Origin: Candidatus Dojkabacteria bacterium
GTDB lineage: Bacteria; Patescibacteriota; Dojkabacteria; SC72
Direction: 5' to 3'
Length of the DNA stretch: 64,000 nucleotides
NCBI GenBank assembly: GCA_050950145.1
Contig: JBMNHB010000001.1
Coordinates: 300,458-364,457, forward strand
Shown: positions 1 through 64,000 of the stretch, piece after piece
Position numbering within the stretch: position 1 is the stretch's first letter
Layout of the letters: the number at the start of each line of letters is the position of its first letter
Notes under the pieces: model-generated
The model's input: only the letters and a program-made list of their open reading frames with translations
Databases searched by the model: none
What the model was told of the DNA's origin: nothing
Program-made: the position numbers and the translations under genes

Positions 1-1404
1 CCATGGATTGATGAGATTGAGATTAAGTGTCCAAAGTGTGGTGAGAATGTAAAGAGGATTACTGATGTGGGAGATTGTTGGCTTGATGCAGGAGTAGTAC
101 CTTTCTCTACACTTGCATATCTTGATGACAAAAAATATTGGGAGAAGTGGTTCCCAGCAGAATTAGTAATTGAGATGATAGAGCAGATTAGGTTGTGGTT
201 CTACTCAATGCTTGTATTTGGTGTTGTTTTTGAAAAGAAAGCACCATACAAAGAAGTTATGTGTTTTGCAGAGGTCAGAGATGAGAAGAATGAGAGAATG
301 AGTAAGACTAAACCTAACTATGTAAAGTTTGATGATGCTGCAGACAAGATGGGTTCTGACATTCTCAGATGGAACTATTCAACAGCATCCATCGGTTCAA
401 ATATGAGATTTGGATGGGGAACTCTTGAGGATGTAAGGAGAAGATTCTACATTCAGCTTTGGAATTCATACAACTACTTTGTTACATATGCTAAGTTACA
501 TGATTGGGATTGGAAGAAGTATGATGTAAAGAAACTAACACATTTGATGGATAAATGGATGGTAGCAAAGACAAATGACCTAGTCTTTAAGGTTAACAAA
601 TCTCTAGAAGAGTACAATATGGCTACTGCATCAAGAGATATTGAGGAGTATTGTAAGGATCTCTCTCAATGGTATATCAGAAGGTCAAGAAACAGATTTA
701 AGAATGGAGATAGTGATGCCATAGGTACACTTCATTACATTTTAGTTACTCTTTCTAAACTTCTTGCTCCATTTACACCTTTCATATCTGAGGAGATGTA
801 TCAGAATCTTGTTGTGAATATGGGTTTGGAGAGTGTAGAGTCTGTACATCTAGAGGATTATCCAACGGTTGATGAAAAAGATATAGATACTAAAGTTCTT
901 GAGAATATGCAAAGAGTTAGAGATATTGCATCAAATGGTTTGAAGGTTAGAGAGAATGTTAGATTAAATCTAAGACAACCTCTTGCTAAAGCTTTTGTAA
1001 ATATCAAGGATGATGAGTTAAGAGAGATTGTTAGAGAGGAGATAAATGTTAAGGAGATATTCTTCTCTGAGAAAGCAGAAAAAGGAGAAGGAATGAATAC
1101 TGAAGGTGAGGGTAGTAACTTTATTACAATTGATTGTAACCTAACAGATGAGTTAAAGAATGAAGCTTTAATTAATGAATTTATGAGAAGGTACAAAGAT
1201 TTAAGAAAGAAGAAAGGTCTTAAGGTTGATGATATGGTTACCCTTTATCTTAAGATAGAGGATAAAGATACTAAAGATGTAATACAAAACTATGTTGATG
1301 AGAACCTTTCAGAGTTCCATGCAAAGAGTGTTGAAATGGATAACATTACAACAGATGAAGAGATAGAAGTTATGGGTGTAAAGATAGGGGTGAGAATTAC
1401 CTAA
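1..1404 (+). CDS. ileS: Isoleucyl-tRNA synthetase, C-terminal part (5'-truncated by window edge)
   Basis: Frame is open from nt 1 (PWIDEIEIKCPKCGEN...). Zn-ribbon CPKCG, 'DCWLDAG' motif and the class I anticodon-binding domain with 'WYIRRSRNRF' are typical of IleS. The ORF-track start at 67 is an internal GTG. Confidence 0.85.
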   Translation, partial: PWIDEIEIKCPKCGENVKRITDVGDCWLDAGVVPFSTLAYLDDKKYWEKWFPAELVIEMIEQIRLWFYSMLVFGVVFEKKAPYKEVMCFAEVRDEKNERMSKTKPNYVKFDDAADKMGSDILRWNYSTASIGSNMRFGWGTLEDVRRRFYIQLWNSYNYFVTYAKLHDWDWKKYDVKKLTHLMDKWMVAKTNDLVFKVNKSLEEYNMATASRDIEEYCKDLSQWYIRRSRNRFKNGDSDAIGTLHYILVTLSKLLAPFTPFISEEMYQNLVVNMGLESVESVHLEDYPTVDEKDIDTKVLENMQRVRDIASNGLKVRENVRLNLRQPLAKAFVNIKDDELREIVREEINVKEIFFSEKAEKGEGMNTEGEGSNFITIDCNLTDELKNEALINEFMRRYKDLRKKKGLKVDDMVTLYLKIEDKDTKDVIQNYVDENLSEFHAKSVEMDNITTDEEIEVMGVKIGVRIT

Positions 1405-1408
1405 GTCA

Positions 1409-1933
1409 TTAATCTTTTATAATATCTACATATATCCCAGTAATTGTACTAAAGTTCTTAGATGCTGTTTTTAATGAAGTACCACTAGATACTGCTAGTT
1501 CACCAACGATGTTTCTAATTGCACCTTCTAACTGTTTCTCAATACTAACAGGAATTAATCTTCCTTCTTTCTCTCTATTTTTCTTAACAAAGTTACAATA
1601 CTGAATTATTTTAATAGAATCATCAATACTAGAACTCTCTTCAAGCTCTTTAAAAGTGTTTAACATAATGTTAAAGTCTTTAACCTTAGGGTCAATAGTA
1701 GAAGACTTTTTGAGTATTGCAATCTTCTTTTTAATATCGTTTGCAGAAAGAACTGGTCTAATGCCTAAGTTCTCAATATTATCTACTGGTGTTGAAATCC
1801 TAAGAAGATTAGTGACTAATTCAAATTCAAAATACTTCTTCTTCTTTCCATCAAACTCAATTTCTTTTTCTCCTCTAATCCAACCAGCACCATGTGATGG
1901 ATAGAAAACCTTTGAACCAATCTTAAAATTCAT
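1409..1933 (-). CDS. carD: CarD/CdnL family RNA-polymerase-binding transcription factor
   Basis: N-terminal 'FKIGSKVFYPSHGAGWI' matches the CarD_CdnL_TRCF RNAP-interaction domain. Size 174 aa. Confidence 0.75.
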   Translation of the reverse strand: MNFKIGSKVFYPSHGAGWIRGEKEIEFDGKKKKYFEFELVTNLLRISTPVDNIENLGIRPVLSANDIKKKIAILKKSSTIDPKVKDFNIMLNTFKELEESSSIDDSIKIIQYCNFVKKNREKEGRLIPVSIEKQLEGAIRNIVGELAVSSGTSLKTASKNFSTITGIYVDIIKD

Positions 1934-1991
1934 ACTAAAATCTTTTTATCTTATCTACTCTATTATACCATAAAAATGCTATACTTATCTC

Positions 1992-3029
1992 ATGAATATT
2001 CTCTTGATTGGTGGAGGTACAGGAAGTACAGTTGTATTAGAAGGTTTAAAAAAGCATAAAGATTTAAATCTATCCGTGATTGTTGGAATGATGGATGATG
2101 GTGGTAGTAATGCTGTTGTACGAGATGAATTTGGTCTTCTTCCTCTTAGCGATATTAGAAAATCTTTAATAGCTTTGTATGATAGTGGGAATAATGAGAT
2201 TTTAAGAAAACTTTTTCTGTATAGATTTGCAACAGGAGAAGGAATAAAAGGGCACACTCTTGGTAATCTTCTAATGATAGCTATGACAGATATATTAGGA
2301 GGAAGTGAGATAGAAGCTATAGAGATGTTTAAGACAATTTTTGGAATAATTGGAGATGTAATACCTGTAACACTAGATAAATCAAGATTAGTAGCAGAAT
2401 ATGATGATGGTGAAATTATAGAAGGAGAACATTTAATTGATGAACCAGAGGTAGATAAGAATATATCCAAAATTTATCTTAAACCATCTGCAAAAGCTAC
2501 AGAGAATGCATTAAAAGCTATTAGAAAAGCAGATTACATAATACTTGGTCCAGGTGATCTATATACTACAACTCTTACAAACTTTGTTGTAAAGGGTATT
2601 AAAGAAGAAATAAAGAAATGTAAAGCAAAAATCATATGTATAGGGAATCTAATGAGTAAAAAGGGTCAAACTAGAAATATGACTCAAAGAGAATACTTAG
2701 ATATTATAGAGAAATATATTGGTAAAAAGGTTGATTACTTTTTAATTAACAATGGGAAAATTCCACAAGGAGCATATAAAAGGTATATAGAGAAAGGTGA
2801 ACATATTATAGAAGATGATATTACAGAGAAGAATTTTAAAGGAAAAATTATTAGAGCAGATTTGGTAGCGTCTGGATTGATAAAGAGAGAGAAAGGTGAT
2901 GAATTAGAGAGAAGTCTTGTTAGACATGATAGCGAGAAGATAAAGAGGGAACTTAGAAAAATATTCTCTTCTTCGCAGACAATTATTGAAAGAGTGCTGG
3001 GTAAATTTTTCTCCTACTACAAGGATTAA
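1992..3029 (+). CDS. YvcK/CofD-like (UPF0052, gluconeogenesis factor family) protein
   Basis: 'LLIGGGTGSTVVLEGL' and 'MMDDGGSNAVVRDEFGLLPLSDIR' motifs are characteristic of the CofD/YvcK family. Confidence 0.75.
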   Translation: MNILLIGGGTGSTVVLEGLKKHKDLNLSVIVGMMDDGGSNAVVRDEFGLLPLSDIRKSLIALYDSGNNEILRKLFLYRFATGEGIKGHTLGNLLMIAMTDILGGSEIEAIEMFKTIFGIIGDVIPVTLDKSRLVAEYDDGEIIEGEHLIDEPEVDKNISKIYLKPSAKATENALKAIRKADYIILGPGDLYTTTLTNFVVKGIKEEIKKCKAKIICIGNLMSKKGQTRNMTQREYLDIIEKYIGKKVDYFLINNGKIPQGAYKRYIEKGEHIIEDDITEKNFKGKIIRADLVASGLIKREKGDELERSLVRHDSEKIKRELRKIFSSSQTIIERVLGKFFSYYKD

Positions 3030-3041
3030 TCTTTGTATACT

Positions 3042-3998
3042 CTAGTCAAATATTACACTAATAGATTTGTTAGTATGTATTCTCTCAATAGCTTGAGCTA
3101 TGAGATCTCCTACTGTGACTACCTTAATTTTTCTTCCAAGTTTTGTCTTGGGATGATAAATAGTGTCGGTTATAATAAATTCTTTAATAGGGGAATCTTT
3201 AATTCGTTCTACCGCATTGTCACTAAGTACTCCATGTGTAGCAGCACCGTAAACTTTTTTTGCACCTCTCTTTACTAAAACCTCAGCAGCCTTACAGATA
3301 GTTCCACCTGTATCTATAATATCGTCTATCATAATTATGTTTTTCCCTTCTATTTCACCAATTACATTCATAACTTCATTCTCATTAGGTCTAGGTCTAA
3401 CCTTCTCTATTATAGCTATTGGTAATTTTAGAAAGTTAGCAAATTTTCTAGCTCTAGCTACTCCACCTAGATCAGGGGATACTACTACAAAGTTTGGATC
3501 AGCTTTTACATACTTTTTAAAATACTCAGCTAACTTCTTTAATGCAGTCAGGTGATCAACAGGGATGTTAAAATAGCCTTGAATCTGTCCTGCATGTAAA
3601 TCCATAGTAACAACTCTGTCAGCCCCAGCAACTGTTATCAAATCAGCAACGAGTTTAGCTGTGATTGGTTCCCTAGGTTTGGTTTTTCTATCTTGTCTAG
3701 CATAACCATAGTATGGAATAACAGCATTTACTCTTCCTACAGAAGCTCTTCTTAAAGCATCTATTATAACAAGCAATTCCATTAAGTTGTCATTTACAGG
3801 AGTACTTGTGGGTTGTATTACAAAGACGTCTGCTCCTCTAGCAGAATCTACAATATTTAGACCAATCTCTCCGTCTTTGAAATGTTTTACTTCTGTAACA
3901 CTTAGTTTGACATCTAAATATTTACAAATACTTTTTGCTAAGGGAATATTTGAATTACCAGTTATAATTCTTAATTTGCCATATCCGACATTTTTCAT
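3042..3998 (-). CDS. prs: Ribose-phosphate pyrophosphokinase (PRPP synthetase)
   Basis: Full-length similarity pattern: 'LRIITGNSN..LA', 'DVFVIQ', PRPP-binding 'IIMIDDIIDTGGT'. Confidence 0.9.
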   Translation of the reverse strand: MKNVGYGKLRIITGNSNIPLAKSICKYLDVKLSVTEVKHFKDGEIGLNIVDSARGADVFVIQPTSTPVNDNLMELLVIIDALRRASVGRVNAVIPYYGYARQDRKTKPREPITAKLVADLITVAGADRVVTMDLHAGQIQGYFNIPVDHLTALKKLAEYFKKYVKADPNFVVVSPDLGGVARARKFANFLKLPIAIIEKVRPRPNENEVMNVIGEIEGKNIIMIDDIIDTGGTICKAAEVLVKRGAKKVYGAATHGVLSDNAVERIKDSPIKEFIITDTIYHPKTKLGRKIKVVTVGDLIAQAIERIHTNKSISVIFD

Positions 3999-4135
3999 GA
4001 TGACACCCTCCTCTTTATTTTATGAAGATCTTTTGACCCCAATAAAAACATTATAATGATAATATCCGATTTCATCAATCGCTTTATAGAATCCTTGTTT
4101 TAAGGAAACTTTTGATGTCAATCTGTTGAGATATT

Positions 4136-4759
4136 TTAGAGAGCAATGACATTCATAACTCCCTGTACTTTACTTGCCCATGCATCAGCATTAGGAGGAC
4201 AGTATGAGTAACTGATAAGTTTTGGAGTGGTTAAACCTTTTGAGTAGTATCTACCAATACTTGCAGAAACAGTCCAAATTCCTTCTGTCCAGTTTGCAAA
4301 TCCCTTTTTACCCCATCCCCACGCATTGTAAGGTCTGAAGTTATTCTTACCACCACCAGATTCAATAATTGAGATAGCAGCAACAATTCTGTAGTCAATA
4401 CCATATTCATCTGCAGCCTTTACAAACTCTTCTGCATATTCTGCAAGTGGAGAATTTCTTTTTTCAAGATATGCTCTAATTTTTGCAACTTTAACTTCAT
4501 CAGGAATATTATTTTGAGGTATTTGAATAAATGCAGTTGGTTCTGTATCTTCAATAATATTCTCTACCTGAGTAGCTGCAGCTGTAGAGGTGATTTCTCC
4601 TGTCATCTCTGCTTTTACAGAGAATACTGGAATCTTATGAGAAAGAGTTTGTAGTATTACGGCGACAAAAAGTAGACCACTTAACATGGTTACTGTTTTT
4701 TTACTTTTTAATATCAATTTATTCATCCTTATATTTATTAAATAATTTAGGCTGAACAT
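4136..4759 (-). CDS. Secreted GH73/glucosaminidase-like (lysozyme-like) putative peptidoglycan hydrolase
   Basis: N-terminal TM/signal. 'DEYGIDYRIVAAISIIESGGGKNNFRPYNAWGWG' resembles the glucosaminidase 'ILESGWG...NLFGIK' core. Paralog of 57763..58515 (shared NAWGW, YCPP, AW motifs). Confidence 0.5.
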   Translation of the reverse strand: MFSLNYLINIRMNKLILKSKKTVTMLSGLLFVAVILQTLSHKIPVFSVKAEMTGEITSTAAATQVENIIEDTEPTAFIQIPQNNIPDEVKVAKIRAYLEKRNSPLAEYAEEFVKAADEYGIDYRIVAAISIIESGGGKNNFRPYNAWGWGKKGFANWTEGIWTVSASIGRYYSKGLTTPKLISYSYCPPNADAWASKVQGVMNVIAL

Positions 4760-4819
4760 ACATATATTATACCACGAAACGACCTATAGTATCAACCAGG
4801 GTGGAAGAGGTCTTATTTT

Positions 4820-6583
4820 ATGGTAATATTGCATATGATCAATATTGATATGACTGCACCAAGGCAGAAACCAAGAGAAACAGTTGTAAGAAGACATACT
4901 GTTTCTAGAAATGGTTCTATGCAGAAGCAGAAAGGTAAAATAAAGGTTTTTAGGTTAATTCTTCTCTCTTTTCTTTTTTCAGCACTGTTTCTATTTTTTG
5001 AAAATAGGGATAATTTTCTTTATGCGGTAAGGTATCTATTTAATATAGGAAGAAGTGCAGTTGTATACGATACATATACAATATCTTTTGAAGATGATGT
5101 CCCTGAGGAATTTAAAAATTTGATGGTAGAAAATTTAAGTAAGGTGGTGTTTAATGAAAAACCTAGGTTTAAGTTTAAAGATGGTAGAAGTGATTTAGTG
5201 ATAGGGATGGAGGAGAAAGAAGGTAGCAAGGTGGTGTTTAGTCAGGACTTTATTCCAGTGGGGCATATGTATTCTCTTACAACAAACTTAACAGATGATG
5301 ATATTAAGAGTAAGAATCTGTACATGATTGATGGTAGATTGAAGGAGCAGATTCAGAGTCAGATTGATGCAGATATCACTGTGTTAGATGGGGGAATTGA
5401 TAGTTTGGTAGCTAAACTAAAAGAGAGTGATGATAATATTGGTTTATTGTCTTTTGATTCTTTGGATTACAGAGTTAAGATAATACCTTTTAATGAAAAG
5501 TATTACTTAGATGATCAGGAAGGCGCTGTTAAGTTTAGATTTTACTCTTCCGTAAAGCCAGAAGATGAATTAATTATCTCAATTATCGGTATCCATATGG
5601 GTTTTGGTGGTAGTGGTGTTATGCAAAAAAGTTTGTTGACAAAATTGAATATGGGAGGTGTTGTTGCTATTGCAAGGAATTTAGCATTTAAGATGGAAGC
5701 TGCAAAAGAAAATGATTATGCTGCTAAGTATATAGGGGATTTTTTGGCAGATGCTGATCTTACACATGTATCTAATGAGGTTTCTTTTGTACCTGGTTGT
5801 ACTCCAACAAGAAGTATGGCTTTTTGTTCTAATCCTAAATATATTGAGACTTTAAAGAAGAGTGGTGTGGATATTGTTGAGTTAACAGGTAATCATAATA
5901 ATGACTATGGAGCTAAGTATAGTGCGAGTACAATAGAGACATATAAAGAATTGGGTTGGGATTATTTTGGTGGTGGACTTGATTTAGAAGATGCAAGAAA
6001 GATTTTGTATAAGGAGGTAAATGGTACTAAGATAGCATTTCTTGGCTATAACTATTACGATAGTATATTAAATAATCCAGGGCCATTAGCTGGAACTAAT
6101 AAATCTGGAGCGAATCCTTACAGTGAGGAGAAACTTAAGAGGGATATAGAAGAGGCTAAGAAGAATGCAGATGTTGTAATTACAAGTTTTCAATTTCAAG
6201 AGTGTTACTGTTATCCTGATGGTGATGTTATTTTTCCTCCTTGTTATAAACCTGTTGCTGTTCCTGATCAAAGAGGTACATTTAAGAAAGCTATTGATCT
6301 AGGAGCAGATATTGTAGTAGGTACTCAGGCGCATCAACCTCAGACATATGAGTTGTATAAAGATGGGGTTATATTCTATGGTTTAGGCAATCTCTTCTTT
6401 GATCAATATATTTGGATAGGAACCAGACAGGGTCTTGTGCTTACACATTATTTCTATGAAGGTAAGTATATTCAAACGAAAGTAGTTCCCATATATATGG
6501 ATAAGGATTTTAGAGTAAGGCTTGCAACTAAAGAACAGGGTGATTTACTATTGAAATTATTAAAGGATGCTAGAGATAAGTAA
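4820..6583 (+). CDS. CapA/PgsA-family metallophosphatase-like capsule (poly-gamma-glutamate) biosynthesis protein with long N-terminal membrane-anchored extension
   Basis: The C-terminal 300 aa carry the PGA_cap pattern ('GNHNNDYG', 'DVVITSFQFQE', 'GADIVVGTQAHQPQ', 'GLGNLFFDQ'). The N-terminal ~290 aa are unassigned and contain a TM helix. Confidence 0.65.
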   Translation: MVILHMINIDMTAPRQKPRETVVRRHTVSRNGSMQKQKGKIKVFRLILLSFLFSALFLFFENRDNFLYAVRYLFNIGRSAVVYDTYTISFEDDVPEEFKNLMVENLSKVVFNEKPRFKFKDGRSDLVIGMEEKEGSKVVFSQDFIPVGHMYSLTTNLTDDDIKSKNLYMIDGRLKEQIQSQIDADITVLDGGIDSLVAKLKESDDNIGLLSFDSLDYRVKIIPFNEKYYLDDQEGAVKFRFYSSVKPEDELIISIIGIHMGFGGSGVMQKSLLTKLNMGGVVAIARNLAFKMEAAKENDYAAKYIGDFLADADLTHVSNEVSFVPGCTPTRSMAFCSNPKYIETLKKSGVDIVELTGNHNNDYGAKYSASTIETYKELGWDYFGGGLDLEDARKILYKEVNGTKIAFLGYNYYDSILNNPGPLAGTNKSGANPYSEEKLKRDIEEAKKNADVVITSFQFQECYCYPDGDVIFPPCYKPVAVPDQRGTFKKAIDLGADIVVGTQAHQPQTYELYKDGVIFYGLGNLFFDQYIWIGTRQGLVLTHYFYEGKYIQTKVVPIYMDKDFRVRLATKEQGDLLLKLLKDARDK

Positions 6584-6584
6584 G

Positions 6585-9194
6585 TTATTGTAGTACTTTT
6601 ATAAATACTCCACTTTGATTTCCGATTTTTAACTCTTCTCCATATATTTCATTTTTATCATTCTTTATTGTATATTCAAAAAGACTTTTACTATCTTGCC
6701 ACTGTCCTATCTGTTTTATCTTATTAAACTCTAGATTTTTTAATATTTCATATGATGTATATCCTTTGTTATCAAACAGATAGGAAGGAACTAGATTCCA
6801 TCCTGACAACTTTGATATATCCAGACTTGCTCCTCTATAGCCAGTTAAATTAAATTCTGCTTCTTGTAGCGATATAACCATATATGATTTGTTTGAATCT
6901 AGTTTAAAATCATTGCCATATATCTTTCCATCTTGATACTTTACAACTTGAATCCATTCTCCTGATTTGTATTCTCCAACAGCAATAGCTCTTTTATCTG
7001 ACATATTGATTAAATCGTATGCTGTTTTAGGATGTAGTGTCTGAGTAGTATCTAATACTTCTACTGGATTAATGAAGCTAACCCCCTTCTTAAGTTGATA
7101 TTTAGCATTTGTGTTCTTACAATTTGTAATTGGAATATCTTCTCTAAGTACTCCATTACAATCGGATGGCATTTTTACGGAGAGTTTATTATCTTCAAAA
7201 CAACATATTTTTTCTGTTTTTATGATTTTTTTATCTACAGTACATGTATATCCATGTTCAGCTTCTAATCTAGTTTTGTAATTATTTCCTTCTTTATCGT
7301 AGAGACATATACAACCGTTAGGGTCTTCACAGTATCTATCTTTATTAGTCACGACCATTTCATCTCTATTTCCATCAGGAGGGTTAGGATCTGGATTAGG
7401 TGTAGGACTAGGGCTAGGGCTAGGACTAGGCGTAGGTACAAGACTATCTCCACAACATTGATGCTTGTATTCACTAGACTTTTCTCCTGCAACCATTATG
7501 GTTTCATCGTTTAATAAACATGTTTGCCCTTTGTAGATATGGACATTATTTTTGTTATCGTAATAATTGCATGTGCATCCATCATCTGTGTTACATGTCC
7601 CTTCGGGTTTTAGTTTATTTAGTGTTATTGATCCCCTTGGACTTACTTTACATTTTTCACCACATAGTGAAAGTCTTTTGTAATTCTCAGGTTTATTATT
7701 TTCATCTCTTTTTTCAAAACAATCACACCCTCCACGATCAGTACATATCTCTCCTTCTATTATATCAGTATTACCACTTGGATCATCATTACAACCAGTA
7801 CTACTTCCAAGAACATTATTCTTTTCTATGTCATTGTTATCACAATTTTTATATATGGTATTCATCTTTTGATTAGAATGATCACATATATAACTACTAG
7901 ATCTTTCTATCTTAAAAGGAAATTCAATATTATTATAACCACTAGTACCATCAAGTAGTACATGTTTGTAATTTCTAAGAGTTTTTGAATAATACAACAA
8001 ACCAGAAACAAGATCTCTTTTAGAATTACATCCCTTTCCTTTTTTATCTCCTAATACAAACTTTGTAGCCCATTGAATATTTTTAAAGAGTTTGGAATTT
8101 TTATTAAGAGAAAACTCACTATTAATATCCTTATCAGAAATCCAATTCTCTATTCTATTAGGAGTAAAGGTATCTAATGTACAAGTATTAATATACTCTT
8201 CTTTTGCAACATTATTTAATAACCAATCTAATTGTCCTCTAAAATCAAAATAGATATTTGAGTTTTTAATTCCAAAATCTTTTAAGTTTTGTACTCCATC
8301 TTTATCAGCTTTTGCATAATTACTAGCACCTGTTTCCTGAAACCATATTGTTAATGGAAATGCGGGGTCTACACCTTTCTCCAAAGAAGTACAATATACA
8401 TCATCAAAACATTCATTTGCATAATTACCTTTTCTACAATTATTGGTATATATCCCATTTTCAGCTTTATCTACAAATGTTGCTTTGTCTATTGCAGTAT
8501 GATTGTAATTATTCACTTTTATATCAACCATACAGTTAGAACCAGTTTTTTCTCTTGCAGCATATATCTTAGGTGCAAGAATATTATGAATTAATGCAAC
8601 TAACTCTTCTTCTGTAGTAATCTGAGCATATTCTCTTTGTTTATATTCTTCTCCTTGATTATCAAATGCCCATGTTCCATGTTTTGCTGTGTCCAACATA
8701 ATATTATCTCCACTATCCAAAGACATTAAAACTAACTTATCAATATTAGTATCTCCAGTTACTATATTAGGAGTTATTACTTCTTCCTTTATCTCTTTTG
8801 TTTTAAAACTAAATTCTTTTTTCTCTATACCTTTAGCAGAATCAATTTTAAATATATATCTTGTATTTGGTTCTAGATTCTCAATTTTGGTAATGTATAG
8901 ATTAGAGTTAGATATATTATCCTTGTAAAGTAGTACATCATTAAATGCTTGTGTATATGGTCCTGTAAATGTTTCTTTTTTGTATGAAAGTATTTGGAAG
9001 TCTTCTTCCTTTACCTTCCAATATATCTGTGTACTATCAGTAGTAGTATTAGCAACAACAATATCAAATGGTGTTCTTAGAGATTTTTGATAATTAAAAT
9101 CACTTCTTAGTAGAAGTAATGATGCTCCTAGAGAGAGAAACACACCTAAAATAAATAGCATAAGTATGTTTTTCTTTTTGATAGGTTTTTCCAC
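6585..9194 (-). CDS. Large secreted multidomain protein: FN3-like N-domain, lysozyme/GH73-like middle domain, Cys-rich region, Pro/Thr/Ser linker, conserved C-terminal ~240-aa domain
   Basis: Signal/TM at N-terminus. 'PLTIWFQETGASNYA...DFGIKN' resembles the GH73 core. 'TPSPSPSPSPTPNPDPNPP' linker. The C-terminal 240 aa are ~98% identical to the downstream paralog 9232..11382. Confidence 0.6.
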   Translation of the reverse strand: MEKPIKKKNILMLFILGVFLSLGASLLLLRSDFNYQKSLRTPFDIVVANTTTDSTQIYWKVKEEDFQILSYKKETFTGPYTQAFNDVLLYKDNISNSNLYITKIENLEPNTRYIFKIDSAKGIEKKEFSFKTKEIKEEVITPNIVTGDTNIDKLVLMSLDSGDNIMLDTAKHGTWAFDNQGEEYKQREYAQITTEEELVALIHNILAPKIYAAREKTGSNCMVDIKVNNYNHTAIDKATFVDKAENGIYTNNCRKGNYANECFDDVYCTSLEKGVDPAFPLTIWFQETGASNYAKADKDGVQNLKDFGIKNSNIYFDFRGQLDWLLNNVAKEEYINTCTLDTFTPNRIENWISDKDINSEFSLNKNSKLFKNIQWATKFVLGDKKGKGCNSKRDLVSGLLYYSKTLRNYKHVLLDGTSGYNNIEFPFKIERSSSYICDHSNQKMNTIYKNCDNNDIEKNNVLGSSTGCNDDPSGNTDIIEGEICTDRGGCDCFEKRDENNKPENYKRLSLCGEKCKVSPRGSITLNKLKPEGTCNTDDGCTCNYYDNKNNVHIYKGQTCLLNDETIMVAGEKSSEYKHQCCGDSLVPTPSPSPSPSPTPNPDPNPPDGNRDEMVVTNKDRYCEDPNGCICLYDKEGNNYKTRLEAEHGYTCTVDKKIIKTEKICCFEDNKLSVKMPSDCNGVLREDIPITNCKNTNAKYQLKKGVSFINPVEVLDTTQTLHPKTAYDLINMSDKRAIAVGEYKSGEWIQVVKYQDGKIYGNDFKLDSNKSYMVISLQEAEFNLTGYRGASLDISKLSGWNLVPSYLFDNKGYTSYEILKNLEFNKIKQIGQWQDSKSLFEYTIKNDKNEIYGEELKIGNQSGVFIKVLQ
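6601..7316. repeat. Copy 1 of a ~716-bp near-identical direct repeat (3' ends of the two tandem paralogs)
   Basis: Direct base-by-base comparison with 9249..9963 shows only a handful of substitutions and one 1-bp indel. Identity decays gradually 5' of 7316 and 9963. Confidence 0.85.
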
Positions 9195-9231
9195 TATTAC
9201 ATAATATCAAATATATTTCTTGAATAGTAAT

Positions 9232-11382
9232 CTATTGTATTACCTTTATAAATATTCCATTCTGATTTCCGATTTTTAGCTCTTCTCCATATATTTCATT
9301 TTTATCATTCTTTATTGTATATTCAAAAAGACTTTTACTATCTTGCCACTGTCCTATCTGTTTTATCTTATTAAACTCTAGATTTTTTAATATTTCATAT
9401 GATGTATATCCTTTGTTATCAAACAGATAGGAAGGAACTAGATTCCATCCTGACAACTTTGATATATCCAGACTTGCTCCTCTATAGCCAATTAAATTAA
9501 ACTCTGCTCCTTGTAGCGATATAACCATATATGATTTGTTTGAATCTAATTCAAAATCATTGCCATATATTTTTCCATCTTGATACTTTACAACTTGAAT
9601 CCATTCTCCTGATTTGTATTCTCCAACAGCAATAGCTCTTTTATCTGACATATTGATTAAATCGTATGCTGTTTTAGGATGTAGTGTCTGAGTAGTATCT
9701 AATACTTCTACTGGATTAATGAAGCTAACCCCCTTCTTAAGTTGATATTTAGCATTTGTGTTCTTACAATTTGTAATTGGAATATCTTCTCTAAGTACTC
9801 CATTACAATCGGATGGCATTTTTACGGAGAGTTTATTATCTTCAAAACAACATATTTTTTCTGTTTTTATGATTTTTTTATCTACAGTACATGTATATCC
9901 ATGTTCAGCTTCTAATCTAGTTTTGTAATTATTTCCTTCTTTATCGTAGAGACATATACAACCATCATGATCTGCACAATATCTATCTTTATCAGTCACG
10001 ACCATTTCGTCTTTAATACCATCTCCTCCAGAAGGTATTGGTTTATCTGGGTCTGTTGGAGTGGAGTCTGTTGATTCTCCTGAGCATGTTCTATACTTTC
10101 TGTTTTGAGTTTCTTTAGATCTATCACATGAGTTTGCATTAGGTGGAATTCTCCATGGCCATTTGGGTAATTCTTTACCAGTCATCTGATAAAACATCCA
10201 CTCTAAGTATCCAATATACTCAACTCCAGCACCTATTCCATCGTTATCTTCTGTACATACATATCCTTTCCAGTATTTTGTTGCCCATATATGTTCTGGA
10301 CTATATTTTTTCTTAAGTATATCTATTTCTTGGTCTGATTTTTCACCTCTTCTTCTGCAAGCTTCCTCAAACCAATCATCTGCATATGACTCTATAGCAA
10401 CATTTTTAAGAAAATAATTAATTTGTGTAGTAAAATCATTCTTCCATTCTGCTACATGGATTCCAAAGTCTTCAACTACAGGGAATTGTGCATACATGCT
10501 AGCAGCAGATTCGTGCATCCAAACAGTTAATGATATTGCAGGATTAAGTCCAGCGTTTATTGATTTACAATAAGCATCAGCATAACATTCTCTTAAATAG
10601 TCTCCTTTACAATATGAAAAACGTTCTCCTTCTGTAAGTGCTAATGATTGTTCTAAGGTAGGTAGGTATCTAGTATCCTTTATTACAACATTCGTCATAC
10701 AATTAGCTCCTGTAGCTGCATACACATTGTTTTTTAGTGCAGTATTTAATTTTCTCTTTAATTCAAATTTTGGAATATATTGTGCATATTTAATTTCTTT
10801 GTAGGTTTTACCTTTTAAATCTAGTGCCCAGTTTCTGTTTTTGTTAGCAAAAACCATATACTTCTCTCCTTCGGCATCAATTAGAATAAAGTCACCAGGG
10901 TCAGAGCTTCCTGTTTCTATCTGTGGTAGTTTAACTTGTTCATTAATATTTTTAGTTATAAAAGTAAGATTATAATCCCATATGTGTTGTGGAGAATTAA
11001 TTCTAAATGTATATTCTGTATTCGGTTTTAGATTTGATATTGTTGATTTGTATAAGTCTTCTTCATCGGAAATATTTGTGTATATTCTAAAATCATTCTC
11101 ATACTTGTATGGAGCTGTACTTTCTTTTTCTTTGTATGTTAGAACTTCAATATTTTTAGTTTTGGTTTTCCAATATACTTCTGCTTGATTGGTTGAGATA
11201 TTAGCAACTATTATGTCATAGGGTTTTTCTTCTAAAATTTGAAATGTTTTTCTGTTTTGAACTATTAGATAAATATTAGCAATTACTAATAAAAGACCAA
11301 GGAGAAAGAAGTATATAATATTTTTTGATTTTCTAGTTTTTTTCATTTCTCTATGATACCAAATATATATTATCTTGTGCAC
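9232..11382 (-). CDS. Large secreted multidomain protein, tandem paralog of 6585..9194 (variable N-terminal and lysozyme-like domain, near-identical C-terminal domain)
   Basis: N-terminal TM. 'ISLTVWMHESAASMYA...DFGIH' lysozyme/GH73-like signature. C-terminal 240 aa near-identical to 6585..9194 at DNA level. The true start may be the internal Met (MKKTRK...). Confidence 0.6.
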   Translation of the reverse strand: MHKIIYIWYHREMKKTRKSKNIIYFFLLGLLLVIANIYLIVQNRKTFQILEEKPYDIIVANISTNQAEVYWKTKTKNIEVLTYKEKESTAPYKYENDFRIYTNISDEEDLYKSTISNLKPNTEYTFRINSPQHIWDYNLTFITKNINEQVKLPQIETGSSDPGDFILIDAEGEKYMVFANKNRNWALDLKGKTYKEIKYAQYIPKFELKRKLNTALKNNVYAATGANCMTNVVIKDTRYLPTLEQSLALTEGERFSYCKGDYLRECYADAYCKSINAGLNPAISLTVWMHESAASMYAQFPVVEDFGIHVAEWKNDFTTQINYFLKNVAIESYADDWFEEACRRRGEKSDQEIDILKKKYSPEHIWATKYWKGYVCTEDNDGIGAGVEYIGYLEWMFYQMTGKELPKWPWRIPPNANSCDRSKETQNRKYRTCSGESTDSTPTDPDKPIPSGGDGIKDEMVVTDKDRYCADHDGCICLYDKEGNNYKTRLEAEHGYTCTVDKKIIKTEKICCFEDNKLSVKMPSDCNGVLREDIPITNCKNTNAKYQLKKGVSFINPVEVLDTTQTLHPKTAYDLINMSDKRAIAVGEYKSGEWIQVVKYQDGKIYGNDFELDSNKSYMVISLQGAEFNLIGYRGASLDISKLSGWNLVPSYLFDNKGYTSYEILKNLEFNKIKQIGQWQDSKSLFEYTIKNDKNEIYGEELKIGNQNGIFIKVIQ
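9249..9963. repeat. Copy 2 of the ~716-bp near-identical direct repeat
   Basis: See 6601..7316. Offset between copies ~2648 bp. Confidence 0.85.
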
Positions 11383-11467
11383 ATTCTTTTTAGGGTGATT
11401 ATAGTAGCTAAGCTGGGAATGGAAAAAACCATACCACCTACTTACAAATTCTAATGAAAAAGGAAGA

Positions 11468-11542
11468 TGGCTCCGCGACCAGGACTCGAACCTGGAACCA
11501 AACGGTTAACAGCCGTTCGCTCTACCATTGAGCTATCGCGGA
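11468..11542 (-). tRNA. tRNA-Asn (anticodon GTT), CCA encoded
   Basis: Reverse complement TCCGCGATAGCTCAATGGTAGAGCGAACGGCTGTTAACCGTTTGGTTCCAGGTTCGAGTCCTGGTCGCGGAGCCA folds as a cloverleaf. Anticodon loop is CTGTTAA. Confidence 0.85.
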
Positions 11543-12042
11543 TTAACAAGTCTATTATATCCCCTTAACCACTCTAACTGCAATAGCTCTTCTTCTTTAA
11601 CTTCAAATATCTCTTTTAAAAGCTCTTTCCCATCTTTTGTTCTAGTAGGTAGTGTCAATATTTTACACTTTTTCCCATCTATCTCAATATCCTTTTGTAC
11701 AATAATATCCTTAATATCTTCCCTTTTTCTCTTTTCTTCTTTTAATAATTCTCCATATATAAAGAGAGTTTCATAATCATTTAAATCTAAATCCCATACG
11801 TTTACTTCTTTACTGATAATCCTTGCAACTATGTTATCTACAATAAAAAATCTTTGTGTTGGTTTTTTATAATCATAAGATTTTTCTAGATATATGGAAG
11901 CTTCATATTCAGAAGGACAATCTATTTTTTCAAAAAAATCACCATACTCTCTCATAACAAAGATGGAATCATCCTCTATATAATCTCTACAAGCATTGCA
12001 ATAGGGATATTCATCATAATCTTCATAATCTATTTTACTCAT
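11533..12042 (-). CDS. Hypothetical protein (acidic, CxxC-containing)
   Basis: 169-aa ORF with protein-like composition. Its TAG stop lies within the first bases of tRNA-Asn on the same strand. Confidence 0.4.
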   Translation of the reverse strand: MSKIDYEDYDEYPYCNACRDYIEDDSIFVMREYGDFFEKIDCPSEYEASIYLEKSYDYKKPTQRFFIVDNIVARIISKEVNVWDLDLNDYETLFIYGELLKEEKRKREDIKDIIVQKDIEIDGKKCKILTLPTRTKDGKELLKEIFEVKEEELLQLEWLRGYNRLVNPR

Positions 12043-12101
12043 TGGACACAGTATTAAACTTAACTATATAATGTAACACATCTAATTTAAGTAGTACAAT
12101 A

Positions 12102-12671
12102 ATGAAAAGAGAAGATGTTAGATTTACCTTTCTAGGTATGGATTCTAGTAATGCTTTAAAAGAATATGCATTAGATAAGATATCAAAAAGAGCAGATTTA
12201 TTAGATAAAGCTATATCCATGGAAGTCGCTTTTAAAGAACATAAAGCAAGTAGGGGAGTAAAGAATGACTTTAGGGTAGATATTTCCGTAGATTTACCAG
12301 AAACGCCAATTAGAATAACAGAGAGAGGAGAAGAGATGTATGCAAATATTGATAGAGCTGTAGATGTTCTTGTAAGGAGATTAAATAGGTATGTAGATAT
12401 GAAAGATCATTGGGGTGGTACTAAAGCATGGGAAGTAATGGATATTGATACAGATACAGAGGTAGAAGAAGATCAATATTCAAACTATGTTCCTAAAATA
12501 GCTAAGAGAAAAAAGATAGAAGATATGTCTCCACTTGAGGAAGGTGAAGCTATTGAGAGAATGGAGATGTTAGGATATGATTCATTCCTTTTCAGAAGTA
12601 AGGCAACAGATAAAATATCATTGGTGTATAAAAGAAAAGATGGTTCATACGGAATAGTAGAACCATCTTAA
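12102..12671 (+). CDS. hpf: Ribosome hibernation promoting factor (long HPF/RaiA)
   Basis: N-terminal S30AE pattern ('RFTFLGMDSSNALKEYALDKISK'). C-terminal dimerisation domain 'YDSFLFRSKATDKISLVYKRKDGSYGIVEP'. Confidence 0.85.
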   Translation: MKREDVRFTFLGMDSSNALKEYALDKISKRADLLDKAISMEVAFKEHKASRGVKNDFRVDISVDLPETPIRITERGEEMYANIDRAVDVLVRRLNRYVDMKDHWGGTKAWEVMDIDTDTEVEEDQYSNYVPKIAKRKKIEDMSPLEEGEAIERMEMLGYDSFLFRSKATDKISLVYKRKDGSYGIVEPS

Positions 12672-12691
12672 CCTTAGAATCTTTTTAATAA

Positions 12692-13489
12692 CTATTTCTT
12701 AAAAAGAGTTCCTAATATTTTCAAGAAACCATATTTTGGTTTTGCAGTACTATTGTTTTGAATTTTATACTCTGTCCTCTTTTCTGCTAACCAATCAGCT
12801 TGGATTGATTGAACTTGACTGATTAGGTATTGTTCTTTGGTTTCTTCTTTATGCTTCTCGTAATCTAACTGTTCTCCTTCTTCTAATGCCTCTGTTTCTG
12901 TTGGGAAGATGATACTACTGTATTGATTGAAGAACTCTTTTAAATCATCATCTGTATATTTAACCTCTGGTCCTATAACTTTAGTATACAGAGATTGAGT
13001 TTTCAATTGTTCTCTTAATTCTTTCTCAGTAACATTACTTGCCTTAAGAGCTGCCTGATATGCTTCTTCACCACCAATTCTTTTAATTACAGTATCAAGC
13101 TTATCCTGAATCTCTTCCTCTGTTACTTTAACTTCCATCTTCTTAGCTTCTTTTTCAATGATAGAGTCATTAATCAAGGTATCAGCAATAGATGCTCCAT
13201 ATGCATTTTCTAAAGTTTCGTGCCATTTTGCTTTTGAGATTCTCTGTCCATTAACAACAGCTACACTATAATCGTTGTTAAGATACTGTACTCCTAAATC
13301 TAAGAGTGTTACTACTCCAATTATTGCAACAACAATTCCTAATATTTTAAAAATCTGTTTATAAATAGGAGAAGATAGTTTAGGCTTTTTAATAGTAACT
13401 TTCTTTGTTACCTTCTTTGCAGGAGCCTTTTTCCCTGTTGTTTTCTTTGGGGTAGTTTTTGTTTTGACAATTTTTTTAGTCCTTGCCAT
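12692..13489 (-). CDS. Membrane-anchored SurA-N-like chaperone domain protein (no PPIase domain evident)
   Basis: Lys-rich N-tail, one TM helix, then SurA_N-like segment ('VAVVNGQRISKAKWHETLE...'). Confidence 0.45.
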   Translation of the reverse strand: MARTKKIVKTKTTPKKTTGKKAPAKKVTKKVTIKKPKLSSPIYKQIFKILGIVVAIIGVVTLLDLGVQYLNNDYSVAVVNGQRISKAKWHETLENAYGASIADTLINDSIIEKEAKKMEVKVTEEEIQDKLDTVIKRIGGEEAYQAALKASNVTEKELREQLKTQSLYTKVIGPEVKYTDDDLKEFFNQYSSIIFPTETEALEEGEQLDYEKHKEETKEQYLISQVQSIQADWLAEKRTEYKIQNNSTAKPKYGFLKILGTLFKK

Positions 13490-13568
13490 GTAAATATGAT
13501 AAAAATAATTTAGATTATATTATCTTGTAGTTTAACAGAATATTGGGAAATTGGGAAGGGGAGTTATT

Positions 13569-14927
13569 TTATAATGCTTGCAGGTGGACATAAAGTGTTT
13601 TATTCCCATCATCATGTTGTAGGTAGGCCCATGTAGCTCCATATTGATCTACATAGTAATTTACAACACCACTAGTAGATGCATATACTCTAGCTCCTTC
13701 ACCATTAAGATATGCAACATTCCAGTTAGATAACCCCATATTTTTTCTAGTGTTTAATATATTATCAACTATTGGACATAGACCGTAGGGGACAATATAT
13801 GTGTCCCATGATTGGTTACCCTGTGCTTTACTTACCATATCTATAGCATTATGCCCTCCCCAAAAATCATTTGTAACTAGGCCACTAACAAGTGGAGCAG
13901 TGTACAATCCACTTGTTACATATTGTCCATAACCTGTCCCTCCTAAATAACCACCTGATGAGGGTTCCAAAATGACATTGCGAGAATTTCTTAATTGGTA
14001 GTGTAAGTGAGAACCAAAGGAACATCCTGTATGTCCTTGTAAACCTATAACTTCTCCTTTTGCTACTCTTCTACCATTCTTAAAATATCCTTGTTCTGCA
14101 AGTCTAATAATTAAATCAGCAGTTGCCTTCTCAGATTCGCTTAATGCTGTAGAAATCTGTTTTAACTCTGCAAGATATGTAGCTTCTCTTCTTTTTGATT
14201 GTGCTAATAGGTTAGCTTGTTCATTTTTTTGTCCATCTAATTCAGCTTTTACTTCTTCTAGTTTCTTTCTCTCTTCTTCAATTTCGCTCTTTTTTACTTC
14301 CATCTCTTTTTTATCATCTAGAAGTTTTGCCTCTTCTACTTCTAATTCTACAATTGAACTAGAATATCTCTCCAGAGCCTTTAAATCCTTACTTCTAGTT
14401 GTAGTTAAATATTTACTTCTTCTTAAAATGGAAGAGATATTTTTGATATCTAGAAATATTTCAAATTGATTAATAAAAGAAAACTTGTATGATTCTGTAA
14501 TCCTGTTATTTACTGTAACACCAAGGACATTTACCTCTTGTTTTAAGAGAGAAATGTTATCCTCTTTCTTTTCAATCTCTTTCTTTAAAATCTGTATCTC
14601 AATGTCCTGTTTTGCTATCTCTATCTGAAGTTCTTTAATCAAAGTTTCATTCTGAGCAATTTGTCTCTGTATATATTTTATTTTCTCATTTAAAGAGAGT
14701 TGTTGATACTCCTCGTTTTTTAATTTCTTTGTTAAATTTTGTTCTTGTTTATGCAGATCATCCTCTTGCTTTTTGTAGTATTCGTAACATTCTAGAAGGG
14801 TCATACCAGCAGGACACTGTGCTTCAGCTGAAACTTTCTTACTGTTGTATGAAACCAAAAGAAAGACAGATAGTAAAGTGGTTATTGTTATTGAAATTAT
14901 CAAACCTATTCTTTTCATACTATCCAT
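13569..14927 (-). CDS. EnvC-like coiled-coil M23 peptidase family murein hydrolase activator
   Basis: Long coiled-coil N-half. M23 motif 'GHTGCSFGSHLHYQL'. Sits immediately downstream of ftsE-ftsX as in ftsEX-envC operons. Confidence 0.75.
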   Translation of the reverse strand: MDSMKRIGLIISITITTLLSVFLLVSYNSKKVSAEAQCPAGMTLLECYEYYKKQEDDLHKQEQNLTKKLKNEEYQQLSLNEKIKYIQRQIAQNETLIKELQIEIAKQDIEIQILKKEIEKKEDNISLLKQEVNVLGVTVNNRITESYKFSFINQFEIFLDIKNISSILRRSKYLTTTRSKDLKALERYSSSIVELEVEEAKLLDDKKEMEVKKSEIEEERKKLEEVKAELDGQKNEQANLLAQSKRREATYLAELKQISTALSESEKATADLIIRLAEQGYFKNGRRVAKGEVIGLQGHTGCSFGSHLHYQLRNSRNVILEPSSGGYLGGTGYGQYVTSGLYTAPLVSGLVTNDFWGGHNAIDMVSKAQGNQSWDTYIVPYGLCPIVDNILNTRKNMGLSNWNVAYLNGEGARVYASTSGVVNYYVDQYGATWAYLQHDDGNKTLYVHLQAL

Positions 14928-14932
14928 TTATT

Positions 14933-15859
14933 CTAATCTAAATATTTCTTAACTGCACTAAGACTACTTATTACACCTATTAATACTCCTGTAAAGACAT
15001 GTATTAAATAATAACTGATTAAGAAGAGAATATTAACAGGTCTTAAACATGTTAAACCTAAATCTTTAAGTATTTGATTAAATGAAAATGAAAAATCAGG
15101 ATTACTCATTAGGGATGATATTACTATGTAAAAAGGTATGATTATCAGTGTAGCAGCTAATACGCCACCAAGTGCTCCATAGTACAATCCTTCGAAAATG
15201 TAAGGAATTTTTATGTACTTATCAGGACTACCAACAACATTCATAATCTTTATCTCTTCCTTATGAGAATTAATATTGAATCCGATTGTTATTCTAATCA
15301 ACGAGAAAGCGATAACTCCGAGTGCAGAAATTAAGATAACCGAAACTACCTTTATAGTATTGGATAGAGACTCTAATGTTTTAACAACATCTGGGAAGTA
15401 GAAAATATCATCTATGGAAGAATTAATCTCTTTTTCTCTCTCAATCTCTTTGATAAGGTTAAGGAGATCTTCAACACTCTTTGCTCTAATTTCTAAACTT
15501 GGGGGAAGAGAATCAGCTGTTACTGTTGCTATTAAATCAGGATTATCAGAATAATAATCTTTGTAAATTGCTAAAGCTTTCTCTTGATTAACATACTCTA
15601 TATTCTCTATTGTATTAGGATCATCCAAACTCTCTTTAAGTGTCAGAATATCTGCTTCTTTTGTATCTTTTTTAAAGAAAATAATTACTTCTGCTTTCTT
15701 CTCGTAATATTTAATAGCTTTTTGTGAAATAATACCAATACTTATAAAGAAGGAAGATATTAGTAATACTATTGTTGAAACTAGAATAGTTGAAAGAGAT
15801 AGAAATCTATTTCTCTTCATATTCTTTTTTGTTGTTTCTACTAATTTACTTTTTTCCAT
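14933..15859 (-). CDS. ftsX: Cell division permease FtsX
   Basis: Four-TM topology with periplasmic loop. Position after ftsE. Family-typical length. Confidence 0.8.
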   Translation of the reverse strand: MEKSKLVETTKKNMKRNRFLSLSTILVSTIVLLISSFFISIGIISQKAIKYYEKKAEVIIFFKKDTKEADILTLKESLDDPNTIENIEYVNQEKALAIYKDYYSDNPDLIATVTADSLPPSLEIRAKSVEDLLNLIKEIEREKEINSSIDDIFYFPDVVKTLESLSNTIKVVSVILISALGVIAFSLIRITIGFNINSHKEEIKIMNVVGSPDKYIKIPYIFEGLYYGALGGVLAATLIIIPFYIVISSLMSNPDFSFSFNQILKDLGLTCLRPVNILFLISYYLIHVFTGVLIGVISSLSAVKKYLD

Positions 15860-16847
15860 TTTTTTTACTTTCTTTATTATTTAAATACTCTTTTAAGAAG
15901 CTTTCAAGTTTTTCTCTCTCCTTATCAGTTATTTTTAAGTTATCTAAGTCATCATCTGTTAAATTAAGGATAAGGTCAACTGAGTTAATTTTTGCATTAA
16001 GGAATTTTTCTAATATCTTCTTATCTAACTCTTCTAACTCTTTATCATATATTGGCTTCTCTTCTAATTCTTCGTCTAACTCATCTCCTATTTTAATATT
16101 ACTATCAATAGTAGTAGTTTCTTTCTTTGGTTTCTTTATAGTATCATAGTCCCCTTCGTCGCTATCAGAGATGACTTTCCCTTTTTCCATTCTAATAACT
16201 CTCTTTTTCATTTTGTTTACTAATTCTCTATCATGACTAATGACTAATACTGTTGTTCCGCCTCTATTAATACTGTTTAGAATATCTAAAACTTGGAATG
16301 AAGTCTCAGGATCCAGATTCCCTGTTGGTTCATCTGCAACAAGTAAATCAGGATTATTTGCTAGTGCTCTTGCTATAGCACCTCTTTGTTGCTCTCCTCC
16401 TGATAGTTGTACTGGGAAAAGATCTTTTCTGTCTTGTAATTTAACTAATTCTAGTAAATATTCAGTTGTTTCTTTAATCTCTTTCTCTGTTTTACCTAAA
16501 ATTTCTAGTGCAAACTGAATATTTTCTTCTAATGTTTTACTCTCTAGTAATCGTAAGTCTTGAAAAACCATTCCTAATCTCTGTCTATACTTAGGTAAAA
16601 GCTTGGTTGGAAGTTTAGGTACTTCAATTTCATCAAAAATAATGTTTCCAGAGGTAGGAAGTTCTTCTCTTATCAACAATCTCATTAGTGTAGTTTTACC
16701 TGCTCCTGATGGACCCACAAGAAATGAAAACTCTCCTTTGTCTATTGAAAAGGAAACATCTTCCAGTGCAACGATATTTTCATTATATTTTTTGGTTACT
16801 TTATCGAATATTAACATGGCAGTTCTATCAATCATATATCTTACCAT
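15846..16847 (-). CDS. ftsE: Cell division ATP-binding protein FtsE with ~110-aa charged C-terminal extension
   Basis: Walker A 'GPSGAGKTT', ABC signature 'LSGGEQQR', Walker B 'LLVADEPTGNLD'. Unusual D/E/K-rich C-terminal tail. Confidence 0.9.
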   Translation of the reverse strand: MVRYMIDRTAMLIFDKVTKKYNENIVALEDVSFSIDKGEFSFLVGPSGAGKTTLMRLLIREELPTSGNIIFDEIEVPKLPTKLLPKYRQRLGMVFQDLRLLESKTLEENIQFALEILGKTEKEIKETTEYLLELVKLQDRKDLFPVQLSGGEQQRGAIARALANNPDLLVADEPTGNLDPETSFQVLDILNSINRGGTTVLVISHDRELVNKMKKRVIRMEKGKVISDSDEGDYDTIKKPKKETTTIDSNIKIGDELDEELEEKPIYDKELEELDKKILEKFLNAKINSVDLILNLTDDDLDNLKITDKEREKLESFLKEYLNNKESKKNGKK

Positions 16848-16852
16848 ATATA

Positions 16853-17938
16853 TTAACTCATTCTGATTTCAGCTTCAATGAAATCGTCTAAGTTCCCATC
16901 CAATACGCTCTCAGGATTACTAGATTCTACATTTGTTCTTAAATCTTTTACCATTTTGTAAGGATGGAGTACATAGTTTCTAATCTGGTTTCCCCATCCA
17001 GCAATTTTGTAATCACCTTTAATATCTGCAATCTCCTTTACTTTCTCTTCTTCTTTAATTCTCCATAGTTTTCCTTTAAGAATATTCATAGCATTCTCTC
17101 TGTTTTGTGCTTGATTTCTCTGTGCTGAACTACTTACAGTTATTCCTGTTGGAATATGTGTAATCTGTACAGCAGATGATGTTTTATTTACATTCTGTCC
17201 ACCAGGTCCCCCTGCTTTTACAGCTTTAAACTCAATATCCTTATCTGGTATCTCTAGTTTTTCTTCGTCTTTGGAGAATAGGGGGATAACTTCAACTCCT
17301 GCAAATGTCGTTTGTCGCAAACCTTGTGCATTGTATGGTGATATTCTAACTAACCTATGAGCACCGTGTTCTTTTTTAAGCATTCCAAATGAAAGAGGAG
17401 AATATATCTCAATGGTAACTGTTGAGATACCTGTTTCACTTCCTTTAATGTTTTCTGTTATTGAATATTTCCATCCCTTCTTATCAAAATACATAGTGTA
17501 CATTCTAAAAAGCATAGAAGCCCAATCATTTGCTTCTGTCCCACCTTGTCCTGCATGAATACTTATTACAGCAGGATATGAATCATATTCACCAGAAAGA
17601 AATCTTTGTAATGAGAACTCATCAAGTTCTTTTCTTAATTTCTGATACTCTTCAATTAATTCATTCTGCTCAGTCTCTTTCTCTATTGAATTAAAAAGTT
17701 CAACTAAAGAAGATATATCTTTGTTAAGCCTCTGAGCTGTTTGTGTGACATCCTTCAAATGTGAAATTCTATTCATTACTTTTTTAGCATGTTCTGGATT
17801 ATTCCAAAAATTCTCTTCAATACTTTCTTTCTCTAAAGAAAAAAGGTCTGCTTCTAGCATTTTTAAATCCAAAGCCTTGACGGTTTCTTTACAATCTTTC
17901 TCTAAATCTTCTATGTCTCTTTTACTTAAATCTTCCAT
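16853..17938 (-). CDS. prfB: Peptide chain release factor 2 (no frameshift evident)
   Basis: 'GGQNVNKTSSAV' GGQ motif and RF2-type 'RISPYN' (SPF-like) motif. Contiguous 361-aa ORF. Confidence 0.85.
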   Translation of the reverse strand: MEDLSKRDIEDLEKDCKETVKALDLKMLEADLFSLEKESIEENFWNNPEHAKKVMNRISHLKDVTQTAQRLNKDISSLVELFNSIEKETEQNELIEEYQKLRKELDEFSLQRFLSGEYDSYPAVISIHAGQGGTEANDWASMLFRMYTMYFDKKGWKYSITENIKGSETGISTVTIEIYSPLSFGMLKKEHGAHRLVRISPYNAQGLRQTTFAGVEVIPLFSKDEEKLEIPDKDIEFKAVKAGGPGGQNVNKTSSAVQITHIPTGITVSSSAQRNQAQNRENAMNILKGKLWRIKEEEKVKEIADIKGDYKIAGWGNQIRNYVLHPYKMVKDLRTNVESSNPESVLDGNLDDFIEAEIRMS

Positions 17939-17985
17939 TCGTGTATATTATATTGAACTCTTAATCATTTATCTAGAGAATTTGT

Positions 17986-19638
17986 ATGTCAAATGGAAAA
18001 CAAGAAGAAAATACAGGAATGAGTGGGTTTAACAATGTGCTTGATGTTAGACGATTTGTTACTTTAATTGTTTTGGATGGTTTTGGTGTATTTCCTGATG
18101 CTGAGGGAAATGCAGTATGGGCAGCTAAAACTCCCTTTCTAGACACAATATGGACACATGGGAGATCTACTCTTATACATGCAGCAGGTACTCATGTAGG
18201 TTTGCCAGGAGAAGACGCAGGTAATTCTGAGGTAGGACATTTGAATTTAGGTGCAGGTCAGGTGGTATATCAAACACTTCCTAGGATTAATGATGCAATT
18301 AGTGCTCATGAGTTGGATAATAATCCGGTTATTAAGCAGATGTTTTCATATCTTAGGAAAAGTAGAGGTAAACTTCATCTTACAGGAGTACTTAGTCCAG
18401 CAGGTGTACATGGACATATTAAACACCTTTTCTCTTTATTAGATCTCTGCGCTGTTAGTGGTATAGATCCATATATACATGTGATGTTGGATGGTAGAGA
18501 TACTCCTCCCAAAGAGGGACATCTGTATGTAGAGAAATTACAGGCAAAGATTAAGGAAATAGGGAAGGGTAAAATAGCTTCAATAATGGGTAGGTTTTAT
18601 GGTATGGATAGAGATAGTAGGTGGGAAAGAACCAAACTTGCATATGATGCAATGGTTGGTCTCTCTGAGGATACTTTTACTGATCCAGTAGAGGTTGTAC
18701 AGAGGGCTTACAATAAAGGAGAAGATGATCAGTTCTTCAAGCCACGGGTTTGTGTAGATGAAAACTTGAGACCAGTTGGTGCTGTTCAGAATAACGATGC
18801 TATACTTTTCTGGAATTTTAGAGAGGATAGGGCAAGGCAGTTGACAAAGGCTTTTGTCCTTAAAGATTTTCCTCACTTTGTAAGAAGAAATTTCCCAGAG
18901 AAACTATATTTTGCAACTATGACTGGTTATGAAGAGAATCTTCCAGCTAACGTTGTATTTCCACCTTTAAGGATTAAAAAATCTTTGTCGGAGTATCTGT
19001 CAGACAATGGTAAGAAACAGATTCATCTTTCAGAAACAGAGAAATATATGCATGTGACATACTTCTTTAATGGTGGTATTGAACAACCACATGAAGGAGA
19101 AACTTTCTTTAATATTCCATCAAAGAGAGTGGACAACTATGCCTCAGTCCCAGAAATGAGTGCATTAGTTATTACAGAAGAAACGATGAATAGGATAGCA
19201 AATATTGAAAAAAATCCTCTTGACTTTATTCTCCTTAACTTTGCAAATCCAGATATGTTAGGTCATACAGGTAATTTTAGAGCAACCATTAAGGGGAATG
19301 AAATAGTTGATGAGTGTTGTGCAAAGATAGGCAAGGCTACGATAGATGCAGGTGGTTGTTTAATTGTAACAGCAGATCATGGGAACTGCGAGACTATGAT
19401 TAATAGGGCAACAAAAGAGATAGATATTGCACATACTAATAATCCAGTTCCACTAGTCGTTGCAAACAGTTTGAATGAAATAACTCCTCATCAAGGTGTA
19501 CCACAGTTAAAGATTGGAACAGGTCCAAAAGCAAGGGCAACAGGAATTCTTGCAGATGTTGCTCCTACCGTATTAGGTCTTCTAGGGATGGATATTCCAT
19601 CAAGTATGACTGGGATAGACCTAAGGTCTGTTCTATAG
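17986..19638 (+). CDS. gpmI: 2,3-bisphosphoglycerate-independent phosphoglycerate mutase, copy 1
   Basis: 'LIVLDGFG', catalytic-Ser context 'NSEVGHLNLGAG', 'HLTGVLSPAGVHGHIKH', C-terminal 'ADHGNCE'. Confidence 0.85.
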   Translation: MSNGKQEENTGMSGFNNVLDVRRFVTLIVLDGFGVFPDAEGNAVWAAKTPFLDTIWTHGRSTLIHAAGTHVGLPGEDAGNSEVGHLNLGAGQVVYQTLPRINDAISAHELDNNPVIKQMFSYLRKSRGKLHLTGVLSPAGVHGHIKHLFSLLDLCAVSGIDPYIHVMLDGRDTPPKEGHLYVEKLQAKIKEIGKGKIASIMGRFYGMDRDSRWERTKLAYDAMVGLSEDTFTDPVEVVQRAYNKGEDDQFFKPRVCVDENLRPVGAVQNNDAILFWNFREDRARQLTKAFVLKDFPHFVRRNFPEKLYFATMTGYEENLPANVVFPPLRIKKSLSEYLSDNGKKQIHLSETEKYMHVTYFFNGGIEQPHEGETFFNIPSKRVDNYASVPEMSALVITEETMNRIANIEKNPLDFILLNFANPDMLGHTGNFRATIKGNEIVDECCAKIGKATIDAGGCLIVTADHGNCETMINRATKEIDIAHTNNPVPLVVANSLNEITPHQGVPQLKIGTGPKARATGILADVAPTVLGLLGMDIPSSMTGIDLRSVL

Positions 19639-20433
19639 ATAGAAAAGAAAAAGTATTGCTATTCCCAAAACTATCCTATACACACCAAATATAGTTAGCC
19701 ATTGACTTTTCTTTACCATCTTAAGAGAGAGTAGTGTAATAACTCCAAACAGAAGTGTTGATATAATAATTATCAGCATATTAAACAAAACAGGTTCTCC
19801 AACAATCTGTGTAAAACTAGCAACCGTATGATTTTTAATAACTAATAGAACAAAAGTACCTAGCAATACGGGTATGCTTAAGAAGAATGAGAATTTCAAA
19901 GCTACATATTTTTTCATACCCATTAGAATACCTACTATTGTTGTAATACCAGATCTAGATGTTCCAGGTATTAAAGCTAATATTTGTGAACTTCCGACAA
20001 CGAATGCCTGTTTCCATGATAGATCTTCTACTTTTCTCAGCTTCTCTTCTTCATCTTTTGTAAACTTTTTTTCAACTAAAATCATCACAATTCCCCAAAC
20101 AATCAAAGATAGTGCAATTATCCACTCTGCTCTTAATTTTTCTGAAATAAACTTATCAAAGAAAATCCCAGCTATTCCCACAGGGATTGAAGCAACAATA
20201 ATTTTTAAGAAAAATTTAAGTTTTGATTTTGTAAAAAAATCTTTAAAAATCTTACTCCAGAAGAACAGTATAATGGCGAGTGTTGTTCCGAGGTGGAAAG
20301 TGATAAGTAATGATGAGGAGAAATTTAAATTCATTAATTTCCCCAAAAGTAATATATGTGCAGAACTAGATACTGGAAGTAGTTCTGTAATCCCTTGTAT
20401 TATACCAATAATTAAATATTTTAATATTTCCAT
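19633..20433 (-). CDS. uppP: Undecaprenyl-diphosphatase
   Basis: 'IIQGITELLPVSSSAHILL' and 'IPGTSRSGITT' BacA/UppP motifs. 8 TM. Confidence 0.85.
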   Translation of the reverse strand: MEILKYLIIGIIQGITELLPVSSSAHILLLGKLMNLNFSSSLLITFHLGTTLAIILFFWSKIFKDFFTKSKLKFFLKIIVASIPVGIAGIFFDKFISEKLRAEWIIALSLIVWGIVMILVEKKFTKDEEEKLRKVEDLSWKQAFVVGSSQILALIPGTSRSGITTIVGILMGMKKYVALKFSFFLSIPVLLGTFVLLVIKNHTVASFTQIVGEPVLFNMLIIIISTLLFGVITLLSLKMVKKSQWLTIFGVYRIVLGIAILFLFYL

Positions 20434-20439
20434 CCATTT

Positions 20440-21168
20440 ATGATAATATTAAGCAAGATGAGAGTCAAAAAATTTTTAACAATTATTTTTAGTTTTCTGT
20501 TTTTCTTTTTCTTTTCAAGTTCGGCTATTCTTGCAGCTGAACCGTCATTTTCTTTTTTCCCAGCTGGGGGGATAATTATAGATAAATCTAAAGGTTTTTC
20601 TGTTGATGTGTTAATAGATACAGCAGGACAGGAAGTTATGTCTGCAAAGTTTGTTGTTCTTTTTGATCCAACAGTTTTAAGATTAACTAAAGCTGAGAGA
20701 AATAGTACACTCTTTAGTCAGTGGCCAGAGGAGGAATCATCAATAGATAATGATAACGGAGTTGTTATGCTAGGAGGTTTTACACAGAGTGGTACAGGTT
20801 CTCCATATAAAACTTCAGGCAATCCTGACATTATAGCTAGACTTACATTTGAGATTCTTAAGGAGAAAGAGACATATTTAGATTGGGAGTATGATACAAA
20901 TAATGGTGTTTTTGATACCAATATTATGCAAGAGGGTAGTCCTCCTATGAATATTTTGACTAAGAAACCTTCTGCTGTAACATTCCAAATTGGTGGTAGT
21001 GCAGTTCTTAAGCCAGATGTTGCCACAGGTATCTTTGATTCCAAATATCTGATTATAGTCGGTGCTGTTCTTCTACTCTTTGGTGGTTTTATGATATTTA
21101 CTAGACCTAATTTCTACAGGCGAGGTAGAGGTACAGTCGTAGTTATTGGAGATAATGAAAACAGATAA
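20440..21168 (+). CDS. Secreted cohesin-like domain protein with C-terminal TM anchor
   Basis: Signal peptide. 'FSVDVLIDTAGQEVMSAKFVVLFDPTVL' follows the cohesin beta-sandwich pattern. C-terminal hydrophobic helix plus basic tail. Confidence 0.35.
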   Translation: MIILSKMRVKKFLTIIFSFLFFFFFSSSAILAAEPSFSFFPAGGIIIDKSKGFSVDVLIDTAGQEVMSAKFVVLFDPTVLRLTKAERNSTLFSQWPEEESSIDNDNGVVMLGGFTQSGTGSPYKTSGNPDIIARLTFEILKEKETYLDWEYDTNNGVFDTNIMQEGSPPMNILTKKPSAVTFQIGGSAVLKPDVATGIFDSKYLIIVGAVLLLFGGFMIFTRPNFYRRGRGTVVVIGDNENR

Positions 21169-22279
21169 TCTAAAAGTAGCTATTGTTACAGATTCCCTTT
21201 TTAGAATGGCTGGTGGCTCTAAGGTTTTGGAGTGTTTTGCAGAACTCTTCCCAGATGCAGATATATATACTCTCTTTACACTTCCTAAAAAACAGATGGA
21301 GAAGAGTCTTTCTCCTAGTATTCTTTCTCACAAGATATATAGTTCAGGGTTAAACAAGTTTCCTTTTGTACATAAATATTACAGATATACCCTTGCTAAT
21401 TGGCCTTTTACAATAGAGAAGTTTGATTTTTCAGATTATGACTTAGTAATATCTTCTTCTTGGGCAGTAGCACACGGAGTTATAACTCCACTTGATACAG
21501 TACATGTTGCATATGTTCACACACCTATGAGATATATTTGGGATATGTGTGATTTGTATTTTAAAAATAGATTTCCCGAGCCTGCCTATAGAATAGCATC
21601 ACATTTTCTTCGGATCTGGGATACAAGTGCAAGTAGTAGGGCAGATTTTATGATCTCTAATTCTAGATTTGTAGCAAAGAGAATTCAGAAGTATTGGGAT
21701 AGGAATGTAGATGCTGTTATCTATCCACCAGTAAATATGTATAAAGGGGAATTGATAGAAGATAGGGAAGAGTATTTTGTATCAGGTGCCCCATTTGAAC
21801 CTAACAAGGGAGGGGAATTTCTTCTTGAGTGTGCTAAGTGGATAGGGTTTAATTTGAAAGTTATTGGGACAGGTGATTTAAAGAAGAAGTTTGAAAGGAA
21901 GTATAAAGATTGTAAGAATATTGAATTTTTAGGGTGGGTTTCGGAAGAAGAAAAATACGAAATTTTCTCTAAAGCAAAAGGATATATTATGACAGGAATA
22001 GAAGAATTTGGAATATTTCCAGTAGAGGCTATGAGTTGTGGGACACCTGTGTTAGCATATGGTAGTGGAGGAGCATTAGAAACTGTGAAGGAAGGTTTAA
22101 GTGGTATGTTTTTTTATGAGAGAACAACAGAGGGTTTTAAGAAGATATTTGATAAATTCTTAAAATACAGTTGGAATTATGATGAGATAGTTAGAAGTGC
22201 AAGACAGATGAGTGATAAAGAGGGTTTTAAAGAAGAATTTAGAAAGTTCTTAGTTGATAATGGTATTTTAATTAAATAA
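21146..22279 (+). CDS. Family 4 glycosyltransferase (GT-B fold)
   Basis: C-terminal 'EEFGIFPVEAMSCGTPVLAYGSGGALETV' E-x7-E motif region of GT4 enzymes. Confidence 0.75.
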   Translation: MEIMKTDNLKVAIVTDSLFRMAGGSKVLECFAELFPDADIYTLFTLPKKQMEKSLSPSILSHKIYSSGLNKFPFVHKYYRYTLANWPFTIEKFDFSDYDLVISSSWAVAHGVITPLDTVHVAYVHTPMRYIWDMCDLYFKNRFPEPAYRIASHFLRIWDTSASSRADFMISNSRFVAKRIQKYWDRNVDAVIYPPVNMYKGELIEDREEYFVSGAPFEPNKGGEFLLECAKWIGFNLKVIGTGDLKKKFERKYKDCKNIEFLGWVSEEEKYEIFSKAKGYIMTGIEEFGIFPVEAMSCGTPVLAYGSGGALETVKEGLSGMFFYERTTEGFKKIFDKFLKYSWNYDEIVRSARQMSDKEGFKEEFRKFLVDNGILIK

Positions 22280-22297
22280 TTTTATTTTTATATATCT

Positions 22298-22492
22298 ATG
22301 GAGAAAAAAGATAAAGGAAAGATTGGTAAACAACCAATTCCAGTAAATATTAGTGTTTTCTTTATATTAGGTCTTACTTTTTCTCTTCTTTCAATAATGC
22401 CTGATGGAGGGACATATTTGCCAATAGGTTTGGCTTTTTTAGCAATAGGGATAGCAGATCTCTTTGAGCTTAGGAGAAAACAGAAAGAATAA
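22298..22492 (+). CDS. Small two-TM membrane protein (hypothetical)
   Basis: 64-aa ORF with two hydrophobic helices. No antisense gene competes for this span. Confidence 0.3.
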   Translation: MEKKDKGKIGKQPIPVNISVFFILGLTFSLLSIMPDGGTYLPIGLAFLAIGIADLFELRRKQKE

Positions 22493-22535
22493 TTATTGAT
22501 AATAATATTGATATTTGATATTATTTCATACCATA

Positions 22536-22611
22536 TGCCGAGATAGCTCAGTTGGTAGAGCACCTGTCTGAAGAACAGGGTGTCCCCAGTTCAAGTCTGG
22601 GTCTCGGCACC
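22536..22611 (+). tRNA. tRNA-Phe (anticodon GAA), CCA encoded
   Basis: GCCGAGATAGCTCAGTTGGTAGAGCACCTGTCTGAAGAACAGGGTGTCCCCAGTTCAAGTCTGGGTCTCGGCACCA. Loop is CTGAAGA. Confidence 0.9.
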
Positions 22612-22612
22612 A

Positions 22613-22689
22613 TGCGGGAGTAGTTCAGTTGGCTAGAACGACACATTGCCAATGTGTAGGTCGCGGGTTCGACCCCCGTCTCCCGCTCC
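22613..22689 (+). tRNA. tRNA-Gly (anticodon GCC), CCA encoded
   Basis: GCGGGAGTAGTTCAGTTGGCTAGAACGACACATTGCCAATGTGTAGGTCGCGGGTTCGACCCCCGTCTCCCGCTCCA. U73 discriminator. 1 nt after tRNA-Phe. Confidence 0.9.
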
Positions 22690-22696
22690 AAATAGT

Positions 22697-23656
22697 TTAA
22701 TATCTATCCCACCCCTCTGCCATGAAAGAAACGGCAACATTATTTGTATTACTACTACATTGTACAGATATGAAGTCCCAACCATCTATCGTATTTATTC
22801 GGAAATGAGTATAGTAAGTTTGTTTTTTAATCCAATTAGGGTTATCTGCATATTTTTCCAGTTGGACATATTTTAATGCTTCTTTGACAGTATCTTCGTT
22901 TATGGAGTTAGGAGTGCAGGACATTTTCTTTATAAATACATGTGCTCCGAATAATCTTTGGTCATTTTTGGTGAAGAATGCTTCAAGGTCATAACTGTCA
23001 TTAGAGTATGAGAACATAGAAGAAACTGGAGGATCTTTGTAGTCAACTATCGCCTTGCCGTAAATGTTCTGAATAGAAGATATACTTTTCTTTTTAAAAT
23101 CTTCAGCGTTTAGATATGGTTGAAAAGTTTGTGTCTTTACTTGTGGTTTTGCTTCTGTCTTACTTATCTTCTCTTGTTCTGTTGGAGAGTTATTAATGTT
23201 TTTAGTAGATGCGTTATCCTTCATAACATTAGACACGAAAATTCCCACTCCAATGATATGCAATATTATTGATACTATTAAAGCATATCGCAATCGTACC
23301 TTTAATTTTTTGGTATACCAACTTCTAAATGGTGGGAAAGTAACGAGAGCTGATAGAAGAAGAATAATGCCCGAGAAGAAGATTTTTATATTTGTCATTA
23401 ATCCCCCAAGAATAATAATGGATGAAAATAGAAAACCAATGATACATAATATCCAAAAGAGTATTGTAATTGCGAGGCTCTGAGTTTTGTAAGTAGTTTC
23501 CTCTTCTTGTGGTTTTAATATTAAATCTCTTTGTTTTCTTTCTCTATCTTTCTCAAGTTTTTTCTTCTCTTGTAGAAATTCCTCTTTTGTAATAATACCT
23601 TCACTCATTAATTCTTTAAGTTTCTTTGTTTCTTCATTGTAAAAATCTTTATTCAT
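22697..23656 (-). CDS. SHOCT-domain membrane protein with C-terminal extracellular domain (hypothetical)
   Basis: N-terminal 'LKELMSEGIITKEEFLQEKKKL' SHOCT-like motif, multiple TM helices, unassigned C-terminal domain. Confidence 0.45.
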   Translation of the reverse strand: MNKDFYNEETKKLKELMSEGIITKEEFLQEKKKLEKDRERKQRDLILKPQEEETTYKTQSLAITILFWILCIIGFLFSSIIILGGLMTNIKIFFSGIILLLSALVTFPPFRSWYTKKLKVRLRYALIVSIILHIIGVGIFVSNVMKDNASTKNINNSPTEQEKISKTEAKPQVKTQTFQPYLNAEDFKKKSISSIQNIYGKAIVDYKDPPVSSMFSYSNDSYDLEAFFTKNDQRLFGAHVFIKKMSCTPNSINEDTVKEALKYVQLEKYADNPNWIKKQTYYTHFRINTIDGWDFISVQCSSNTNNVAVSFMAEGWDRY

Positions 23657-23767
23657 TATGTAATTTAAAATAACATATTAAATAGTTAATTATACATAAA
23701 ACCATTGTATTGTATAAAAGATAGATAGTCCATATAATTAAATAGTTAATTTAACATTAATAGATAA

Positions 23768-24487
23768 ATGGATTCAAAAGCAGACAAACTTAAAGCACTT
23801 TCCTTACTTAAAAAGGAGGGGAAAATAACAGAAAAAGAGTTTGAGTCAAAAAAGAAAGTTATTTTAAATGGTACTCTATTTAGTAAGATAGGTGATAAGT
23901 ATAACGATATTAAAGATACATACGAAAAGAAGAAAATAGAAAAAAAGAGGATAGAGGAAGAGGCTGCAGAAAAAGAAAGGGAAAGAGTGGATAAAATTTT
24001 AAGTGGTGATATTGAACCAATAGCTGTTTCTTATAACCTAAAGTCGGGTGAAAAATGTTATTACGAGACATCTGCGAAAAGGATGGCAGTAATTCCGAAA
24101 ATGATAGAAACAACAAGTATTAGAACCAAGAAAAAAGGTGTTCTAGGAAGGGCAGTTGTAGGTGGTGTTCTGTTAGGGCCTCTAGGAGCATTGGGAGGTG
24201 CAATGACAGCAGGGAGTAAATCTAGTTCAAATGTTTCCCAAATGACCATTGATAGACTTGAGGAAGTAGATGCTGGTTCAATATTATTAACAAATAAAAG
24301 AGTTATTTTTATTGGTAATGAAATGTTTTCTATCTTAAGAGATGATGTGTTTAATGTCATATCCGAAGGGAATGATAAAGTAGTCATTAAGTATGAAGGT
24401 ATGGGGAAAAATGAGCATTATTTATTGCCTAACAAGGATGCAAGGGAAATAGATTTGTTTTATAGAGGTATTGCAAACTGTAAATAA
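23768..24487 (+). CDS. SHOCT-domain protein with bacterial PH (bPH_2-like) C-terminal domain
   Basis: 'LKALSLLKKEGKITEKEFESKKK' SHOCT-like. C-terminal 'ILLTNKRVIFIGNEMFSI...VVIKYEGMG' resembles bPH domains. Confidence 0.45.
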   Translation: MDSKADKLKALSLLKKEGKITEKEFESKKKVILNGTLFSKIGDKYNDIKDTYEKKKIEKKRIEEEAAEKERERVDKILSGDIEPIAVSYNLKSGEKCYYETSAKRMAVIPKMIETTSIRTKKKGVLGRAVVGGVLLGPLGALGGAMTAGSKSSSNVSQMTIDRLEEVDAGSILLTNKRVIFIGNEMFSILRDDVFNVISEGNDKVVIKYEGMGKNEHYLLPNKDAREIDLFYRGIANCK

Positions 24488-24765
24488 AAAATCTCTCCTT
24501 TGCAAGGACAAGTTTTATTTATACTTCCAAATTATGATTTTTGAATATCTTTACTGATTGTCTTTGCAAAATCCTCGTACCTATTTGTATATTAGGTGAT
24601 TAGTACCTTCAATAATATGGATTTTAGCATTAGAGATGTTGTTTTTTAAATAATGTATAGTTTATCATAGATAACTTACATAACATATAAAATCCTCTTT
24701 CATTTACAAAACAATCTAATATGTGTATATTGAATAGTCATACTTAATATTAGGATTATTCAAAT

Positions 24766-25521
24766 ATGGAAGGAACAAACTCTATACCAAGGAATATTAT
24801 AGTAGAAACACAATCAGGGTTGAATTCCCAAGGACAAAAAGAAACAAAGAGTAAAACTATTAGCACTTTTTGGAAAAAGAATAAAATAGTTATATTGATT
24901 ATATTTTTAGCATTATTCATAGGCTTTCTTTTTGTAATGTTTGGTTACTATCTTGGTAAAAATTCAATGTTAGATAAAATAATCCCTCAATCTATTAGAA
25001 GTGCACTCTTTAAAGGAGGAGTAGATGGAATGGAGCCATACTTAGAAATGATAGAAGGGAGAGAGGAGGTTAAAAGGGAACCAACAGTATGTGATAAAGA
25101 AAGTAAGAAAATATTATCAGTAGTAGATAAGTTTGAAAAACTTCAAAAAGAAAGAAAATCATCTGAGATATTTGATCTCTTTACTGATGCTAAAACTAAT
25201 GAGGAGAAAGAGGAGTATAATAAATTGAAAGATAAGGATGGATTATACATTGGTGCATCTTTGAATTACAAAACAGAGTCATATAGAGTAACAAGTGGAC
25301 CAGTAGAGATAGATGGAAAATGTATTGTAAATGTTGAAGAAAGGAGAAGTTATTCAGATGGCGATAATAGTGAGAAATATCAAGAACCTTTAGGTAGAAG
25401 TTTTGTGTTAGAGTTTAAAAAAGTTAGTGGTAAAAAATGGGTTATCAATCAGTATCAGAGTTTTGAAGCAAATGTTAAGAAAACAAAATACTCGGGTTTT
25501 ACAATGGAAGTTATGAAGTAA
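24766..25521 (+). CDS. Hypothetical membrane-anchored protein
   Basis: 251-aa ORF with a single N-proximal TM helix and protein-like composition. No recognisable domain. Confidence 0.4.
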   Translation: MEGTNSIPRNIIVETQSGLNSQGQKETKSKTISTFWKKNKIVILIIFLALFIGFLFVMFGYYLGKNSMLDKIIPQSIRSALFKGGVDGMEPYLEMIEGREEVKREPTVCDKESKKILSVVDKFEKLQKERKSSEIFDLFTDAKTNEEKEEYNKLKDKDGLYIGASLNYKTESYRVTSGPVEIDGKCIVNVEERRSYSDGDNSEKYQEPLGRSFVLEFKKVSGKKWVINQYQSFEANVKKTKYSGFTMEVMK

Positions 25522-26139
25522 TTATTTAGATATCTCTTTTCTAAATAATTGTAATAGTTTCTCCTTGTTCTTGTATACGAGGTATCCAATAATAGAGAGG
25601 GTTAATATTGTTAGACCTCCATTAATCATATCCATTATTCTCTTAATTTGCTCCCAATTAAAACCAATCTCAGCGCCTAAATATGCAAAACCTAATGCAT
25701 AAATAAATGTGCCAACAAATACTGCGACACAAGCTGCAGGAATATTATATTTTAGATATCCTGCAACAAGAAGAACAGCTACTCTTAATCCTGGTGTAAA
25801 CCTTGTTAAAACAATATATAGAAACCCATGTTTTTTAATATATCTATTACTCTTATTAAAAGCATCCTCACTTATATTCATCCACTTTCCTTTCCCATTA
25901 AGAAATCCAAGAACATCTTTATCTTTAAAGTAGTACCCTATTGCATATGTCCATAGAGCTCCGACCACTTCACCTAATGATGCGACTATAGCTATCTGAA
26001 TAATTTGATCAGGTCTAGTTGCTGCAACCATTGTTATGACAAGTTCTGCTGGTAAGACTCCTACGGCAGAGATAAAAACACCGAGATATCCTAGTCTTCC
26101 CATCCAAAATGTAAGTTTTATTAGTATGTCTGAGATCAC
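25522..26139 (-). CDS. DedA/TVP38 family membrane protein, copy 1
   Basis: 'LGYLGVFISAVGVLPAELV' and 'KHGFLYIVLTRFTPGLRVAVLLVAG' SNARE-associated (DedA) motifs. Confidence 0.7.
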   Translation of the reverse strand: MISDILIKLTFWMGRLGYLGVFISAVGVLPAELVITMVAATRPDQIIQIAIVASLGEVVGALWTYAIGYYFKDKDVLGFLNGKGKWMNISEDAFNKSNRYIKKHGFLYIVLTRFTPGLRVAVLLVAGYLKYNIPAACVAVFVGTFIYALGFAYLGAEIGFNWEQIKRIMDMINGGLTILTLSIIGYLVYKNKEKLLQLFRKEISK

Positions 26140-26201
26140 AATTTACATCATACCATAACTTATACTTTTAAATATGATAATATGGTAACATTTTACAATC
26201 A

Positions 26202-27038
26202 ATGGAAGAAATTATTAAAAGAAAAGCTAATATAAAGGGGACTACAAAGAGTTGGTTCAAAGAAAGATTGGTTAGATTTAAACCTGTTGTTTTTATAAAA
26301 AAGAATCTTCCTATATTTATCTTTATTATTCTTTTTTTTCTCTCTTTATTATTTCGTATCTGGAATATTAAAAAGTATGAGATTTATGATATATCTGGAA
26401 CTCCAGCTGATGAAAATGTAACTAAACTTGTTAGTGATTATTTAGATAAAAATGTTATTGGTAAAAATTTTTTTCTTATCAATTCTGTTAGCTTATCAGA
26501 TGAATTGGTTAAAAATATCTCTTATATAAACTACATAAATATATCTAAACTTGTTCCTAATAAACTAGTTATTATGCTAGACCTTTACTCTCCGAAATTT
26601 GTTACACTAATTGGTACAGAAAAATGTTCTCTTCTCTCTTTAGAGGGTATTGTTCTTGAAGAGCTTTGTTTGGAGTCAGAAGATATTAAGAATTGTTGTA
26701 CCGAATATGTAAAAGATACACCATATTCCTTTTTTAAGTCAGAAGAGATAGATATTTCAGATATTGCTAATGGAAAAAGATCTTTATTAGTAATAGAGAC
26801 TGTTTCAAAAATGATAAAGATGGTTGAATCATTTGGAGTTAGTGTAAAAGAGATATATTTAGACCAGAATGTTATAGATATTATTGATGAAGAAGGTAGG
26901 GTTAATAGGTTTTCATTGTCCGATGATCTTAATGTTCAACTTGCTAGATATTTTGTAGTGATGAGGAAAATTAGACAAGATGAGATGAAATACAGTATTA
27001 TTGATATTAGATTTGAAAGGCCTGTTGTAAAAAATTAA
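26202..27038 (+). CDS. FtsQ/DivIB-like cell division protein (tentative)
   Basis: Short cytoplasmic N-tail, single TM, extracytoplasmic domain. Located immediately upstream of ftsA-ftsZ. No strong sequence motif. Confidence 0.4.
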   Translation: MEEIIKRKANIKGTTKSWFKERLVRFKPVVFIKKNLPIFIFIILFFLSLLFRIWNIKKYEIYDISGTPADENVTKLVSDYLDKNVIGKNFFLINSVSLSDELVKNISYINYINISKLVPNKLVIMLDLYSPKFVTLIGTEKCSLLSLEGIVLEELCLESEDIKNCCTEYVKDTPYSFFKSEEIDISDIANGKRSLLVIETVSKMIKMVESFGVSVKEIYLDQNVIDIIDEEGRVNRFSLSDDLNVQLARYFVVMRKIRQDEMKYSIIDIRFERPVVKN

Positions 27039-27143
27039 GAAGGTCTTGATAATCTATACAATTTTGATTATATTAATATACTGATGTTATAAATCAACAT
27101 CTTTTGTATAATAAATTAAGTAAAATAACTGTCTTAAACACTT

Positions 27144-28442
27144 ATGGCACGAAGAATAATTACAGCAATTGATGTTGGTGGTTTTAAAATTACAACATTG
27201 ATAACTTCAGTTGAAGATGGAAAGAATCCAACGGTAATAGGTGTCTGTGCATATCCAAGTAAAGGTATTAAAAAGGGTGTTGTTGTTAATATTGATGATG
27301 CTACTAGTGCAATATTAGAAAGTGTAACAGCTGCAGAGAGAATGGCTGGAGTTACTGTTTCTGATGCCTTTATTTCAATTAACGGTGAGCAGGTAACGAG
27401 TTTGAATAATAAGGGTGTTGTAGCTGTTGCAGGAAGTGAGATTACAATTGATGATACTTACAGAGCTATTGAGAATGCGAGGACACTTTCTTTACCTGAT
27501 AATCTAAATCCAATCCACATTATACCAAGAGAATTTGTAGTTGATAGTCAGGGAGGAATTAAATATCCAATTGGTATGAGTGGTGGAAGACTTGAAGTTG
27601 AGACCCACATTATTACAGCACCAAACTCTTACTGGCAAAATATTAAAAAATGTGTAGAACAGGTTGGTGCAAATGTCTATGATGTAATTTTTACAGCATG
27701 GGCATCTTCATTAGCAGTTTTAACTGATACTGAAAAAGAATTAGGAGTAACACTTCTGGATATTGGTGCAGGAACAACAGGTATTACAATATTTCAAGAG
27801 GGTTCAATAATATATAGTGGTTGTGTTCCATTGGGTGGAAGTAGCATTACGAGCGATATTGCAATAGGTTTACAGGTTTCATTAGAAGAGGCAGAAAAGA
27901 TTAAAGTAAACATGAATACTCTTTTTGATGTTAAGTATGATGGTAGTAAAACCAAACAAATGGCAAATATTCCAAAAATATTGCAAAAGAAAGAGACAGT
28001 AGCTCCTAAGAAGAAAAAAGAAGCAGATTTAGATCTTAATGCAATTGGAATTGATAAGGTGGTTTCTAAGGATATGTTAGAAAAGATTGTAAATGCTAGA
28101 TGTGAAGAGATATTAGAAATGGTAAGGGATAATATATCTAAAGCAGGATATGATGTTGCTATGCCAGCAGGAGTTGTCTTAACGGGAGGTAGTAGTTTAC
28201 TTAGAGATATCACTAAATTAACACAAGATGTGGTGGGTGTTGCAGCAAGAGTGGGATATCCTTCAGGATTAACAGGTATGACAGAAGAGATTTCAGATCC
28301 TTCATATGCATGTGTACAAGGATTGATAAAACATGCATTAGATGATGATGTTGAGATAAGTAGTGGAAGTGAAAAAAGCAAAGTTGATGTTAAAGGATTC
28401 TTTGGTAAAATAGGAGAATGGTTAAAGTCATTACTGCCATAA
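27144..28442 (+). CDS. ftsA: Cell division protein FtsA
   Basis: Actin-fold ATPase pattern ('IITAIDVGG', 'LDIGAGTTGITIF', 'VVLTGGSS'). Adjacent to ftsZ. Confidence 0.9.
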   Translation: MARRIITAIDVGGFKITTLITSVEDGKNPTVIGVCAYPSKGIKKGVVVNIDDATSAILESVTAAERMAGVTVSDAFISINGEQVTSLNNKGVVAVAGSEITIDDTYRAIENARTLSLPDNLNPIHIIPREFVVDSQGGIKYPIGMSGGRLEVETHIITAPNSYWQNIKKCVEQVGANVYDVIFTAWASSLAVLTDTEKELGVTLLDIGAGTTGITIFQEGSIIYSGCVPLGGSSITSDIAIGLQVSLEEAEKIKVNMNTLFDVKYDGSKTKQMANIPKILQKKETVAPKKKKEADLDLNAIGIDKVVSKDMLEKIVNARCEEILEMVRDNISKAGYDVAMPAGVVLTGGSSLLRDITKLTQDVVGVAARVGYPSGLTGMTEEISDPSYACVQGLIKHALDDDVEISSGSEKSKVDVKGFFGKIGEWLKSLLP

Positions 28443-28467
28443 ATAATTTAAGTTTACAGAGGATAAT

Positions 28468-29688
28468 ATGTTAGTTTCTACAAGTGTTGACCCAGTAGCA
28501 AAAATTAAAGTTATTGGTGTTGGTGGTGGTGGTTGTAATGCGATTAATACTATGATTACTGATTATGATATTCAGGGTGTTGACTTTTTAGCATTTAATA
28601 CAGATGCACAATCACTTAAAAAATCTCAGGCTCCTATTACATTGCAGCTAGGTGAAGAGCTAACAAAAGGGTTAGGTGTAGGTGGTAATGCAGAACTTGG
28701 AGCAGAAGCAGCAGAAGAGAGTTTAGATCAGATACAGGAGTTAATAGATGGTGCTAATATGGTTTTTGTTACTGCAGGTATGGGTGGTGGAACAGGAACA
28801 GGTGCAGCTCCAATTGTTGCTGGAGTTGCTAGAAATATGGGAGCATTAACAGTAGCTGTTGTGACAAAGCCATTTGATTTTGAAGGTAACAAAAGGAAAG
28901 AAATAGCAGAAGAAGGAATAGCTAACTTAAGAGAAAAAGTAGATACTTTGATTGTAGTACCTAATCAGAGATTATTAGAGATAGTTAATGAAAGTGAAAA
29001 ACTATCATTCATAGATGCGATGAAAAAAGTTGACTCTGTTCTTGCTGAGGGTGTAAAGAGTATCTCTAGCTTGATTAGTGAAACAGGATATATCAATGCT
29101 GATTTCAATGATGCTAAAACTGTAATGAAAGACGCTGGTACTGCACTTATGGGTATCGGTAGGGCATCTGGAGAGAATAGGGCAGAAGATGCTGCCAGAG
29201 CAGCTACTACAAGCCCACTCTTAGATATGTCAATTGAGGGTGCTACAGGTGTACTTTACAATATCGTTGCTGCAGATCTTACTCTTGAAGAGGTAAGTCA
29301 AGTATCAGATCTAATTAAGGAAGCAGTTGATCCATCTGCAAATATTAAATTTGGAGCTCAAATTGATCCAGACGCAGGAGATGAACTTATCATCACTATA
29401 GTAGCAACAGGATTTGATGAATCAAAACAGATATATAGACAACCAAAGAATGAAGATTCTACATCCTCAATCTCTACACCTAGTAGTATAAGGACATTTG
29501 GGATGGATGATGCTACAGACTCAACTACTGAAAGTCCTACAGAAACACTAGATTCCTTTGATGATGAAAGGACAGAGGATGATGATATCTTAGAAGATAC
29601 AACATTTGATTTACCAACTACTGATAGTACACCAGAGATTCCGACAGATGATCCTCTAGATGTTCCAGCTTTTATGAGGAATAAGTAA
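28468..29688 (+). CDS. ftsZ: Cell division GTPase FtsZ
   Basis: 'GVGGGGCNAIN', 'FNTDAQSL', tubulin signature 'GMGGGTGTGAAP', acidic C-terminal tail. Confidence 0.95.
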   Translation: MLVSTSVDPVAKIKVIGVGGGGCNAINTMITDYDIQGVDFLAFNTDAQSLKKSQAPITLQLGEELTKGLGVGGNAELGAEAAEESLDQIQELIDGANMVFVTAGMGGGTGTGAAPIVAGVARNMGALTVAVVTKPFDFEGNKRKEIAEEGIANLREKVDTLIVVPNQRLLEIVNESEKLSFIDAMKKVDSVLAEGVKSISSLISETGYINADFNDAKTVMKDAGTALMGIGRASGENRAEDAARAATTSPLLDMSIEGATGVLYNIVAADLTLEEVSQVSDLIKEAVDPSANIKFGAQIDPDAGDELIITIVATGFDESKQIYRQPKNEDSTSSISTPSSIRTFGMDDATDSTTESPTETLDSFDDERTEDDDILEDTTFDLPTTDSTPEIPTDDPLDVPAFMRNK

Positions 29689-29717
29689 GGGGTAGATCTC
29701 TCTGTTACAATCTATGT

Positions 29718-31040
29718 ATGAATATTTTAAAGAACACTTCTTTTAAAACCAAACATTTTTCCTTCTTTCTCCTAATTCCGCTAATTCTTCTTTTAATTAT
29801 TGGAATAGTTACATTATATTCTACTTTAATTCTTCCAACAGGTGGATTAGATACAACAGATATATTTACAAAACAAATAATTTTTCTTGTAATAGGAATA
29901 CTCCTTTTCCTCTTACTAAGCTATTTAGATCTTTCATACCTAAAACATTGGCAAGTTCTGCTTATAATCTATGCAGTAACAATAATCTTACTAGTACTAA
30001 CACTACTCTTTGGTCCTGTTATTAAAAATGTAAAAAGATGGCTAATTATAGGTGGAATTCAGATACAACCATCAGAGATTGCAAAATTCACAGTCATAAT
30101 CGTAACCTCTGTAATATTCTCTATGAAAGAGAAATACAATGAGTGGATTCTTTTTCTACTATCCTTTCTTTTTCTTGTTCCAATCTTAGCTTTAATATAT
30201 CTGCAACCTAGTGGTAGTATGATGGTTCTTACTCTGGCTATTTGGTTCCTTTTAGTATTTATGGGTCTTAATAATCCAGTAAGAAACGCAGTTATACTAA
30301 CAATTCTTCTTTCAACAGTTGGTGCTTTCCTAATATCTTCAATCACAGGTAATAATCTATGGTTCTTGTTACTAATAGTTGCTGTTGTAGTTGGTATATT
30401 TGGTTTCTATGCAAAGAGTAATTGGAAACTTTTCATTATAATTTCATTTGTAGTAGCACTTCTCATTGGAGCTCTATCTTCTGTTACTTGGAGGAATCTT
30501 CTTAAGGATTATCAAAAACAAAGAATAGTTGCCTTTATTAATCCTGAAGGAACATCATCAGATAATCTTTTTAATGTTAATCAATCTAAGATAGCTATTG
30601 GTTCTGGAAGGATATTTGGTAAAGGTTTTGGTAATGGAACACAGAGTAAAAGAAACTTCTTACCAGAGTTTAGAACTGACTTTATCTTTGCTTCCTATGC
30701 AGAGGAATTTGGTTTAGTAGGTAGTCTTTTTCTAATGCTTTTGTATGGTTTAATAATTGCTTTTTGCTTTATGACAGCTGTTAATTGTACTGGAAATACA
30801 ATGTATTCTTTAATTAGTATGGGTGTTGGTATAAAGATGTTACTTGAGATATTTATTAATATTGGTACTAATACAGGTAGTATTCCAGCTACAGGTATTC
30901 CTCTTCCCCTTATGAGTGCAGGAGGAACGATTACAGTAATGACTTTGGTATGTTTAGGATTAGTGCATAATATTAGTTTAAAGAATAGTCAAAAACTTAG
31001 GACGAAGAAAGGCGATATTATTGACGTGTATGAGGATTAA
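29718..31040 (+). CDS. ftsW: SEDS-family peptidoglycan glycosyltransferase (FtsW/RodA)
   Basis: 10-TM protein with 'PEFRTDFIFASYAEEFG' and 'TGIPLPLMSAGGT' SEDS motifs. Confidence 0.85.
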   Translation: MNILKNTSFKTKHFSFFLLIPLILLLIIGIVTLYSTLILPTGGLDTTDIFTKQIIFLVIGILLFLLLSYLDLSYLKHWQVLLIIYAVTIILLVLTLLFGPVIKNVKRWLIIGGIQIQPSEIAKFTVIIVTSVIFSMKEKYNEWILFLLSFLFLVPILALIYLQPSGSMMVLTLAIWFLLVFMGLNNPVRNAVILTILLSTVGAFLISSITGNNLWFLLLIVAVVVGIFGFYAKSNWKLFIIISFVVALLIGALSSVTWRNLLKDYQKQRIVAFINPEGTSSDNLFNVNQSKIAIGSGRIFGKGFGNGTQSKRNFLPEFRTDFIFASYAEEFGLVGSLFLMLLYGLIIAFCFMTAVNCTGNTMYSLISMGVGIKMLLEIFINIGTNTGSIPATGIPLPLMSAGGTITVMTLVCLGLVHNISLKNSQKLRTKKGDIIDVYED

Positions 31041-31088
31041 TATCTAAAACATTGACTTTTTTACCTACATAACATAAAATCCATACCT

Positions 31089-31514
31089 ATGGCAGACAAA
31101 AAAGCTACAAAAACTACAAAAAAGACAACAACTAAGAAAGCTGTAAAATCAGCAGTTAAAAAATCTACTCCTAAAAAAGAAGTTAAAGTAGAAGCAAAGA
31201 AAAGTGATAAATTTGCTGTAATTGCAATCTCTGGAGTTCAATTAAAAGTATATAAAGGTAAGGAATATGAAGTAGAGAAATTAGAAGGTAAGAAAGGAGA
31301 TAAGATTGAAGTAAAAGAAGTCTTACTACTCTCTGATGGTAAGGATGTAAAAATCGGTAAACCATATGTAAAAGATGCAGTTGTTAAACTTGAAATTACA
31401 TCTCAGAAAAAAGGTGAGAAGATTGAAGGTTTTAAGTATGCAGCTAAGGCAAGACAGAGAACTAGGTATGGATATAGACCGAGTATTACGAAAGTAATAG
31501 TTAAGAGTATATAA
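31089..31514 (+). CDS. rplU: 50S ribosomal protein L21 with Lys-rich N-terminal extension
   Basis: 'FAVIAISGVQLKV', 'GKPYV', C-terminal 'KARQRTRYGYRPSIT'. Confidence 0.85.
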   Translation: MADKKATKTTKKTTTKKAVKSAVKKSTPKKEVKVEAKKSDKFAVIAISGVQLKVYKGKEYEVEKLEGKKGDKIEVKEVLLLSDGKDVKIGKPYVKDAVVKLEITSQKKGEKIEGFKYAAKARQRTRYGYRPSITKVIVKSI

Positions 31515-31519
31515 TTAAG

Positions 31520-32728
31520 ATGCCCAAACAATATTTCTTTGAAGCTGGAACATTCCCAGAACTATCATATACAGAACTTCTTGCAGTTCTAGAATCTTTT
31601 GGATTTAGTAAAGATGTAGTAACTAGATTCGGTTCTAGTATATTCTTGGTTAAAGATGAAAAGATTGATGAAACATTTGTTAAGAATATCTTTGATAGAC
31701 TAGGAGGTAGTGTAAGAGTAGGGGAGATAGTTGAAGATATTGATAACTTCTATACCACAACCAATCAAGAAGGAATTGATAGTCAGGAAGGTAGTAAGAA
31801 AGTAATATTTGGTATTAGCATACTAGGCAATTCTCATAAAGATGATAGTAGATTTCTTAAAAAGTTAGCAAACAGTATTAAAAAAGGATTAAAGGAATAT
31901 GGTATATCATCAAGATTTGTTCTTCCACAAGGAAGAGATAGTTCTCTAAACGCAGCACAAGTAATTAGGAATCAAATATTACAAAAAGGTTTTGAATTAA
32001 ATATTCTTAGACAAGGTAATGAAGAGATATATGGAAGAACAATTAAGATTCAAGATTTAGAGGGTTTTGTAAGAAGGGATATGAACAAACCTGAAACTGA
32101 TACAGAGATGGGTACATTACCACCTAAATTAGCAAGAATGATGGTTAATTTTACAGCACAAAACAGTGGAACTCTTTGGGATCCATTCTGTGGTTCAGGT
32201 ACTATACCTATGGAAGCTGCAATGCTGGGTTTTAACTTCTTAGCATCAGATATCAATCCTCAAGCAGTTAATGATACAGATGCAAATGTAAGGTGGTTAA
32301 GTAGTGAAGGATATATATCTGATACTCTTTATGAGACATTTAGGTTTGATGTTACAAAACCGGATAGTGAGATTGTAAAGAAACTAAAACATACTGATAT
32401 TACATCAATTGTATGCGAACCTTACATGGGTCCACCTCTAACAAGAATTATTTCTGAGCAGAAAGCAAATGAATTGTTGGAAGGTGTTAAGAAACTTTAC
32501 TTTAAGCTTTTTGATTTAATTGACAACAAAATGGAGAAGAGAGGAATTAAAGTTATAATCATTATTCCTTCATACAAAACAGATAGAGGATGGAAAACAT
32601 TTGGTATTAGAGAGTTAGTTGGCAAGAGGTGGATTGTAAAAAATAGTGAATATTCTAAAGAGGACTTGAAGTGGAACCGAAAAAATAGTATTATTACCCG
32701 GAACATTTACATACTAGAGAGATCTTAG
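31520..32728 (+). CDS. Putative RNA (m2G/m6A-type) methyltransferase, UPF0020 family
   Basis: SAM-binding 'LWDPFCGSGTIPMEAA', 'LASDIN' and a (D/N/E)PPY-like 'CEPYMGPP' motif. Inserted between rplU and rpmA. Confidence 0.55.
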   Translation: MPKQYFFEAGTFPELSYTELLAVLESFGFSKDVVTRFGSSIFLVKDEKIDETFVKNIFDRLGGSVRVGEIVEDIDNFYTTTNQEGIDSQEGSKKVIFGISILGNSHKDDSRFLKKLANSIKKGLKEYGISSRFVLPQGRDSSLNAAQVIRNQILQKGFELNILRQGNEEIYGRTIKIQDLEGFVRRDMNKPETDTEMGTLPPKLARMMVNFTAQNSGTLWDPFCGSGTIPMEAAMLGFNFLASDINPQAVNDTDANVRWLSSEGYISDTLYETFRFDVTKPDSEIVKKLKHTDITSIVCEPYMGPPLTRIISEQKANELLEGVKKLYFKLFDLIDNKMEKRGIKVIIIIPSYKTDRGWKTFGIRELVGKRWIVKNSEYSKEDLKWNRKNSIITRNIYILERS

Positions 32729-32758
32729 TATGAGTATATAACTTGATAAAAAGAGTAG

Positions 32759-33019
32759 ATGGCAAAAGTTGCAGCAGGAAGTACAACATCTAACTACGGT
32801 AAGGTAGCTGGTAAAAGGCTAGGTGTTAAAAAATTTGCAGGAGAGCAAGTAAAAGCTGGAAACGTTATTGTTAGACAGAGAGGTTCTGTATATCATCCAG
32901 GAGATAACACATACATGGGTAAGACCCATGCAATACATGCAAAAACAGATGGAGTAGTGCAGTTTAGAAAGATGAGTGGTTTTAAGAGGGGTAGATTTTT
33001 TGTTGACGTAATAGTATAG
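32759..33019 (+). CDS. rpmA: 50S ribosomal protein L27
   Basis: '[32 protein letters not shown]...[13 protein letters not shown]' matches L27. Confidence 0.85.
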
Positions 33020-33029
33020 TCATATATCT

Positions 33030-33776
33030 ATGGCTAAATCCAAATTTATACAGATTGAAAGCAAAAATGCTCTTTTAGAGCTGTTAAGGGAAGGTAGGGA
33101 TTTTGAAACTATCTATGCAGTTAGTAGTGCGTTTAAAGATGAAAAAAGTAAGGAGATATATAGACTTGCAGGTCAGAAGAGAATTCCAATTATTAAGGTT
33201 TCAAGAAAAGCACTTCAGAGGAGACTGAGATCTTCATCTGCAGAGAGTATTGTTGGTATGATGTATTCTCAAAATGATTGGAGTCTTAGTGAATTACTAG
33301 ACACTATTTATGAGAAAGGTAAACAACCGTTTTTTCTTGTTTTAGATGATTTGAAATATACACAGAATATTGCTGCTATAATGAGAACAGCTTTTGCTGT
33401 TGGAGTAAATGGCATTATTGTTAATCCTCAGAAGAAAAGTATAATTACTCATGAGACAATTAGAATTTCAATGGGAGCAGCTGAGAGAGTCCCACTTGTA
33501 GAGATGAAGCTTTTTGAAGCTCTCAAGGTATTAAAGGAGAATGATATTAAGACATATGCAGTACATATGGAAGGAACAAATTACTATGAACAAGATCTTA
33601 GAGGTCCAATTGCATTTGTCTTAGGTGCTGAAGATGTTGGTATTTCAACAGGAATTCTGGAAAGAGTAGATGGTGCTGTATCTATTCCAATGAGAGAAGG
33701 TATTGGATCACTGAATGTTAGTTCTACAGCTGCAGTGTTAGTATATGAGAAGTTGAGGCAGGAAGTTAGTAAGTAA
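33030..33776 (+). CDS. TrmH/SpoU family RNA 2'-O-methyltransferase (RlmB-like)
   Basis: SPOUT motifs 'FLVLDDLKYTQNIAAIMRTA', 'FVLGAEDVGIS', 'VSIPMREGIGSLNVSSTAAVLVYE'. Confidence 0.8.
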   Translation: MAKSKFIQIESKNALLELLREGRDFETIYAVSSAFKDEKSKEIYRLAGQKRIPIIKVSRKALQRRLRSSSAESIVGMMYSQNDWSLSELLDTIYEKGKQPFFLVLDDLKYTQNIAAIMRTAFAVGVNGIIVNPQKKSIITHETIRISMGAAERVPLVEMKLFEALKVLKENDIKTYAVHMEGTNYYEQDLRGPIAFVLGAEDVGISTGILERVDGAVSIPMREGIGSLNVSSTAAVLVYEKLRQEVSK

Positions 33777-33779
33777 GTA

Positions 33780-34631
33780 TTACAACAATTTCTTCATTAA
33801 ATCATTTAACTCATCAATATTGTTGTATCTAATAATTACTTTTCCTCCTTTTGTCATCTTTCTAATATGTGCTGTATAACCCAATTTCTTACTTAACATA
33901 TCTGAATACTTACTTGTTTGTTCATCTGTAGTTCTCCAAACCTTTGTTGATGAACTCTTACCATACGATATCTTTCTAACTAGTTTTTCAACCTCTCTAA
34001 CACTCATACCTCTTTTTATTGCTAAATCAGCAGCAGCAATTAATGATGTTCTATCTTTAATACCCAGTAATGCTCTAGCATGACCCTCACTTAATCTACC
34101 ATTTAAAACATCTTCCTTAACAGGGTCTGGAAGATTAATTAATCTTATCTTGTTTGTAATTGTAACTCTGTTTAGACCAACCTTTTTTGCTATCTCCTCA
34201 TGAGACATACCAAATTCATCCTGCATCTGTTTATATGCTGCAGCTTCTTCAAGTGGATTAAGATCTTGTCTTTGAACATTCTCTACAATTGCAATCTCTA
34301 ACATCTCCTTTGGAGAACTATCCTTTATCACAACAGGTACCGTCTTAAGTCCTGCAAGTTGAGAAGCTCTTAATCTTCTCTCTCCTGCTATTAAATAGTA
34401 TTTATCCGAATCCTTCTTCTTTGTAATAATTAAAGGTTGAATAACGCCATGTTCTCTAATAGAATCAGCAATTTGAATTAACTCCTCTGGATCAATATGC
34501 ATTCTAGGTTGATATGGATTTGGTTCTATATTATCAATATTAAAATCAGGGATGTAAGAGCTAGTTGAATTATCAACCTGATTAGAACTAATGAGTGCTG
34601 CTAATCCTTTTCCTAATCTTTCATTCTGCAT
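33780..34631 (-). CDS. parB: Chromosome partitioning protein ParB
   Basis: 'GVIQPLII', 'YYLIAGERRLRASQLAGL' ParB-box motifs, HTH region. Confidence 0.9.
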   Translation of the reverse strand: MQNERLGKGLAALISSNQVDNSTSSYIPDFNIDNIEPNPYQPRMHIDPEELIQIADSIREHGVIQPLIITKKKDSDKYYLIAGERRLRASQLAGLKTVPVVIKDSSPKEMLEIAIVENVQRQDLNPLEEAAAYKQMQDEFGMSHEEIAKKVGLNRVTITNKIRLINLPDPVKEDVLNGRLSEGHARALLGIKDRTSLIAAADLAIKRGMSVREVEKLVRKISYGKSSSTKVWRTTDEQTSKYSDMLSKKLGYTAHIRKMTKGGKVIIRYNNIDELNDLMKKLL

Positions 34632-34648
34632 ATTATTTTTTACTTAAT

Positions 34649-35443
34649 TTAATCTTCAAAACGTTTAATAAATTCGTTTGCTAGTTTAGAGTAGGCCATT
34701 GCACCTGTTGACTTATCATCGTATTGGAATATTGTTTTACCATGTGATGGTGATTCTGATAGTCTTACATTTCTAGGTACAACAGACTCAAATGCAACAT
34801 CCTTAAAGAATTCTTTAACATCTTTTACAACACTCTCTGAAAGTTTTGTTCTACTATCATACATTGTTAAAACAACACCTCCAATTTTGAGAGAGGGATT
34901 AACACTCTTTATGAGTTTTGTGGTCTCTATGAGCTGTCCTAGGCCCTCTAGTGCGAAATATTCACACTGTATAGGGATGATTAACCTCTCTGCAGCTGTT
35001 AGCGCATTTATAGTCAGAAGACCTAATGATGGTGGACAGTCAATTAAGATATAGTCATATTTCTCTGTTATTTCCTCTAATTTATTCTTTAACAAAGTTT
35101 CTCTAGATATCATATTAACCATCTCAATTTCAGCTCCTGCTAAAGATAAGTGTGATGGGACTAAAAAAAGGTTAGGAGTAGATGTAGTAACAAATACCGA
35201 AGATATTGAATCTCCTCCCACTAAAACATCATAAATATTCTTGTACGGAGCTTGATCTGTAGAATTCCAACTCTGTTTATCAAATTGTTGGGTAAATCCA
35301 AGCCCAGAAGAGAGATTTGATTGTGGATCTAAGTCAACGACTAACACTTTTTTCTTCTTGTTTGCTAGTGCAGCTCCAAGATTCATGACTGTTGTAGTCT
35401 TTCCTACTCCTCCTTTTTGGTTTGCAATGACAAATGTTTTCAT
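34649..35443 (-). CDS. parA: Chromosome partitioning ATPase ParA/Soj
   Basis: Deviant Walker A 'ANQKGGVGKTTT'. Adjacent to parB. Confidence 0.9.
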   Translation of the reverse strand: MKTFVIANQKGGVGKTTTVMNLGAALANKKKKVLVVDLDPQSNLSSGLGFTQQFDKQSWNSTDQAPYKNIYDVLVGGDSISSVFVTTSTPNLFLVPSHLSLAGAEIEMVNMISRETLLKNKLEEITEKYDYILIDCPPSLGLLTINALTAAERLIIPIQCEYFALEGLGQLIETTKLIKSVNPSLKIGGVVLTMYDSRTKLSESVVKDVKEFFKDVAFESVVPRNVRLSESPSHGKTIFQYDDKSTGAMAYSKLANEFIKRFED

Positions 35444-35475
35444 ATTTTTAGCTTATCATGTTTCACACTAGATTT

Positions 35476-36084
35476 CTATATCCCATTATACACCTCGTGT
35501 TTAACCAATCTAAACTGGTTAAATGGGAAATATACAATCCAAGCTTTTCCCTTAATGTCTTTTTCATCTATAGGGCCAAAAACTCTGGAATCAGAACTAT
35601 GTGGTCTGTTATCTCCACATGCAAAATATCTCCCTTCTGGAACAGTAATCGTTTCGCCCTCTTTAAGATATTCACCACCATTTGTATATACACTACTACT
35701 TAAGTAGTGTGATTCGTCAAGCATGTTTCCATTAATATATAGCTTTCCATCTTTTAACATAACTGTTTCGCCAGGCAGACCGATGATTCGTTTGATGAAG
35801 TCTTGTGTTTCTGAATACTTAAAGATAATGACATCTCCTCTTTGTGGTTTTTTCATTTTGTATAATATTTTGTTTGCCATTAACATTTCCCCATTTTTGT
35901 ATGTTGGATCCATAGATCTTCCTACAACTTCATGAGGTGTCATAATAAAGAGATAAAGGACTACAGAGATAACCAATGCAACTACAACGGTTTCTAAAAA
36001 TGACATGATAAATTTACCAATAGATCCTAGTACAGAGGATATTTTCTCTGTTGGGGTTAATTCTTCTGGTTCTGAATCGTACAT
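35476..36084 (-). CDS. lepB: Signal peptidase I
   Basis: Catalytic 'VVGRSMDPTY' (Ser), 'YFACGDNRPHSSDSR' box E. Confidence 0.85.
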   Translation of the reverse strand: MYDSEPEELTPTEKISSVLGSIGKFIMSFLETVVVALVISVVLYLFIMTPHEVVGRSMDPTYKNGEMLMANKILYKMKKPQRGDVIIFKYSETQDFIKRIIGLPGETVMLKDGKLYINGNMLDESHYLSSSVYTNGGEYLKEGETITVPEGRYFACGDNRPHSSDSRVFGPIDEKDIKGKAWIVYFPFNQFRLVKHEVYNGI

Positions 36085-36154
36085 TTGTTGAGCAGATTAA
36101 ATAATAGTAATTACTAATATACAGTCTATTCAAATGACATTTCTTTGTCAATGA

Positions 36155-36841
36155 TTATCTATCATTTGTAATATCTCCACTCTCTTCTAATGATATTTTT
36201 TCTCCTAAGAAGGTTGGTTTTGGTTTAAAGATGATTTTAAAGAAATCTTTGTTTTGAGCAAATATCTCTCTTGTTAATCTAGCACTATGTCCTCCTAGAA
36301 TATTCTTAGTTGCATTAGCTCCAATTACGTCTAAATCTAGCCTTCTTCCAATATATATTGCTCTGTAAAGATGGTATTCTTGAGAGACAACTATTACTTT
36401 TTCTGCTTCAAATATATATCCTACCCTGTACATACTTTCATATGTTGAAAAACCTGCATGATCCATGAATATATCTTCTGAGGGTACACCTTTTTCAATA
36501 GCGTAATCTTTCATGATATTAACTTCATCGTAATACTCTCTTCCATGGTCACCACTCATTATAATCTTAGGTGCTATACCATTCTCATATAGATATATAC
36601 CTGTATCCAATCTTTCTTTTAGAATTGGGGAAGGGTAGTTACCTCTTACACCACTACCTAGAACTAATATTGCATCATATTCATCTTGATTATCCTGGAT
36701 TGTAATATTTTCTTGGTTATAGACATACTTTTCAGTTGATTTAGTTACATACAAACTTATGCAACCTACTAAAGTAGGAATTAAGAAGAGTATTGCAGCT
36801 AATGAAATGAGAACTTTATTTCTTTTGAAAAAGTCTTTCAT
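36155..36841 (-). CDS. DUF218 (SanA/YdcF/ElyC-like) membrane-anchored protein
   Basis: N-terminal TM. 'YDAILVLGSGV', 'IIMSGDHG' and 'KVIVVSQEYHLYRA' are typical of DUF218. Confidence 0.55.
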   Translation of the reverse strand: MKDFFKRNKVLISLAAILFLIPTLVGCISLYVTKSTEKYVYNQENITIQDNQDEYDAILVLGSGVRGNYPSPILKERLDTGIYLYENGIAPKIIMSGDHGREYYDEVNIMKDYAIEKGVPSEDIFMDHAGFSTYESMYRVGYIFEAEKVIVVSQEYHLYRAIYIGRRLDLDVIGANATKNILGGHSARLTREIFAQNKDFFKIIFKPKPTFLGEKISLEESGDITNDR

Positions 36842-36850
36842 AATATGATA

Positions 36851-36926
36851 TGGTACCGCTACGGGGAATCGAACCCCGGTTTACAGGATGAAAACCTGTT
36901 GTCCTAGACCACTAGACGATAGCGGC
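36851..36926 (-). tRNA. tRNA-Glu (anticodon TTC), CCA encoded
   Basis: Reverse complement GCCGCTATCGTCTAGTGGTCTAGGACAACAGGTTTTCATCCTGTAAACCGGGGTTCGATTCCCCGTAGCGGTACCA. Glu-type D-arm. Loop is TTTTCAT. Confidence 0.85.
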
Positions 36927-36969
36927 ATTACTCTAGAGATTCTACTATAATTAGATCTTTTTGTGAATA

Positions 36970-37209
36970 CTATACCTCTCCCTTTGCAATCATGCTTAGT
37001 ATTTGTTGTTCTTCTGCAAATGTAGCTCTTTTAAAAGCAGCTAGTTCTTTTTCATATACATATCTTCTTTTACATTTGCATTCAACCATTATCCTATTAT
37101 CAGATAGGTTACCTAACTTTTTAGCTTTAGTTAATGGTGCTGTACAACCAACACATAGTTTTCTTTCTAGTAGAACATTTTGAAATGGTCTTGCTATTCT
37201 TTTAAACAT
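36970..37209 (-). CDS. Hypothetical small Cys-rich (zinc-ribbon-like) protein
   Basis: 79-aa ORF with CxxC...CxC. Weak: a 63-aa antisense ORF covers the same span. Confidence 0.3.
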   Translation of the reverse strand: MFKRIARPFQNVLLERKLCVGCTAPLTKAKKLGNLSDNRIMVECKCKRRYVYEKELAAFKRATFAEEQQILSMIAKGEV

Positions 37210-37276
37210 ACTGGACTATTCTATCATATATTTGAACGAATTGGATAACCCATAGCGTTGTCTTCTCTTATATGTG

Positions 37277-37285
37277 TTGGTATAA
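37277..37285 (+). promoter_or_regulatory. Extended -10 promoter element TGGTATAAT (followed by AAGGAGG SD 8 nt before ATG 37353)
   Basis: Perfect TGnTATAAT match at 37277..37285. Canonical SD 'aaggagg' at 37338..37344. Confidence 0.35.
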
Positions 37286-37352
37286 TGTTGTTGTATATTC
37301 ACATTTGTGGATTACAGCTGTTTAAAAACTCATATTAACAAGGAGGTAATCA

Positions 37353-37739
37353 ATGTCTGAAGAATATAAAGAGAAGATAGTTGCAGAACTTAAGGAAGAA
37401 TTAAAACAACATCCAGTTAAGTTTGGTGAGTTTCGTTTGAAGTTAACTTTATCCTCACTTCGTTCTTATTTCTTTTTCCCACTTGAAACAGATTTTAATA
37501 TTAAGGAGATACGAAGATGTGGAAAAAACTGGGCTGTATTACTCCAAAGAAATTTAGAGAAAGGGCTAGAGTTTACCGATGCCTTATATGAATGTTGTGG
37601 TCTTGCTTGTGGTACGGAGTCTAGAAAACTCCTAGCTTATGCCTCTGTATTTCTGTACTTGTGTTGGAAGGGGCCGGTGTCTTCTTGGAAACTTGCAACT
37701 TTAACAATGGAACACTTTGGGGAAGGCTATCTAGATTGA
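37353..37739 (+). CDS. Hypothetical protein, compositionally atypical (Cys/Trp-rich, GC-richer 3' two-thirds)
   Basis: 128-codon ORF, long for this AT-rich background. Strong SD and extended -10 upstream. No recognisable domain. Confidence 0.4.
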   Translation: MSEEYKEKIVAELKEELKQHPVKFGEFRLKLTLSSLRSYFFFPLETDFNIKEIRRCGKNWAVLLQRNLEKGLEFTDALYECCGLACGTESRKLLAYASVFLYLCWKGPVSSWKLATLTMEHFGEGYLD

Positions 37740-37895
37740 AATATGAGTTTTTAATATAGGTACCATACAAGGTGAGATATGTATACAGCAATGTATATTT
37801 TAAATATCTCGTAAAACCTCAATATGGTGCTTTTTTCTTTTATCAGTGATATAATCTGATAGTTATATTATATTATTTGAATTAATAATTATAAT

Positions 37896-38651
37896 ATGGA
37901 ACCAACAGATGATTTAGTTTCTGAATCCACACCTCAGGAACAAGGATGCACACCTCTAAACAATAGAGTCATGGGAAATTTTGATCCTAGTTGTTCTTAT
38001 CTTTCGATATTAAAAAATAATAGAACAAATTATGATCCACCACCTGAAAATGGTGGGTTTTATACACTATTTCGACTAACAGAAAGTCAAAAACTTTTCA
38101 TGGCTAAATTAATGGGTATGCCAACGCTTGAAAAGAAACAGAAACCAGGAGAAACAGAGATTCCACTACTTAGCGATGCTATTTATTATGGATTAGATGA
38201 AACAAGTAAAACCTTAATTGAATATGAAAATGATAATCAAAAATTTTTACTTCGTTTAACTCCAGAAATAAATGAAACTTTGTTTTTTAAAGTGCAAAGA
38301 GATCATTTAGTAAATCTAATATCTGCAGGTTTAAGAATAGAGGAAAGGAATGGTTTAGATGAAGAGATAATGCCAACGAAATTATTACTTTCTGGTTATG
38401 AAGATGAGAAGACAATTGCAGAGAAAACTGAGAATTTGCATAATAATCAAAACGGAATTAGGGAAGGAATTTTAGAACTAATATTATTGACAAAAGACAC
38501 TAATTCTCCCTCTCAATTATGCTTAGGTTCTTGGATGACTATTACTTTACCAAAGAATCTTGATTTGGAGAAAAGAGCAGTTGTTAATTCCAGATTTATT
38601 GCGAAACTAGTTGTTAATGGTTTTAGAGTAAAAGAAATTTCAGATATCTAG
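37896..38651 (+). CDS. Hypothetical protein
   Basis: 251-aa ORF with protein-like composition and no recognisable motif. Ends 10 nt before tRNA-Leu. Confidence 0.45.
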   Translation: MEPTDDLVSESTPQEQGCTPLNNRVMGNFDPSCSYLSILKNNRTNYDPPPENGGFYTLFRLTESQKLFMAKLMGMPTLEKKQKPGETEIPLLSDAIYYGLDETSKTLIEYENDNQKFLLRLTPEINETLFFKVQRDHLVNLISAGLRIEERNGLDEEIMPTKLLLSGYEDEKTIAEKTENLHNNQNGIREGILELILLTKDTNSPSQLCLGSWMTITLPKNLDLEKRAVVNSRFIAKLVVNGFRVKEISDI

Positions 38652-38661
38652 TATCTGAAAA

Positions 38662-38745
38662 TGCCGAGGAGAGGACTCGAACCTCCAAGGGTTTTACCCC
38701 ATATGCTCCTAAGGCATATGTGTCTGCCAGTTTCACCACCTCGGC
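38662..38745 (-). tRNA. tRNA-Leu (anticodon TAG), type II with long variable arm, no encoded CCA
   Basis: Reverse complement GCCGAGGTGGTGAAACTGGCAGACACATATGCCTTAGGAGCATATGGGGTAAAACCCTTGGAGGTTCGAGTCCTCTCCTCGGCA. Loop is CTTAGGA. Confidence 0.85.
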
Positions 38746-38978
38746 TTAGTAGGCTATATTTTACTAAAAATTCGAACTTTTTAACAGTATTAGTGTAAAT
38801 ATAGTATGGAAATAATAGTTTGAAGAGAAAACCCAAATTTACTGTTCTCCCCCAATCACCTTACCATATACTTTAACATGTCCATTCTCTGTATATTCAG
38901 CAGTCTTTAAAACTTCTTCTTGTGTTAAACATTTACCAGGGATATCTTCTCTAACTTCTTCTAATTTAATATGTTTTT

Positions 38979-40517
38979 TCATTTTTTTAATTCTTTCTCT
39001 AAAGTAATCTTTACCTCTGCTGGATTAGCTGTACCATGTGTTAATTGCATAACCTTACCAACTAAAAAGCCAATACTAGCCTCCTTACCACCTCTGTAAT
39101 CATTAGCAGCCTGTGGATTCTCATCAATAACTTGCTTTGCAATATCTTCAAGACTCCCAACAGACTCCTTAGCACTCTTTAGTTTCTCAATCTCTTTGGA
39201 TATGTCAATATCTTTCTCTATACTCTCATTAAGTAATTCCTCTGCCTTGTTCTTTGTAAATATACCTTCCCTAAAAGCAATGATTAACAAAGCTAAGTCT
39301 TCTCCTTTAACACCTGTCTCTATAATATCCTTACCTTGCTTGTTTGCAATTGCATAGAGTGGACCCATAATCCAGTTTGAAGCCTCTGTAGCTGCATCTT
39401 TTTCATCCATATTCTCAGAGAGTTTCTTTTGAAGTTTCTCAAAATACTCAGCACTCTCTTTTGATGAAGAGATTACATCTGCAGCATACTCTGTAAGTTT
39501 CCAATCCTTCACATATCTCTTTATCTTCTCAGTTGGCAACTCAACTAACTCTTTCTTGATTCTTTCAATATCTTCCTTAGATACATCAATTATTGGAATA
39601 TCTGGATCTGGAGCATATCCATAGTCCTCAGCCTTTTCTTTACTTCTTTGGAACTCTGTAACACCCCTAGATGCATTCCAACCTCTTGTTTGCTGTATTA
39701 ACTCTTTTCCTTCCTCTAACTCTTCTATCATCCTCTTTACTTCATACTCTATAGCTTTTTCTACTGCTGTTATGGAACCAATATTCTTTACTTCAGTCTT
39801 AGGATTAAGTTTATAATCACCAATTGGTAATACCTTTCCATCTTTGTATTCCCATTTACCTTTTTCCTGAATTGAGATATTTGGTTCACATCTCATCTGT
39901 CCTTTCTCCATATCTGCATCGGAGACATTTAGATATCTAGCAATCTGTCTAATCTTTGTAGCATAGTCTTTAGCATCCTTTGCACTTCTAATATTTGGTT
40001 TTGTAACAATCTCAATCAATGGAACACTTGATTTATTAAAATCAAGAAGGGTATATTCCTTACCTGTAGAAGCTTCTACATGGTGTGTTGACTTACCAAC
40101 ATCTTCTTCTGGATGTATTCTTTCTATCTCTACCTTTGCACCACTTGGTACCTCTACATATCCGTTTGAGCATAATGGATTCTCTCCTTGTGTAATCTGA
40201 TATCCTTTAGGTAGGTCAGGGTAGGAGTAATGCTTTCTATCAAATTGTATCTCAGAAGCAATCTTACAATTTGTTCCTAAACCCATGAGGATACAGAGCT
40301 CTAGTGCTCTTTTATTTGGTTGGGGAGTACCTCCAAGTCCTAAACACATCGGACATACTTGCGTATTTGGTTCTTTCTGAAAGTACTGAGCTGGACATGA
40401 ACAAAACATCTTAGATTTTGTTTTAGTTTGTACATGTATCTCTAAACCAATTATCACATCGTATTTGTTTGTTGTATTTTTACTCATGGGGAATATATTA
40501 TCACTTTCTTTATTCAA
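38979..40517 (-). CDS. gatB: Asp-tRNA(Asn)/Glu-tRNA(Gln) amidotransferase subunit B
   Basis: 'YDVIIGLEIHVQ', 'KMFCSC' and the C-terminal YqeY-like domain. Full length. Confidence 0.9.
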   Translation of the reverse strand: MNKESDNIFPMSKNTTNKYDVIIGLEIHVQTKTKSKMFCSCPAQYFQKEPNTQVCPMCLGLGGTPQPNKRALELCILMGLGTNCKIASEIQFDRKHYSYPDLPKGYQITQGENPLCSNGYVEVPSGAKVEIERIHPEEDVGKSTHHVEASTGKEYTLLDFNKSSVPLIEIVTKPNIRSAKDAKDYATKIRQIARYLNVSDADMEKGQMRCEPNISIQEKGKWEYKDGKVLPIGDYKLNPKTEVKNIGSITAVEKAIEYEVKRMIEELEEGKELIQQTRGWNASRGVTEFQRSKEKAEDYGYAPDPDIPIIDVSKEDIERIKKELVELPTEKIKRYVKDWKLTEYAADVISSSKESAEYFEKLQKKLSENMDEKDAATEASNWIMGPLYAIANKQGKDIIETGVKGEDLALLIIAFREGIFTKNKAEELLNESIEKDIDISKEIEKLKSAKESVGSLEDIAKQVIDENPQAANDYRGGKEASIGFLVGKVMQLTHGTANPAEVKITLEKELKK

Positions 40518-41592
40518 TATCCATAACTAACTCATCATCCTTCTCAAATTTTTCTTTGCATAATACATAGAATGTACCTCTACCTCTACCTTTTGATTTA
40601 ATATATCCTTTTTCAACCATATCTTGCAAATCTCTATATGATGTCATGAAAGATACACCCATCATCTTTGTCAATTCCTTCCTATTTATCTTCTGATTAA
40701 GTGTAAGGTAGTCTATAATCTGAATCTGCCTAGGATTCAATTCCCATTCAAGAGTACCTTGTTTTTTAACTTTTTTAAGGTATGTATCAGCATATTCTTT
40801 TGATACTTCAATAGCAGTAAGTGAAACTGTGTAGAGAAATGCTTCTATGAAAGGAGTTAGGTCCATCTTAGCTTTTGTCATCTTGTGTGCAGAGAGTAGA
40901 TCTTCAGCGACATATTCTAATGATTTGAAATACGGAATTATATTCTCCGGATTATACCCATATTTTTTAGATAGTATTTCTACAACAAGTATTGCAGTGA
41001 TTTGATTACCTACTGAAAATGGTGCTTTATCTAAAAATTCATAGAGTAGTATCCCAATTTTAATTAATTTATGATTACTATCTGTTCCATTCTGTATCCA
41101 ATCAAAAAGTTCATTAAAGTGAGAAGTCATATCCATATTTGGATAGAAATCTCTGGCTTTGTACCATGTATCATATATTTCATTTGGTTTTTCACTAAAT
41201 CCTCTAATTTTTCCAATATCCCAATCATCTACAATACCTCTCATTACTAATCTATTAATATGTACAGCTAATTCCATAGAGGGTTTGAGAGAGTTTGCAT
41301 TGTTGTAGGATTTTACAAAGTCTTTGGCACTTCTGAAGTTTGTAAATATTTTTAGTTTCTTTTTCTCAGAAGGCATTTCTTGTCCTCTTTGTATTGTTAG
41401 AGCTTTGTTGTAACCAATTGGATATGCTATTAAATCACCCATCTTCTGTATATCTTCTGCAGAAAATCGTTCTTTTAATGGTGTTTTATATTTCTCTGGT
41501 AGAGGATTATATTTAATCTCATTCATTGATAGCTCATACTTAATAATGTAGTTGAGCATAAGATTTGTAAGCGTATATTTAGGTGTTTTCAT
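40510..41592 (-). CDS. Fic/DOC family protein with degenerate active-site motif and C-terminal winged-helix
   Basis: Fic-fold helix 'YEFLDKAPFSVGNQITAILVVEILSKKYGY' aligns to HPFx(D/E)GNGR but lacks His and Arg. C-terminal 'LTLNQKINRKELTKMMGVSFMTSYRDLQDMVEKGYI' wHTH. Overlaps gatB by 8 nt. Confidence 0.5.
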   Translation of the reverse strand: MKTPKYTLTNLMLNYIIKYELSMNEIKYNPLPEKYKTPLKERFSAEDIQKMGDLIAYPIGYNKALTIQRGQEMPSEKKKLKIFTNFRSAKDFVKSYNNANSLKPSMELAVHINRLVMRGIVDDWDIGKIRGFSEKPNEIYDTWYKARDFYPNMDMTSHFNELFDWIQNGTDSNHKLIKIGILLYEFLDKAPFSVGNQITAILVVEILSKKYGYNPENIIPYFKSLEYVAEDLLSAHKMTKAKMDLTPFIEAFLYTVSLTAIEVSKEYADTYLKKVKKQGTLEWELNPRQIQIIDYLTLNQKINRKELTKMMGVSFMTSYRDLQDMVEKGYIKSKGRGRGTFYVLCKEKFEKDDELVMDIE

Positions 41593-41608
41593 CTTTATTC
41601 TAAAAAAA

Positions 41609-41681
41609 AGCTGGTAGATGGTCTCGAACCATCGACCTGTCCCTTACGAAGGGAATGCTCTACCAACTGAGCTATACCAGC
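41609..41681 (-). tRNA. tRNA-Thr (anticodon CGT), no encoded CCA
   Basis: Reverse complement GCTGGTATAGCTCAGTTGGTAGAGCATTCCCTTCGTAAGGGACAGGTCGATGGTTCGAGACCATCTACCAGCT. Loop is TTCGTAA. Confidence 0.8.
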
Positions 41682-41747
41682 AATCGTAACAAAGATTGTA
41701 ACATAGGAGGGTGGTGTAGGCAAGAGAAATATGTTGTATAATGAAGT

Positions 41748-42275
41748 ATGGAAACAAAAAAGAAAATATATAATTTACAGAGAAAAGATAATCTTAGTTG
41801 GGATGTTTATTTCATGGCAATAGCTAAACTTTCTGCTATGAGAAGTAAAGATTCTAGTACTCAAGTTGGTGCATGTATAGTAGGTAGTGATAACAGAATA
41901 CTTTCAATTGGTTACAATGGTGCACCTAATGGTTGGGAAGATGATAATTTCCCTTGGGCAAGAGAAGGAGAACCTCTAGAGATTAAATATCCTTATGTTG
42001 TACATGCAGAGAGAAATGCAATATTAAACTATAGGGGTAGTAGAAAGGATATGGAAGGTGCAAAGATATATGTAGATCTTTTTCCATGTAATGAATGTGC
42101 AAAGGAGATTATTCAATCAGGGATAAAAGAAGTTATATATCTATCTGATAAATATGCGGAAACAGAAGCTATTATTGCATCAAAGAGATTGTTTAATGAA
42201 TGTGGTGTTAAGTATAGACAGTTAGATAAGAAGAGTCAGATAAAACTAGAGATTGATCTGTGTAATAAGGAATAA
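41748..42275 (+). CDS. dCMP deaminase (ComEB-like)
   Basis: Zn-binding 'HAERNA' and 'PCNECAKEI' motifs. Size 175 aa. Confidence 0.85.
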   Translation: METKKKIYNLQRKDNLSWDVYFMAIAKLSAMRSKDSSTQVGACIVGSDNRILSIGYNGAPNGWEDDNFPWAREGEPLEIKYPYVVHAERNAILNYRGSRKDMEGAKIYVDLFPCNECAKEIIQSGIKEVIYLSDKYAETEAIIASKRLFNECGVKYRQLDKKSQIKLEIDLCNKE

Positions 42276-42278
42276 CGA

Positions 42279-42605
42279 TTATTTCCTCCTTATTTCAATA
42301 TCATAGTACTGTTCTTGAAAATGAGTTTTTTCTAGTATTTCTTCATCTGTAAAATCAACACCCTCTGGAGCAGCCACCCATTTTTCTTCAGTGTCGTTAT
42401 TTCTATGTATAATTGCAATTACTTTTCCAGTCCATTCCTTTAGTGGTTTATCTGGACCTAGTATATATACATCTTGTTCTTCTCCATCTCCACCAATTAC
42501 ACCCTCAACATATCCATAGTTAACAGAATATTTAATATTAGGATATTTTGGATGCACAGACCCCATTGGTCTATCAATTATCACCTTTACTGTTTCTCCT
42601 ACCAT
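42279..42605 (-). CDS. Short inorganic-pyrophosphatase-like protein
   Basis: 'NYGYVEGVIGGDGEEQDVYILG' resembles the family I PPase 'NYGFIP...DGDPLDVLV' core, but at 108 aa it is ~65 aa shorter than canonical. Confidence 0.4.
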   Translation of the reverse strand: MVGETVKVIIDRPMGSVHPKYPNIKYSVNYGYVEGVIGGDGEEQDVYILGPDKPLKEWTGKVIAIIHRNNDTEEKWVAAPEGVDFTDEEILEKTHFQEQYYDIEIRRK

Positions 42606-42628
42606 AAAGTTGTGTTAGTTATTTAAAA

Positions 42629-42702
42629 AGCGAGAGACGGGATTCGAACCCGCGACCTTCTCCTTGGGAAGGAGACATTCTAGCCAACTGAACTACTCTC
42701 GC
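42629..42702 (-). tRNA. tRNA-Gly (anticodon CCC), no encoded CCA
   Basis: Reverse complement GCGAGAGTAGTTCAGTTGGCTAGAATGTCTCCTTCCCAAGGAGAAGGTCGCGGGTTCGAATCCCGTCTCTCGCT. Loop is TCCCAAG. U73. Confidence 0.85.
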
Positions 42703-42767
42703 ATATAGGTATTCTACTAAAAAAAAGAGGGTATTCCTACCCCCTTTCTTTTATAGATCTAAAGAAA

Positions 42768-43145
42768 CTATGCAGCTATCTGCTTTTTAACATCTTCCCA
42801 GTCTTCTCTTAACTGATTATCTAACTTCTTAGCAGCTTTTTCTGTAAGCTTACCATTTCCTTTAAAGGTTTCTACAATCTCTGCTACAATCTTTTTATAT
42901 TCCTCTGCATCTATCTTTTTCCCAGCCTTCTTTACATTAGCTATCTTCTTGTTTACTTCAGCTTTTGCTTGCTCAAAAAGTTCAAGACCTTTCTCTTTTG
43001 TATCCTTAGCAAACTTTTTAATATCCTCTCTTGTTTCTTTACCAGATTTTGGAGCTAAGAGGACTCCTGCTGCAGCGCCTGCTAATGCACCAATAGCTAC
43101 ACCTGCGGCTACTTTACCAGCAACATTCTTGTTTTTGTCTCCCAT
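42768..43145 (-). CDS. YtxH-domain (DUF948-like) stress protein
   Basis: N-terminal 'AAGVAIGALAGAAAGVLLAPKSGKETREDIKK' is the YtxH signature. Coiled-coil remainder. Confidence 0.6.
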   Translation of the reverse strand: MGDKNKNVAGKVAAGVAIGALAGAAAGVLLAPKSGKETREDIKKFAKDTKEKGLELFEQAKAEVNKKIANVKKAGKKIDAEEYKKIVAEIVETFKGNGKLTEKAAKKLDNQLREDWEDVKKQIAA

Positions 43146-43166
43146 ATATATAAATAATAAATTTAA

Positions 43167-43460
43167 TTAAAACTTAACAAACTTAAATATTAGATATGCA
43201 ATAATAATTAGTATACAAGGTATTAGTATAGCAAGAAGTAGAGTACCAAAGGAATAGGAGGGTTCATTTTGAGTTTGTGATTCTAGGGTTTTTACTGTTT
43301 CTTTCTCTGTTTTCTCTTCAATTGCATCTTCTGTTTCTTCTTGTTGAGTTGCAGTAGGTATATTTTCTTCTTCATGTGCCCTTGTCTCTATTGTAGGTGA
43401 TGCTAAAAAGATAAAGAGAGATACTCCAGCTATTAAAAATACTTTGTATATCTTTTTCAT
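43167..43460 (-). CDS. Small secreted/membrane protein (hypothetical)
   Basis: Signal peptide, acidic middle, C-terminal TM. 97 aa. Confidence 0.35.
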   Translation of the reverse strand: MKKIYKVFLIAGVSLFIFLASPTIETRAHEEENIPTATQQEETEDAIEEKTEKETVKTLESQTQNEPSYSFGTLLLAILIPCILIIIAYLIFKFVKF

Positions 43461-43466
43461 AATTAC

Positions 43467-44114
43467 ATGTTAACATATATAACTATGGTAAATCCAGATA
43501 CAAAATTAGAGGAGAAGTTATGGAGAAGAGGATTGAAGTATGTTGTGGGTGTAGATGAGGCTGGTAGAGGGCCTCTTGCTGGTCCTGTTGTAGTTGCAGG
43601 GGTAGTCATTGAATCATCTAGTCAGGTTGTAGAAGGTGTAAGGGATAGTAAGAAGATGAGTAAGAAACAGAGAGAGGAGAAGTATGATGAGATTCTTAAG
43701 ATATCTACTGCATGTGGTGTTGGTATTGTAAGTTGCAAAGAGATAGATAAAGTAGGAATTAAAGAAGCTGTAAGGATAGCCATGGAGAAAGCAGTTTTAG
43801 AGGTTGAGAAGAAACTTAAGTGTAAAGTAGATTACATTATTTCTGATGGAGCTGTATACCTCCTAGAGGACAGAGAGATGCTTAGTATTAGTCATGGAGA
43901 TTTGCACCATTATAGTATCTCTGCTGCGTCTGTACTTGCTAAGGTGGTAAGGGATAGGATTATGGAGAAGTATGCTAAGAAGTATCCTGAATATGGTTTT
44001 GAAAGACATGTTGGTTATGGTACTAAACAACATTTAGAGGCTATTTCTAAGTATGGTATTTGTCCTATTCATAGGAAAAGTTATGCCCCTATTAAAAAAG
44101 CTTGTAAAATGTAG
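43467..44114 (+). CDS. rnhB: Ribonuclease HII
   Basis: 'VVGVDEAGRGPLAGPVVVA' catalytic DEDD start motif. Size 215 aa. Confidence 0.9.
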   Translation: MLTYITMVNPDTKLEEKLWRRGLKYVVGVDEAGRGPLAGPVVVAGVVIESSSQVVEGVRDSKKMSKKQREEKYDEILKISTACGVGIVSCKEIDKVGIKEAVRIAMEKAVLEVEKKLKCKVDYIISDGAVYLLEDREMLSISHGDLHHYSISAASVLAKVVRDRIMEKYAKKYPEYGFERHVGYGTKQHLEAISKYGICPIHRKSYAPIKKACKM

Positions 44115-44145
44115 TAGTTGAATAGTATAATGACGAGTCATTTAT

Positions 44146-44219
44146 GGGGTGCTAGCTCATCAGGTTAGAGCAACTGCCTTTTAAGCAGTTGGTGCTGGGT
44201 TCGAGTCCCAGGCACCTCA
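44146..44219 (+). tRNA. tRNA-Lys (anticodon TTT), no encoded CCA
   Basis: GGGGTGCTAGCTCATCAGGTTAGAGCAACTGCCTTTTAAGCAGTTGGTGCTGGGTTCGAGTCCCAGGCACCTCA. Loop is CTTTTAA. Confidence 0.85.
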
Positions 44220-44304
44220 CTTTTCAATAACTACTATATCCATTGTATAAATAATTTAGTTATGCTAATTTATTAATATAAATATAATTTTATTTATTCA
44301 AACT

Positions 44305-45138
44305 ATGGATGATAAATTAAAAACACAACCAGAAGAAGTAAAGGCAGGGGTAAAAGTAGAAACACCCAAGAAACCTAATACTCTTCTTGCCGTTCTTGTT
44401 ACAATTTTGGTTATGACACTTTTAGCAGTAGTTGTAGGACTTTTCTTTTTTAAGGTTAATTTCAAAGGTACAAAAGAAGTAACAGATACTGGTACAGGAG
44501 TAGAAGTCTTGGAGGAAGGAGAATCTCCAGAAGAAGGAGAATCAGGATGTGCTGTTGAAACATGTGATGCATCAGCAAAAGTTGGATGTGAGGTTAAGAA
44601 TTCTGGTTGGGCACAGTTTTGTTTCCCAGACATTAAGTTTAGTGCAGAAATACCTTCTGATTTAATAAAATTTGACTTTAGTGGAACAGAATTAGAATCA
44701 AGATGGACTGCAGCACAGTACTCAAGGCCTGAGCATAAATTTACCGGCTTTGGGCAATATGTTAAAACTGTTAGTATTCAATTCTCTCCATTTAGTACCA
44801 ATGGTGTAGTATGTGGAGGCCCAGGATGTGCTGGTATGAGTAGTATAAGTATAGATGTCTTTAAGAATACCTCAAATAAAACACTTGATGAGCTTTGGAC
44901 TGCTTTCAAAAATTCACCAACAGATCCAGATGCGATGGATGAGATAAATGGGAGTAAGACAACTAAGTGGGGGACATCAGTATACAAATATGCACAAGGA
45001 AGTGTCTATGGAGATATTCCTGGATATTTACTTGTAAAGAACGGGTTTGTGTATGATGTATCATATACTCTCTCTCCATCACCAACAGCAGCATATACAT
45101 CCGCAGAGAAGATAATTGAATCTATGCAGTTTAACTAA
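44305..45138 (+). CDS. Membrane-anchored extracytoplasmic protein (hypothetical)
   Basis: 277-aa ORF, N-terminal TM after a basic tail, Cys pairs in the ectodomain. Confidence 0.4.
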   Translation: MDDKLKTQPEEVKAGVKVETPKKPNTLLAVLVTILVMTLLAVVVGLFFFKVNFKGTKEVTDTGTGVEVLEEGESPEEGESGCAVETCDASAKVGCEVKNSGWAQFCFPDIKFSAEIPSDLIKFDFSGTELESRWTAAQYSRPEHKFTGFGQYVKTVSIQFSPFSTNGVVCGGPGCAGMSSISIDVFKNTSNKTLDELWTAFKNSPTDPDAMDEINGSKTTKWGTSVYKYAQGSVYGDIPGYLLVKNGFVYDVSYTLSPSPTAAYTSAEKIIESMQFN

Positions 45139-45167
45139 CAAGGGATATAATAAAATATTAATATTAG

Positions 45168-46094
45168 TTGGGTAATATTATGTCAGATAGAAAGTTATAT
45201 ATTGTAATATTTCTTCTTCTCTTGGCTATTCTAGGTTTAACTGGTTACTATCTTCATGGTAAAGGTGTATTTGATATTTCTAAAGATAAAAAAGTTGTTG
45301 AGAATGAAGATGGGCAAGGCGATGGGGATGATGGATTATTTAAAACAAAAAAGGGTGTAGCTTTTACTCTTACATCACCACTTCCCAATTCAACAGTTGA
45401 TTGTAAATTCCAAATAGTTGGGGATATGCCAAGTAAATGGTTTTTTGAAGGAACATTCCCTTATGAAATTATGGTAGGAGGGAAATTAGTTCACGAAGGC
45501 AGTGTTCAGACAGAAGATGATTGGACTAAGAAATCAATCCTTCACTTTGTTGCAGATGTAGATTGTGGAGAAAAATGTATAGGTGATGGAGAGATCATAT
45601 TGAAAAATGAAAATCCAAGTGGTCTTAAGAAAAATGAAGATAGCTATACTATCCCTATTAAATTTCCCAGTACATGTGCAGTAAAAGAACCAGTTGAACT
45701 TGAGACAATGCAGGTAAAGGTGTTCTTTGCTAATACGGATGAAGATCCCGATTCATCTAGATGTGAAGTAACTTTTCCAGTAACAAGAACAATAACCAAA
45801 ACTCAAGCAGTTGGAAGAGCATCTCTTAACGAACTTTTGAAAGGTGTTACATCTGTAGAAAAAGCTAAGAAGTATCATACTGCTATACCTGAAGGTGTGG
45901 TATTAAAGAGTCTTACTATCAAAGAAGGTGTTGCATACGCAGACTTTAATTCAAAATTAACAGAAGGAGTAGGTGGTACGTGTTTAGTAGATAGAATTAG
46001 ATCTCAGATAAGGAATACTTTACAACAGTTTCCAACTGTTAAGAATGTAGTAATAGCTGTAGATGGGAAAACAGAAGGAGTTCTAGAACCTTAA
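45168..46094 (+). CDS. Membrane-anchored Gmad2 + GerMN domain protein
   Basis: N-terminal TM. Middle Ig-like 'KFQIVGDMPSKWFFEGTFPYEIMVGG' (Gmad2-like). C-terminal 'ASLNELLKGVT...IPEGVVLKSLTIKEGVAYADFN...QFPTVKNVVIAVDGK' (GerMN pattern). Confidence 0.5.
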   Translation: MGNIMSDRKLYIVIFLLLLAILGLTGYYLHGKGVFDISKDKKVVENEDGQGDGDDGLFKTKKGVAFTLTSPLPNSTVDCKFQIVGDMPSKWFFEGTFPYEIMVGGKLVHEGSVQTEDDWTKKSILHFVADVDCGEKCIGDGEIILKNENPSGLKKNEDSYTIPIKFPSTCAVKEPVELETMQVKVFFANTDEDPDSSRCEVTFPVTRTITKTQAVGRASLNELLKGVTSVEKAKKYHTAIPEGVVLKSLTIKEGVAYADFNSKLTEGVGGTCLVDRIRSQIRNTLQQFPTVKNVVIAVDGKTEGVLEP

Positions 46095-46651
46095 GCCCAG
46101 TAAGTGAGTACACAGATAATTGCTGTTACTAAGGTCCCTGCTATAACTTGTGCTAAGTTATGTTTCTCTAATTTAATTCTCGACCAAGCTATAAAAGGGG
46201 AGAAGAGGAAAAGAAATAAAAAGTATGGAGAAAGTAAGTAGGTTAAGGTAAAGAACAGTAAGGTAGAATATGTCATATGACCACTAATTTTCCAAAAAAA
46301 TGTAATCAATGTAATTATTGAAGCTACTAAAAAGATAGCTAAAGAAACATCTGTTAATGGTTCAATACCATATCTTCTTAAAAGTAGGAATAATACACCA
46401 AATAGAAGAGATATGGATATAAAATATGGAGGTCTCTCTTCTCTTTTTGTAAATTCATAATCAGAAGCCTTTCCAAGTTTTTTAAGAATCAAGTAGGGTA
46501 AAACTGTTGTCAAAAGATATGCTAAGCAATATACAACCTTCAATTCTATCTTGAGAGGGGATATCACTATAGCCAATAATGGTGTTAACATCATGGTAAG
46601 AAAACCATTTGAAATTTCTGAAATTATTCTTGCTATCTTTTTCTTGCTCAT
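46091..46651 (-). CDS. PAP2-family membrane phosphatase (tentative)
   Basis: Multi-TM. 'KISGHMTYS' (PSGH-like) and 'RIKLEKHNLAQVIAG' (SRxxxxxHxxxD-like) motifs. Confidence 0.4.
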   Translation of the reverse strand: MSKKKIARIISEISNGFLTMMLTPLLAIVISPLKIELKVVYCLAYLLTTVLPYLILKKLGKASDYEFTKREERPPYFISISLLFGVLFLLLRRYGIEPLTDVSLAIFLVASIITLITFFWKISGHMTYSTLLFFTLTYLLSPYFLFLFLFSPFIAWSRIKLEKHNLAQVIAGTLVTAIICVLTYWA

Positions 46652-46676
46652 TATTCAGTATAACACGAATAATATA

Positions 46677-47075
46677 TTACTTTCCAAACAACTGTTTTTT
46701 TACTTCCTCCCTATCTTTTTCTGTTAATATTTCAATACTACTTATCTGTTTTTCTTTAGAACTTTCAAAAATCTTCATAATTTCATTCGGATTATCATCA
46801 CCTGCTATCCTATTTGTACTTACAGCTCCACATTTTTCACATCTGTGGACAATCATAATTTCTCCAACTTTTTCGTTCCCATATTTATCAACTTTTCTCT
46901 TTTTAAATGTAAGTCCAATAGGAATCATCTTCCCTTGACACTTTGATTTCCTATCTCCAGGAATATTCTCATCTAAATGTTGTGAAAGAAGACAAAAAGG
47001 GCAGTGATTTCTGTTCTTTGTTCCGATATATCCATTCTCTTTAACTTCTTTTTTACAATTGAAACACTTAAACAT
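46677..47075 (-). CDS. RNHCP-domain zinc-ribbon protein
   Basis: 'CFNCKKEV...NRNHCPFC...HRCEKCG' matches the RNHCP domain. Overlaps the upstream helicase gene by 8 nt. Confidence 0.5.
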   Translation of the reverse strand: MFKCFNCKKEVKENGYIGTKNRNHCPFCLLSQHLDENIPGDRKSKCQGKMIPIGLTFKKRKVDKYGNEKVGEIMIVHRCEKCGAVSTNRIAGDDNPNEIMKIFESSKEKQISSIEILTEKDREEVKKQLFGK

Positions 47076-49317
47076 TAAATTTTTTTGAGAAATTATCTCC
47101 TTCTTTTGTTATTACACACAATCTATGAAGAGCCCTTGTAATAGCAACATAGAGAAGTTTTATTGAAAGTAAATCATCTTTGTAATAATCAGAATTAGCA
47201 TCAGCAATTATTACCGAATCAAATTCTAATCCTTTAGCATTTTCAATAGGTAATATTAACAATCCTGTTCTATAATCATTCTCACTGTAGTTTACAACAT
47301 CTCTGTTGATTTCATCTTCATATGGCTTAAAAATCTCATATAGTTCTCTTGCGTGTTCTCTATTTCTTGCTAAAAGTGCACAGGTAACAGACCCTTTTTC
47401 AAAATATTCCTTTATCATCTCAATAATCTCTTTTACATCATTTTTATCCATATTCACAATGTCTTTATCTTTTTGCATAATTCTTACTTCTTCACCATGT
47501 CTTAGTACTGCTTCTGGTAAATCATATGATTTTGGAAAGTATTCTTTAAATATTTTGTTTGCAAACTCTACAATTTCAACAGTAGTTCTGTAACATTTCT
47601 GTAGCTGATGATATGATGTATCCTTTTTTGTATTCTCTTTTACAACTTCAAAAACTTCATTCCATGACTTAATGTAAAAAGGAGGAATTATTGATTGCGC
47701 AAGGTCTCCAGCTATTGTCATATTCCCATTCTTTGCAATTTTGGAGAGTGTAGCAAGTTGTACAAAACTCATATCTTGAGCCTCATCAATCATTATGTAA
47801 GCTCTCTCATACAATTTACTACCATATACTTTTAAGTGTAGGTATACCATAGGAGCTAGATCTTCAATTCTGTATGTACGAATTCTTCCACTATGTTTTA
47901 TCCCTTCAAGTGTATATTTAGAAATATCTTTTGAAATATATTTAGATTTAAAAAGGTTTTTGTAAAGCTGGTATATATTAGTTTCTCTCCTAAAGTATGC
48001 AAGAATCTTAGCTTTTATCTCCTCAGTGTTTTCTGTTCTAAGCTTAATATCTCCTTCTTTATACTTGTTGAATTTTTTTTGAGCAAAAGCATATTCTGTT
48101 GCTAGTGACACTCTCTCTATCATATCAATATCACTATACTCTTCTTTGAGTTGATGATATCTATCAGCTATCACTTCTGCCATGCTGCTTGGAATATTTT
48201 CTAGTAGATTCTCTTCAAAATCGTGGAAGTATTTATCTAAAATTTTGATAAACTCTCTAGAACCTTTAAATTCTTTGAATTCTAAATTTTCTTCTTCTGT
48301 AGAAACTGTGTAGTAGTCATCCCATTCTAGAATTTTCTTTGCCCAGAAAAGATATGTTAGCGTTTCAACCTTTCTTACCCCTAAGTTAGGTAAAACATCA
48401 GACACATAATCTATGAACATTTGGTTAGGGGCTATGATTAAGGAATTTGTTTCGTTGATTCTCTTTGGGTATGTGTAGAAGAGATATGCCAATCTGTGTA
48501 AGAGAATTGTAGTCTTCCCACTACCAGCAACTCCTTGTATAACAACAGGGAAATTAATATCTTCTCGTATAATATTGTTTTGTTGAGCTTGAATTGTTGC
48601 AACAATATCTTGTAGCTTTTTACCGATTCTTTCTTGAAGTTGTACTAAGAGAAATTCGTCAGCAGCAACATTTCCAGATTTAGCATCATATATTCCTCTT
48701 ATTCTTGCTCTTGATATTTGGAATTGTCTTTTTTGAATTAACTCTCCTTTTCTTTCTCCAATAGGGGCAATAAATGAAACATTTTTCTTAGGTCCAGAGT
48801 TTTGATAGTAAATATTAGCAATAGGGGATCTCCAGTCTGTAATTAGAGGTAAATGTGTATCTGCTTCTACCATTGCAAATTTGCCGATATATAGGTTGAG
48901 TGGTATTTTAGTTCTAGAATCGTCTGGTAAGAAAGAAATTTTTCCAAAATATGGAGAGTCAAGTGCCAAAAGCTGATTGTTAATTCTTTCAACAGTTATC
49001 TCTATTTGAGCAAGAATTTTATTATAAATACTTCTAGCAGCTTTCCTTTCGTCGGCATCACTCTCTGCTTCTATTTCTGCTATCTGTCTTTCAAGTTCTT
49101 CTTCTAATCTTTTGAGGTTAGGTAATAGGAAATCTAATCTTTCTTTTGTAAGAAGAGAGACTTTTTGTAAATGTGGGTATTCCTCTTCTTCTAAGGAGTT
49201 TTCGTATACTATCTTGCTGAAATCTACTACCTCCTCTATATCCTTGTATAGAGGGTTTAGATGTTTCTCAAAGGTTTGCATTTCGTTTTTGGCAGAAATT
49301 ACCCGCTCAGTATACAA
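47068..49317 (-). CDS. UvrD/HelD-like superfamily 1 DNA helicase with N-terminal coiled-coil domain
   Basis: Walker A 'GVAGSGKTTILLHRLAYL', 'IMIDEAQD' motif II, C-terminal 'LLYVAITRALHRL' motif VI. ~200-aa coiled-coil N-terminus as in HelD-type helicases. Confidence 0.8.
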   Translation of the reverse strand: MYTERVISAKNEMQTFEKHLNPLYKDIEEVVDFSKIVYENSLEEEEYPHLQKVSLLTKERLDFLLPNLKRLEEELERQIAEIEAESDADERKAARSIYNKILAQIEITVERINNQLLALDSPYFGKISFLPDDSRTKIPLNLYIGKFAMVEADTHLPLITDWRSPIANIYYQNSGPKKNVSFIAPIGERKGELIQKRQFQISRARIRGIYDAKSGNVAADEFLLVQLQERIGKKLQDIVATIQAQQNNIIREDINFPVVIQGVAGSGKTTILLHRLAYLFYTYPKRINETNSLIIAPNQMFIDYVSDVLPNLGVRKVETLTYLFWAKKILEWDDYYTVSTEEENLEFKEFKGSREFIKILDKYFHDFEENLLENIPSSMAEVIADRYHQLKEEYSDIDMIERVSLATEYAFAQKKFNKYKEGDIKLRTENTEEIKAKILAYFRRETNIYQLYKNLFKSKYISKDISKYTLEGIKHSGRIRTYRIEDLAPMVYLHLKVYGSKLYERAYIMIDEAQDMSFVQLATLSKIAKNGNMTIAGDLAQSIIPPFYIKSWNEVFEVVKENTKKDTSYHQLQKCYRTTVEIVEFANKIFKEYFPKSYDLPEAVLRHGEEVRIMQKDKDIVNMDKNDVKEIIEMIKEYFEKGSVTCALLARNREHARELYEIFKPYEDEINRDVVNYSENDYRTGLLILPIENAKGLEFDSVIIADANSDYYKDDLLSIKLLYVAITRALHRLCVITKEGDNFSKKFNV

Positions 49318-49347
49318 CTTTTTTCTTCTTTTGTCTAGAAATCTTGG

Positions 49348-49550
49348 AGGTCTGGCCTAGGTCTGCCCCATGTTAATCTATATTTAATCATCTATATTCC
49401 TTTCTTATATAAGTCTTTTTTGATAAAAATCTTTTTATTTTGTAAGAATTTTGGTCTAGGGAGACATAGGATATTGTAATTACTTAGTAGTAGGAGACCT
49501 TTTGGGTGGATTAAAAAGTTATGAATCAGGGGCAGACCTAGGCCAGGCCT
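49348..49550. mobile_element. MITE-like GC-rich element with ~22-bp terminal inverted repeats (copy 1)
   Basis: Left end aggtctggcctaggtctgccccatgttaa. Right end aaaagttatgaatcaggggcagacctaggccaggcct, which is its reverse complement at 19/20. AT-rich ~140-bp interior. Second copy at 61932..62137. Confidence 0.6.
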
Positions 49551-49575
49551 GGTGTGGTTGTGGTATGATGTAAAT

Positions 49576-50136
49576 ATGAGTGGACAGTTGAAATTTCTTT
49601 TGACTTTGGTTGTACTTGTTGGCCTCTTTCTCTTTTTACAAGAGAAGTTTAGTTTTTTGGATATCTCAATCACAGAAAATTCTTCTAAGGTAGAAGAACA
49701 GAAAGAAAATAATTCAAAGAAGGAAAGTAGTGAAGAAAAAAAAGACTATGTAGATATATATATGGAAGAAGGTAAGAGTGTAAAAGTTAATGTAGAAGTT
49801 GCTAATACTGAGATAGAAAGAAGGAATGGTCTCTCAAATAGACAATATCTAGGAGATTATGATGGAATGTGGTTTATCTTTGATGAAGATGTAAAGAATT
49901 CTTTTTGGATGAAAGATATGCTAATTCCTTTAGATATTATTTTTGTTGATTCTAGTGGTTTTATTGTGGATATAAAGGAGAATAATGCTTCTTGTACTGA
50001 TTCATATTGTCCCAACATAATTTCATCAACAAGTTATAGATATGTACTTGAAGTTAATGGAAATTTTTGTCAGGAGAATGGTGTAGAAGTAGGTCATAGT
50101 ATAACCGCACACATTAGTTCAGATAATCCTGTATAA
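49576..50136 (+). CDS. DUF192 (COG1430) secreted protein
   Basis: 'DYDGMWFIFDEDVKNSFWMKDMLIPLDIIFVDSSGFIV...YVLEVNGNF' matches DUF192. ATG at 49576 preferred over the track GTG at 49552, which lies inside the repeat element. Confidence 0.55.
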   Translation: MSGQLKFLLTLVVLVGLFLFLQEKFSFLDISITENSSKVEEQKENNSKKESSEEKKDYVDIYMEEGKSVKVNVEVANTEIERRNGLSNRQYLGDYDGMWFIFDEDVKNSFWMKDMLIPLDIIFVDSSGFIVDIKENNASCTDSYCPNIISSTSYRYVLEVNGNFCQENGVEVGHSITAHISSDNPV

Positions 50137-50144
50137 TAGTAGCT

Positions 50145-50804
50145 ATGATTAATTCATTAATAGATTGGTTAGTAAATTTAATTAACTCTGTTGGATATTG
50201 GGGTGTTGGTTTAGCAATGTTTATTGAAAGTTTTTTTGCTCCCATACCAAGTGAAATAATCCTTCCTTTTTCTGGTTTTGTAGCATCTCAAGGTACATTG
50301 AATATTGTTTTAGTGATAATAATCGCTACTTTTTCTGCATATCTTGGTTCCCTTCCTTTCTATTTAGTAGGTAGATGGGGAGAAAAGTCAGTAATGAAAT
50401 TTCTGAATAAATATGGGAAATATCTCTTTATATCTAAAACAGATCTGAATAAAGGATTTACTGCTTTTGAAAAGTATGGAAATGGAATTGTTTTACTTGG
50501 AAGAGTTATTCCAATTGTTCGTACAGTTATTTCTTTTCCTGCAGGTGTTGCAAAGATGAACTTCTTTGTTTTTTCTATGTATACACTAGTAGGTACTGCT
50601 ATTTGGTCAACCATACTAGCTCTTGCAGGATACTTTTTAGGTTCTAAATGGGAAATTGTTTCAGAATATGTTGCTAAGTATGAAAAAATTATATTAATAA
50701 TTTTAATACTAGTAGCTGTTTGGTATGTTGCTAGAGGTATTATTAATATGAGAAAAGATTCAACTAAACTAAAGGCAAAAGACTCTTCCCAGTCATCTCA
50801 CTAG
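50145..50804 (+). CDS. DedA/TVP38 family membrane protein, copy 2
   Basis: 'GYWGVGLAMFIESFFAPIPSEIILPFSGF' and 'LLGRVIPIVRTVISFPAGVAKMN' DedA motifs. Confidence 0.7.
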   Translation: MINSLIDWLVNLINSVGYWGVGLAMFIESFFAPIPSEIILPFSGFVASQGTLNIVLVIIIATFSAYLGSLPFYLVGRWGEKSVMKFLNKYGKYLFISKTDLNKGFTAFEKYGNGIVLLGRVIPIVRTVISFPAGVAKMNFFVFSMYTLVGTAIWSTILALAGYFLGSKWEIVSEYVAKYEKIILIILILVAVWYVARGIINMRKDSTKLKAKDSSQSSH

Positions 50805-52293
50805 GTTTACTAATTCCCATTATCTGCAGTATTGTTGGTGCAATATCTCTTAATGCTCCGTATGGAAGAAGTTGTGGTTTGTAATCACTTCCTACGATTA
50901 TAAATGGAACAGGGTTTATTGAATGTTCAGTATCCATACTACCATCATCAACATTTAACATCTCTTCTACATTCCCATGATCTGCTGTTATCACAACAAC
51001 ACCACCCAATGCAGTAAAACTATTTACTAATTCTTTGACACAGAAATCAACAATCTTAACTGCCTTAATTCCTGCTTCTAGGTTCCCAGTGTGTCCAACC
51101 ATGTCAGCATTTGCAAAATTAGCAACAATCAAATCATATGTTCGTCTCTGTATCCTATCAAGCAATATTGTTGTAATCTCTAATGCACTCATTTCTGGTT
51201 TTTGATCATATGTAGTAACCTTTGGAGAAGGAATAATAATACGATCTTCTTTATTATAGATAACGGGTGTTCCTCCGTTAAAGAAATATGTAACATGAGG
51301 GAATTTTTCTGTTTCTGCAATTCTTAACTGAGTTCTTTCTTCTGCATCAATAACATTACCAAGTGTAAGATTAATATATTGTTTTGGGAAAATAATTTTT
51401 TCAGGGAAGTTTTTCCTATATTCCACCATACTTGCAACAAAAAGATTAGGTATTTTTTTTCTAAAAAAACCAGTGAAATTATCAGAAATTAATGCCTCAG
51501 TTAATTGAATCATCCTATCTGATCTGAAATTCATTAAAATCACAACATCATTTTCTTTTATATTGCTCTTATTAATGACAGCAGGTTCTATAAACTCATC
51601 TGTTATGTTTTGTGAATAATTATGTTGTATAGCTGTATGACAATTGGGAAATTCTGCCCCCAAATTCTTTTCAAGAAGATAGTATGCTCTTTCAGTTCTG
51701 TCCCACTTATTATTCCTATCCATACCATAGAATCTACCGATGATAGTACCAATTTGACCCATCCCTCTATCCATACAATATTTATCAATATCAGCAAGGT
51801 AAGAAGCTGCTGCATTTACTGCAGTATCCCTTCCATCTGTAAATACATGAATAAATACTCTATTTGGGAAATTATATTTAGAGAAAAAGTCAATTACTGC
51901 TTTGAAATGATCAATATGAGAATGTACAGCACCATCACTAAGAAGACCTACAAGGTGAATATCTCCTCCATATTTGTGAGCATGAGCAAAAGCTTCCTTT
52001 AGTGTATTGTTTTGATAGATTAAACCTTTTTCAATTGAATTGTTTATTCTAGGTAGATTTTGGCTTACAGTTCTGCCTGCTCCAATGTTTAAATGACCCA
52101 CCTCACTATTACCTTTAATATTTTTTGGTAAACCGACATGTTCTCCTGAAGCGATTAAGTAGGTTCGTGGAGATGAGCTCCAAAGAGAGACAAGGGTTGT
52201 AGGATTGGCCTGTACAACAGCATTTCCAGGGCTAAGAGGTGCAGCTCCTAAACCATCTAAAATTAGTAACAAAACTTTCTTCTTTTTACTCAT
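50764..52293 (-). CDS. gpmI: 2,3-bisphosphoglycerate-independent phosphoglycerate mutase, divergent copy 2
   Basis: 'LILDGLG', 'NSEVGHLNIGAG', 'HLVGLLSDGAVHSHIDH', 'ADHGNVEEM'. About 45% identity to copy 1 by eye. Confidence 0.85.
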   Translation of the reverse strand: MSKKKKVLLLILDGLGAAPLSPGNAVVQANPTTLVSLWSSSPRTYLIASGEHVGLPKNIKGNSEVGHLNIGAGRTVSQNLPRINNSIEKGLIYQNNTLKEAFAHAHKYGGDIHLVGLLSDGAVHSHIDHFKAVIDFFSKYNFPNRVFIHVFTDGRDTAVNAAASYLADIDKYCMDRGMGQIGTIIGRFYGMDRNNKWDRTERAYYLLEKNLGAEFPNCHTAIQHNYSQNITDEFIEPAVINKSNIKENDVVILMNFRSDRMIQLTEALISDNFTGFFRKKIPNLFVASMVEYRKNFPEKIIFPKQYINLTLGNVIDAEERTQLRIAETEKFPHVTYFFNGGTPVIYNKEDRIIIPSPKVTTYDQKPEMSALEITTILLDRIQRRTYDLIVANFANADMVGHTGNLEAGIKAVKIVDFCVKELVNSFTALGGVVVITADHGNVEEMLNVDDGSMDTEHSINPVPFIIVGSDYKPQLLPYGALRDIAPTILQIMGISKPSEMTGKSLLPLV

Positions 52294-52384
52294 AGGCAGA
52301 TTATCATATATATTGTGGCATATTTTTCATTTTTATTCTATAATCATCTCTAGCATTTCAAATTAAATATTTTTAGTACAGATT

Positions 52385-52915
52385 ATGGATAACAATATAT
52401 TGAAAAAAATAGAAGAAGATTCTTACAAAAAAAGACCTGATGTAGAGGTTGGAGATACAGTTAAGTTACATTTAAGAATTAAAGAAGGGAATAAGGAGAG
52501 AACACAGATTTTTCAAGGTGTTGTTATCTCAATTAAAGGAACAGGTTTAAGTAAGAATATTGTAGTAAGAAAGATATCATATGGGGTTGGTGTAGAGAAG
52601 ATTATTCCACTACATGCACCTGTGTTATTGAAAGTAGAAGTTGTTAAAAGAGGGAAGGTTAGAAGAGCAAAGTTGTTCTATCTTAGAGAAAGGGAAGGAA
52701 GAAGGGCATTGAAGGTAAGCGGTGTAAAGGATGTGTATATGACAGATGAGGTAGAAGTACCAGTTGAAGGTGAAGAAGAGCTTGTGGAGTCATCTGAGGA
52801 AGCTGAAGTTGTTAAAGAAGAAGTTATTGAAGAGGAAGTTAAGGAAGAAAAAGAAACAGCTGAAGAAGTGAAAGAGAAAAAGGAAGAAGATAAAGAAGAA
52901 CAAAAGAAAGAATAG
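52385..52915 (+). CDS. rplS: 50S ribosomal protein L19 with ~60-aa acidic/Lys-rich C-terminal extension
   Basis: '[33 protein letters not shown]', '[11 protein letters not shown]'. Confidence 0.85.
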
Positions 52916-52923
52916 AGCTACTT

Positions 52924-52996
52924 GCAGGGGTAGTTCAATGGTTAGAATATCTGTTTTCCAAACAGAGGGTTGCGGGTTCGAGTCCCGTCCCCTGCT
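52924..52996 (+). tRNA. tRNA-Gly (anticodon TCC), no encoded CCA
   Basis: GCAGGGGTAGTTCAATGGTTAGAATATCTGTTTTCCAAACAGAGGGTTGCGGGTTCGAGTCCCGTCCCCTGCT. With the standard single N26 the loop is TTTCCAA (anticodon UCC) and the discriminator U73 fits Gly. A 1-nt register shift would read CCA (Trp). Confidence 0.7.
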
Positions 52997-53069
52997 TTTC
53001 CTACATTTTTAAAAGAGAGTAACACTTAGTAAGAACTAAGGTGTTAATTATCTACAAAATGTAATATAA

Positions 53070-53636
53070 TTGAACATGAAGAATGTTGATGTACCAATGT
53101 GGGATAAAGGAGATAGTACTGATAACTTTGCAAAAGGTGGAGGTAGATCATCATTAAAATTTGATGATATCGTTAAAGAAGATAAAAAGATTATTGGATT
53201 GTTCAAATTAATACTAGGTAGAAAACCTTCAACACGAGAATCAGCATATTACAGAATTAGTAGGGCAAGTAAAGAAAATATTACAGAAAAACTAATTAAT
53301 AGTGAAGAACATAAAGAATTGATAGTTTCTGCTCAAAAGTATCCAGAAGTTCTAAAAGAAAAAAAACAATTAGAATCTACAGTTTTAAAACTAAAAAGTA
53401 ATATTGAAGATAGTGGGAAGGAGTTTGAAGAATTAAAGAAACTTTTAGAGGAAAAGAATAGAACTATTAGAGATCTTAGAGAAGAAAAAGACAAACCTTA
53501 TTTAACAAAGAAAGAACTTATAGAGGAATCAAACATATATTATTCAAAATTTTCTGAAAGAACACCTACTAAAAAATCATACAATGTTAACGATCAATCT
53601 CTGTGGGATAGAATACTAAAACTATTTTTTAAGTAA
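53070..53636 (+). CDS. DUF4214-like / coiled-coil hypothetical protein
   Basis: 'IIGLFKLILGRKPSTRESAYY' resembles the DUF4214 motif. Coiled-coil C-half. Confidence 0.35.
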   Translation: MNMKNVDVPMWDKGDSTDNFAKGGGRSSLKFDDIVKEDKKIIGLFKLILGRKPSTRESAYYRISRASKENITEKLINSEEHKELIVSAQKYPEVLKEKKQLESTVLKLKSNIEDSGKEFEELKKLLEEKNRTIRDLREEKDKPYLTKKELIEESNIYYSKFSERTPTKKSYNVNDQSLWDRILKLFFK

Positions 53637-53643
53637 AGAAATC

Positions 53644-53847
53644 ATGACTAGTAAAAAACTTGGAGAAAGATTAAAAAAGGCCAGGGAAGATAAAAAATTA
53701 ACACAAAGAGAGTTAGCTATAAAGGTAGGACTTTCAGATAAATCTATTAGTATCTACGAAAAAGGTAAAGTATATCCACCAATAAGAAATCTCCTTATGT
53801 TATCTAAAGAATTAGGTGTTGATATCTCCAAACTTCTAACTGACTAA
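53644..53847 (+). CDS. XRE-family helix-turn-helix transcriptional regulator
   Basis: 'KKLTQRELAIKVGLSDKSISIYEKGKVYPPIRNLLMLSKELGVDISKLL' is a Cro/C1-type HTH. Confidence 0.7.
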   Translation: MTSKKLGERLKKAREDKKLTQRELAIKVGLSDKSISIYEKGKVYPPIRNLLMLSKELGVDISKLLTD

Positions 53848-54431
53848 TTTGGTGGTGTTAACCATTTTTTTGCTTTCTCAGCTCCCTTTTTAGATAGTTT
53901 AATAATTACAAATATTAATACTCCTATTATTATTACTATTCCAAACGTCATTAGTATACTGATTATTTTGTATTCAGAACTTACAGGTTGAATAATAAGA
54001 TTTCCATCAAAGGTTAAGCTATCTGCAGTACTATTTGTGTAATTAGTGTCATGTTGCCAAGAAATAACAGAAACAGAGAGATTATATGTTCCGGGGTTTT
54101 CTGGCTTAACTACAGCTTTTACGGTATATGTTTCGCCTTCTTTCATTGCAATAAATCTTGCATGTTTCGGTCTTACATCTAGTGTAGGAGGATAGCTCCA
54201 AAGTATCTCAGTCTTTGGACTATCCATAAGAGGTTTAATATATAATGCATATGTTACACTTTTTCCAAATGGTGTTTGCTGTAGTCTCACAAGCTCTAAA
54301 TCAAAATATTTAGTATCCATAGTGTTCTCTTCTGTAGTTGTTGTTTCTAATTCAGTCTGTTGTGCAAAAACAGAAGTAGAAAAGAACATCAGGAACGAAA
54401 AGACAATTATTAGACTAACTATTTTTTTCAT
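53844..54431 (-). CDS. Secreted protein with C-terminal TM anchor (hypothetical)
   Basis: Signal peptide, beta-rich middle, C-terminal hydrophobic helix plus KK tail. Start overlaps the upstream gene (ATGA). Confidence 0.4.
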   Translation of the reverse strand: MKKIVSLIIVFSFLMFFSTSVFAQQTELETTTTEENTMDTKYFDLELVRLQQTPFGKSVTYALYIKPLMDSPKTEILWSYPPTLDVRPKHARFIAMKEGETYTVKAVVKPENPGTYNLSVSVISWQHDTNYTNSTADSLTFDGNLIIQPVSSEYKIISILMTFGIVIIIGVLIFVIIKLSKKGAEKAKKWLTPPN

Positions 54432-54847
54432 TTAAGGATCTTGTTAATACTAAATTTATATATGTTGAAAACATTTATCGCTTCCTCTTGATCTATATCA
54501 TAATCATTATGAACAATATCATTTCTTATCTTATGAACACTCCATAATTCATCTAATTCTTTTCTTTTAAAAATAGAACTTGATTTTTTTAAGTTATCAC
54601 CACAGGTATTTGTATTATTAAAGTAGTACTGTAAAGATTTTGTTAAAAGATTATCTAATTTTATAACGGAATCGCGTCTAACAGAACTATCCAGACTTTG
54701 TATATGTATCTCTAACTCTTTCAATTTATTAAGTATCTCAACCTTTCTTGAAGTGTCAATTTTTTTATTTGCAAAAGATACAGCAAGAAAAAGTACTACT
54801 ATTAACAGAAGAATTACAATTGTCATTGTTATACTTGTTGTTTGCAT
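54428..54847 (-). CDS. Small N-terminally anchored membrane protein (hypothetical)
   Basis: 139 aa with an N-terminal TM helix. 4-nt overlap with the downstream gene and 19-nt overlap with the upstream gene suggest an operon. Confidence 0.4.
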   Translation of the reverse strand: MQTTSITMTIVILLLIVVLFLAVSFANKKIDTSRKVEILNKLKELEIHIQSLDSSVRRDSVIKLDNLLTKSLQYYFNNTNTCGDNLKKSSSIFKRKELDELWSVHKIRNDIVHNDYDIDQEEAINVFNIYKFSINKILK

Positions 54848-56727
54848 TTCAACTTTTTAATGGTTTTAAATAATAGATATGATAACAGCAGAACAACAGA
54901 AAAGAAAATAAGTGAGAGAATTTTAGAAAGAATTGTTATATATTTTGGTGTACTATTAGGTAAATCTAATTTCATTGTAATATTTTCAGATATTCCAGTA
55001 AGATTACTAACACTTCCTGTTATGAATAATTTATTGGAATTCATCTTTTCAAATGGAATATTCAATTGTATATTATGATTTTGTTTTGGAAGTAGGAGTT
55101 TTGATGTTGTATTATTTACACTATCAATGTATTGAGAAATTTTTCTTAAATTAGATTTATCTAGCTTTATACTTGAGATTGCTATATTCCCATTATTTAA
55201 TATATCTATATCTGCTCTTATATATTTCTTCGTTATGTCGTAATCATCCATTGATAAATTTGTTTTTACTAACAAGCTTCTCTCCTTAAAGTCTTTATTA
55301 TCTAGCTCTACCAAGAAATCATTAGGTGTATAAAAAGTAAGAGTTGGTGACATAGGGTTCTTTCCTCTTCTTAGTATTGCTATATGATCAGCAAGTTCAT
55401 TGTTAAATAGGTTTTGCTTTCTATACTTTTCCATAAAAGGATCTACTGAAACCCATTCTGATTTTGTAATATCATAATATTCAACCCAATAGTGATAGAA
55501 TCCATCAGTTGTGTATCCTGATATATTTGAGACATATCCTAGAACCATTCTACTTGGTATAGAGAAATACCTTAGTAAAGCGATATAGAAGTCTGCAAAA
55601 TTAACAGGTGTTAGAGACGTACTGTTCCTTATAATAGAACTTATACTACTCCTGGTAGATTCAATTTGACCAAGTTTTATATCATCATTATAGTCTAATC
55701 TATATATGACATACTGGTATAGATATTTATAGAAAATTTCTTTCTCTTTTTCTTTCAGTAAAGTAATATCTTTAGCATTCTCATTAATAACCAATCCTTT
55801 ATCTTTCATAAAATTCAAAACTCTTTGTATTTCAACTGTATCAATCATTTCCCAGTATCCAATCTTTTTGGTTAAAACTTCTTTAGGTTGAGTGTTATGG
55901 GAATTTACTTCTTTTTGAATAAAACCAGTTATATGGCAATCAAGTGTTTTATTTGGTTCTACCATATAACTAAAAATGTAATTTCCATCATCATCTGTTA
56001 TAGAGGAGGTGGGGAGTGGGGATATCTCTTCCCAAATTATCGCTTGGAATTCAGAATCCATAGGTAATATTAATTCAAAAGTTTGAATTTGGTCTGTTGT
56101 ATTTGTGAAAACTCTGTTAACAGTAAATTTATACTGTATTCCATTTGAGAAAAATATGTATACCTCTGGATTTTTAGGTTCTTTAAATGTCACTTTATAT
56201 AGATTGTTTTCTAGTTCTTTATTTTGGATATTTTCGGAAGCCCAAGAAAATTCTCCTTTTTCTTTAGGGTATTTTACTATTACTTCTTTAGTGGTTGCAT
56301 CCAGAACTTTTGATTGTAAATTATAGGCAATTTCATTAGTGTTTGGGGTTGTATAGACAATTGTAATTTCAAAAGGAGATTCAGGAGTTATGACTCTATT
56401 TTTTAAATCAAACTGAATATCTGTAACTGAGGTTCTAATATATCTATCACATTTTATCTCCTCTGTTCCGTTTATGTAACATTTAGGGTTGATATTCTTA
56501 ACTTGTAAAGAAGTAGTGTATATTGAGAGAACTCTTGTTCTATCTGTTGTTAACTGTAAGGTAAGAGTGGTATTTACTTTATCTTCTTTTATTGTATGAA
56601 CAAAATATGAGTTAACATAAAATTCATCTTCTTGTGCTAATAGAGGGGTAATTGAAATAAAAAAGAATGGAACAAAAAGACTAATAAGTGACAGAATTCT
56701 CTTTAAATAACCACTTAAATTTCTCAT
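54829..56727 (-). CDS. Large secreted protein with transglutaminase-like (possibly non-catalytic) domain and C-terminal TM
   Basis: 'NFADFYIALLRYFSIPSRMVLGYV...DGFYHYWVEYYDITKSEWVSVDP' follows the TGase-core pattern (His, Asp present). The expected catalytic Cys position reads Asn. Confidence 0.4.
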   Translation of the reverse strand: MRNLSGYLKRILSLISLFVPFFFISITPLLAQEDEFYVNSYFVHTIKEDKVNTTLTLQLTTDRTRVLSIYTTSLQVKNINPKCYINGTEEIKCDRYIRTSVTDIQFDLKNRVITPESPFEITIVYTTPNTNEIAYNLQSKVLDATTKEVIVKYPKEKGEFSWASENIQNKELENNLYKVTFKEPKNPEVYIFFSNGIQYKFTVNRVFTNTTDQIQTFELILPMDSEFQAIIWEEISPLPTSSITDDDGNYIFSYMVEPNKTLDCHITGFIQKEVNSHNTQPKEVLTKKIGYWEMIDTVEIQRVLNFMKDKGLVINENAKDITLLKEKEKEIFYKYLYQYVIYRLDYNDDIKLGQIESTRSSISSIIRNSTSLTPVNFADFYIALLRYFSIPSRMVLGYVSNISGYTTDGFYHYWVEYYDITKSEWVSVDPFMEKYRKQNLFNNELADHIAILRRGKNPMSPTLTFYTPNDFLVELDNKDFKERSLLVKTNLSMDDYDITKKYIRADIDILNNGNIAISSIKLDKSNLRKISQYIDSVNNTTSKLLLPKQNHNIQLNIPFEKMNSNKLFITGSVSNLTGISENITMKLDLPNSTPKYITILSKILSLIFFSVVLLLSYLLFKTIKKLKCKQQV

Positions 56728-57415
56728 ATTTTCTTATTAGTTGTTTTATTACAGTTGTTTTTGGTGTTATTCCATAATCTTTAATAACCTTTTCCATATC
56801 CACTTTTTCAACTTCATTAACAATCTTGTAATTAGGATTTCTAACTACTTCTTGTTTGGCATTCTTCCTTATTACATAATATGCCATTCCACTATTATCA
56901 TCAAGGACTACTCTAGAGATAGCTTTAATAGACATTATTTCAGCAAAGATTAATGGTGTATTTTGTCTAGGATTAACAGCTACGAAGTCATAATTAGAAG
57001 GAATGATAATTTTTTGTCCTTTTTTAGCAACTATTTTTATAACCCTATTTTCTTTTGGTGACTTATATTGCTGAATTAACACTATTGCTGTTCCATTTAA
57101 TATTTCTATGATTCTTGGATACTTTTTACATCTGGTTACTTTTGTTTTAACAAACTCAATACCTGCAAGATTAGAATTCATAGTATATATGTGTAGTTTA
57201 ACCTTTTTAGAAGAGAGAACAGAATCAGTATCAACTTCAAAATACTTCTGATAGAATATTTCTGGGCAATCTAACTCTTTGTTAAGTAACTGTTCTCTTA
57301 TATCTTCAATTGTTACTATTTTCTTCCTCTTGCATCCAGAGTTTTTAAAGACTAATTCGTCATTTTCGTATATTATTGAAAATCCTGTTGTTGTCTTTAA
57401 ATCTATTTTTGCCAT
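56681..57415 (-). CDS. Cupin-fold protein resembling archaeal-type (cupin) phosphoglucose isomerase but lacking the metal-binding His/Glu residues
   Basis: 'EFVKTKVTRC...EILNGTAIVLIQ...KKGQKIIIPSNYDFVAVNPRQNTPLIFAEI' parallels the cupin-PGI 'EFFFTKGHFH...YVALKGKGGMLLQ...PGTVVYVPPYWAHRTVNIGDEPFIFLAIY' architecture by recall. HxH and the AHR His are absent. Confidence 0.3.
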   Translation of the reverse strand: MAKIDLKTTTGFSIIYENDELVFKNSGCKRKKIVTIEDIREQLLNKELDCPEIFYQKYFEVDTDSVLSSKKVKLHIYTMNSNLAGIEFVKTKVTRCKKYPRIIEILNGTAIVLIQQYKSPKENRVIKIVAKKGQKIIIPSNYDFVAVNPRQNTPLIFAEIMSIKAISRVVLDDNSGMAYYVIRKNAKQEVVRNPNYKIVNEVEKVDMEKVIKDYGITPKTTVIKQLIRKYEKFKWLFKENSVTY

Positions 57416-57469
57416 AGGACATTATACCACACACATCAATACCTATAGATTTAATATGGGAAAAACCGA

Positions 57470-57760
57470 TTAATCATTGTTTCTATATGATTTTAGAAGT
57501 TCTGAAAGTATTATTCCGATAATAATATAGAAGACTAATGATAGTACAAGTACAGCTGGTATCTGTATCTTCCATATGTTAATGGTACTATTAACTATTC
57601 CTTGGAATGGAGCAGTCACAATATCACTTATTCTTGTTATCCAATAAACAATATCATTTTCCGGATTAGCATTTATAGCTATTAATACTATTCTTACTCC
57701 TAATATTCCTTGTATTACGATAGTAGCAAAATATGCAAGTCTAATTAGTAATTTAATCAT
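57470..57760 (-). CDS. YggT-family small membrane protein
   Basis: 96 aa, two TM helices with YggT-like spacing. Confidence 0.45.
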   Translation of the reverse strand: MIKLLIRLAYFATIVIQGILGVRIVLIAINANPENDIVYWITRISDIVTAPFQGIVNSTINIWKIQIPAVLVLSLVFYIIIGIILSELLKSYRNND

Positions 57761-57762
57761 AT

Positions 57763-58515
57763 TTATATTTTATCTAAATTATCTAAATAATACTGTAATT
57801 GTTGCATATATCTTGTAACACCATTTGCCCAAGCATGTTCTGGGTTTTGACCACATGGTGGACAGTATATCGGTTCTATTTCAAAAGGAGTCATTGTAGT
57901 CCCATATCCCTGAGCAAATCGTTCTGTTATATGTATAATTGCACTATCCCAGCTAGAAAATATACTCCAACCTCTATCATTACTATTTACACCCCTCCAT
58001 CCCCATGCATTATTTGTTCCACCTGGCGTTATATTCCCAAACGCAGACTCAACACCGGAAATAGAAGCAAGTAATCTCCAATCTAACCCATGTTTATCTG
58101 CTTCCTTTACGAATGTTTCTGCACTATTTGCCATCGGTGAGTGAAAGTCACTTAAAAACTTATTCATAGCAAGAACTCTTGGATCAATTACAAAGAATTT
58201 AGTATTTGAAATAGTTGAACTATTCAAGTTCTTACTGTATGTAGACATATTGTAACTTGTTGTGTTTGCATAGATATCATAAACAGGAGAGAGTACATTT
58301 ATAGTTGTAGTTTGTTTTGCTCTCATTACTATACCAATATGCTTTATAAAAAAACTTTCAACAGAGGGAGAGATAAAAATATAATAAAAGATAAGAAAAA
58401 CAAATAAAATAGAGACTCTAAAAATATTAGAGTTAAGTATCTCTTTAACATTTAATGCTTTTTCTTGATTATGCATTTCATCTGTCATAATATCTAGTAT
58501 ATCAAATTGGGGCAA
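57763..58515 (-). CDS. Secreted GH73/glucosaminidase-like putative peptidoglycan hydrolase (paralog of 4136..4759)
   Basis: N-terminal TM. 'DKHGLDWRLLASISGVESAFGNITPGGTNNAWGWRG' and 'YCPPCG...AWANGV' shared with 4136..4759. Confidence 0.5.
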   Translation of the reverse strand: MPQFDILDIMTDEMHNQEKALNVKEILNSNIFRVSILFVFLIFYYIFISPSVESFFIKHIGIVMRAKQTTTINVLSPVYDIYANTTSYNMSTYSKNLNSSTISNTKFFVIDPRVLAMNKFLSDFHSPMANSAETFVKEADKHGLDWRLLASISGVESAFGNITPGGTNNAWGWRGVNSNDRGWSIFSSWDSAIIHITERFAQGYGTTMTPFEIEPIYCPPCGQNPEHAWANGVTRYMQQLQYYLDNLDKI

Positions 58516-58523
58516 TATATGTT

Positions 58524-61500
58524 ATGTTCACTCATTTACATTTACATACAGAGTATTCCTTACTGGATGCAACTATACGAATTTCTGATCTAATAGAGAA
58601 GCTTAAGGCTAATAACATGAATGCGTGTGCGATTACAGATCATGGAAATATGTATGGGGCATATAAGTTTCAGAGCGCAATGAAAGCTGAAGGATTAAAA
58701 CCAATAATAGGTTGTGAGATATATATTGCACCAAGAAGTATGGAAGACAAAGAATATGGCATAGATAATAACTATTTTCACTTAGTTCTCTTAGCTAAAA
58801 ACTTAGAAGGTTACAAAAACCTTGTGAAAATTGTTTCTATAGCCCATATGGATGGTTTCTACTATAGACCTAGGATTGATATTGAAACATTAAAAAAACA
58901 CACAGGAGGATTAATTGCACTCTCAGCTTGTCTTGCTGGTCCAGTAGCTCAGCCTCTTTTGAATAATGATTACAAAAAAGCCAAGGAGAATGCAGAACTA
59001 TATTCAAAACTTTTCAAAGATAATTTCTACATTGAGATTCAAAGGAATGGAATGGAAGAACAGAACTTGGTTAATGAGGGTCTTATTAAGATAGCAAAAG
59101 AATTAGATCTTCCACTAGTAGCAACTTGTGATTCCCATTACCTAAATAGAGAGGATGCTGAAATACAAGAGATTCTATGGTGTATTTCAGATGGTACAAC
59201 AATGGATGATCCAAATAGAAGGAGAATGCCCACAAACGAATTCTATGTAAAAACTCCAGAACAGATGCAAGAACTCTTTAGTGATTTACCTGAGGCAGTT
59301 GAAAACACACAAAAAATAGCTGACTCAGTAGAAGAGTATGATATTACATTTGAAAGAGTTGAGACAAAGTTTTTAGATTTACCTAAAGGTGAGACAGCTC
59401 GGTCATACTTAAAGAAATTGACATATGAAGGTGCTAAGAAGAAGTATGGTGAAATAACAAAGGAGTTGAAAGAAAGGATTGATTATGAATTATCTTTGAT
59501 ACATGAGAAAGGTTACGACGATTACTTTTTGGTAGTTAGAGACTTTGTCCATTTTTGTCACGAAAACGACATTATTGTTGGTATGAGAGGCTCAGGTTGT
59601 GGTTCTGTTGTTGCCTATGCAACAGACATTACAAATATAGAACCAATTAAATGGGAACTGTACTTTGAAAGATTTCTTAACCCTGAGCGACCAAGTCCCC
59701 CTGATTTTGATATTGATATAGCAGATCAGAGAAGAGATGAAGTTATACAATACACAATTGATAAATACGGTATAGATAATGTAAAACAGATAGGAACCTT
59801 TAGCAAACTACAAACAAGACAAGCTATTAGGGATGTTGCAAGAGTTATAGGGATTGACTTAAAAACAGCTGATGCTCTATCAAAAATGGTTGAAATAGTT
59901 TTTGGTAAATCAAAAGGTATTGACTATATGATCGAGAAGAATCCTGAATTTGCAGAAATAATTAATTCTTCAGAAGAAACAAAGCATCTTGCAAACATTG
60001 TTAGAAAAATTTCAGGCCTTTGTAGAGGGATATCTACACATGCATGTGGAATTATCATTACTCCTACACCAGTTATTGAATATTGCCCAATACAAAGAGA
60101 TGCGCACGGAGGAGGTATTGGAATGACTCAGTACGAAATGTTTGATATAGAACCTCTTGGATTAATGAAATATGACTTTCTTGGTTTAAGAAACCTCCAT
60201 GTTATTGGAGCAGCACTTAAAAAGGTTGAAAGAAGTACCGGAGAGAAAATAGATTTAAGAGAAATAGACTATGAAGATCCAAAAGTCTTTGACTTAATTA
60301 AGTCTGGACATACTGTTGGGTTATTCCAAATGGAGAGTGAAGGAATGAAAAGAACAATTAGAACTCTTCAACCAGAGAACTTGGAGGATATCTGCTATAT
60401 TCTAGCTGCCTACAGACCAGGTCCAATGCAGTACATTACTGAATATCAGGCAGTAAAAACAGGCAAACAAGAACCAGATTACATATTTGATGAACTTGAA
60501 CCAGTTCTCTCAGTTACCAGAGGAGTTATTACATACCAAGAGCAGGTAATGAGAATAGCACAGATAATTGCAGGATACTCTCTAGGAAAAGCAGATGTCT
60601 TAAGAAGAGCAATGGGAAAAAAGATAGTTGAAGTTATGGAGAAAGAGAAACCGACCTTTGTAGAAGGAGCTATAAAGAACGGCTATGATAAGGAAAAAGT
60701 GGAGAAACTCTGGGATAAATTGCTTCAGTTTGCAAACTATGGCTTTAACAAAGCACATAGTGCATCATATGCAACAATAGCATATTGGACTGCATATCTT
60801 AAAACACACTACCCTTTGGAATATATGGCAGCTCTTTTAGAAGGAGATTTAGATAAGTTTGATAGGATAATACTTGATCTAAAAGAATGTAAAAGATTAG
60901 GAATTAATGTCCTCCCACCAGATATTAACAAGAGTGGATATTACTTTACATCTGATGATAACAACAGTATATGGTTTGGACTTGGTGGGATAAAGAATAT
61001 CGGTGGTGATCTTGTTAAATTAATAATCAAAGAGAGAGAAGAGAATGGTGAGTATCAGAACTTGGATGATTTTGTACACCGTGTATATGAAGATGTTGGT
61101 AAGAAAGCGATGGAGTATCTAATAATGGCAGGGACAATGGATTCTTTTGGAGATAGGTTAGATCTGTTAAAAACTTTTCCAACAGTTTATCAGAAAGAGA
61201 AAGATGACAGGAAAGCTAGTAGTGTAGGACAATTTGACTTTTTTTCACTGGGTCAAACAGAAGAAGGACAGAATAGGACAATTGCAACTCCACTTGAAAA
61301 AGATACAGAAACTGATAGAAATGTTTTGCTACAGTGGGAAAAAGATCTTTTAGGTCTCTACTTTTCAAGTCATCCTCTTGATAATCTTCAAGAGCTTTTC
61401 ATAACAAAAAATGTGGTAACATTGGAGGATGCATTGGAGTATAAAAAGAATAATGAAATGTTGGTTCTTGGTGTTATGATTAATAAAGTAAGAAAGGTGA

Positions 61501-61922
61501 CTACAAAAAAAGGTGATATGATGGCATTTCTTTCAATAGAGGATAAGACTGCGAAAACCGATGCTATTGTATTCCCAAGAACCTACGAGGAATTGAAAGG
61601 TGTATTGAAGGAGAATGTTCCAGCTTTAATTGTTGGTAAGTTAAATGTTAGAAATGGAGAGAAGAGTATTGTTGTTGAGAAGTTAAAACCGATAGATCCG
61701 TCTAAACATAATAATATCTTTGAAGGTATTACATTTAAAATCTCACCAGAACACACAAAAGAACAAGTGTCAGATTTAAAAGGATATATAGCTAATTCTG
61801 AAGGAGATACACCTGTTAGGATTATGGTTAATGACAACGGAAAGAACAAGATTGTAGAACTAAAGAAGAAAATACCTTTGAATGATGAAACTAGACAATG
61901 GATGAATGTATTTAGTTTTTAG
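58524..61922 (+). CDS. dnaE: DNA polymerase III alpha subunit
   Basis: PHP domain 'FTHLHLHTEYSLLD', palm/fingers motifs, OB-fold C-terminus. Full length 1132 aa. Confidence 0.95.
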   Translation: MFTHLHLHTEYSLLDATIRISDLIEKLKANNMNACAITDHGNMYGAYKFQSAMKAEGLKPIIGCEIYIAPRSMEDKEYGIDNNYFHLVLLAKNLEGYKNLVKIVSIAHMDGFYYRPRIDIETLKKHTGGLIALSACLAGPVAQPLLNNDYKKAKENAELYSKLFKDNFYIEIQRNGMEEQNLVNEGLIKIAKELDLPLVATCDSHYLNREDAEIQEILWCISDGTTMDDPNRRRMPTNEFYVKTPEQMQELFSDLPEAVENTQKIADSVEEYDITFERVETKFLDLPKGETARSYLKKLTYEGAKKKYGEITKELKERIDYELSLIHEKGYDDYFLVVRDFVHFCHENDIIVGMRGSGCGSVVAYATDITNIEPIKWELYFERFLNPERPSPPDFDIDIADQRRDEVIQYTIDKYGIDNVKQIGTFSKLQTRQAIRDVARVIGIDLKTADALSKMVEIVFGKSKGIDYMIEKNPEFAEIINSSEETKHLANIVRKISGLCRGISTHACGIIITPTPVIEYCPIQRDAHGGGIGMTQYEMFDIEPLGLMKYDFLGLRNLHVIGAALKKVERSTGEKIDLREIDYEDPKVFDLIKSGHTVGLFQMESEGMKRTIRTLQPENLEDICYILAAYRPGPMQYITEYQAVKTGKQEPDYIFDELEPVLSVTRGVITYQEQVMRIAQIIAGYSLGKADVLRRAMGKKIVEVMEKEKPTFVEGAIKNGYDKEKVEKLWDKLLQFANYGFNKAHSASYATIAYWTAYLKTHYPLEYMAALLEGDLDKFDRIILDLKECKRLGINVLPPDINKSGYYFTSDDNNSIWFGLGGIKNIGGDLVKLIIKEREENGEYQNLDDFVHRVYEDVGKKAMEYLIMAGTMDSFGDRLDLLKTFPTVYQKEKDDRKASSVGQFDFFSLGQTEEGQNRTIATPLEKDTETDRNVLLQWEKDLLGLYFSSHPLDNLQELFITKNVVTLEDALEYKKNNEMLVLGVMINKVRKVTTKKGDMMAFLSIEDKTAKTDAIVFPRTYEELKGVLKENVPALIVGKLNVRNGEKSIVVEKLKPIDPSKHNNIFEGITFKISPEHTKEQVSDLKGYIANSEGDTPVRIMVNDNGKNKIVELKKKIPLNDETRQWMNVFSF

Positions 61923-61931
61923 ACATACAAC

Positions 61932-62137
61932 AGGTCTGACCTAGGTCTGCCCCATGTTAAGAAAATTTTAATCTCTAAGTTATGTACTTTCAAAAAGGTC
62001 TCCTAGTCCTCGGCTCAGGTAGTATGTACGTGTTACAAGTAAAAACAGAGGAACATGTACCCCAAAAAGGTATGTAAGAAGCAAAATTTCTCACATATTA
62101 AAAAGTTATGAATGAGGGGCAGGCCTAGGCCTGGCCT
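61932..62137. mobile_element. MITE-like GC-rich element with terminal inverted repeats (copy 2)
   Basis: Left end aggtctgacctaggtctgccccatgttaa. Right end aaaagttatgaatgaggggcaggcctaggcctggcct. Same TIRs and subterminal 'attaaaaagttatgaat' as copy 1. Interior diverged. Confidence 0.6.
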
Positions 62138-62153
62138 TGTAGTATAATTAGAC

Positions 62154-63632
62154 ATGAACATAAACCAAATAGACTTACTTCCTCTAAAGCCAGGAGTATA
62201 CAAATTCTATGACAAGAACAAAAAACTTTTGTATATAGGAAAAGCTCTTAATTTAAGAAACAGAATCAAATCATATTTTAATGACACACTCTATGACAGA
62301 CCGTATGTAAAGAAGATGATTCCTCTAATTGAAACAGTAGAAATAGTAGAAACAAATAATGAAATAGAATCGTTGGTATTGGAGGCAGCATTAATCAAAG
62401 AATTCAAACCTAAATATAATACTGATCTCAAAGACGACAAATCATATGCTTGGATATATGTATCTACAAAAGATGAATACCCTTTGATTAAAATAACAAG
62501 AAATGTATCAAGTAAGGAATTAAAAAAAGGAGAGCTCTTTGGTCCATATCCCAATATACACTCTGCCAGAAGAGTTTTCACATACCTTAGAAAACTCTAT
62601 CCTTTCTGTACATGCTCACCAGAAAGAGCAAAAAGAGAGAAAGAATGTATGTATTTTCATATTGGTCTTTGTCCAGGACCATATCAAGGACATATCACAA
62701 AAGAAGAATACAGAAGAAATATAACTGAAATACTTAAATTTCTTAAAGGTAGGAAACGAGGACAGATTGCTAAACTAGAATCTAAAATGAAACAATATTC
62801 TAAAGCAAAAGAATATGAAAAAGCTGGAGAATTAAGAGATAAAATTGAAGATCTTAAATACTTAGGAGAAAAGATAGATTTTGAGTATAACGAAAGTTCA
62901 GAATCTTATATAACAAGAAGGAAAAAACTACTACAATCTAATTTCCAAGAATTAAAAATAGAGTTAGGGTTGAAAAAACTAAACAGAATTGAATGCTATG
63001 ATATCTCTAATATACAAGGTAAAGAAGCGTATGGTTCAATGGTAGTTGCAGAAAAAGGAGAGATTAAAAGAAGTGAGTATAGGATTTTTAGAATAAAAAC
63101 TCTTGAGACTCCCAATGATACGCAGATGCTAAAAGAAGTCCTTTCTAGAAGATTTAATGAAAAGCAAAAAGAAAAATACAGTTCATATCCAGAGATTGTC
63201 CTAATAGACGGTGGTAAAGGACAACTATCTGTAGTAGAACCCTCTATTCCCAAAAATATCTATTTACTAGGTATTACAAAGGGAAGAAAATACAAAAGAA
63301 AAGGAGGCCATTTACTTGACGAATTTTGGTATATGAATAGAGGTAGTAAAAAGGTAGAGAAAATAAAGATTATCAATAAAGATGTACTAATAGATCTAAG
63401 AGATGAAGCGCATAGATTTGCTATTCTTCATCATAGAAAAGCAAGAGTTAGAGAGAGTAAAAAATCTGAATTAATTAAGATTAACGGAGTAGGAGAGAAG
63501 AGCAGGGTAAAACTTCTTAAAAACTTCAAATCGATTGAGAATATTAAAAAGGCTAATTTGGAAGATATTAATATGGTTTTGAACAATAAAAAGATAAGTA
63601 AGTTAGTTTACGAATATTTCAGAAAGAATTAA
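62154..63632 (+). CDS. uvrC: Excinuclease ABC subunit C
   Basis: GIY-YIG 'PGVYKFYDKNKKLLYIGKALNLRNRIKSYF', UvrBC domain, C-terminal RNase H-like and HhH regions. Confidence 0.9.
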   Translation: MNINQIDLLPLKPGVYKFYDKNKKLLYIGKALNLRNRIKSYFNDTLYDRPYVKKMIPLIETVEIVETNNEIESLVLEAALIKEFKPKYNTDLKDDKSYAWIYVSTKDEYPLIKITRNVSSKELKKGELFGPYPNIHSARRVFTYLRKLYPFCTCSPERAKREKECMYFHIGLCPGPYQGHITKEEYRRNITEILKFLKGRKRGQIAKLESKMKQYSKAKEYEKAGELRDKIEDLKYLGEKIDFEYNESSESYITRRKKLLQSNFQELKIELGLKKLNRIECYDISNIQGKEAYGSMVVAEKGEIKRSEYRIFRIKTLETPNDTQMLKEVLSRRFNEKQKEKYSSYPEIVLIDGGKGQLSVVEPSIPKNIYLLGITKGRKYKRKGGHLLDEFWYMNRGSKKVEKIKIINKDVLIDLRDEAHRFAILHHRKARVRESKKSELIKINGVGEKSRVKLLKNFKSIENIKKANLEDINMVLNNKKISKLVYEYFRKN

Positions 63633-63641
63633 TAAAAGAAA

Positions 63642-63986
63642 CTATCTTAACTTTCTACTCTCTTGTGGTTGTAGATTGGAGAAAACTGTTTCAAAAAAAG
63701 GATTATTCTCAGGGTTTCCATCTAAAACATAACCAATTCCTCTGTTAGGTTCAACTAGTACAGCAATATCATGAACTCCATCACTACATGTTATCTTTCC
63801 TTTTATACCTTTTATAAATTCTGTATATGCCAATTCTGTTCTTGTAATCCCGCATTTTAATTCTTTATTCTCACTATTTACTTGTTCTATATATTTATGC
63901 AAAAAGTGGTCTAATGCTTGACCATTATATGAATCAATAGGTATTAACTGTATCTTCTCTTCACCTCCCAGCTTTCTAAGCAACAT
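63642..63986 (-). CDS. Hypothetical protein (start may lie beyond window edge)
   Basis: 114-aa ORF with protein-like composition and no recognised motif. The reading frame remains open upstream to the window end. Confidence 0.3.
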   Translation of the reverse strand: MLLRKLGGEEKIQLIPIDSYNGQALDHFLHKYIEQVNSENKELKCGITRTELAYTEFIKGIKGKITCSDGVHDIAVLVEPNRGIGYVLDGNPENNPFFETVFSNLQPQESRKLR

Positions 63987-64000
63987 CTGTCTGTGATCCT

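Follow-up and report, generated by a model that had tools for sequence, protein, structure and literature searches.

Tandem genes for putative surface lysozyme-like proteins of a Candidatus Dojkabacteria bacterium have 3′ ends made alike by recombination

Two adjacent genes of an uncultured Candidatus Dojkabacteria lineage, a CPR bacterium, encode proteins whose N-terminal parts (the heads) share only ~30% identity and whose C-terminal parts (the tails) are almost the same; the question is how the two tails have come to be alike, and what proteins of this kind might do at the cell surface. We have analysed both genes, referred to as gene A and gene B, within a window of 64,000 nucleotides (i.e. 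the whole stretch of DNA under study), and we have compared them with related species and other assemblies. The reading that we prefer, with a probability of about 0.65, is that A and B are tandem paralogous surface proteins with a lysozyme-like domain, that their tails have been exchanged between direct repeats, and that gene A varies between strains.

The coordinates of the features are collected in Table 1. The initial annotation had described two co-directional open reading frames of 869 and 716 aa, which we find as described, both on the minus strand; the second, mechanical frame (9232-11382) begins at GTG 11382, and ATG 11346, which agrees with the homologues and with the JGI and NCBI gene calls, is the more likely start. 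The word “giant”, also used in that annotation, is an overstatement for proteins of 704-869 aa. Genes B and A are probably co-transcribed, and an Rfam scan of the 64-kb window returned tRNAs and nothing else. Gene B is the orthologue of a gene that is single in seven of seven related-species loci, where housekeeping and cell-division genes surround it in conserved synteny; the downstream neighbour of this single gene is PGA_cap in five of the seven loci (readable downstream sequence), as well as in sister strains.

Table 1. Features of the A-B locus; positions are those of the window, and residue numbers are those of the protein named in the row.
Feature	Position	Strand	Remarks
Gene A	6585-9194	minus	869 aa, GTG start; identical to MGI6484308.1
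Gene B	9232-11346	minus	704 aa from ATG 11346 (likelier start); identical to MGI6484309.1, Candidatus Dojkabacteria MAG
B-A spacer	9195-9231	minus	37 nt, without a terminator-like site
PGA_cap (CapA-like) gene	4820-6583	plus	convergent with gene A
Repeat copy in A	6579-7376	minus	final 5 nt shared with the 3′ end of PGA_cap
Repeat copy in B	9226-10023	minus	begins 9 codons ahead of the last Cys module, ends 6 nt beyond the stop codon
B N-terminal hydrophobic segment	11260-11319	minus	aa 10-29, after a Lys/Arg-rich start; A equivalent 9108-9167
B FN3-like domain	10948-11226	minus	aa 41-133; A equivalent 8793-9074
B small beta-rich segment after FN3	10777-10935	minus	aa 138-190; A equivalent 8619-8780
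B lysozyme-like middle domain (predicted)	10075-10740	minus	aa 203-424; putative catalytic Glu279 at 10510-10512
A lysozyme-like middle domain (predicted)	7833-8585	minus	aa 204-454; putative catalytic Glu287 at 8334-8336
A-specific insert	7365-7832	minus	two extra Cys modules (aa 455-584) and Pro/Ser/Asn linker (aa 585-610)
B last 4-Cys module	9862-10011	minus	aa 446-495; first element of the shared cassette; A equivalent 7215-7364
B C-terminal domain	9235-9861	minus	aa 496-704; CC..C..C lead-in and two homologous ~85-aa repeats; A equivalent 6588-7214
B ~85-aa repeats	9478-9750 and 9235-9474	minus	within the C-terminal domain

The similarity between the two genes is concentrated in an ungapped repeat of 798 bp with 25 mismatches (96.9% identity), the only long repeat pair of the window, which contains one Cys module and the two homologous ~85-aa repeats. 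At its centre lies a core of 684 bp (6633-7316 in the A copy) that is 99.1% identical to the B copy, its six mismatches being grouped in two clusters of three; the core is flanked by shoulders of 60 bp at 82% and 54 bp at 85% identity, outside of which the boundaries are sharp and the identity between A and B is at the random level of 20-40%. The near-identical stretch amounts to the last ~260 codons of both genes. An earlier delimitation of this repeat (6601-7316 and 9249-9963, “~99%”) had captured the near-identity, with 10 mismatches in 716 bp (98.6%), and had missed the true extent; likewise, the abrupt divergence that it placed past the repeat is real as regards the final drop, with the two shoulders lying in between.

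The origin of this similarity can be read from synonymous sites and from trees. The synonymous divergence (dS) between A and B is 1.2 in the head, i.e. saturated, and 0.03 in the core of the tail, compared with 0.5-0.95 to the nearest species, and the synonymous sites rule out purifying selection as the cause of the identity of the tails. When head and tail were compared separately, by neighbour-joining trees with six relatives and by identity matrices, the two trees were found to be incongruent: the A head branches deeply and on its own, with 32-36% identity to each of the members, and its nearest relative is only 39% identical among the sequences recovered by an exhaustive search of clusters from ~15 billion proteins, while the A tail is 97% identical to the B tail, is its sister, and nests with P0002 and P0003. 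The tail of A thus belongs to the lineage of B, and its head to an isolated old lineage. A recent duplication of the whole gene followed by fast divergence of the head is rejected, because the dS of the head is saturated and because the A head is no closer to the clade of B than to the other clades. Since the head and tail trees disagree, the identity of the tails reflects recombination and neither selection nor an assembly artefact; two marks of gene conversion are present, namely a tract of synonymous similarity bounded by saturated divergence and the incongruence between the tree of this tract and that of the rest of the gene. The recent gene conversion or recombination of the 3′ cassette that had been proposed at the outset is therefore borne out: the 798 bp at the 3′ ends of A and B have been made alike by recombination.

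The window alone shows that the exchange is recent and says nothing for its continuation, on which other assemblies have a bearing. The A-B tandem is present in three independent records, among them an NCBI MAG contig of 748,838 bp; the pair is adjacent on this contig and in two JGI assemblies. On at least 20 contigs from other strains, A is absent and B alone is joined, through a single copy of the repeat, to the downstream gene, from which it follows that gene A is a strain-variable, repeat-bracketed gene; the distant flanks of the single-gene strains are 80-95% identical to the window. Three single-gene haplotypes were distinguished: all have a left shoulder of the B type; on the right, two have the A-type shoulder and one has a third allele. 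Between assemblies, the six internal SNPs are the sole differences within both genes, and their distribution over the copies varies. In the assemblies L003 and L004, the two cores are identical within each assembly and different between the two.

We suggest that homologous exchange between the direct repeats, i.e. gene conversion, would keep the core identical, and that the same exchange, when resolved as a crossover, would delete or regenerate gene A, which would make A a strain-variable accessory hydrolase. It may also be that the single-gene strains are ancestral and that A was inserted, instead of these strains being products of deletion. The most serious rival to continued exchange is a one-off swap or segmental duplication, in which the A tail was replaced once by the B tail and has been static since (or, in a variant, A arrived in one Campbell-type integration event via the tail), the shuffling of SNPs being phasing noise of the assembler; we consider it unlikely. 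The window does have a fixed set of six core differences and diverged shoulders, as a single event would leave. Graph (De Bruijn) assemblers pass twice along a single repeat edge and give the same sequence for both copies, so that repeat collapse could also have produced the identical cores of L003 and L004; these cores and the allele shuffling may in part be products of assembly. However, the two-tier identity, with a core at 99-100% and shoulders at 82-85%, is hard to obtain from a single event, and the two block-2 alleles are found in an unambiguous single-copy context in the single-gene haplotypes S1 and S2, which indicates that both alleles are in circulation and have entered both copies.

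As to what the exchanged proteins might do, their domains are arranged in the same order in A and B. From the membrane outwards, this would be an N-terminal anchor, an FN3-like domain, a small beta segment, a glycosidase domain of lysozyme-like type, Cys modules of the disulfide type (one to three in number) and, farthest out, the C-terminal domain with its two ~85-residue repeats. The hydrophobic segment at the N-terminus (Kyte-Doolittle mean of 2.65 over 19 residues), noted at the outset as a signal anchor, is present, and its role and the resulting topology are predicted from sequence. As to the FN3-like domain of the initial annotation (FN3 / Pur_ac_phosph_N, PF00041 / PF16656), distant family members score 31.0, 41.1 and 42.5 bits, above the threshold; A (26.4 bits) and B (29.0 bits) fall just below the PF16656 gathering cut-off of 30 bits. 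An Ig-like adhesin repeat recurs as a weak match to the small beta segment. The Cys-rich region and PS/PN linker that had been ascribed to one of the two proteins are there in A (aa 455-610), the Cys part consisting of extra copies of a module that occurs in all family members in variable number.

In the predicted structure, the middle domain adopts an alpha fold of the lysozyme type that can be superposed on solved GH73 domains, and GH73 is the best structural match; the GH73/lysozyme-like core that had been proposed is thus upheld for the fold in the model, and not at the level of sequence. We have searched with single sequences and with profiles of 5-22 sequences for both the middle and the C-terminal domain, and the middle domain has no sequence match in Pfam, NCBIfam or the PDB even at E<=10; in particular, hmmscan of six members at E<=10 gives no Glucosaminidase (PF01832) match, the profile search of the PDB gives 0 matches, and the hhalign alignments of a 118-sequence profile with FlgJ and Slt70 of E. 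coli have the ES motif in register and fall short of significance (E 0.3-0.6; FlgJ 0.6). The likeness to GH73 (PF01832; the C. difficile endolysin domain 8yxk, S. pneumoniae LytB 7pj3, FlgJ, AtlA) lies in the fold and in a catalytic-type Glu at the C-terminal end of a helix, at only 13-14% structural identity; the YATD motif of GH73 has a candidate counterpart in W-(A/G)-(T/A)-(K/R), e.g. IWATKYW or WGAKFW, and the A/B family has, as features of its own, a conserved Cys and an Asp ahead of FGI. The GH23 lytic transglycosylases and goose-type lysozymes (SLT PF01464; MltF, MltD, Slt70, Ra-ChiC) show no HMM match to the family, their motifs GLMQ and AYNxG are missing from it, and their structures score below those of GH73. 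This lysozyme-like domain was previously unrecognised. A word-indexed protein search had recovered only 6-8 relatives, and the impression of a tiny family was overturned by an exhaustive HMM search, which recovered 831 clusters; the family has been seen here in CPR bacteria only. Of the proteins recovered, 81 carry the middle domain alone.

On this structural model, A and B would cut the glycan strands of peptidoglycan outside the membrane, and the shared C-terminal module would bring both heads to one ligand, either on the own wall or S-layer or on a host surface. The C-terminal domain has no match in Pfam (E up to 10), NCBIfam or the PDB by sequence or profile, and none for its model, which is moderate (pLDDT 66), in keeping with the initial remark that no known domain could be named for it; its internal duplication is supported by hhalign (probability 97%, E 7e-11), and its alignment now comprises more than 60 sequences. 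Its distal position and modularity (FN3 proteins without a lysozyme domain also carry it) suggest a binding or targeting domain. A bolder extension, which we regard as improbable, is that the double repeat is a new fold for a surface polymer of a host or partner and that A provides, on the common targeting module, a second lytic head of another bond or substrate specificity, the repeat-mediated gain and loss of which would switch host range or attachment in an episymbiotic Dojkabacterium. The synteny of the single-copy orthologue would fit an autolysin at least as well as attack on, or attachment to, a host wall.

A non-catalytic role, as surface adhesins or scaffolds in which the lysozyme-like domain survives as a glycan-binding relic, appears quite improbable. 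The close variants P0028 and P0031, in which the lysozyme-like domain is missing altogether and the FN3, the Cys modules and the C-terminal domain are retained, would agree with such a role, as would the want of a sequence match to active families; against it, W, E, S and G are strictly invariant across 118 diverse sequences, and S/T, Y, D, F, I and Q show hardly any variation. The ES/ET...DFGI motif, of the type that the initial annotation had pointed out, is present in both genes, and A keeps all invariant motif residues (W..ET.AS.Y...DFGI). Glu279 of B (Glu291 in the 716-aa numbering) is invariant in 118 of 118 family sequences and lies at the end of model helix 68-79, the canonical helix-end position, and in other CPR proteins the middle domain is fused to Peptidase_M23, which also speaks against a relic.

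The proposal of a polymorphic toxin in reverse, in which a constant C-terminal targeting module is exchanged among diversifying lytic heads directed at the host of an episymbiont, seems to us very doubtful. It draws on the CPR lineage, on the strain-variable A with its unique head, on the occurrence of the C-terminal module with different middles across CPR, and on lysozyme homologues reported, in a statement of PMC12102498 that refers to its reference 37, as essential for epibiotic growth of a Saccharibacterium. With Rhs, CDI and MafB the pair does share a constant and a variable module in a secreted or surface protein and recombination between copies. However, the polarity is reversed, and the variable parts are homologous enzymes in an identical domain order and not unrelated toxins; the window holds two copies only and no orphan cassettes; no immunity-like small gene follows either copy, the conserved PGA_cap, the same neighbour as in five of the seven related-species loci, coming next downstream; the N-terminal membrane anchor speaks against a delivered toxin; and in related species the gene is single, with head and tail co-diverging in the six relatives with trees. 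Lastly, an assembly artefact, i.e. an expanded repeat or a two-strain chimera, is scarcely credible, since, although the repeat exceeds short-read length and many contigs have one gene only, two junctions, from B into A (through the tail and the 37-nt spacer to the A head) and from A into PGA_cap, have each been assembled in the window, L003 and L004, from different samples, leaving the tandem as the only linear path through the graph, both genes are adjacent on the 748,838-bp contig, and each copy is linked to its own flanks by shoulders specific to that copy.

The preferred reading, of tandem paralogues exchanging their tails, has precedents. The slpA and slpB genes of Lactobacillus acidophilus have an identical C-terminal wall-binding third in common. 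Segmental concerted evolution of paralogous surface-protein genes has been described for babA and babB of Helicobacter pylori (PMC3444412, PMC4552749). As in such pairs, A and B combine near-identical terminal segments with diverged functional regions and intragenomic recombination, and strains differ in the paralogue carried; unlike these pairs, they are tandem direct repeats in a CPR bacterium, so that a crossover would delete a gene instead of swapping loci, and their homogenised part is a predicted distal extracellular domain and neither a beta-barrel nor a known wall anchor.

The mechanism of gene conversion is textbook knowledge, and the interest of the locus lies in its setting. An attached life on other cells is assumed for CPR bacteria, or Patescibacteria, and little is known of the enzymes at work at the cell-cell interface; the locus points to a large family of lysozyme-like domains, confined to CPR as seen here and missed by current profile libraries. 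The domain sits on a surface scaffold that is itself conserved and that also carries the uncharacterised double repeat. A natural experiment exists within one species, in that some strains possess, and others lack, a second and very different head joined to the same tail, and the repeat locus can serve as a marker for strain-level recombination in digester or wastewater-type metagenomes. If the host-surface reading is true, the wider CPR family would be a general toolkit for breaching host walls.

Self-comparison of the window has revealed a single long repeat, of 798 bp, which is shared by the tandem paralogous genes A and B, is ungapped and has 25 mismatches (96.9% identity); it begins nine codons ahead of the last Cys-rich module and runs 6 nt beyond the stop codon. 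The repeat that the initial annotation had described (6601-7316 versus 9249-9963, ~99% identical) was accurate, the actual one being slightly longer and slightly less uniform. The six mismatches of the core fall into two groups, one at repeat offsets 452, 471 and 474 (block 1) and the other at 514, 521 and 532 (block 2); the core is bordered by shoulders of 60 bp with 11 mismatches and 54 bp with 8 mismatches; beyond the repeat limits, the identity of A and B is 20-40%. Upstream of the repeat, i.e. in the heads, ~510 residues of the two proteins are alignable, at 30% identity. The co-directional genes are separated by 37 nt, where no terminator-like site was found, and a promoter-like site (TTTCCA-16-TATAAT) is located upstream of B, past a tRNA-Asn gene; B and A are probably one operon.

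Positions of the features in the window
Feature	Position	Strand	Remarks
Gene A	6585-9194	minus	869 aa, GTG start
Gene B	9232-11382	minus	716-aa ORF; homologues and public gene calls start at ATG 11346 (704 aa)
Repeat copies	6579-7376; 9226-10023
Repeat core	6633-7316		684 bp
Promoter-like site	11425-11398
tRNA-Asn(GTT) gene	11468-11542	minus	between gene B and 169-aa ORF
169-aa ORF	11533-12042	minus	unannotated; final 10 nt overlap tRNA-Asn(GTT)
SurA_N-like protein	12692-13489
ftsE, ftsX, M23-peptidase cluster	13569-16847	minus
242-aa protein	20440-21168	plus	cohesin-domain match
tRNA-Gly genes	22612-22687; 42629-42704	plus; minus	GCC, CCC anticodons
Intergenic elements	49349-49549; 61933-62136		just upstream of plus-strand ORFs at 49552 and 62154

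The likeness of the two tails is the result of recombination, and not of selection, duplication or artefact. By the Nei-Gojobori method, the heads of A and B have a dS of 1.2 (saturated) and a dN of 0.65, whereas the tail core has a dS of 0.03 and a dN of 0.007; purifying selection cannot be the cause, since the likeness extends to synonymous sites. Between B and its closest relatives from other species (P0002 and P0003), dS is 0.5-0.95 in head and tail alike. Trees and identity matrices of ten family members are incongruent between head and tail: the A head forms its own deep branch, with 32-36% identity to every member, while the A tail is 97% identical to the B tail and is nested within the clade of B, P0002 and P0003. 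No relative of the A head above 39% identity was found among the sequences recovered by an exhaustive search of a library from ~15 billion proteins. The recent recombination of the 3' cassette, initially proposed from the sequence, is thus supported both by the substitution rates and by the trees.

That the second repeat copy is an assembly duplication, a possibility that the initial annotation had raised, is very unlikely, since the tandem pair occurs in three independent records and each copy is linked with its flanks by shoulders that the other copy lacks. Six core positions account for all differences within both genes among the window, L003 and L004, and further recombinant allele combinations occur in the clusters to which the A and B proteins belong. 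The identical cores within L003 and within L004 are weak evidence for repeated conversion, because a repeat that a graph assembler traverses twice comes out with one and the same sequence.

Alleles of the repeat core (B and A, B-type and A-type alleles of the window; block 1/block 2)
Record or haplotype	Copy in B	Copy in A	Remarks
Window	BBB/BBB	AAA/AAA
L003	BBB/AAA	BBB/AAA	JGI sample 3300028561; tandem B-A
L004	BBB/BBB	BBB/BBB	JGI sample 3300036953; tandem B-A
Candidatus Dojkabacteria MAG (NCBI)			MGI6484309.1 identical to window B, MGI6484308.1 to window A; adjacent on 748,838-bp contig
S1	BBB/AAA		left shoulder B-type, right shoulder A-type; at least 13 contigs, repeat alleles read in 8
S2	BBB/BBB		left shoulder B-type, right shoulder A-type; 4 contigs, 3 read
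S3	BBB/AAA		third allele from offset 704 onward

In at least 20 contigs, from ENA (MEGAHIT), JGI, Logan and an NCBI MAG, gene B runs directly into the convergent CapA-like gene PGA_cap, without gene A; these single-gene contigs fall into three haplotypes (S1-S3), and their B head has no mismatches over 1,323 nt in the four contigs checked. Skipping of the loop by an assembler could in principle generate such contigs; from the way the assembler works, MEGAHIT unitigs should normally end at a branch of this kind, except where the A head has a much lower coverage. The single-gene contigs that were compared with the window (L015-L022) are ~100% identical to it across ~5,200-15,600 and just 80-95% identical outside; they hence come from different strains, among which a block of ~10 kb, containing ftsX, the M23 peptidase, SurA-like, HPF, tRNA-Asn, the 169-aa ORF, B and PGA_cap, has recently been exchanged. 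This suggests that strains have lately recombined here or that a gene-specific sweep has affected the surroundings of the locus. Gene A, flanked by the direct repeat, thus varies between strains. The third tail allele, found in L006 (CAYPAR010000053.1, 3575-4461) and also in L026-L028, carries 13 differences of its own from repeat offset 704 on and accompanies a B head identical to that of the window and a PGA_cap gene with 6.7% divergence; it implies an inter-strain crossover in the final 100 bp of the gene. The single-gene haplotypes match exactly the product of a crossover between the two repeat copies and, equally, the locus before a Campbell-type insertion of A. The single gene is favoured as the ancestral state, since seven of seven related-species loci have one family gene, which in five adjoins PGA_cap or an ORF that corresponds to it in size and orientation.

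Both proteins begin with a Lys/Arg-rich start and a 20-residue hydrophobic segment, a putative signal anchor, followed by an FN3-like domain, a small beta-rich segment, a middle domain (~220-250 residues), Cys modules of ~50 residues with 4-5 Cys each (one in B, three in A, one to three in the family) and a C-terminal domain of ~210 residues. The middle domain has been found to be lysozyme-like, as initially proposed: below GH73, its structural matches include Slt70, MltE, AtlA and type VI secretion muramidase effectors. W, E, S and G never vary across an alignment of 118 middle domains (W-x-x-E-[ST]-x-A-S-N-Y-x7-D-F-G-I), and D, F, I, Y, Q and a single Cys hardly do; the invariant Glu (B Glu279, A Glu287) is located at a helix end, as in GH73 and GH23 enzymes. 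All these residues are kept in A, and Peptidase_M23 is fused to the same middle domain in other CPR proteins. We regard the middle domain as a new sequence family of the lysozyme-like superfamily and as probably an active peptidoglycan glycosidase, which may be a glucosaminidase, a muramidase or a lytic transglycosylase; the head appears to work like GH73 or GH23 at the fold level but fails profile membership of both.

The C-terminal domain, which makes up the bulk of the shared cassette, consists of a CC...C...C lead-in and two ~85-residue repeats whose mutual homology hhalign supports (probability 97%, E 7e-11); the respective signatures of the first and second repeat are L-K-K-G-x-N-F-I ... 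T-A-x-x-L ... F-x-N-G-x-W ... G-x-D-F-x-L-x-P-G-x-x-Y and G-W-N-L-V ... Q-x-A-x-W ... S-x-F-x-Y-T ... Y-G-x-D ... G-x-F-I-K. An exhaustive HMM search gave 831 cluster representatives of the family at E<=1e-3; of the best 155, 38 combine the middle with the C-terminal domain, 81 have just the middle and 29 just the C-terminal domain, the last including 17 full-length FN3 proteins with an unrelated middle. The closest of these variants (P0028 and P0031) keep the anchor, FN3, beta segment, Cys modules and C-terminal double repeat, with extra Cys modules in place of the lysozyme-like domain. The C-terminal domain is thus an independent module and, as it is always distal from the membrane anchor among these 155 matches, may have a binding or targeting role.

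The source organism is a CPR bacterium, Candidatus Dojkabacteria; the window has a G+C content of 32%, and the neighbouring genes are ordinary chromosomal genes. The ftsE, ftsX and M23-peptidase cluster, followed by the SurA_N-like protein, is located 2-5 kb from the pair, in an order kept in a related species (L001). Elsewhere in the window, a 242-aa protein matches the cohesin domain (PF00963, E 2e-6, over the curated threshold) beside genes for BacA (undecaprenyl-diphosphatase) and a GT4 glycosyltransferase. Two intergenic elements have paired G+C-rich inverted repeats of 21-29 nt (GGTCTGRCCTAGGTCTGCCCC...) around ~150 nt of unrelated A+T-rich sequence; their arms give four matches versus none expected by chance, no Rfam family matched them, and they resemble a MITE-like or long-stem element. 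A 76-nt pair with 84% identity is merely two tRNA-Gly genes.

The products of A and B would be membrane-anchored, would expose both the lysozyme-like head and the distal C-terminal module on the outside, and would cut glycan strands wherever this module binds; exchange between the direct repeats would keep the same module on both heads, and would occasionally delete or regenerate gene A. The target may be the bacterium's own wall, as for an autolysin, which is favoured by the single-copy orthologue in conserved synteny close to ftsE, ftsX and the M23 peptidase gene, or the wall of a host, in line with lysozyme homologues reported essential for epibiotic growth of a Saccharibacterium (PMC12102498, citing its reference 37). 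We lean towards B as a wall remodeller and A as an accessory protein that is possibly linked to interactions.

The analogy to polymorphic toxins, drawn in the initial annotation, fails: the heads are homologous to each other, there are just two copies, immunity genes are absent and the proteins are membrane-anchored. Homogenised terminal segments are known from paralogous surface-protein genes such as babA/babB of H. pylori (PMC3444412, PMC4552749). The finding is real and is no new kind of system; what is new is an unannotated lysozyme-like family, seen here only in CPR bacteria, an uncharacterised double-repeat C-terminal module, and a second head that is gained or lost between strains.

Follow-up and report, generated by a model that had tools for sequence, protein, structure and literature searches.

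The closest described systems with which the present locus can be compared are phage morons, integron cassettes and CALINs, tRNA-associated islets, and MITEs or other small IS-derived elements. Phage morons, as described by Juhala, Hendrix et al., are reportedly transcription units of their own, placed between the genes of a prophage, and elements of the IS200/IS605 type have subterminal hairpins. CPR bacteria (Patescibacteria) have tiny genomes that are regarded as streamlined, and approximately half of their genes are unknown. A literature search on hypervariable loci in Dojkabacteria found nothing relevant.

Analysis of a 64-kb stretch of DNA (the window) from a Candidatus Dojkabacteria (CPR) MAG led us to conclude, with a probability of roughly 60%, that the reading frame orf128 forms an orphan, protein-coding cassette specific to its strain, located in a conserved expression slot of a hypervariable array. 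In one Candidatus Dojkabacteria subclade, this array separates the core gene orf79 from the 3' end of tRNA-Leu, having been inserted there. The core locus appears to be a hot spot at which unrelated small ORFs are exchanged between strains, and the conservation of its expression signals exceeds that of the core genes.

A variable site next to tRNA-Leu

The original prediction described an islet flanked by tRNA-Glu and tRNA-Leu and containing three unassignable ORFs. Both tRNAs were called by ARAGORN as well as by Rfam (Table 1), and none of the three ORFs (orf79, orf128 and orf251) had a significant match, including any recombinase domain, in Pfam, PHROGs or NCBIfam. One of them, orf79, is a core gene that lies outside the variable cargo, with 65-99% amino acid identity across 24 genome loci of Dojkabacteria/Patescibacteria. 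The neighbors of the islet are also core genes, namely gatB, genes for a signal peptidase and a DUF218 protein, parA/parB, and tRNAs. In the window and in the related loci L005-L012, the genes called in the approximately 3-4 kb to each side of the islet included no recombinase or transposase.

Table 1. Features of the islet and its boundaries, in window coordinates
Feature	Position	Strand	Remarks
tRNA-Glu(UUC)	36851-36926	-	Left islet boundary; ARAGORN and Rfam tRNA (64.8 bits)
orf79	36970-37209	-	Small protein, conserved, with a zinc-ribbon-like CxxC...CxC pattern
Promoter of the orf128 unit (predicted)	37258-37286	+	-35-like TTGTCT, 17-nt spacer, extended -10 TGGTATAAT at 37278-37286
5' leader stem-loop GTATATTCACATTTGTGGATTAC	37292-37316	+	At predicted mRNA 5' end; hairpin in MFE fold
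Inverted-repeat leader arm TTAAAAACTCATATT	37322-37336	+	Perfect 15-bp inverted repeat; cassette homology stops here
Shine-Dalgarno AAGGAGG	37340-37346	+	6 nt before the orf128 ATG
orf128	37353-37739	+	128-aa orphan; 5 Cys and 3 Trp in the last 73 residues
Inverted-repeat trailer arm AATATGAGTTTTTAA	37740-37754	+	Begins 1 nt after the orf128 stop codon; cassette homology resumes
Hairpin and T-run (predicted intrinsic terminator, cassette-end element)	37759-37841	+	Basal stem GGUACCA/UGGUGCU
Second extended -10 TGATATAAT	37847-37855	+	Probable orf251 promoter
orf251	37896-38651	+	Chimeric cargo protein
tRNA-Leu(UAG)	38662-38745	-	Right islet boundary; ARAGORN and Rfam

Comparison with related loci indicated that the site itself is variable. 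In the close relative L005, tRNA-Glu(UUC) is found in an identical position, the flanks are 91-96% identical (96% at the nucleotide level for orf79), and orf128 is absent, 134 unrelated nucleotides taking the place of 917 nt of the window (37245-38161) that include orf128. In distant relatives the site is empty, with tRNA-Leu only about 10-20 nt from the start of orf79. The order GatB, orf47, tRNA-Leu, cargo and orf79 is kept in those related loci that extend as far as gatB, and the cargo, which is faced by the 3' end of tRNA-Leu(UAG), differs by lineage in the sizes of its encoded proteins (95+165, 123+187+166, 107+164, 191+184, 109+178+291, 181 and 128+251 aa); some of these arrays could hold assembly errors, because MAGs and metagenome contigs are the source of the related loci. 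The absence of orf128 from L005 and the empty site in distant relatives favor the suggestion of the original prediction that a small protein gene had been acquired, in the form of a strain-specific gene acquired or replaced within a variable islet.

Conserved flanks around unrelated reading frames

The body of the variable slot is occupied exactly by orf128, and the sequences on both sides of this body are found in other Dojkabacteria around other ORFs. The promoter-leader, of approximately 66 nt, is common to the window, L014, L023, L037 and L039. The terminator hairpin, of approximately 75 nt, is present in 14 copies from 10 sources (the window, with one copy, and nine other loci), located 3' of unrelated ORFs. 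The folding energies of the 14 hairpins range from -21 to -31 kcal/mol (z -5 to -9), and the hairpin of the window (37759-37830, followed by a T-run at 37831-37841) folds at -25.3 kcal/mol (z -5.6). The base of the hairpins is invariant, and their interiors diverge yet stay paired. RNAalifold analysis of the 14 copies recovered no more than a single inner stem besides the invariant basal one, as the hairpin interiors are misaligned by indels, and the structural conservation is therefore shown by folding each hairpin separately. Between the window and L037, identity is 88% in the leader and 83.5-87.7% in the hairpins, versus 77% in core-gene DNA.

The equivalent slot in other Dojkabacteria contains either a 95-aa protein or a lipoprotein of the phage VG64 family. 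In L037, a 134-aa lipoprotein that belongs to Pfam Phage_VG64 (E 2.6e-50) and phrog_478 lies between the matching leader and hairpin. Neighboring cargo contains Tad4 (anti-Thoeris) domains scoring 40.9, 35.1 and 26.3 bits, the gathering score being 25, and Tad4-domain proteins of this kind come from L037 and L023. Neither the hairpin pattern nor the leader pattern occurred in viral contigs.

The calls of a promoter and a terminator for the orf128 unit are consensus-level predictions, and the predicted promoter is the top match to the promoter consensus within the 4 kb between 36000 and 40000. Its extended -10, which lies 1 nt from the coordinate originally given, is kept with its surroundings in L014, L023, L037 and L039 (twice in the last), and the leader stem-loop that follows is nearly invariant among six leader copies located upstream of unrelated ORFs. 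The Shine-Dalgarno sequence announced for orf128 is indeed canonical, with optimal spacing, and precedes the first ATG. The 64-kb window contains 11 perfect TGNTATAAT boxes and five sites at which AAGGAGG is followed by a start codon, and orf128 is the sole site that pairs an extended -10 with AAGGAGG, in agreement with the outstanding expression signals that had been attributed to it. The second Shine-Dalgarno and ATG reported inside orf128 were found as AAGGAG at 37503-37508 and ATG at 37517, but the frame that they open runs for just 24 codons. Downstream, the probable orf251 promoter is also kept in L014, L015 and L017, 3' of their hairpins.

The perfect inverted repeat that brackets orf128 raises the alternative that the 433-bp segment at 37322-37754 is a small mobile element, either of a MITE- or PATE-like kind or in the form of a cassette mobilized in trans by a recombinase, which delivered the ORF. 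The two arms enclose the Shine-Dalgarno sequence and the ORF exactly, and perfect inverted repeats of at least 15 bp within 1 kb are rare, two being present in the 64-kb window versus 0.17 expected. The breakpoints of homology to other cassettes also fall inside both arms, with the leader homology to L037 stopping at 37330 and the homology to L014 beginning at 37738 (nhmmer), and the combination of a small 5' hairpin and a long 3' hairpin might be likened to the subterminal hairpins known from IS200/IS605-type elements. However, the repeat has no further copy at up to one mismatch in the 64-kb window; no direct repeat beside the arms indicates a target-site duplication; and no transposase or recombinase was called within ~3-4 kb of the islet, here or in relatives. 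The segment is absent from viral contigs and was found in three metagenome contigs only, all representing this locus. Furthermore, each arm has 9-10 nt in common with the skeleton that is conserved around other ORFs, and the arms are therefore not specific to the orf128 insert. We consider delivery by such an element improbable.

A (A/G)AGTTTT(T)AA motif is found 5' of the hairpin in every leader-bearing cassette, and the leader and trailer arms show one compensatory difference, C-G versus T-A, between the window and the other cassettes. Since just this one compensatory pair was observed, the complementarity of leader and trailer could come from the common ancestry of the skeleton rather than from selection for pairing.

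Coding status and origin of orf128

The original prediction offered, as one possibility, that orf128 is fortuitous and lies over a structured non-coding RNA transcribed from the strong promoter. The predicted promoter and terminator, the higher GC content of the segment, and the folding of the full transcript, which is somewhat better than that of shuffled sequences (z -2.0), are compatible with such an RNA, but the evidence for a coding sequence led us to reject it. An open frame of at least 128 codons has P <= 5e-5 in shuffled sequences, and the canonical Shine-Dalgarno sequence precedes it. The body of orf128 alone gave z +0.96, and the excess structure therefore comes from the leader hairpin, the inverted repeat and the terminator. 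In the Rfam scan that had been proposed as a check, made at the gathering thresholds and also at E <= 10, only the two tRNAs reached the gathering score within 36800-38800, and the best other scores within 37280-37800 were 11.9-15.1 bits as against gathering scores of 39.5-100. The same kind of flanks also bracket clear protein genes elsewhere.

The composition of orf128 is atypical, genuinely but modestly so. The GC content of the last 73 codons is 0.42 and exceeds the 99th percentile (0.416) for segments of equal size in the long genes of the 64-kb stretch, and their GC3, at 0.34, lies above the 95th percentile but below the 99th, while the GC content of the whole ORF is 0.372 versus 0.356 for gatB. 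In the codon-usage comparison, orf128 scored 0.06, the lowest value among the genes of the window, and its C-terminal part scored 0.015, below the 1st percentile, as compared with 0.295 +/- 0.075 (minimum 0.14) for 43 long ORFs. The C-terminal part is enriched in Cys (6.8% versus 1.0% background, p = 7e-4), Trp (4.1% versus 0.9%, p = 0.03) and Leu (17.8% versus 8.9%, p = 0.01). GC content and residue enrichment bear out the earlier description of a GC-richer C-terminus rich in Cys, Trp and Leu.

Searches for relatives of orf128 showed it to be an orphan. The homology search suggested for the 128-aa product found nothing but itself among 5.8 billion proteins, and when 1.84 billion cluster representatives were scanned in full with HMMER, the single match, P0007 (E 5.8e-6), was an uninformative one, a 384-aa internally repetitive protein that aligned with a short helical stretch. 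No match was found in Pfam, NCBIfam, PADLOC or the PDB sequences, and searches of IMG/VR, GenBank phages and PHROGs gave no match that would point to a phage origin. The orf128 sequence was recovered in contigs from four samples (the three Logan runs SRR31066037, SRR31061295 and SRR13001966 and the JGI metagenome 3300060679), and every copy was identical. The single-sequence AF2 model had a pLDDT of 45.5 and was unusable. A pseudogene hidden under orf128 was also considered and discarded; tblastn of the cargo proteins of related arrays against all frames of 37300-37900 gave nothing better than E 0.3, and the other five frames are filled with stops, which argues against a hidden pseudogene.

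The five Cys residues, including a CCGLACG motif, and the strain-specific distribution of orf128 could suggest a bacteriocin-like peptide or a small thiol-redox or metal-binding protein, as was proposed at the outset. These features are opposed by an acidic, charged N-terminus with neither a signal peptide nor a double-glycine leader, by the absence of a transmembrane segment (maximum KD19 1.09) and of a CxxC thioredoxin-type motif in orf128, and by the lack of any match in Pfam, NCBIfam or PADLOC, the SoxR match (E 0.16) being far below the cutoff. No transporter, export, immunity or modification genes are linked to orf128. Such a function therefore appears very doubtful for orf128, and the proposal of a bacteriocin or redox protein was not borne out.

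The neighboring orf251 differs from orf128 in having recognizable relatives, and here the proposed homology search was productive, revealing a small family found only in Dojkabacteria. The N-terminal ~88 aa of orf251 have their counterpart in L037 in a separate ORF, to whose C-terminus they are related, with 56% identity over residues 14-72. Residues ~88-250 form a two-repeat domain with 48-53% identity to proteins of 179-187 aa, and the family, defined here (orf251 and P0003-P0013), comprises 13 proteins among 5.8 billion. Its repeat HMM, which describes a beta-strand-P-x-L...G-hydrophobic repeat, matched orf251 with E 6.6e-27, and in the AF2 model each 10-residue block of residues ~91-250 had a mean pLDDT of 76-95; there was no match among solved structures. 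Members of the family share locus, orientation and cassette skeleton with orf128, but orf128 is not a member. A resemblance of its residues 38-76 (YFFFPLETDF...NLEKGLEF) to the family repeat was dismissed at an hhalign probability of 0.4%, and the repeat-level HMM, run against all ORFs of the window and all six frames, gave no match for orf128.

A different possibility is that orf128 has no selected function and is either non-functional or very young, representing DNA that was captured between two conserved signals or a de novo proto-gene. Its frame would in that case be open by chance, perhaps transcribed and even translated. The orphan status of orf128, the worst codon adaptation in the window, a GC content in the top 1%, and the low confidence of the structure prediction are all compatible with this possibility. 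In addition, orf251 is a demonstrable chimera produced by illegitimate recombination, and novel reading frames therefore do arise at this locus. Against it stand the improbability that a frame stays open over 128 codons where the DNA is AT-rich and the two remaining frames have 10 stops each; the canonical Shine-Dalgarno sequence ideally spaced before the first ATG; the periodicity GC1 > GC2 > GC3, which orf128 keeps; and the bona fide protein families that fill the slots of relatives. A reduced genome of ~750 kb is also expected to purge useless DNA. On balance, an origin of this kind is unlikely, though it deserves more weight than delivery by a mobile element. The practical message for orf128 itself is modest, and for annotation it is probably an expressed orphan protein and not a non-coding RNA.

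Proposed mechanism and comparison with known systems

The following mechanism, which we infer from the anatomy of the slot, may account for a strain-specific orphan cassette at this site. The first conserved part of the slot is the promoter-leader of ~66 nt, containing the extended -10 TGGTATAAT, the 5'-terminal stem-loop and the motif TTAAAAACT, and the second part is the trailer motif AGTTTTTAA followed by the ~75-nt hairpin and T-run. The orf128 unit would be transcribed alone, as a monocistronic mRNA of ~0.55 kb running from about 37293 to about 37840, and the 5' stem-loop, the 3' hairpin and a 9-15-nt pairing of leader and trailer may close and stabilize this mRNA. From the canonical Shine-Dalgarno sequence, a Cys/Trp-rich protein, soluble and cytoplasmic, would then be translated efficiently. 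As different cassettes and different strains have the non-coding flanks in common, recombination within these flanks could swap or replace the ORF body, a step suggested by the pattern of conservation, and such recombination would explain why the ORF body has no relatives and is atypical in composition. From the contents of the sister slots, it may be guessed that orf128 plays an accessory role in conflict with phages or hosts.

A more speculative possibility, which we regard as rather unlikely as a whole, is that these loci represent an undescribed cassette system of Dojkabacteria in which no integrase was detected. The promoter-leader and the hairpin terminator, joined by the complementary boundary motifs of 9-15 nt, TTAAAAACT and AGTTTTTAA, would serve both as an mRNA-stabilizing chassis and as recombination handles by which orphan or phage-derived ORFs are swapped beside tRNA-Leu, forming a functional analogue of integron cassettes or morons that serves an ultra-small episymbiont in phage or host conflict. 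The ORFs swapped in such a system would include the VG64-like lipoprotein, the Tad4-domain proteins and orf128. If the pattern of small ORFs exchanged within conserved expression signals is general, an accessory pool of conflict genes in these uncultivated episymbionts could be found by means of the leader and hairpin rather than by means of proteins, and strong portable promoter, leader and terminator parts would become available for the phylum, for which, to our knowledge, no genetic tools exist.

Among known systems, the MITEs and small IS-derived elements resemble the orf128 segment in their perfect terminal inverted repeat, of 15 bp here, but differ from it in the features weighed above, namely an extra copy and a target-site duplication. 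The resemblance to phage morons is broader. Like a moron, orf128 is a single ORF with its own predicted sigma-70-type promoter and its own predicted intrinsic terminator, its composition differs from that of its neighbors, it is present or absent between near-identical genomes, and its product is an orphan while sister slots encode phage-family proteins (Phage_VG64 and Tad4). Unlike morons, it lies outside any recognizable prophage among core genes, several units stand in tandem with a promoter-leader and a terminator hairpin that are each homologous from unit to unit, and no match was found for orf128, the leader or the hairpin in IMG/VR, or for orf128 in GenBank phages. As the orf128 unit is not within a phage or prophage, it can be called moron-like only.

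Integron cassettes and CALINs share with the array the co-oriented tandem arrangement of small, mostly orphan ORFs, an imperfect palindrome of ~60-100 nt after each ORF, and contents that vary between close strains. However, the bases of the 14 hairpins read AGCACCA/TGGTGCT and are followed by a T-run, with no GTTRRRY/RYYYAAC core visible at the hairpin ends when the alignment was inspected by eye; no IntI was found among the genes called within ~3-4 kb around the islet in the window and L005-L012; and the Dojkabacteria cassettes, in contrast to integron cassettes, carry their own extended -10 promoters. With tRNA-associated islets, the locus has in common a variable cargo that adjoins the 3' end of a tRNA, a site that is empty in distant relatives, and lineages that differ in their cargo. 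It differs from them in lacking an integrase, in the islet and among the neighboring called genes, and att repeats of the tRNA 3' end, no word of at least 10 nt being common to either tRNA and the islet, in the small size of its cargo, which comprises only 0.5-2.2 kb of small ORFs, and in having a second variable site across the same tRNA, on its other side.

Features and expression signals of the tRNA-Glu/tRNA-Leu islet

The window derives from a metagenome-assembled genome (MAG) of Candidatus Dojkabacteria (CPR/Patescibacteria). The two tRNAs of the original prediction were recovered by both ARAGORN and Rfam, and the three ORFs between them, orf79, orf128 and orf251, were indeed unassignable, with no significant match in Pfam, PHROGs, NCBIfam or PADLOC. 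The expression signals claimed for orf128 were also confirmed, give or take one base. Its predicted promoter is the best promoter-like site within 36000-40000, and among the 11 perfect TGNTATAAT boxes and five AAGGAGG sites with a start codon in the 64-kb window, the two signals are combined only at orf128. The predicted terminator of orf128 was missed by a simple terminator scan because its loop and stem are beyond the limits of the scan.

Identical DNA was assembled from four samples (three Logan runs and one JGI metagenome), and the arrangement around orf128 is reproducible. In the Logan contigs from three independent runs (L002-L004, window 37000-38691), all short-read unitigs stop 24-30 nt inside tRNA-Leu (38685 or 38691), which is consistent with assembly-graph branching from co-existing strains with different neighbours.

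Positions of features in and around the islet (window coordinates unless contig L005 is named)
Feature	Position	Strand	Remark
tRNA-Glu(UUC)	36851-36926	-	ARAGORN and Rfam
orf79	36970-37209	-	between the tRNAs
Predicted orf128 promoter: TTGTCT, 17-nt spacer, TGGTATAAT	37278-37286 (TGGTATAAT)	+	consensus match
Inverted repeat, arm 1: TTAAAAACTCATATT	37322-37336		
Shine-Dalgarno AAGGAGG	37340-37346	+	6 nt upstream of orf128 ATG
orf128	37353-37739	+	between the tRNAs
Inverted repeat, arm 2: AATATGAGTTTTTAA	37740-37754		
Predicted intrinsic terminator: long hairpin, then T-run	37759-37830 (hairpin)	+	3' of orf128
orf251	37896-38651	+	between the tRNAs
tRNA-Leu(UAG)	38662-38745	-	ARAGORN and Rfam
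orf47 (47-aa ORF)	38839-38982	-	4-nt overlap with gatB start
Second perfect inverted repeat, 19 bp, GC-rich: GGCCTAGGTCTGCCCC... / ...GGGGCAGACCTAGGCC	49352-49370 and 49529-49547		flanks a 158-nt AT-rich intergenic spacer
HD-domain gene	L005 4727-5281		between DUF218 and tRNA-Glu; cleanly absent at window 36842-36850
249-aa gene	L005 6494-7243		between tRNA-Leu and orf47; cleanly absent at window 38803-38844
Radical-SAM gene	L005 8905-9744		after gatB; cleanly absent at window 40512-40524

Coding character and orphan status of orf128

In a codon log-odds model trained on 43 long ORFs of the window, orf128 scored 0.06 and its last 73 codons 0.015 (1st percentile of 73-codon windows, 0.036), as compared with 0.295 ± 0.075 and a minimum of 0.14 for genes. 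The GC content was 0.372 for orf128 and 0.42 for the last 73 codons (99th percentile of 73-codon windows, 0.416), and the respective GC3 values were 0.297 and 0.34, the latter between the 95th (0.315) and 99th (0.370) percentiles. Cysteine makes up 6.8% of the C-terminal part against a background of 1.0% (p = 7e-4), and tryptophan and leucine are likewise enriched there. The composition of orf128 is therefore atypical, as originally proposed, but moderately so; GC1 > GC2 > GC3 is retained, as in real genes. Neither a signal peptide nor a transmembrane segment was found in the product. A second Shine-Dalgarno sequence and ATG reported inside orf128 are present (37503-37519), but their frame is open for 24 codons only.

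The original prediction had left open whether the ORF is fortuitous over a structured non-coding RNA. In an Rfam scan of 36800-38800, only the two tRNAs reached the gathering score, everything else being far below threshold. Over its full length the predicted transcript has a slightly better fold than shuffles (z -2.0), whereas that of the orf128 body alone is no better (z +0.96), so that the excess structure lies in the flanking elements. When the variable body was shuffled 40,000 times with its composition preserved, ORFs of at least 128 codons occurred at frequencies of 0 (Markov set, 20,000) and 5e-5 (mononucleotide set, 20,000), and each of the other two forward frames has 10 stops. We conclude from these results, which favour coding, that the reading frame has been kept open; a non-coding RNA is very unlikely here, and that branch of the prediction did not hold.

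The product is identical to the NCBI entry 'hypothetical protein ACOX0R_01805' of a 748,838-bp contig, which is orf128 itself. Only this self-match was obtained among 5.8 billion proteins, and filter-free HMMER against 1.84 billion cluster representatives added one uninformative repeat protein. Searches of PDB sequences, GenBank phages and IMG/VR gave no match, nor did tblastn against any of the related loci. Single-sequence AlphaFold gave a pLDDT of 45.5. The presence in orf128 of one repeat of the two-repeat family represented by orf251 was rejected by profile tests. Both the poor codon adaptation and the absence of relatives would also fit a young or functionless filler, which is the main rival reading and is considered unlikely. 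The alternative branch of the prediction, a horizontally acquired small protein, was broadly right in that orf128 is an orphan, strain-specific ORF in a variable site.

Conserved modules and inverted repeats around orf128

Sensitive blastn and iterative nhmmer revealed two conserved modules that flank orf128, itself not conserved. The first module is a promoter-leader of ~66 nt (...TTGGTATAATG-N6-GTATATTCACATTTGTGGATTAC-N5-TTTAAAAACT) that includes a 5'-terminal stem-loop and occurs in six copies with a near-identical conserved core (window, L014, L023, L037 and two in L039). The second is a hairpin of ~75 nt; its base, AGCACCA/TGGTGCT, is invariant, and a T-run comes after it. Its 14 copies come from 10 sources (the window and nine loci, with two copies each in L022 and L036 and three in L037); the folding energies of the individual copies range from -21 to -31 kcal/mol (z -5 to -9), and a variable ORF lies directly 5' of every one (14/14). 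The hairpin interiors belong to at least three unrelated sequence classes, all still paired, which points to structural conservation with compensation. On inspection, the hairpin ends showed no GTTRRRY/RYYYAAC core of the kind that marks attC sites. Leader and hairpin each occur once in the 64-kb window; in a pattern scan the hairpin turned up on only three metagenome contigs (JGI/ENA), each time at this locus, and on none of viral origin. Between the window and L037, identity is higher for the leader (88%) and the hairpins (83.5-87.7%) than for adjacent core genes (77%, nucleotide).

A perfect 15-bp inverted repeat brackets the Shine-Dalgarno sequence and orf128 exactly. Two perfect inverted repeats of at least 15 bp within 1 kb occur in the window, as compared with 0.17 expected; for the other, of 19 bp, an invertible promoter segment and a binding site for a protein are possible explanations. 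In each orf128 arm, 9-10 nt are part of the conserved skeleton: (A/G)AGTTTT(T)AA precedes the hairpin in all four leader-bearing cassettes and is complementary to the leader TTAAAAACT(C/T), with one compensatory difference (C-G in the window, T-A in the others). By this pairing, the stretch of mRNA from the 5' stem-loop to the 3' hairpin would be closed. Homology to other cassettes breaks off inside the arms, which may be exchange points of cassette bodies. A MITE is disfavoured, because no further copy of the repeat is present in the 64-kb window and no target-site duplication is visible. No att-like tRNA fragments were found. The called genes neighbouring the islet include no recombinase, either in the window or in the relatives, which are all metagenome-derived and were covered for up to 10 kb of flanking DNA; a recombinase might act in trans.

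Variable cargo in related loci

A 181-aa homologue (P0003) is encoded on syntenic contigs (L005-L012), whose flanks share 91-96% DNA identity with the window. A 917-nt span (37245-38161), which takes in orf128 with its predicted promoter and terminator, a second predicted promoter and the opening 88 codons of orf251, has no counterpart in L005, where 134 unrelated nt are found instead, and the remainder of orf251 shares only 48% protein identity with the L005 gene. Three further L005 genes are missing from the window (see table), and several small indel hot spots are therefore clustered in an 8-kb core region.

Scanning GTDB species genomes with orf79 yielded 24 loci, and the order gatB-orf47-tRNA-Leu-[cargo]-orf79 is kept in those reaching gatB. 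In more distant genomes ~10-20 nt separate tRNA-Leu from the orf79 start codon, the empty-site state. In one subclade the cargo is always co-oriented and always different: 95 + 165 aa in L014, 123 + 187 + 166 in L015/L017, 107 + 164 in L020, 191 + 184 in L022, 109 + 178 + 291 in L036, 181 in L005 and 128 + 251 in the window. Where this site is empty in distant relatives (L026, L029, L033-L035), different cargo (348-aa secreted, 150-160-aa and 198-225-aa proteins) lies between tRNA-Leu and orf47, and thus both flanks of tRNA-Leu are variable sites. The small CxxC...CxC protein orf79, 65-99% conserved across Dojkabacteria, always adjoins tRNA-Leu or the cargo site and is read divergently from the first cassette; no family could be assigned, the sole hint being a sub-threshold Mrr_cat match (E 0.078). 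Because it is conserved (47-96% identity) in related loci reaching its position, the unannotated orf47 is probably a genuine small gene that precedes gatB and is co-transcribed with it.

The C-terminal ~165 residues of orf251 share 47-53% identity with 179-187-aa proteins; more distant relatives of 159-192 aa complete a small family, which amounts to 13 clusters among 5.8 billion proteins. All members that could be placed were on Dojkabacteria-type contigs, and the family is apparently confined to Dojkabacteria. It consists of two copies of one motif (hydrophobic strand, P-x-L, acidic stretch, L..G-hydrophobic). The AF2 model from the family alignment is confident over residues ~88-250 (every 10-residue block from ~91 to 250 has a mean pLDDT of 76-95) and has no convincing neighbour among solved structures in the PDB. 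Residues 14-72 share 56% identity with the tail of a separate, partial 187-aa ORF in L037 (11708-11881). orf251 is therefore a chimera in which part of one cargo gene has been fused to a two-repeat gene, and it directly demonstrates that new reading frames arise here by illegitimate recombination.

The array of L037, a 110-kb contig, reads in window orientation: partial 187-aa ORF, 122-aa single-repeat ORF, 194-aa ORF, hairpin, leader, 134-aa ORF, hairpin, promoter, 178-aa ORF, hairpin, 170-aa two-repeat ORF, tRNA-Leu. Its 134-aa ORF (reverse strand, 10052-10456), bracketed by the leader and hairpin that also enclose orf128, encodes a lipoprotein belonging to Pfam Phage_VG64 (E 2.6e-50) and phrog_478, and 95-aa single-repeat proteins lie behind the same leader in L014 and L023. 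Three cargo proteins carry a Tad4 domain (PF25186, 'Type I Thoeris inhibitor'; gathering score 25): the L037 194-aa ORF (~10709-11293; 40.9 bits), the L023 308-aa ORF (35.1 bits) and the L036 291-aa ORF (26.3 bits). Tad4 has been described as a phage anti-Thoeris protein (bioRxiv 10.1101/2025.06.06.658234). These phage-type accessory and anti-defence domains of sister arrays stand in a CPR chromosome without a surrounding prophage.

Because sister arrays hold these VG64-like and Tad4-domain proteins, our best guess, made with low confidence, is that orf128 may serve as an accessory gene in conflict with phage or host. Its unit is best described as a single slot in a hypervariable array of cassettes, with no integrase among the neighbouring called genes, on the 3' side of tRNA-Leu in one Dojkabacteria subclade, and orf128 itself as an orphan protein gene that is specific to the strain and lies in a self-contained transcription unit resembling the morons of phages, which carry their own promoter and terminator.

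Follow-up and report, generated by a model that had tools for sequence, protein, structure and literature searches.

Results

Two short inverted-repeat elements lie in the window, the whole 64,000-nucleotide stretch of Candidatus Dojkabacteria DNA that was analyzed, and both are very likely non-autonomous, REPIN/MITE-like foldback partners of a RAYT-class Y1 HUH transposase and members of a repeat family of these bacteria. The elements form a family, a cognate gene lies between identical ends at other loci, the arms co-vary with the protein, and short elements and transposase units exchange cargo at the same sites. A preliminary description of the first copy had offered a non-autonomous MITE, a structured RNA or DNA site and a recombination site as possible identities, and the first of these was supported by the further copies and by the cognate transposase with the same ends. 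The elements are short, non-coding and multi-copy and have TIRs in common with an autonomous element, as generic MITEs do; "REPIN or TIR doublet of a RAYT system" is the more precise label.

Structure and surroundings of copy 1

Copy 1 occupies positions 49348-49550 of the window (203 bp), carries inverted 22-nt arms at both ends and belongs to sub-family A. The left arm (49348..49369, plus strand; AGGTCTGGCCTAGGTCTGCCCC) consists of two tandem 11-nt units, AGGTCTGnCCn, with a CCTAGG core. The right arm (49529..49550, plus strand; GGGGCAGACCTAGGCCAGGCCT) is the left arm in reverse complement, apart from a single T.G mismatch over the 22 nt in a sequence comparison within the window. A 10-nt palindrome, GRCCTAGGYC, lies within the arms. 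At up to 3 mismatches the arm was matched four times in the window, compared to 0.00 matches expected from 100 dinucleotide shuffles, and the terminal inverted repeats of about 22 bp that had been reported for this copy were confirmed at their positions. The CCTAGG core and the direct repeat noted earlier in the arms are likewise real, the repeat being the 11-nt AGGTCTGnCCn unit of each arm.

Inside the arms, the left subterminal segment (49370..49389, plus strand; ATGTTAATCTATATTTAATC) and the right one (49509..49528, plus strand; GATTAAAAAGTTATGAATCA) form an imperfect inverted repeat, the right one being delimited by repeat comparison and alignments, and the inverted complementarity of the two ends of copy 1 reaches 42 nt at 79%. 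The conservation of these subterminal motifs, which had also been pointed out, was borne out between the two copies in the window over 42 nt on the left (86% identity) and 44 nt on the right (91%). The spacer (49390..49508, plus strand) is of the sub-family A type and is AT-rich, as first described, with 25% GC. The accompanying claim of a GC-rich island held for the arms, in which 31 of 44 positions are G or C, but not for the whole element, which has 35% GC compared to 32.4% for the window. No coding remnant of a transposase was found in the copy 1 spacer by tblastn, and no conserved internal RNA structure was found in it. Folding of the element had been proposed as a check, and both copies were far more stable than their shuffles (z = -5.4 for copy 1 and -4.1 for copy 2), with a long hairpin in both.

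The genes on either side of copy 1, a UvrD-like superfamily-1 helicase (47068..49317, minus strand) and a DUF192 gene (49576..50136, plus strand), were confirmed as first named. The helicase gene is divergent from the element and is context, not part of it. The GTG start of the DUF192 ORF had been placed inside the right TIR; this codon, at 49552, lies two bases beyond the arm. The DUF192 gene probably starts instead at the ATG at 49576, 26 nt beyond the right arm, since in the orthologous locus L092 this conserved ATG is preceded by an in-frame TAG. A likely start-codon mis-call is thus flagged for this gene. A -10-like sequence, TATGAT (49564-49569), lies between the right arm and this ATG. 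When the divergent helicase/DUF192 junction was checked as a replication origin, the GC skew merely tracked the gene strand.

Copy 2 and a family of short elements

Copy 2 (61932..62137, plus strand; 206 bp) lies between the stop codon of dnaE at 61922 and the start of uvrC at 62154. Its arms (61932-61953 and 62116-62137) have 1 and 3 mismatches, and the element belongs to sub-family B. The two copies share about 42 nt at the left end and about 44 nt at the right, and their interiors of about 120 nt cannot be aligned; judged by sequence, they are members of two different sub-families. An interior segment of copy 1 had been described as inverted relative to copy 2. The 12-nt stretch aggagacctttt (49492-49503) is indeed found in reverse-complement form in copy 2 (61993-62004), and the interiors otherwise showed no alignable relation. 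The somewhat longer motif TAGGAGACCTTTTG in the copy 1 spacer (49490-49503) is present as the reverse complement beside the left end in sub-family B. It belongs to an arm extended to some 75 nt, adjoining the right end in elements of sub-family A and the left end in those of sub-family B.

When one genome per species was scanned for the exact pattern, 22 loci were returned, 20 of them from four Candidatus Dojkabacteria MAGs and one MAG labelled Saccharibacteria, the contigs of which match the window at about 90% identity; the remaining two, from high-GC genomes, lacked a partner arm. Scanning of metagenomes contributed 57 more loci, and L023-L095 came from anaerobic-digester or fermentation metagenomes. 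When arms were paired at up to 6 mismatches, 84 paired elements were obtained, of which 60 measured 202-209 bp and 21 measured 548-608 bp, two sharply separated size classes. All of the approximately 60 short elements were located in AT-rich loci. High-GC matches from Actinomycetota, Vicinamibacterales and soil contigs (L008, L013, L043, L062, L064 and L069) had no partner arm and were set aside. Most of the high-GC matches outside the family are tandem 11-nt GC-rich repeats. The arm sequence had no match in viral contigs.

Among the short elements, 37 belong to sub-family B, including copy 2, and 16 to sub-family A, including copy 1, and there are four minor types. The spacers are variable, with two main sub-families, and the length of the short elements is nevertheless tight at 202-209 bp. 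The left arm is nearly invariant across the short elements and the transposase-bearing units, in part an ascertainment effect, as the DNA scans demanded one arm that matched the pattern exactly. The arms of sub-family B differ in sequence variant, with a left type (AGGTCTGRCCTAGGTCTGCCCC) and a right type (AAGGYCAGRCCTAGGTCAGGCCT), which resemble what we take to be the Y/Z REP pairing of E. coli BIMEs, although BIMEs are alternating Y/Z REP mosaics of unrelated sequence.

Further copies had been suggested as the first thing to look for, and about 60 short copies were found at at least 14 distinct intergenic sites across the clade, with 2 copies in the 64-kb window and 4-8 per MAG when one exact arm was required. 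The number of copies seen per genome is low, at roughly ten distinct sites. All copies are intergenic; in a few, an arm overlaps the end of a neighboring ORF by a few bases.

A RAYT-class transposase between the same arms

The earlier statement that the window holds no transposase was upheld: neither tblastn nor a search of the six-frame translation with a family HMM detected a transposase gene in the 64 kb. A cognate transposase with the same TIRs had been named as the observation that would confirm a MITE, and such a gene, encoding a Y1 HUH protein of about 150 amino acids and RAYT type, was found in 21 loci. In these loci arms and subterminal motifs like those of the short elements flank a unit of 548-608 bp. 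In related genomes the arms and the gene they enclose make up 548-557 bp. Every long unit examined contained one ORF, of about 150-160 amino acids, between the arms, and in L015, L019 and L023 a left subterminal segment of the ATGTTAATCTATATTTAATC type separates the arm from the transposase start codon.

The proteins of the long units match Pfam Y1_Tnp (PF01797) at 35-47 bits, compared to a cut-off of 23. Their only meaningful NCBIfam match is REP_Tyr_transpos, at 36-47 bits, which is below the equivalog cut-off of 80. More than 5,000 database proteins match the transposase at E <= 1e-5, and several of these carry the JGI name "REP element-mobilizing transposase RayT". The HUH histidines H62 and H64 and the residues of Y123-x3-N127-P128 do not vary across 27 aligned homologues. 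A PDB search with a single transposase sequence gave spurious ankyrin matches only, and a profile was needed. The 27-sequence profile matched E. coli TnpA-REP (4ER8) over its full length (E = 3.4e-6), and ISDra2 TnpA (2XM3) was matched in part (E = 0.015). An AlphaFold model of the transposase had a mean pLDDT of 89.5, and Foldseek placed 4ER8 at the top of the PDB entries for this model (TM 0.71, rmsd 2.7 A), with the TnpA proteins of IS608, ISDra2 and IS200 as runners-up at TM 0.52-0.57, those of IS608 and ISDra2 being at 0.54-0.57. Sequence and predicted structure alike assign the transposase to the RAYT class.

The arms and the protein diverged together. In homologues at 69, 52, 49 and 43% identity the inverted arms had diverged correspondingly (examples are AGGTCTGACCTAGGTTTGCCCC, AGGTCTGACCTAAGTCTGTCC, AGGCCTGGCTATAGCCTGGCC and AGGCCTGGCCTAGATCCGACC), and this co-variation is expected if the protein recognizes the arms. 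P0001, which is 97% identical to the transposase of the closest relative of the window, lay at the MutS|PPDK site in all six places shown, of 11 contigs read, and arms flanked it in each. The fetched loci held one transposase unit per MAG (L004, L015 and L019), and the site of the unit differs among lineages, being MutS|PPDK, rsmD|spoU or mazG|ybaB.

Shared sites and exchange of cargo

Orthologous intergenic sites hold elements although the flanks of the genomes are only 73-80% identical. These shared sites include dnaE|uvrC, helicase|DUF192, positions downstream of a tRNA gene and upstream of tuf, and rsmD|spoU. The dnaE|uvrC position also holds an element in L039, L092 and L018, and an element upstream of uvrC with the right flank of copy 2 was present in L007 and L010. 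Two sites hold either a short element or a transposase unit. At rsmD|spoU, where the flanks are 77-80% identical, the transposase unit is present in two lineages (L019 and L038) and a sub-family B short element in eight others. At mazG|ybaB the transposase unit is present in JAGPFQ01 (L004), and contigs with 93%-identical flanks carry a 197-bp sub-family B element; the junctions are identical in both states (GAATATT|AGG... and ...CCT|GTTAGTGGAA).

The within-genome paralogues L001, L003 and L007 have 83-88% interior identity, compared to 75% for the orthologous pair of copy 2 and L007. When both flanks of every element were compared with every locus and with the window, no empty site was found, and all comparable orthologous sites were filled. 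Comparisons of orthologous sites likewise gave no excision product and no strain-specific new insertion, only cargo exchange and adjacent indels. Indels next to an arm include the loss of a mazG-like gene in L070. In L092 an extra segment of about 500 bp, possibly with a small ORF, lies by the arm. Target-site duplications had been proposed as a further mark of insertion; the 37 non-redundant copies lacked flanking direct repeats in every case, which is expected for HUH Y1 elements. The flanks show a weak CAAC...GTTG preference. We infer that the elements are mobile; present or recent activity of the family is suggested by the number of copies, by the exchange of cargo and by the similarity of copies within one genome.

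These data also bear on a different reading, in which the unit of about 550 bp is a minimal, still active insertion sequence of the IS200/IS605 type and the 205-bp elements arose from it by deletion as ordinary MITEs (palindrome-associated transposable elements), with no domesticated RAYT/REPIN system involved. The transposase unit occurs at three sites in different lineages, and at one of them its junctions are identical to those of the short element in a close relative; therefore the whole unit appears to move or to be exchanged. The HUH/Tyr Y1 fold predicted for the protein is common to the IS608 and ISDra2 TnpA proteins, and the lack of target-site duplications, the short non-autonomous derivatives and, by analogy, a single-strand "peel and paste" chemistry would be further likenesses to IS200/IS605 elements. 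Those elements, however, occur in multiple copies and are often horizontally transferred, whereas one unit per genome was seen in the fetched loci, and its site was constant in the six places shown for P0001. The ends of the Dojkabacteria elements are inverted repeats and not the non-identical subterminal left-end and right-end hairpins of IS200/IS605 elements. Profile and predicted structure both place E. coli TnpA-REP above every IS200/IS605 TnpA as a match to the protein, and the active-site motif in the 27-homologue alignment is Y-x3-N-P, which we take to be the RAYT type, the IS608 motif presumably being Y-x3-Q. The short elements, moreover, share with the long unit only about 42 nt per end and are therefore not simple internal deletions; a tblastn search of all short elements and the window for internal-deletion derivatives returned nothing past the terminal 15 or so codons. 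Taken with this evidence, an IS200/IS605-type element is an unlikely description of the family.

Strand structure and possible effects on neighboring genes

Single arms fold weakly alone, at -1 to -2.5 kcal/mol as DNA. The elements behave as TIR foldbacks and not as classic self-folding REPs, because single arms are poor hairpins on their own. RNAalifold recovered the terminal stem only, with a covariation term of about zero, in alignments of 18 mixed and of 25 sub-family B elements. In the sub-family B stem there were 42 G.U/T.G wobble cells compared to 2 C.A cells on the strand that reads CCCC-GTTAAG; the excess arises because the right arm is a different variant of the AAGGYCAGRCCTAGGTCAGGCCT type and the left arm is nearly invariant. 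The wobble-bearing strand folded slightly better as single-stranded DNA in 29 of 37 non-redundant elements, the sequences of which are related to one another. This bias gives a weak hint of strand-specific recognition of single strands, as is known for HUH enzymes.

On another view the host has adopted the elements as intergenic punctuation, and it is this role, and not transposition, that would account for their retention; a transcription barrier, a protector of RNA 3' ends or RNase III site, or a promoter-proximal insulator would be provided by the GC-rich stem of 22 bp or by four 11-bp protein-binding units in phase. Several of the observations above are compatible with this: elements persist at orthologous sites with flanks 73-80% identical, their length is constrained to 202-209 bp though the spacers cannot be aligned, and the one-sided wobble count and the better folding of that strand in 29 of 37 elements point the same way. 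In addition, a TAtAAT-like box with a nearby ATG often follows the end of the right arm at a distance of 5-15 nt. E. coli REPs have been described with such secondary roles (PMC3733652). The arms nevertheless diverge with the transposase and not with the host genes. No terminator-like site and no U-tract was found around either copy, and promoter-like hits around both were at chance level. The orientation of the elements to neighboring genes is also inconsistent, with about 15 of 20 co-oriented. We regard host punctuation as an improbable account of the family as a whole. A secondary role as a transcript boundary or RNA stabilizer is possible, and the conserved positions, the constant length and the placement of the right arm just upstream of -10-like boxes are signs of it.

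A structured regulatory RNA had been among the identities first proposed, and it could take the form of a non-coding RNA gene or of a cis-regulatory RNA with a long P1-like closing stem. The fold z-scores of both copies and the wobble pairs, which are compatible with RNA on one strand, would agree with such a reading. Rfam, by contrast, returned tRNAs only for the whole window at the gathering threshold, and for the two elements at E <= 10 only sub-threshold miRNA and snoRNA noise. RNAalifold supported no interior covariation in its terminal-stem consensus, the interiors of the sub-families cannot be aligned, and other loci have a protein-coding gene between the same ends. A structured RNA is accordingly very doubtful.

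The recombination-site proposal, in the form of a promoter switch (inverton) that a recombinase would flip at the inverted repeats, could point to inverted repeats around about 160 bp in promoter regions and to the one 12-14-nt motif inverted between copies 1 and 2, but it is scarcely credible, as an inverted interior was seen in none of 208 pairs of elements that occupy one site in different samples or genomes, forward and reverse-complement alignments of sub-family A and B interiors scored equally low, extended-arm homology in the two sub-families explains the shared motif, and the elements are associated with a Y1 transposase and not an invertase.

Discussion

A working model for the elements as RAYT partners can be proposed by analogy with E. 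coli TnpA-REP and IS608. Two inverted 22-nt arms, about 42 nt with the subterminal motifs, enclose a fast-evolving AT-rich spacer of about 120 nt. A transposase encoded elsewhere in the genome would act in trans and recognize the arms on single-stranded DNA, for example on the lagging-strand template, and its HUH/Tyr active site would cut and rejoin at the feet of the arms. The segment between two arms would be copied or exchanged in this way with no target-site duplication made, and the elements would settle in intergenic DNA, followed by long vertical inheritance. The uniformity of arms within a genome could result from recognition by the transposase of that genome or from gene conversion. 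Effects on neighboring genes, such as the blocking of transcripts or the stabilizing of RNA 3' ends by the 22-bp GC-rich stem, would be secondary.

Several observations sit less easily with this interpretation of the copies as RAYT partners. No empty site, excision product or new insertion was seen among the comparable orthologous sites. The cognate gene is absent from the window, and the genome from which the window derives would have to encode the transposase at another place, as we suppose it does. The NCBIfam RAYT score falls short of the equivalog cut-off. The elements lack the 5' GTAG guide tetranucleotide that is canonical for REPs, and the flanks show only the weak CAAC...GTTG preference. 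Single arms, as noted above, make weak folds, and the roughly ten sites seen per genome compare with hundreds in classical REPIN hosts.

REPIN-RAYT systems consist of two inverted REPs with a variable spacer, usually about 100 bp in all and extragenic, and a single-copy transposase gene at a fixed site (bioRxiv 10.1101/2021.07.10.451892; PMC5581495), and they are known from Pseudomonas and Enterobacteria (Bertels & Rainey 2011, PMC3116915, PMC3337134). The Dojkabacteria elements are similarly composed of two inverted, partly self-palindromic repeats and a variable spacer, are extragenic and form one long hairpin. As in those systems, the Y1 HUH transposase gene has the repeats of the short elements on both sides, and the elements persist for long at orthologous sites with a repeat that co-varies with the transposase. 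In the fetched loci one such gene was seen per genome, with a constant site in the six places shown for P0001. In contrast to REPINs, the elements are about 205 bp and not about 100 bp in length and were seen in tens and not hundreds of copies, and the arms, unlike REPs, lack GTAG and are poor hairpins alone. The host also differs, being a CPR bacterium of approximately 32% GC (MAG contigs of up to 645 kb were seen), as does the presence of the transposase unit at different element sites in different lineages.

A second group of relatives is formed by the TIRtrons or TIRYTs, RAYT-like genes flanked by long TIRs, some of which are self-complementary and some of which form moderately abundant families (Di Nocera et al. 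2013, PMC3733652); the TIRYTs correspond to subclass 2.1 of Quentin et al. 2018 (PMC6006769). Published cases come from Proteobacteria, Acidobacteria and other phyla, not from Patescibacteria (PMC3733652, PMC6006769). Like TIRtrons, the Dojkabacteria units encode a RAYT-like Y1 protein flanked by long, partly self-complementary TIRs and not by GTAG-tagged REPs, and the TIR family is moderately abundant, dispersed and organized as dimers. The arm also has a G-run beside the gene (GGGGCAGAC). The published GGGGWSAS motif of TIRYTs is not exactly matched, the Dojkabacteria arm reading GGGGCAGA, and the protein differs from subclass 2.1 in having 151-158 amino acids, the core domain only, and no C-terminal HTH. 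The family has the architecture by which both REPIN-RAYT systems and TIRtrons/TIRYTs are defined.

A bolder view, which we put forward only as a speculation with the odds against it, is that in the streamlined CPR genomes considered here the RAYT/foldback system is a long-lived, vertically inherited intergenic module on which the host depends. The arms would be kept at gene boundaries across genera (dnaE|uvrC, helicase|DUF192, tRNA|gene and upstream of tuf), the element length would stay at about 205 bp, the only moves of the transposase gene would be swaps into existing element sites, and the foldbacks could serve as transcript boundaries by promoters immediately upstream of a start codon. 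If this is true, relocation would proceed by cassette exchange, which has not been described in REPIN-RAYT systems.

Discussion of RAYT/REPIN systems treats them as ancient replicators that are inherited vertically, and nearly all work on them has concerned Proteobacteria; none of the RAYT/REPIN papers listed in the literature searched mentions Patescibacteria. The mechanism suggested here is an ordinary one, and it is the host, the compactness and the same-site exchange that are noteworthy. The conspicuous GC-rich inverted repeats in Dojkabacteria MAGs would be explained, and the system widens the phylogenetic range of RAYTs to a host in which hardly any spare DNA would be expected. It is compact, with a transposase of about 150 amino acids, units of about 550 bp, partners of about 205 bp and roughly ten sites per genome. 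With few copies, two spacer families and an exchange of units and short elements at the same sites, it may serve as a minimal model for how RAYTs move their partners.

Alternative arrangements at orthologous element sites

Loci matching the arm pattern were drawn from genome and metagenome scans, and orthologous sites among them were compared. At a single site in contigs of ~93% identity (compared segments L063:5440-6140, L070:1480-1820 and L004:1840-2520), three alternative arrangements were found. The first is the transposase unit, the second is a short element of 197 bp whose right arm is truncated, and the third is a 207-bp element in which the adjoining mazG-like gene, of ~370 bp, is missing. 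The site between the helicase and DUF192 genes was also recovered in an orthologous contig (L092:13760-14560), where the stretch separating the element from the helicase gene is ~500 bp longer than in the window; this extra segment is possibly a small ORF.

In one transposase sub-clade (L019 and L038), the proteins are 158 aa long and have C-termini of ...NEGQT or ...KEGKT. Their reading frame enters the right arm (L019:2809-2830; L038:3465-3486) and the stop codon is the TAG within the CCTAGG core, so that the C-terminus of the protein is encoded by the arm itself.

Neighboring genes, solitary arms and other repeats

DNA replication or repair genes, namely those for a UvrD-like helicase, dnaE and uvrC, and mutS, adjoin several element sites (both window copies, 49348-49550 and 61932-62137, and loci L015 and L019). 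With ~14 sites, this association may be due to chance. Occurrences of REPs inside replication and repair genes have been noted (PMC3733652).

An exact left arm was found alone at L014:1464-1485 and L054:7990-8011, with no recognizable partner arm within 260 nt, and may represent a solo remnant. These solitary arms lie upstream of a putative aminoacyl-tRNA synthetase gene. The arm pattern was also matched in high-GC contigs of soil bacteria (Vicinamibacterales and others) by tandem 11-nt AGGCCTGNCCY repeats (L013:7170-7213; L043, L062 and L064), which have the same period and the same unit as the Dojkabacteria arm. This likeness may be a coincidence, or the repeats may be of a distantly related type.

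Further repeats were identified in the window. A 300-nt direct repeat of 96% identity (6579-6878 and 9226-9525) lies within two large neighboring ORFs on the minus strand (6585-9194 and 9232-11382); gene conversion between tandem paralogues is the probable explanation. Between 18552-19385 and 50972-51775, several matches in inverted orientation, 35-93 nt long and 75-80% identical, join a 550-aa ORF (17986-19638, plus strand) to a 509-aa ORF (50764-52293, minus strand). The latter is designated Metalloenzyme/iPGM_N in public gene calls, and the two look like divergent phosphoglycerate mutase-type paralogues.

Start codons and promoter-like boxes beside the elements

Both the ORF list and public gene calls, the latter giving 194 aa, start DUF192 at the GTG at 49552. 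Translation probably begins instead at a conserved ATG (49576), because the orthologous locus L092 carries an in-frame TAG upstream of that ATG. Within this start region (49552-49578), the ATG is preceded at 6 nt by a TATGAT box, so placed as to suggest a leader that is very short or absent.

A TAtAAT-like box is often found no more than 5-15 nt past the right arm, with an ATG no more than ~5-10 nt further on, in many elements (among them window 62138-62156, L001, L007, L018 and L022; for example TGTAGTATAATTAGACATG, TGTGGTAAAATATG and CTGTATAATCAATCATG). This arrangement suggests either that these genomes set promoters directly before start codons or that this is a favored position for the elements.
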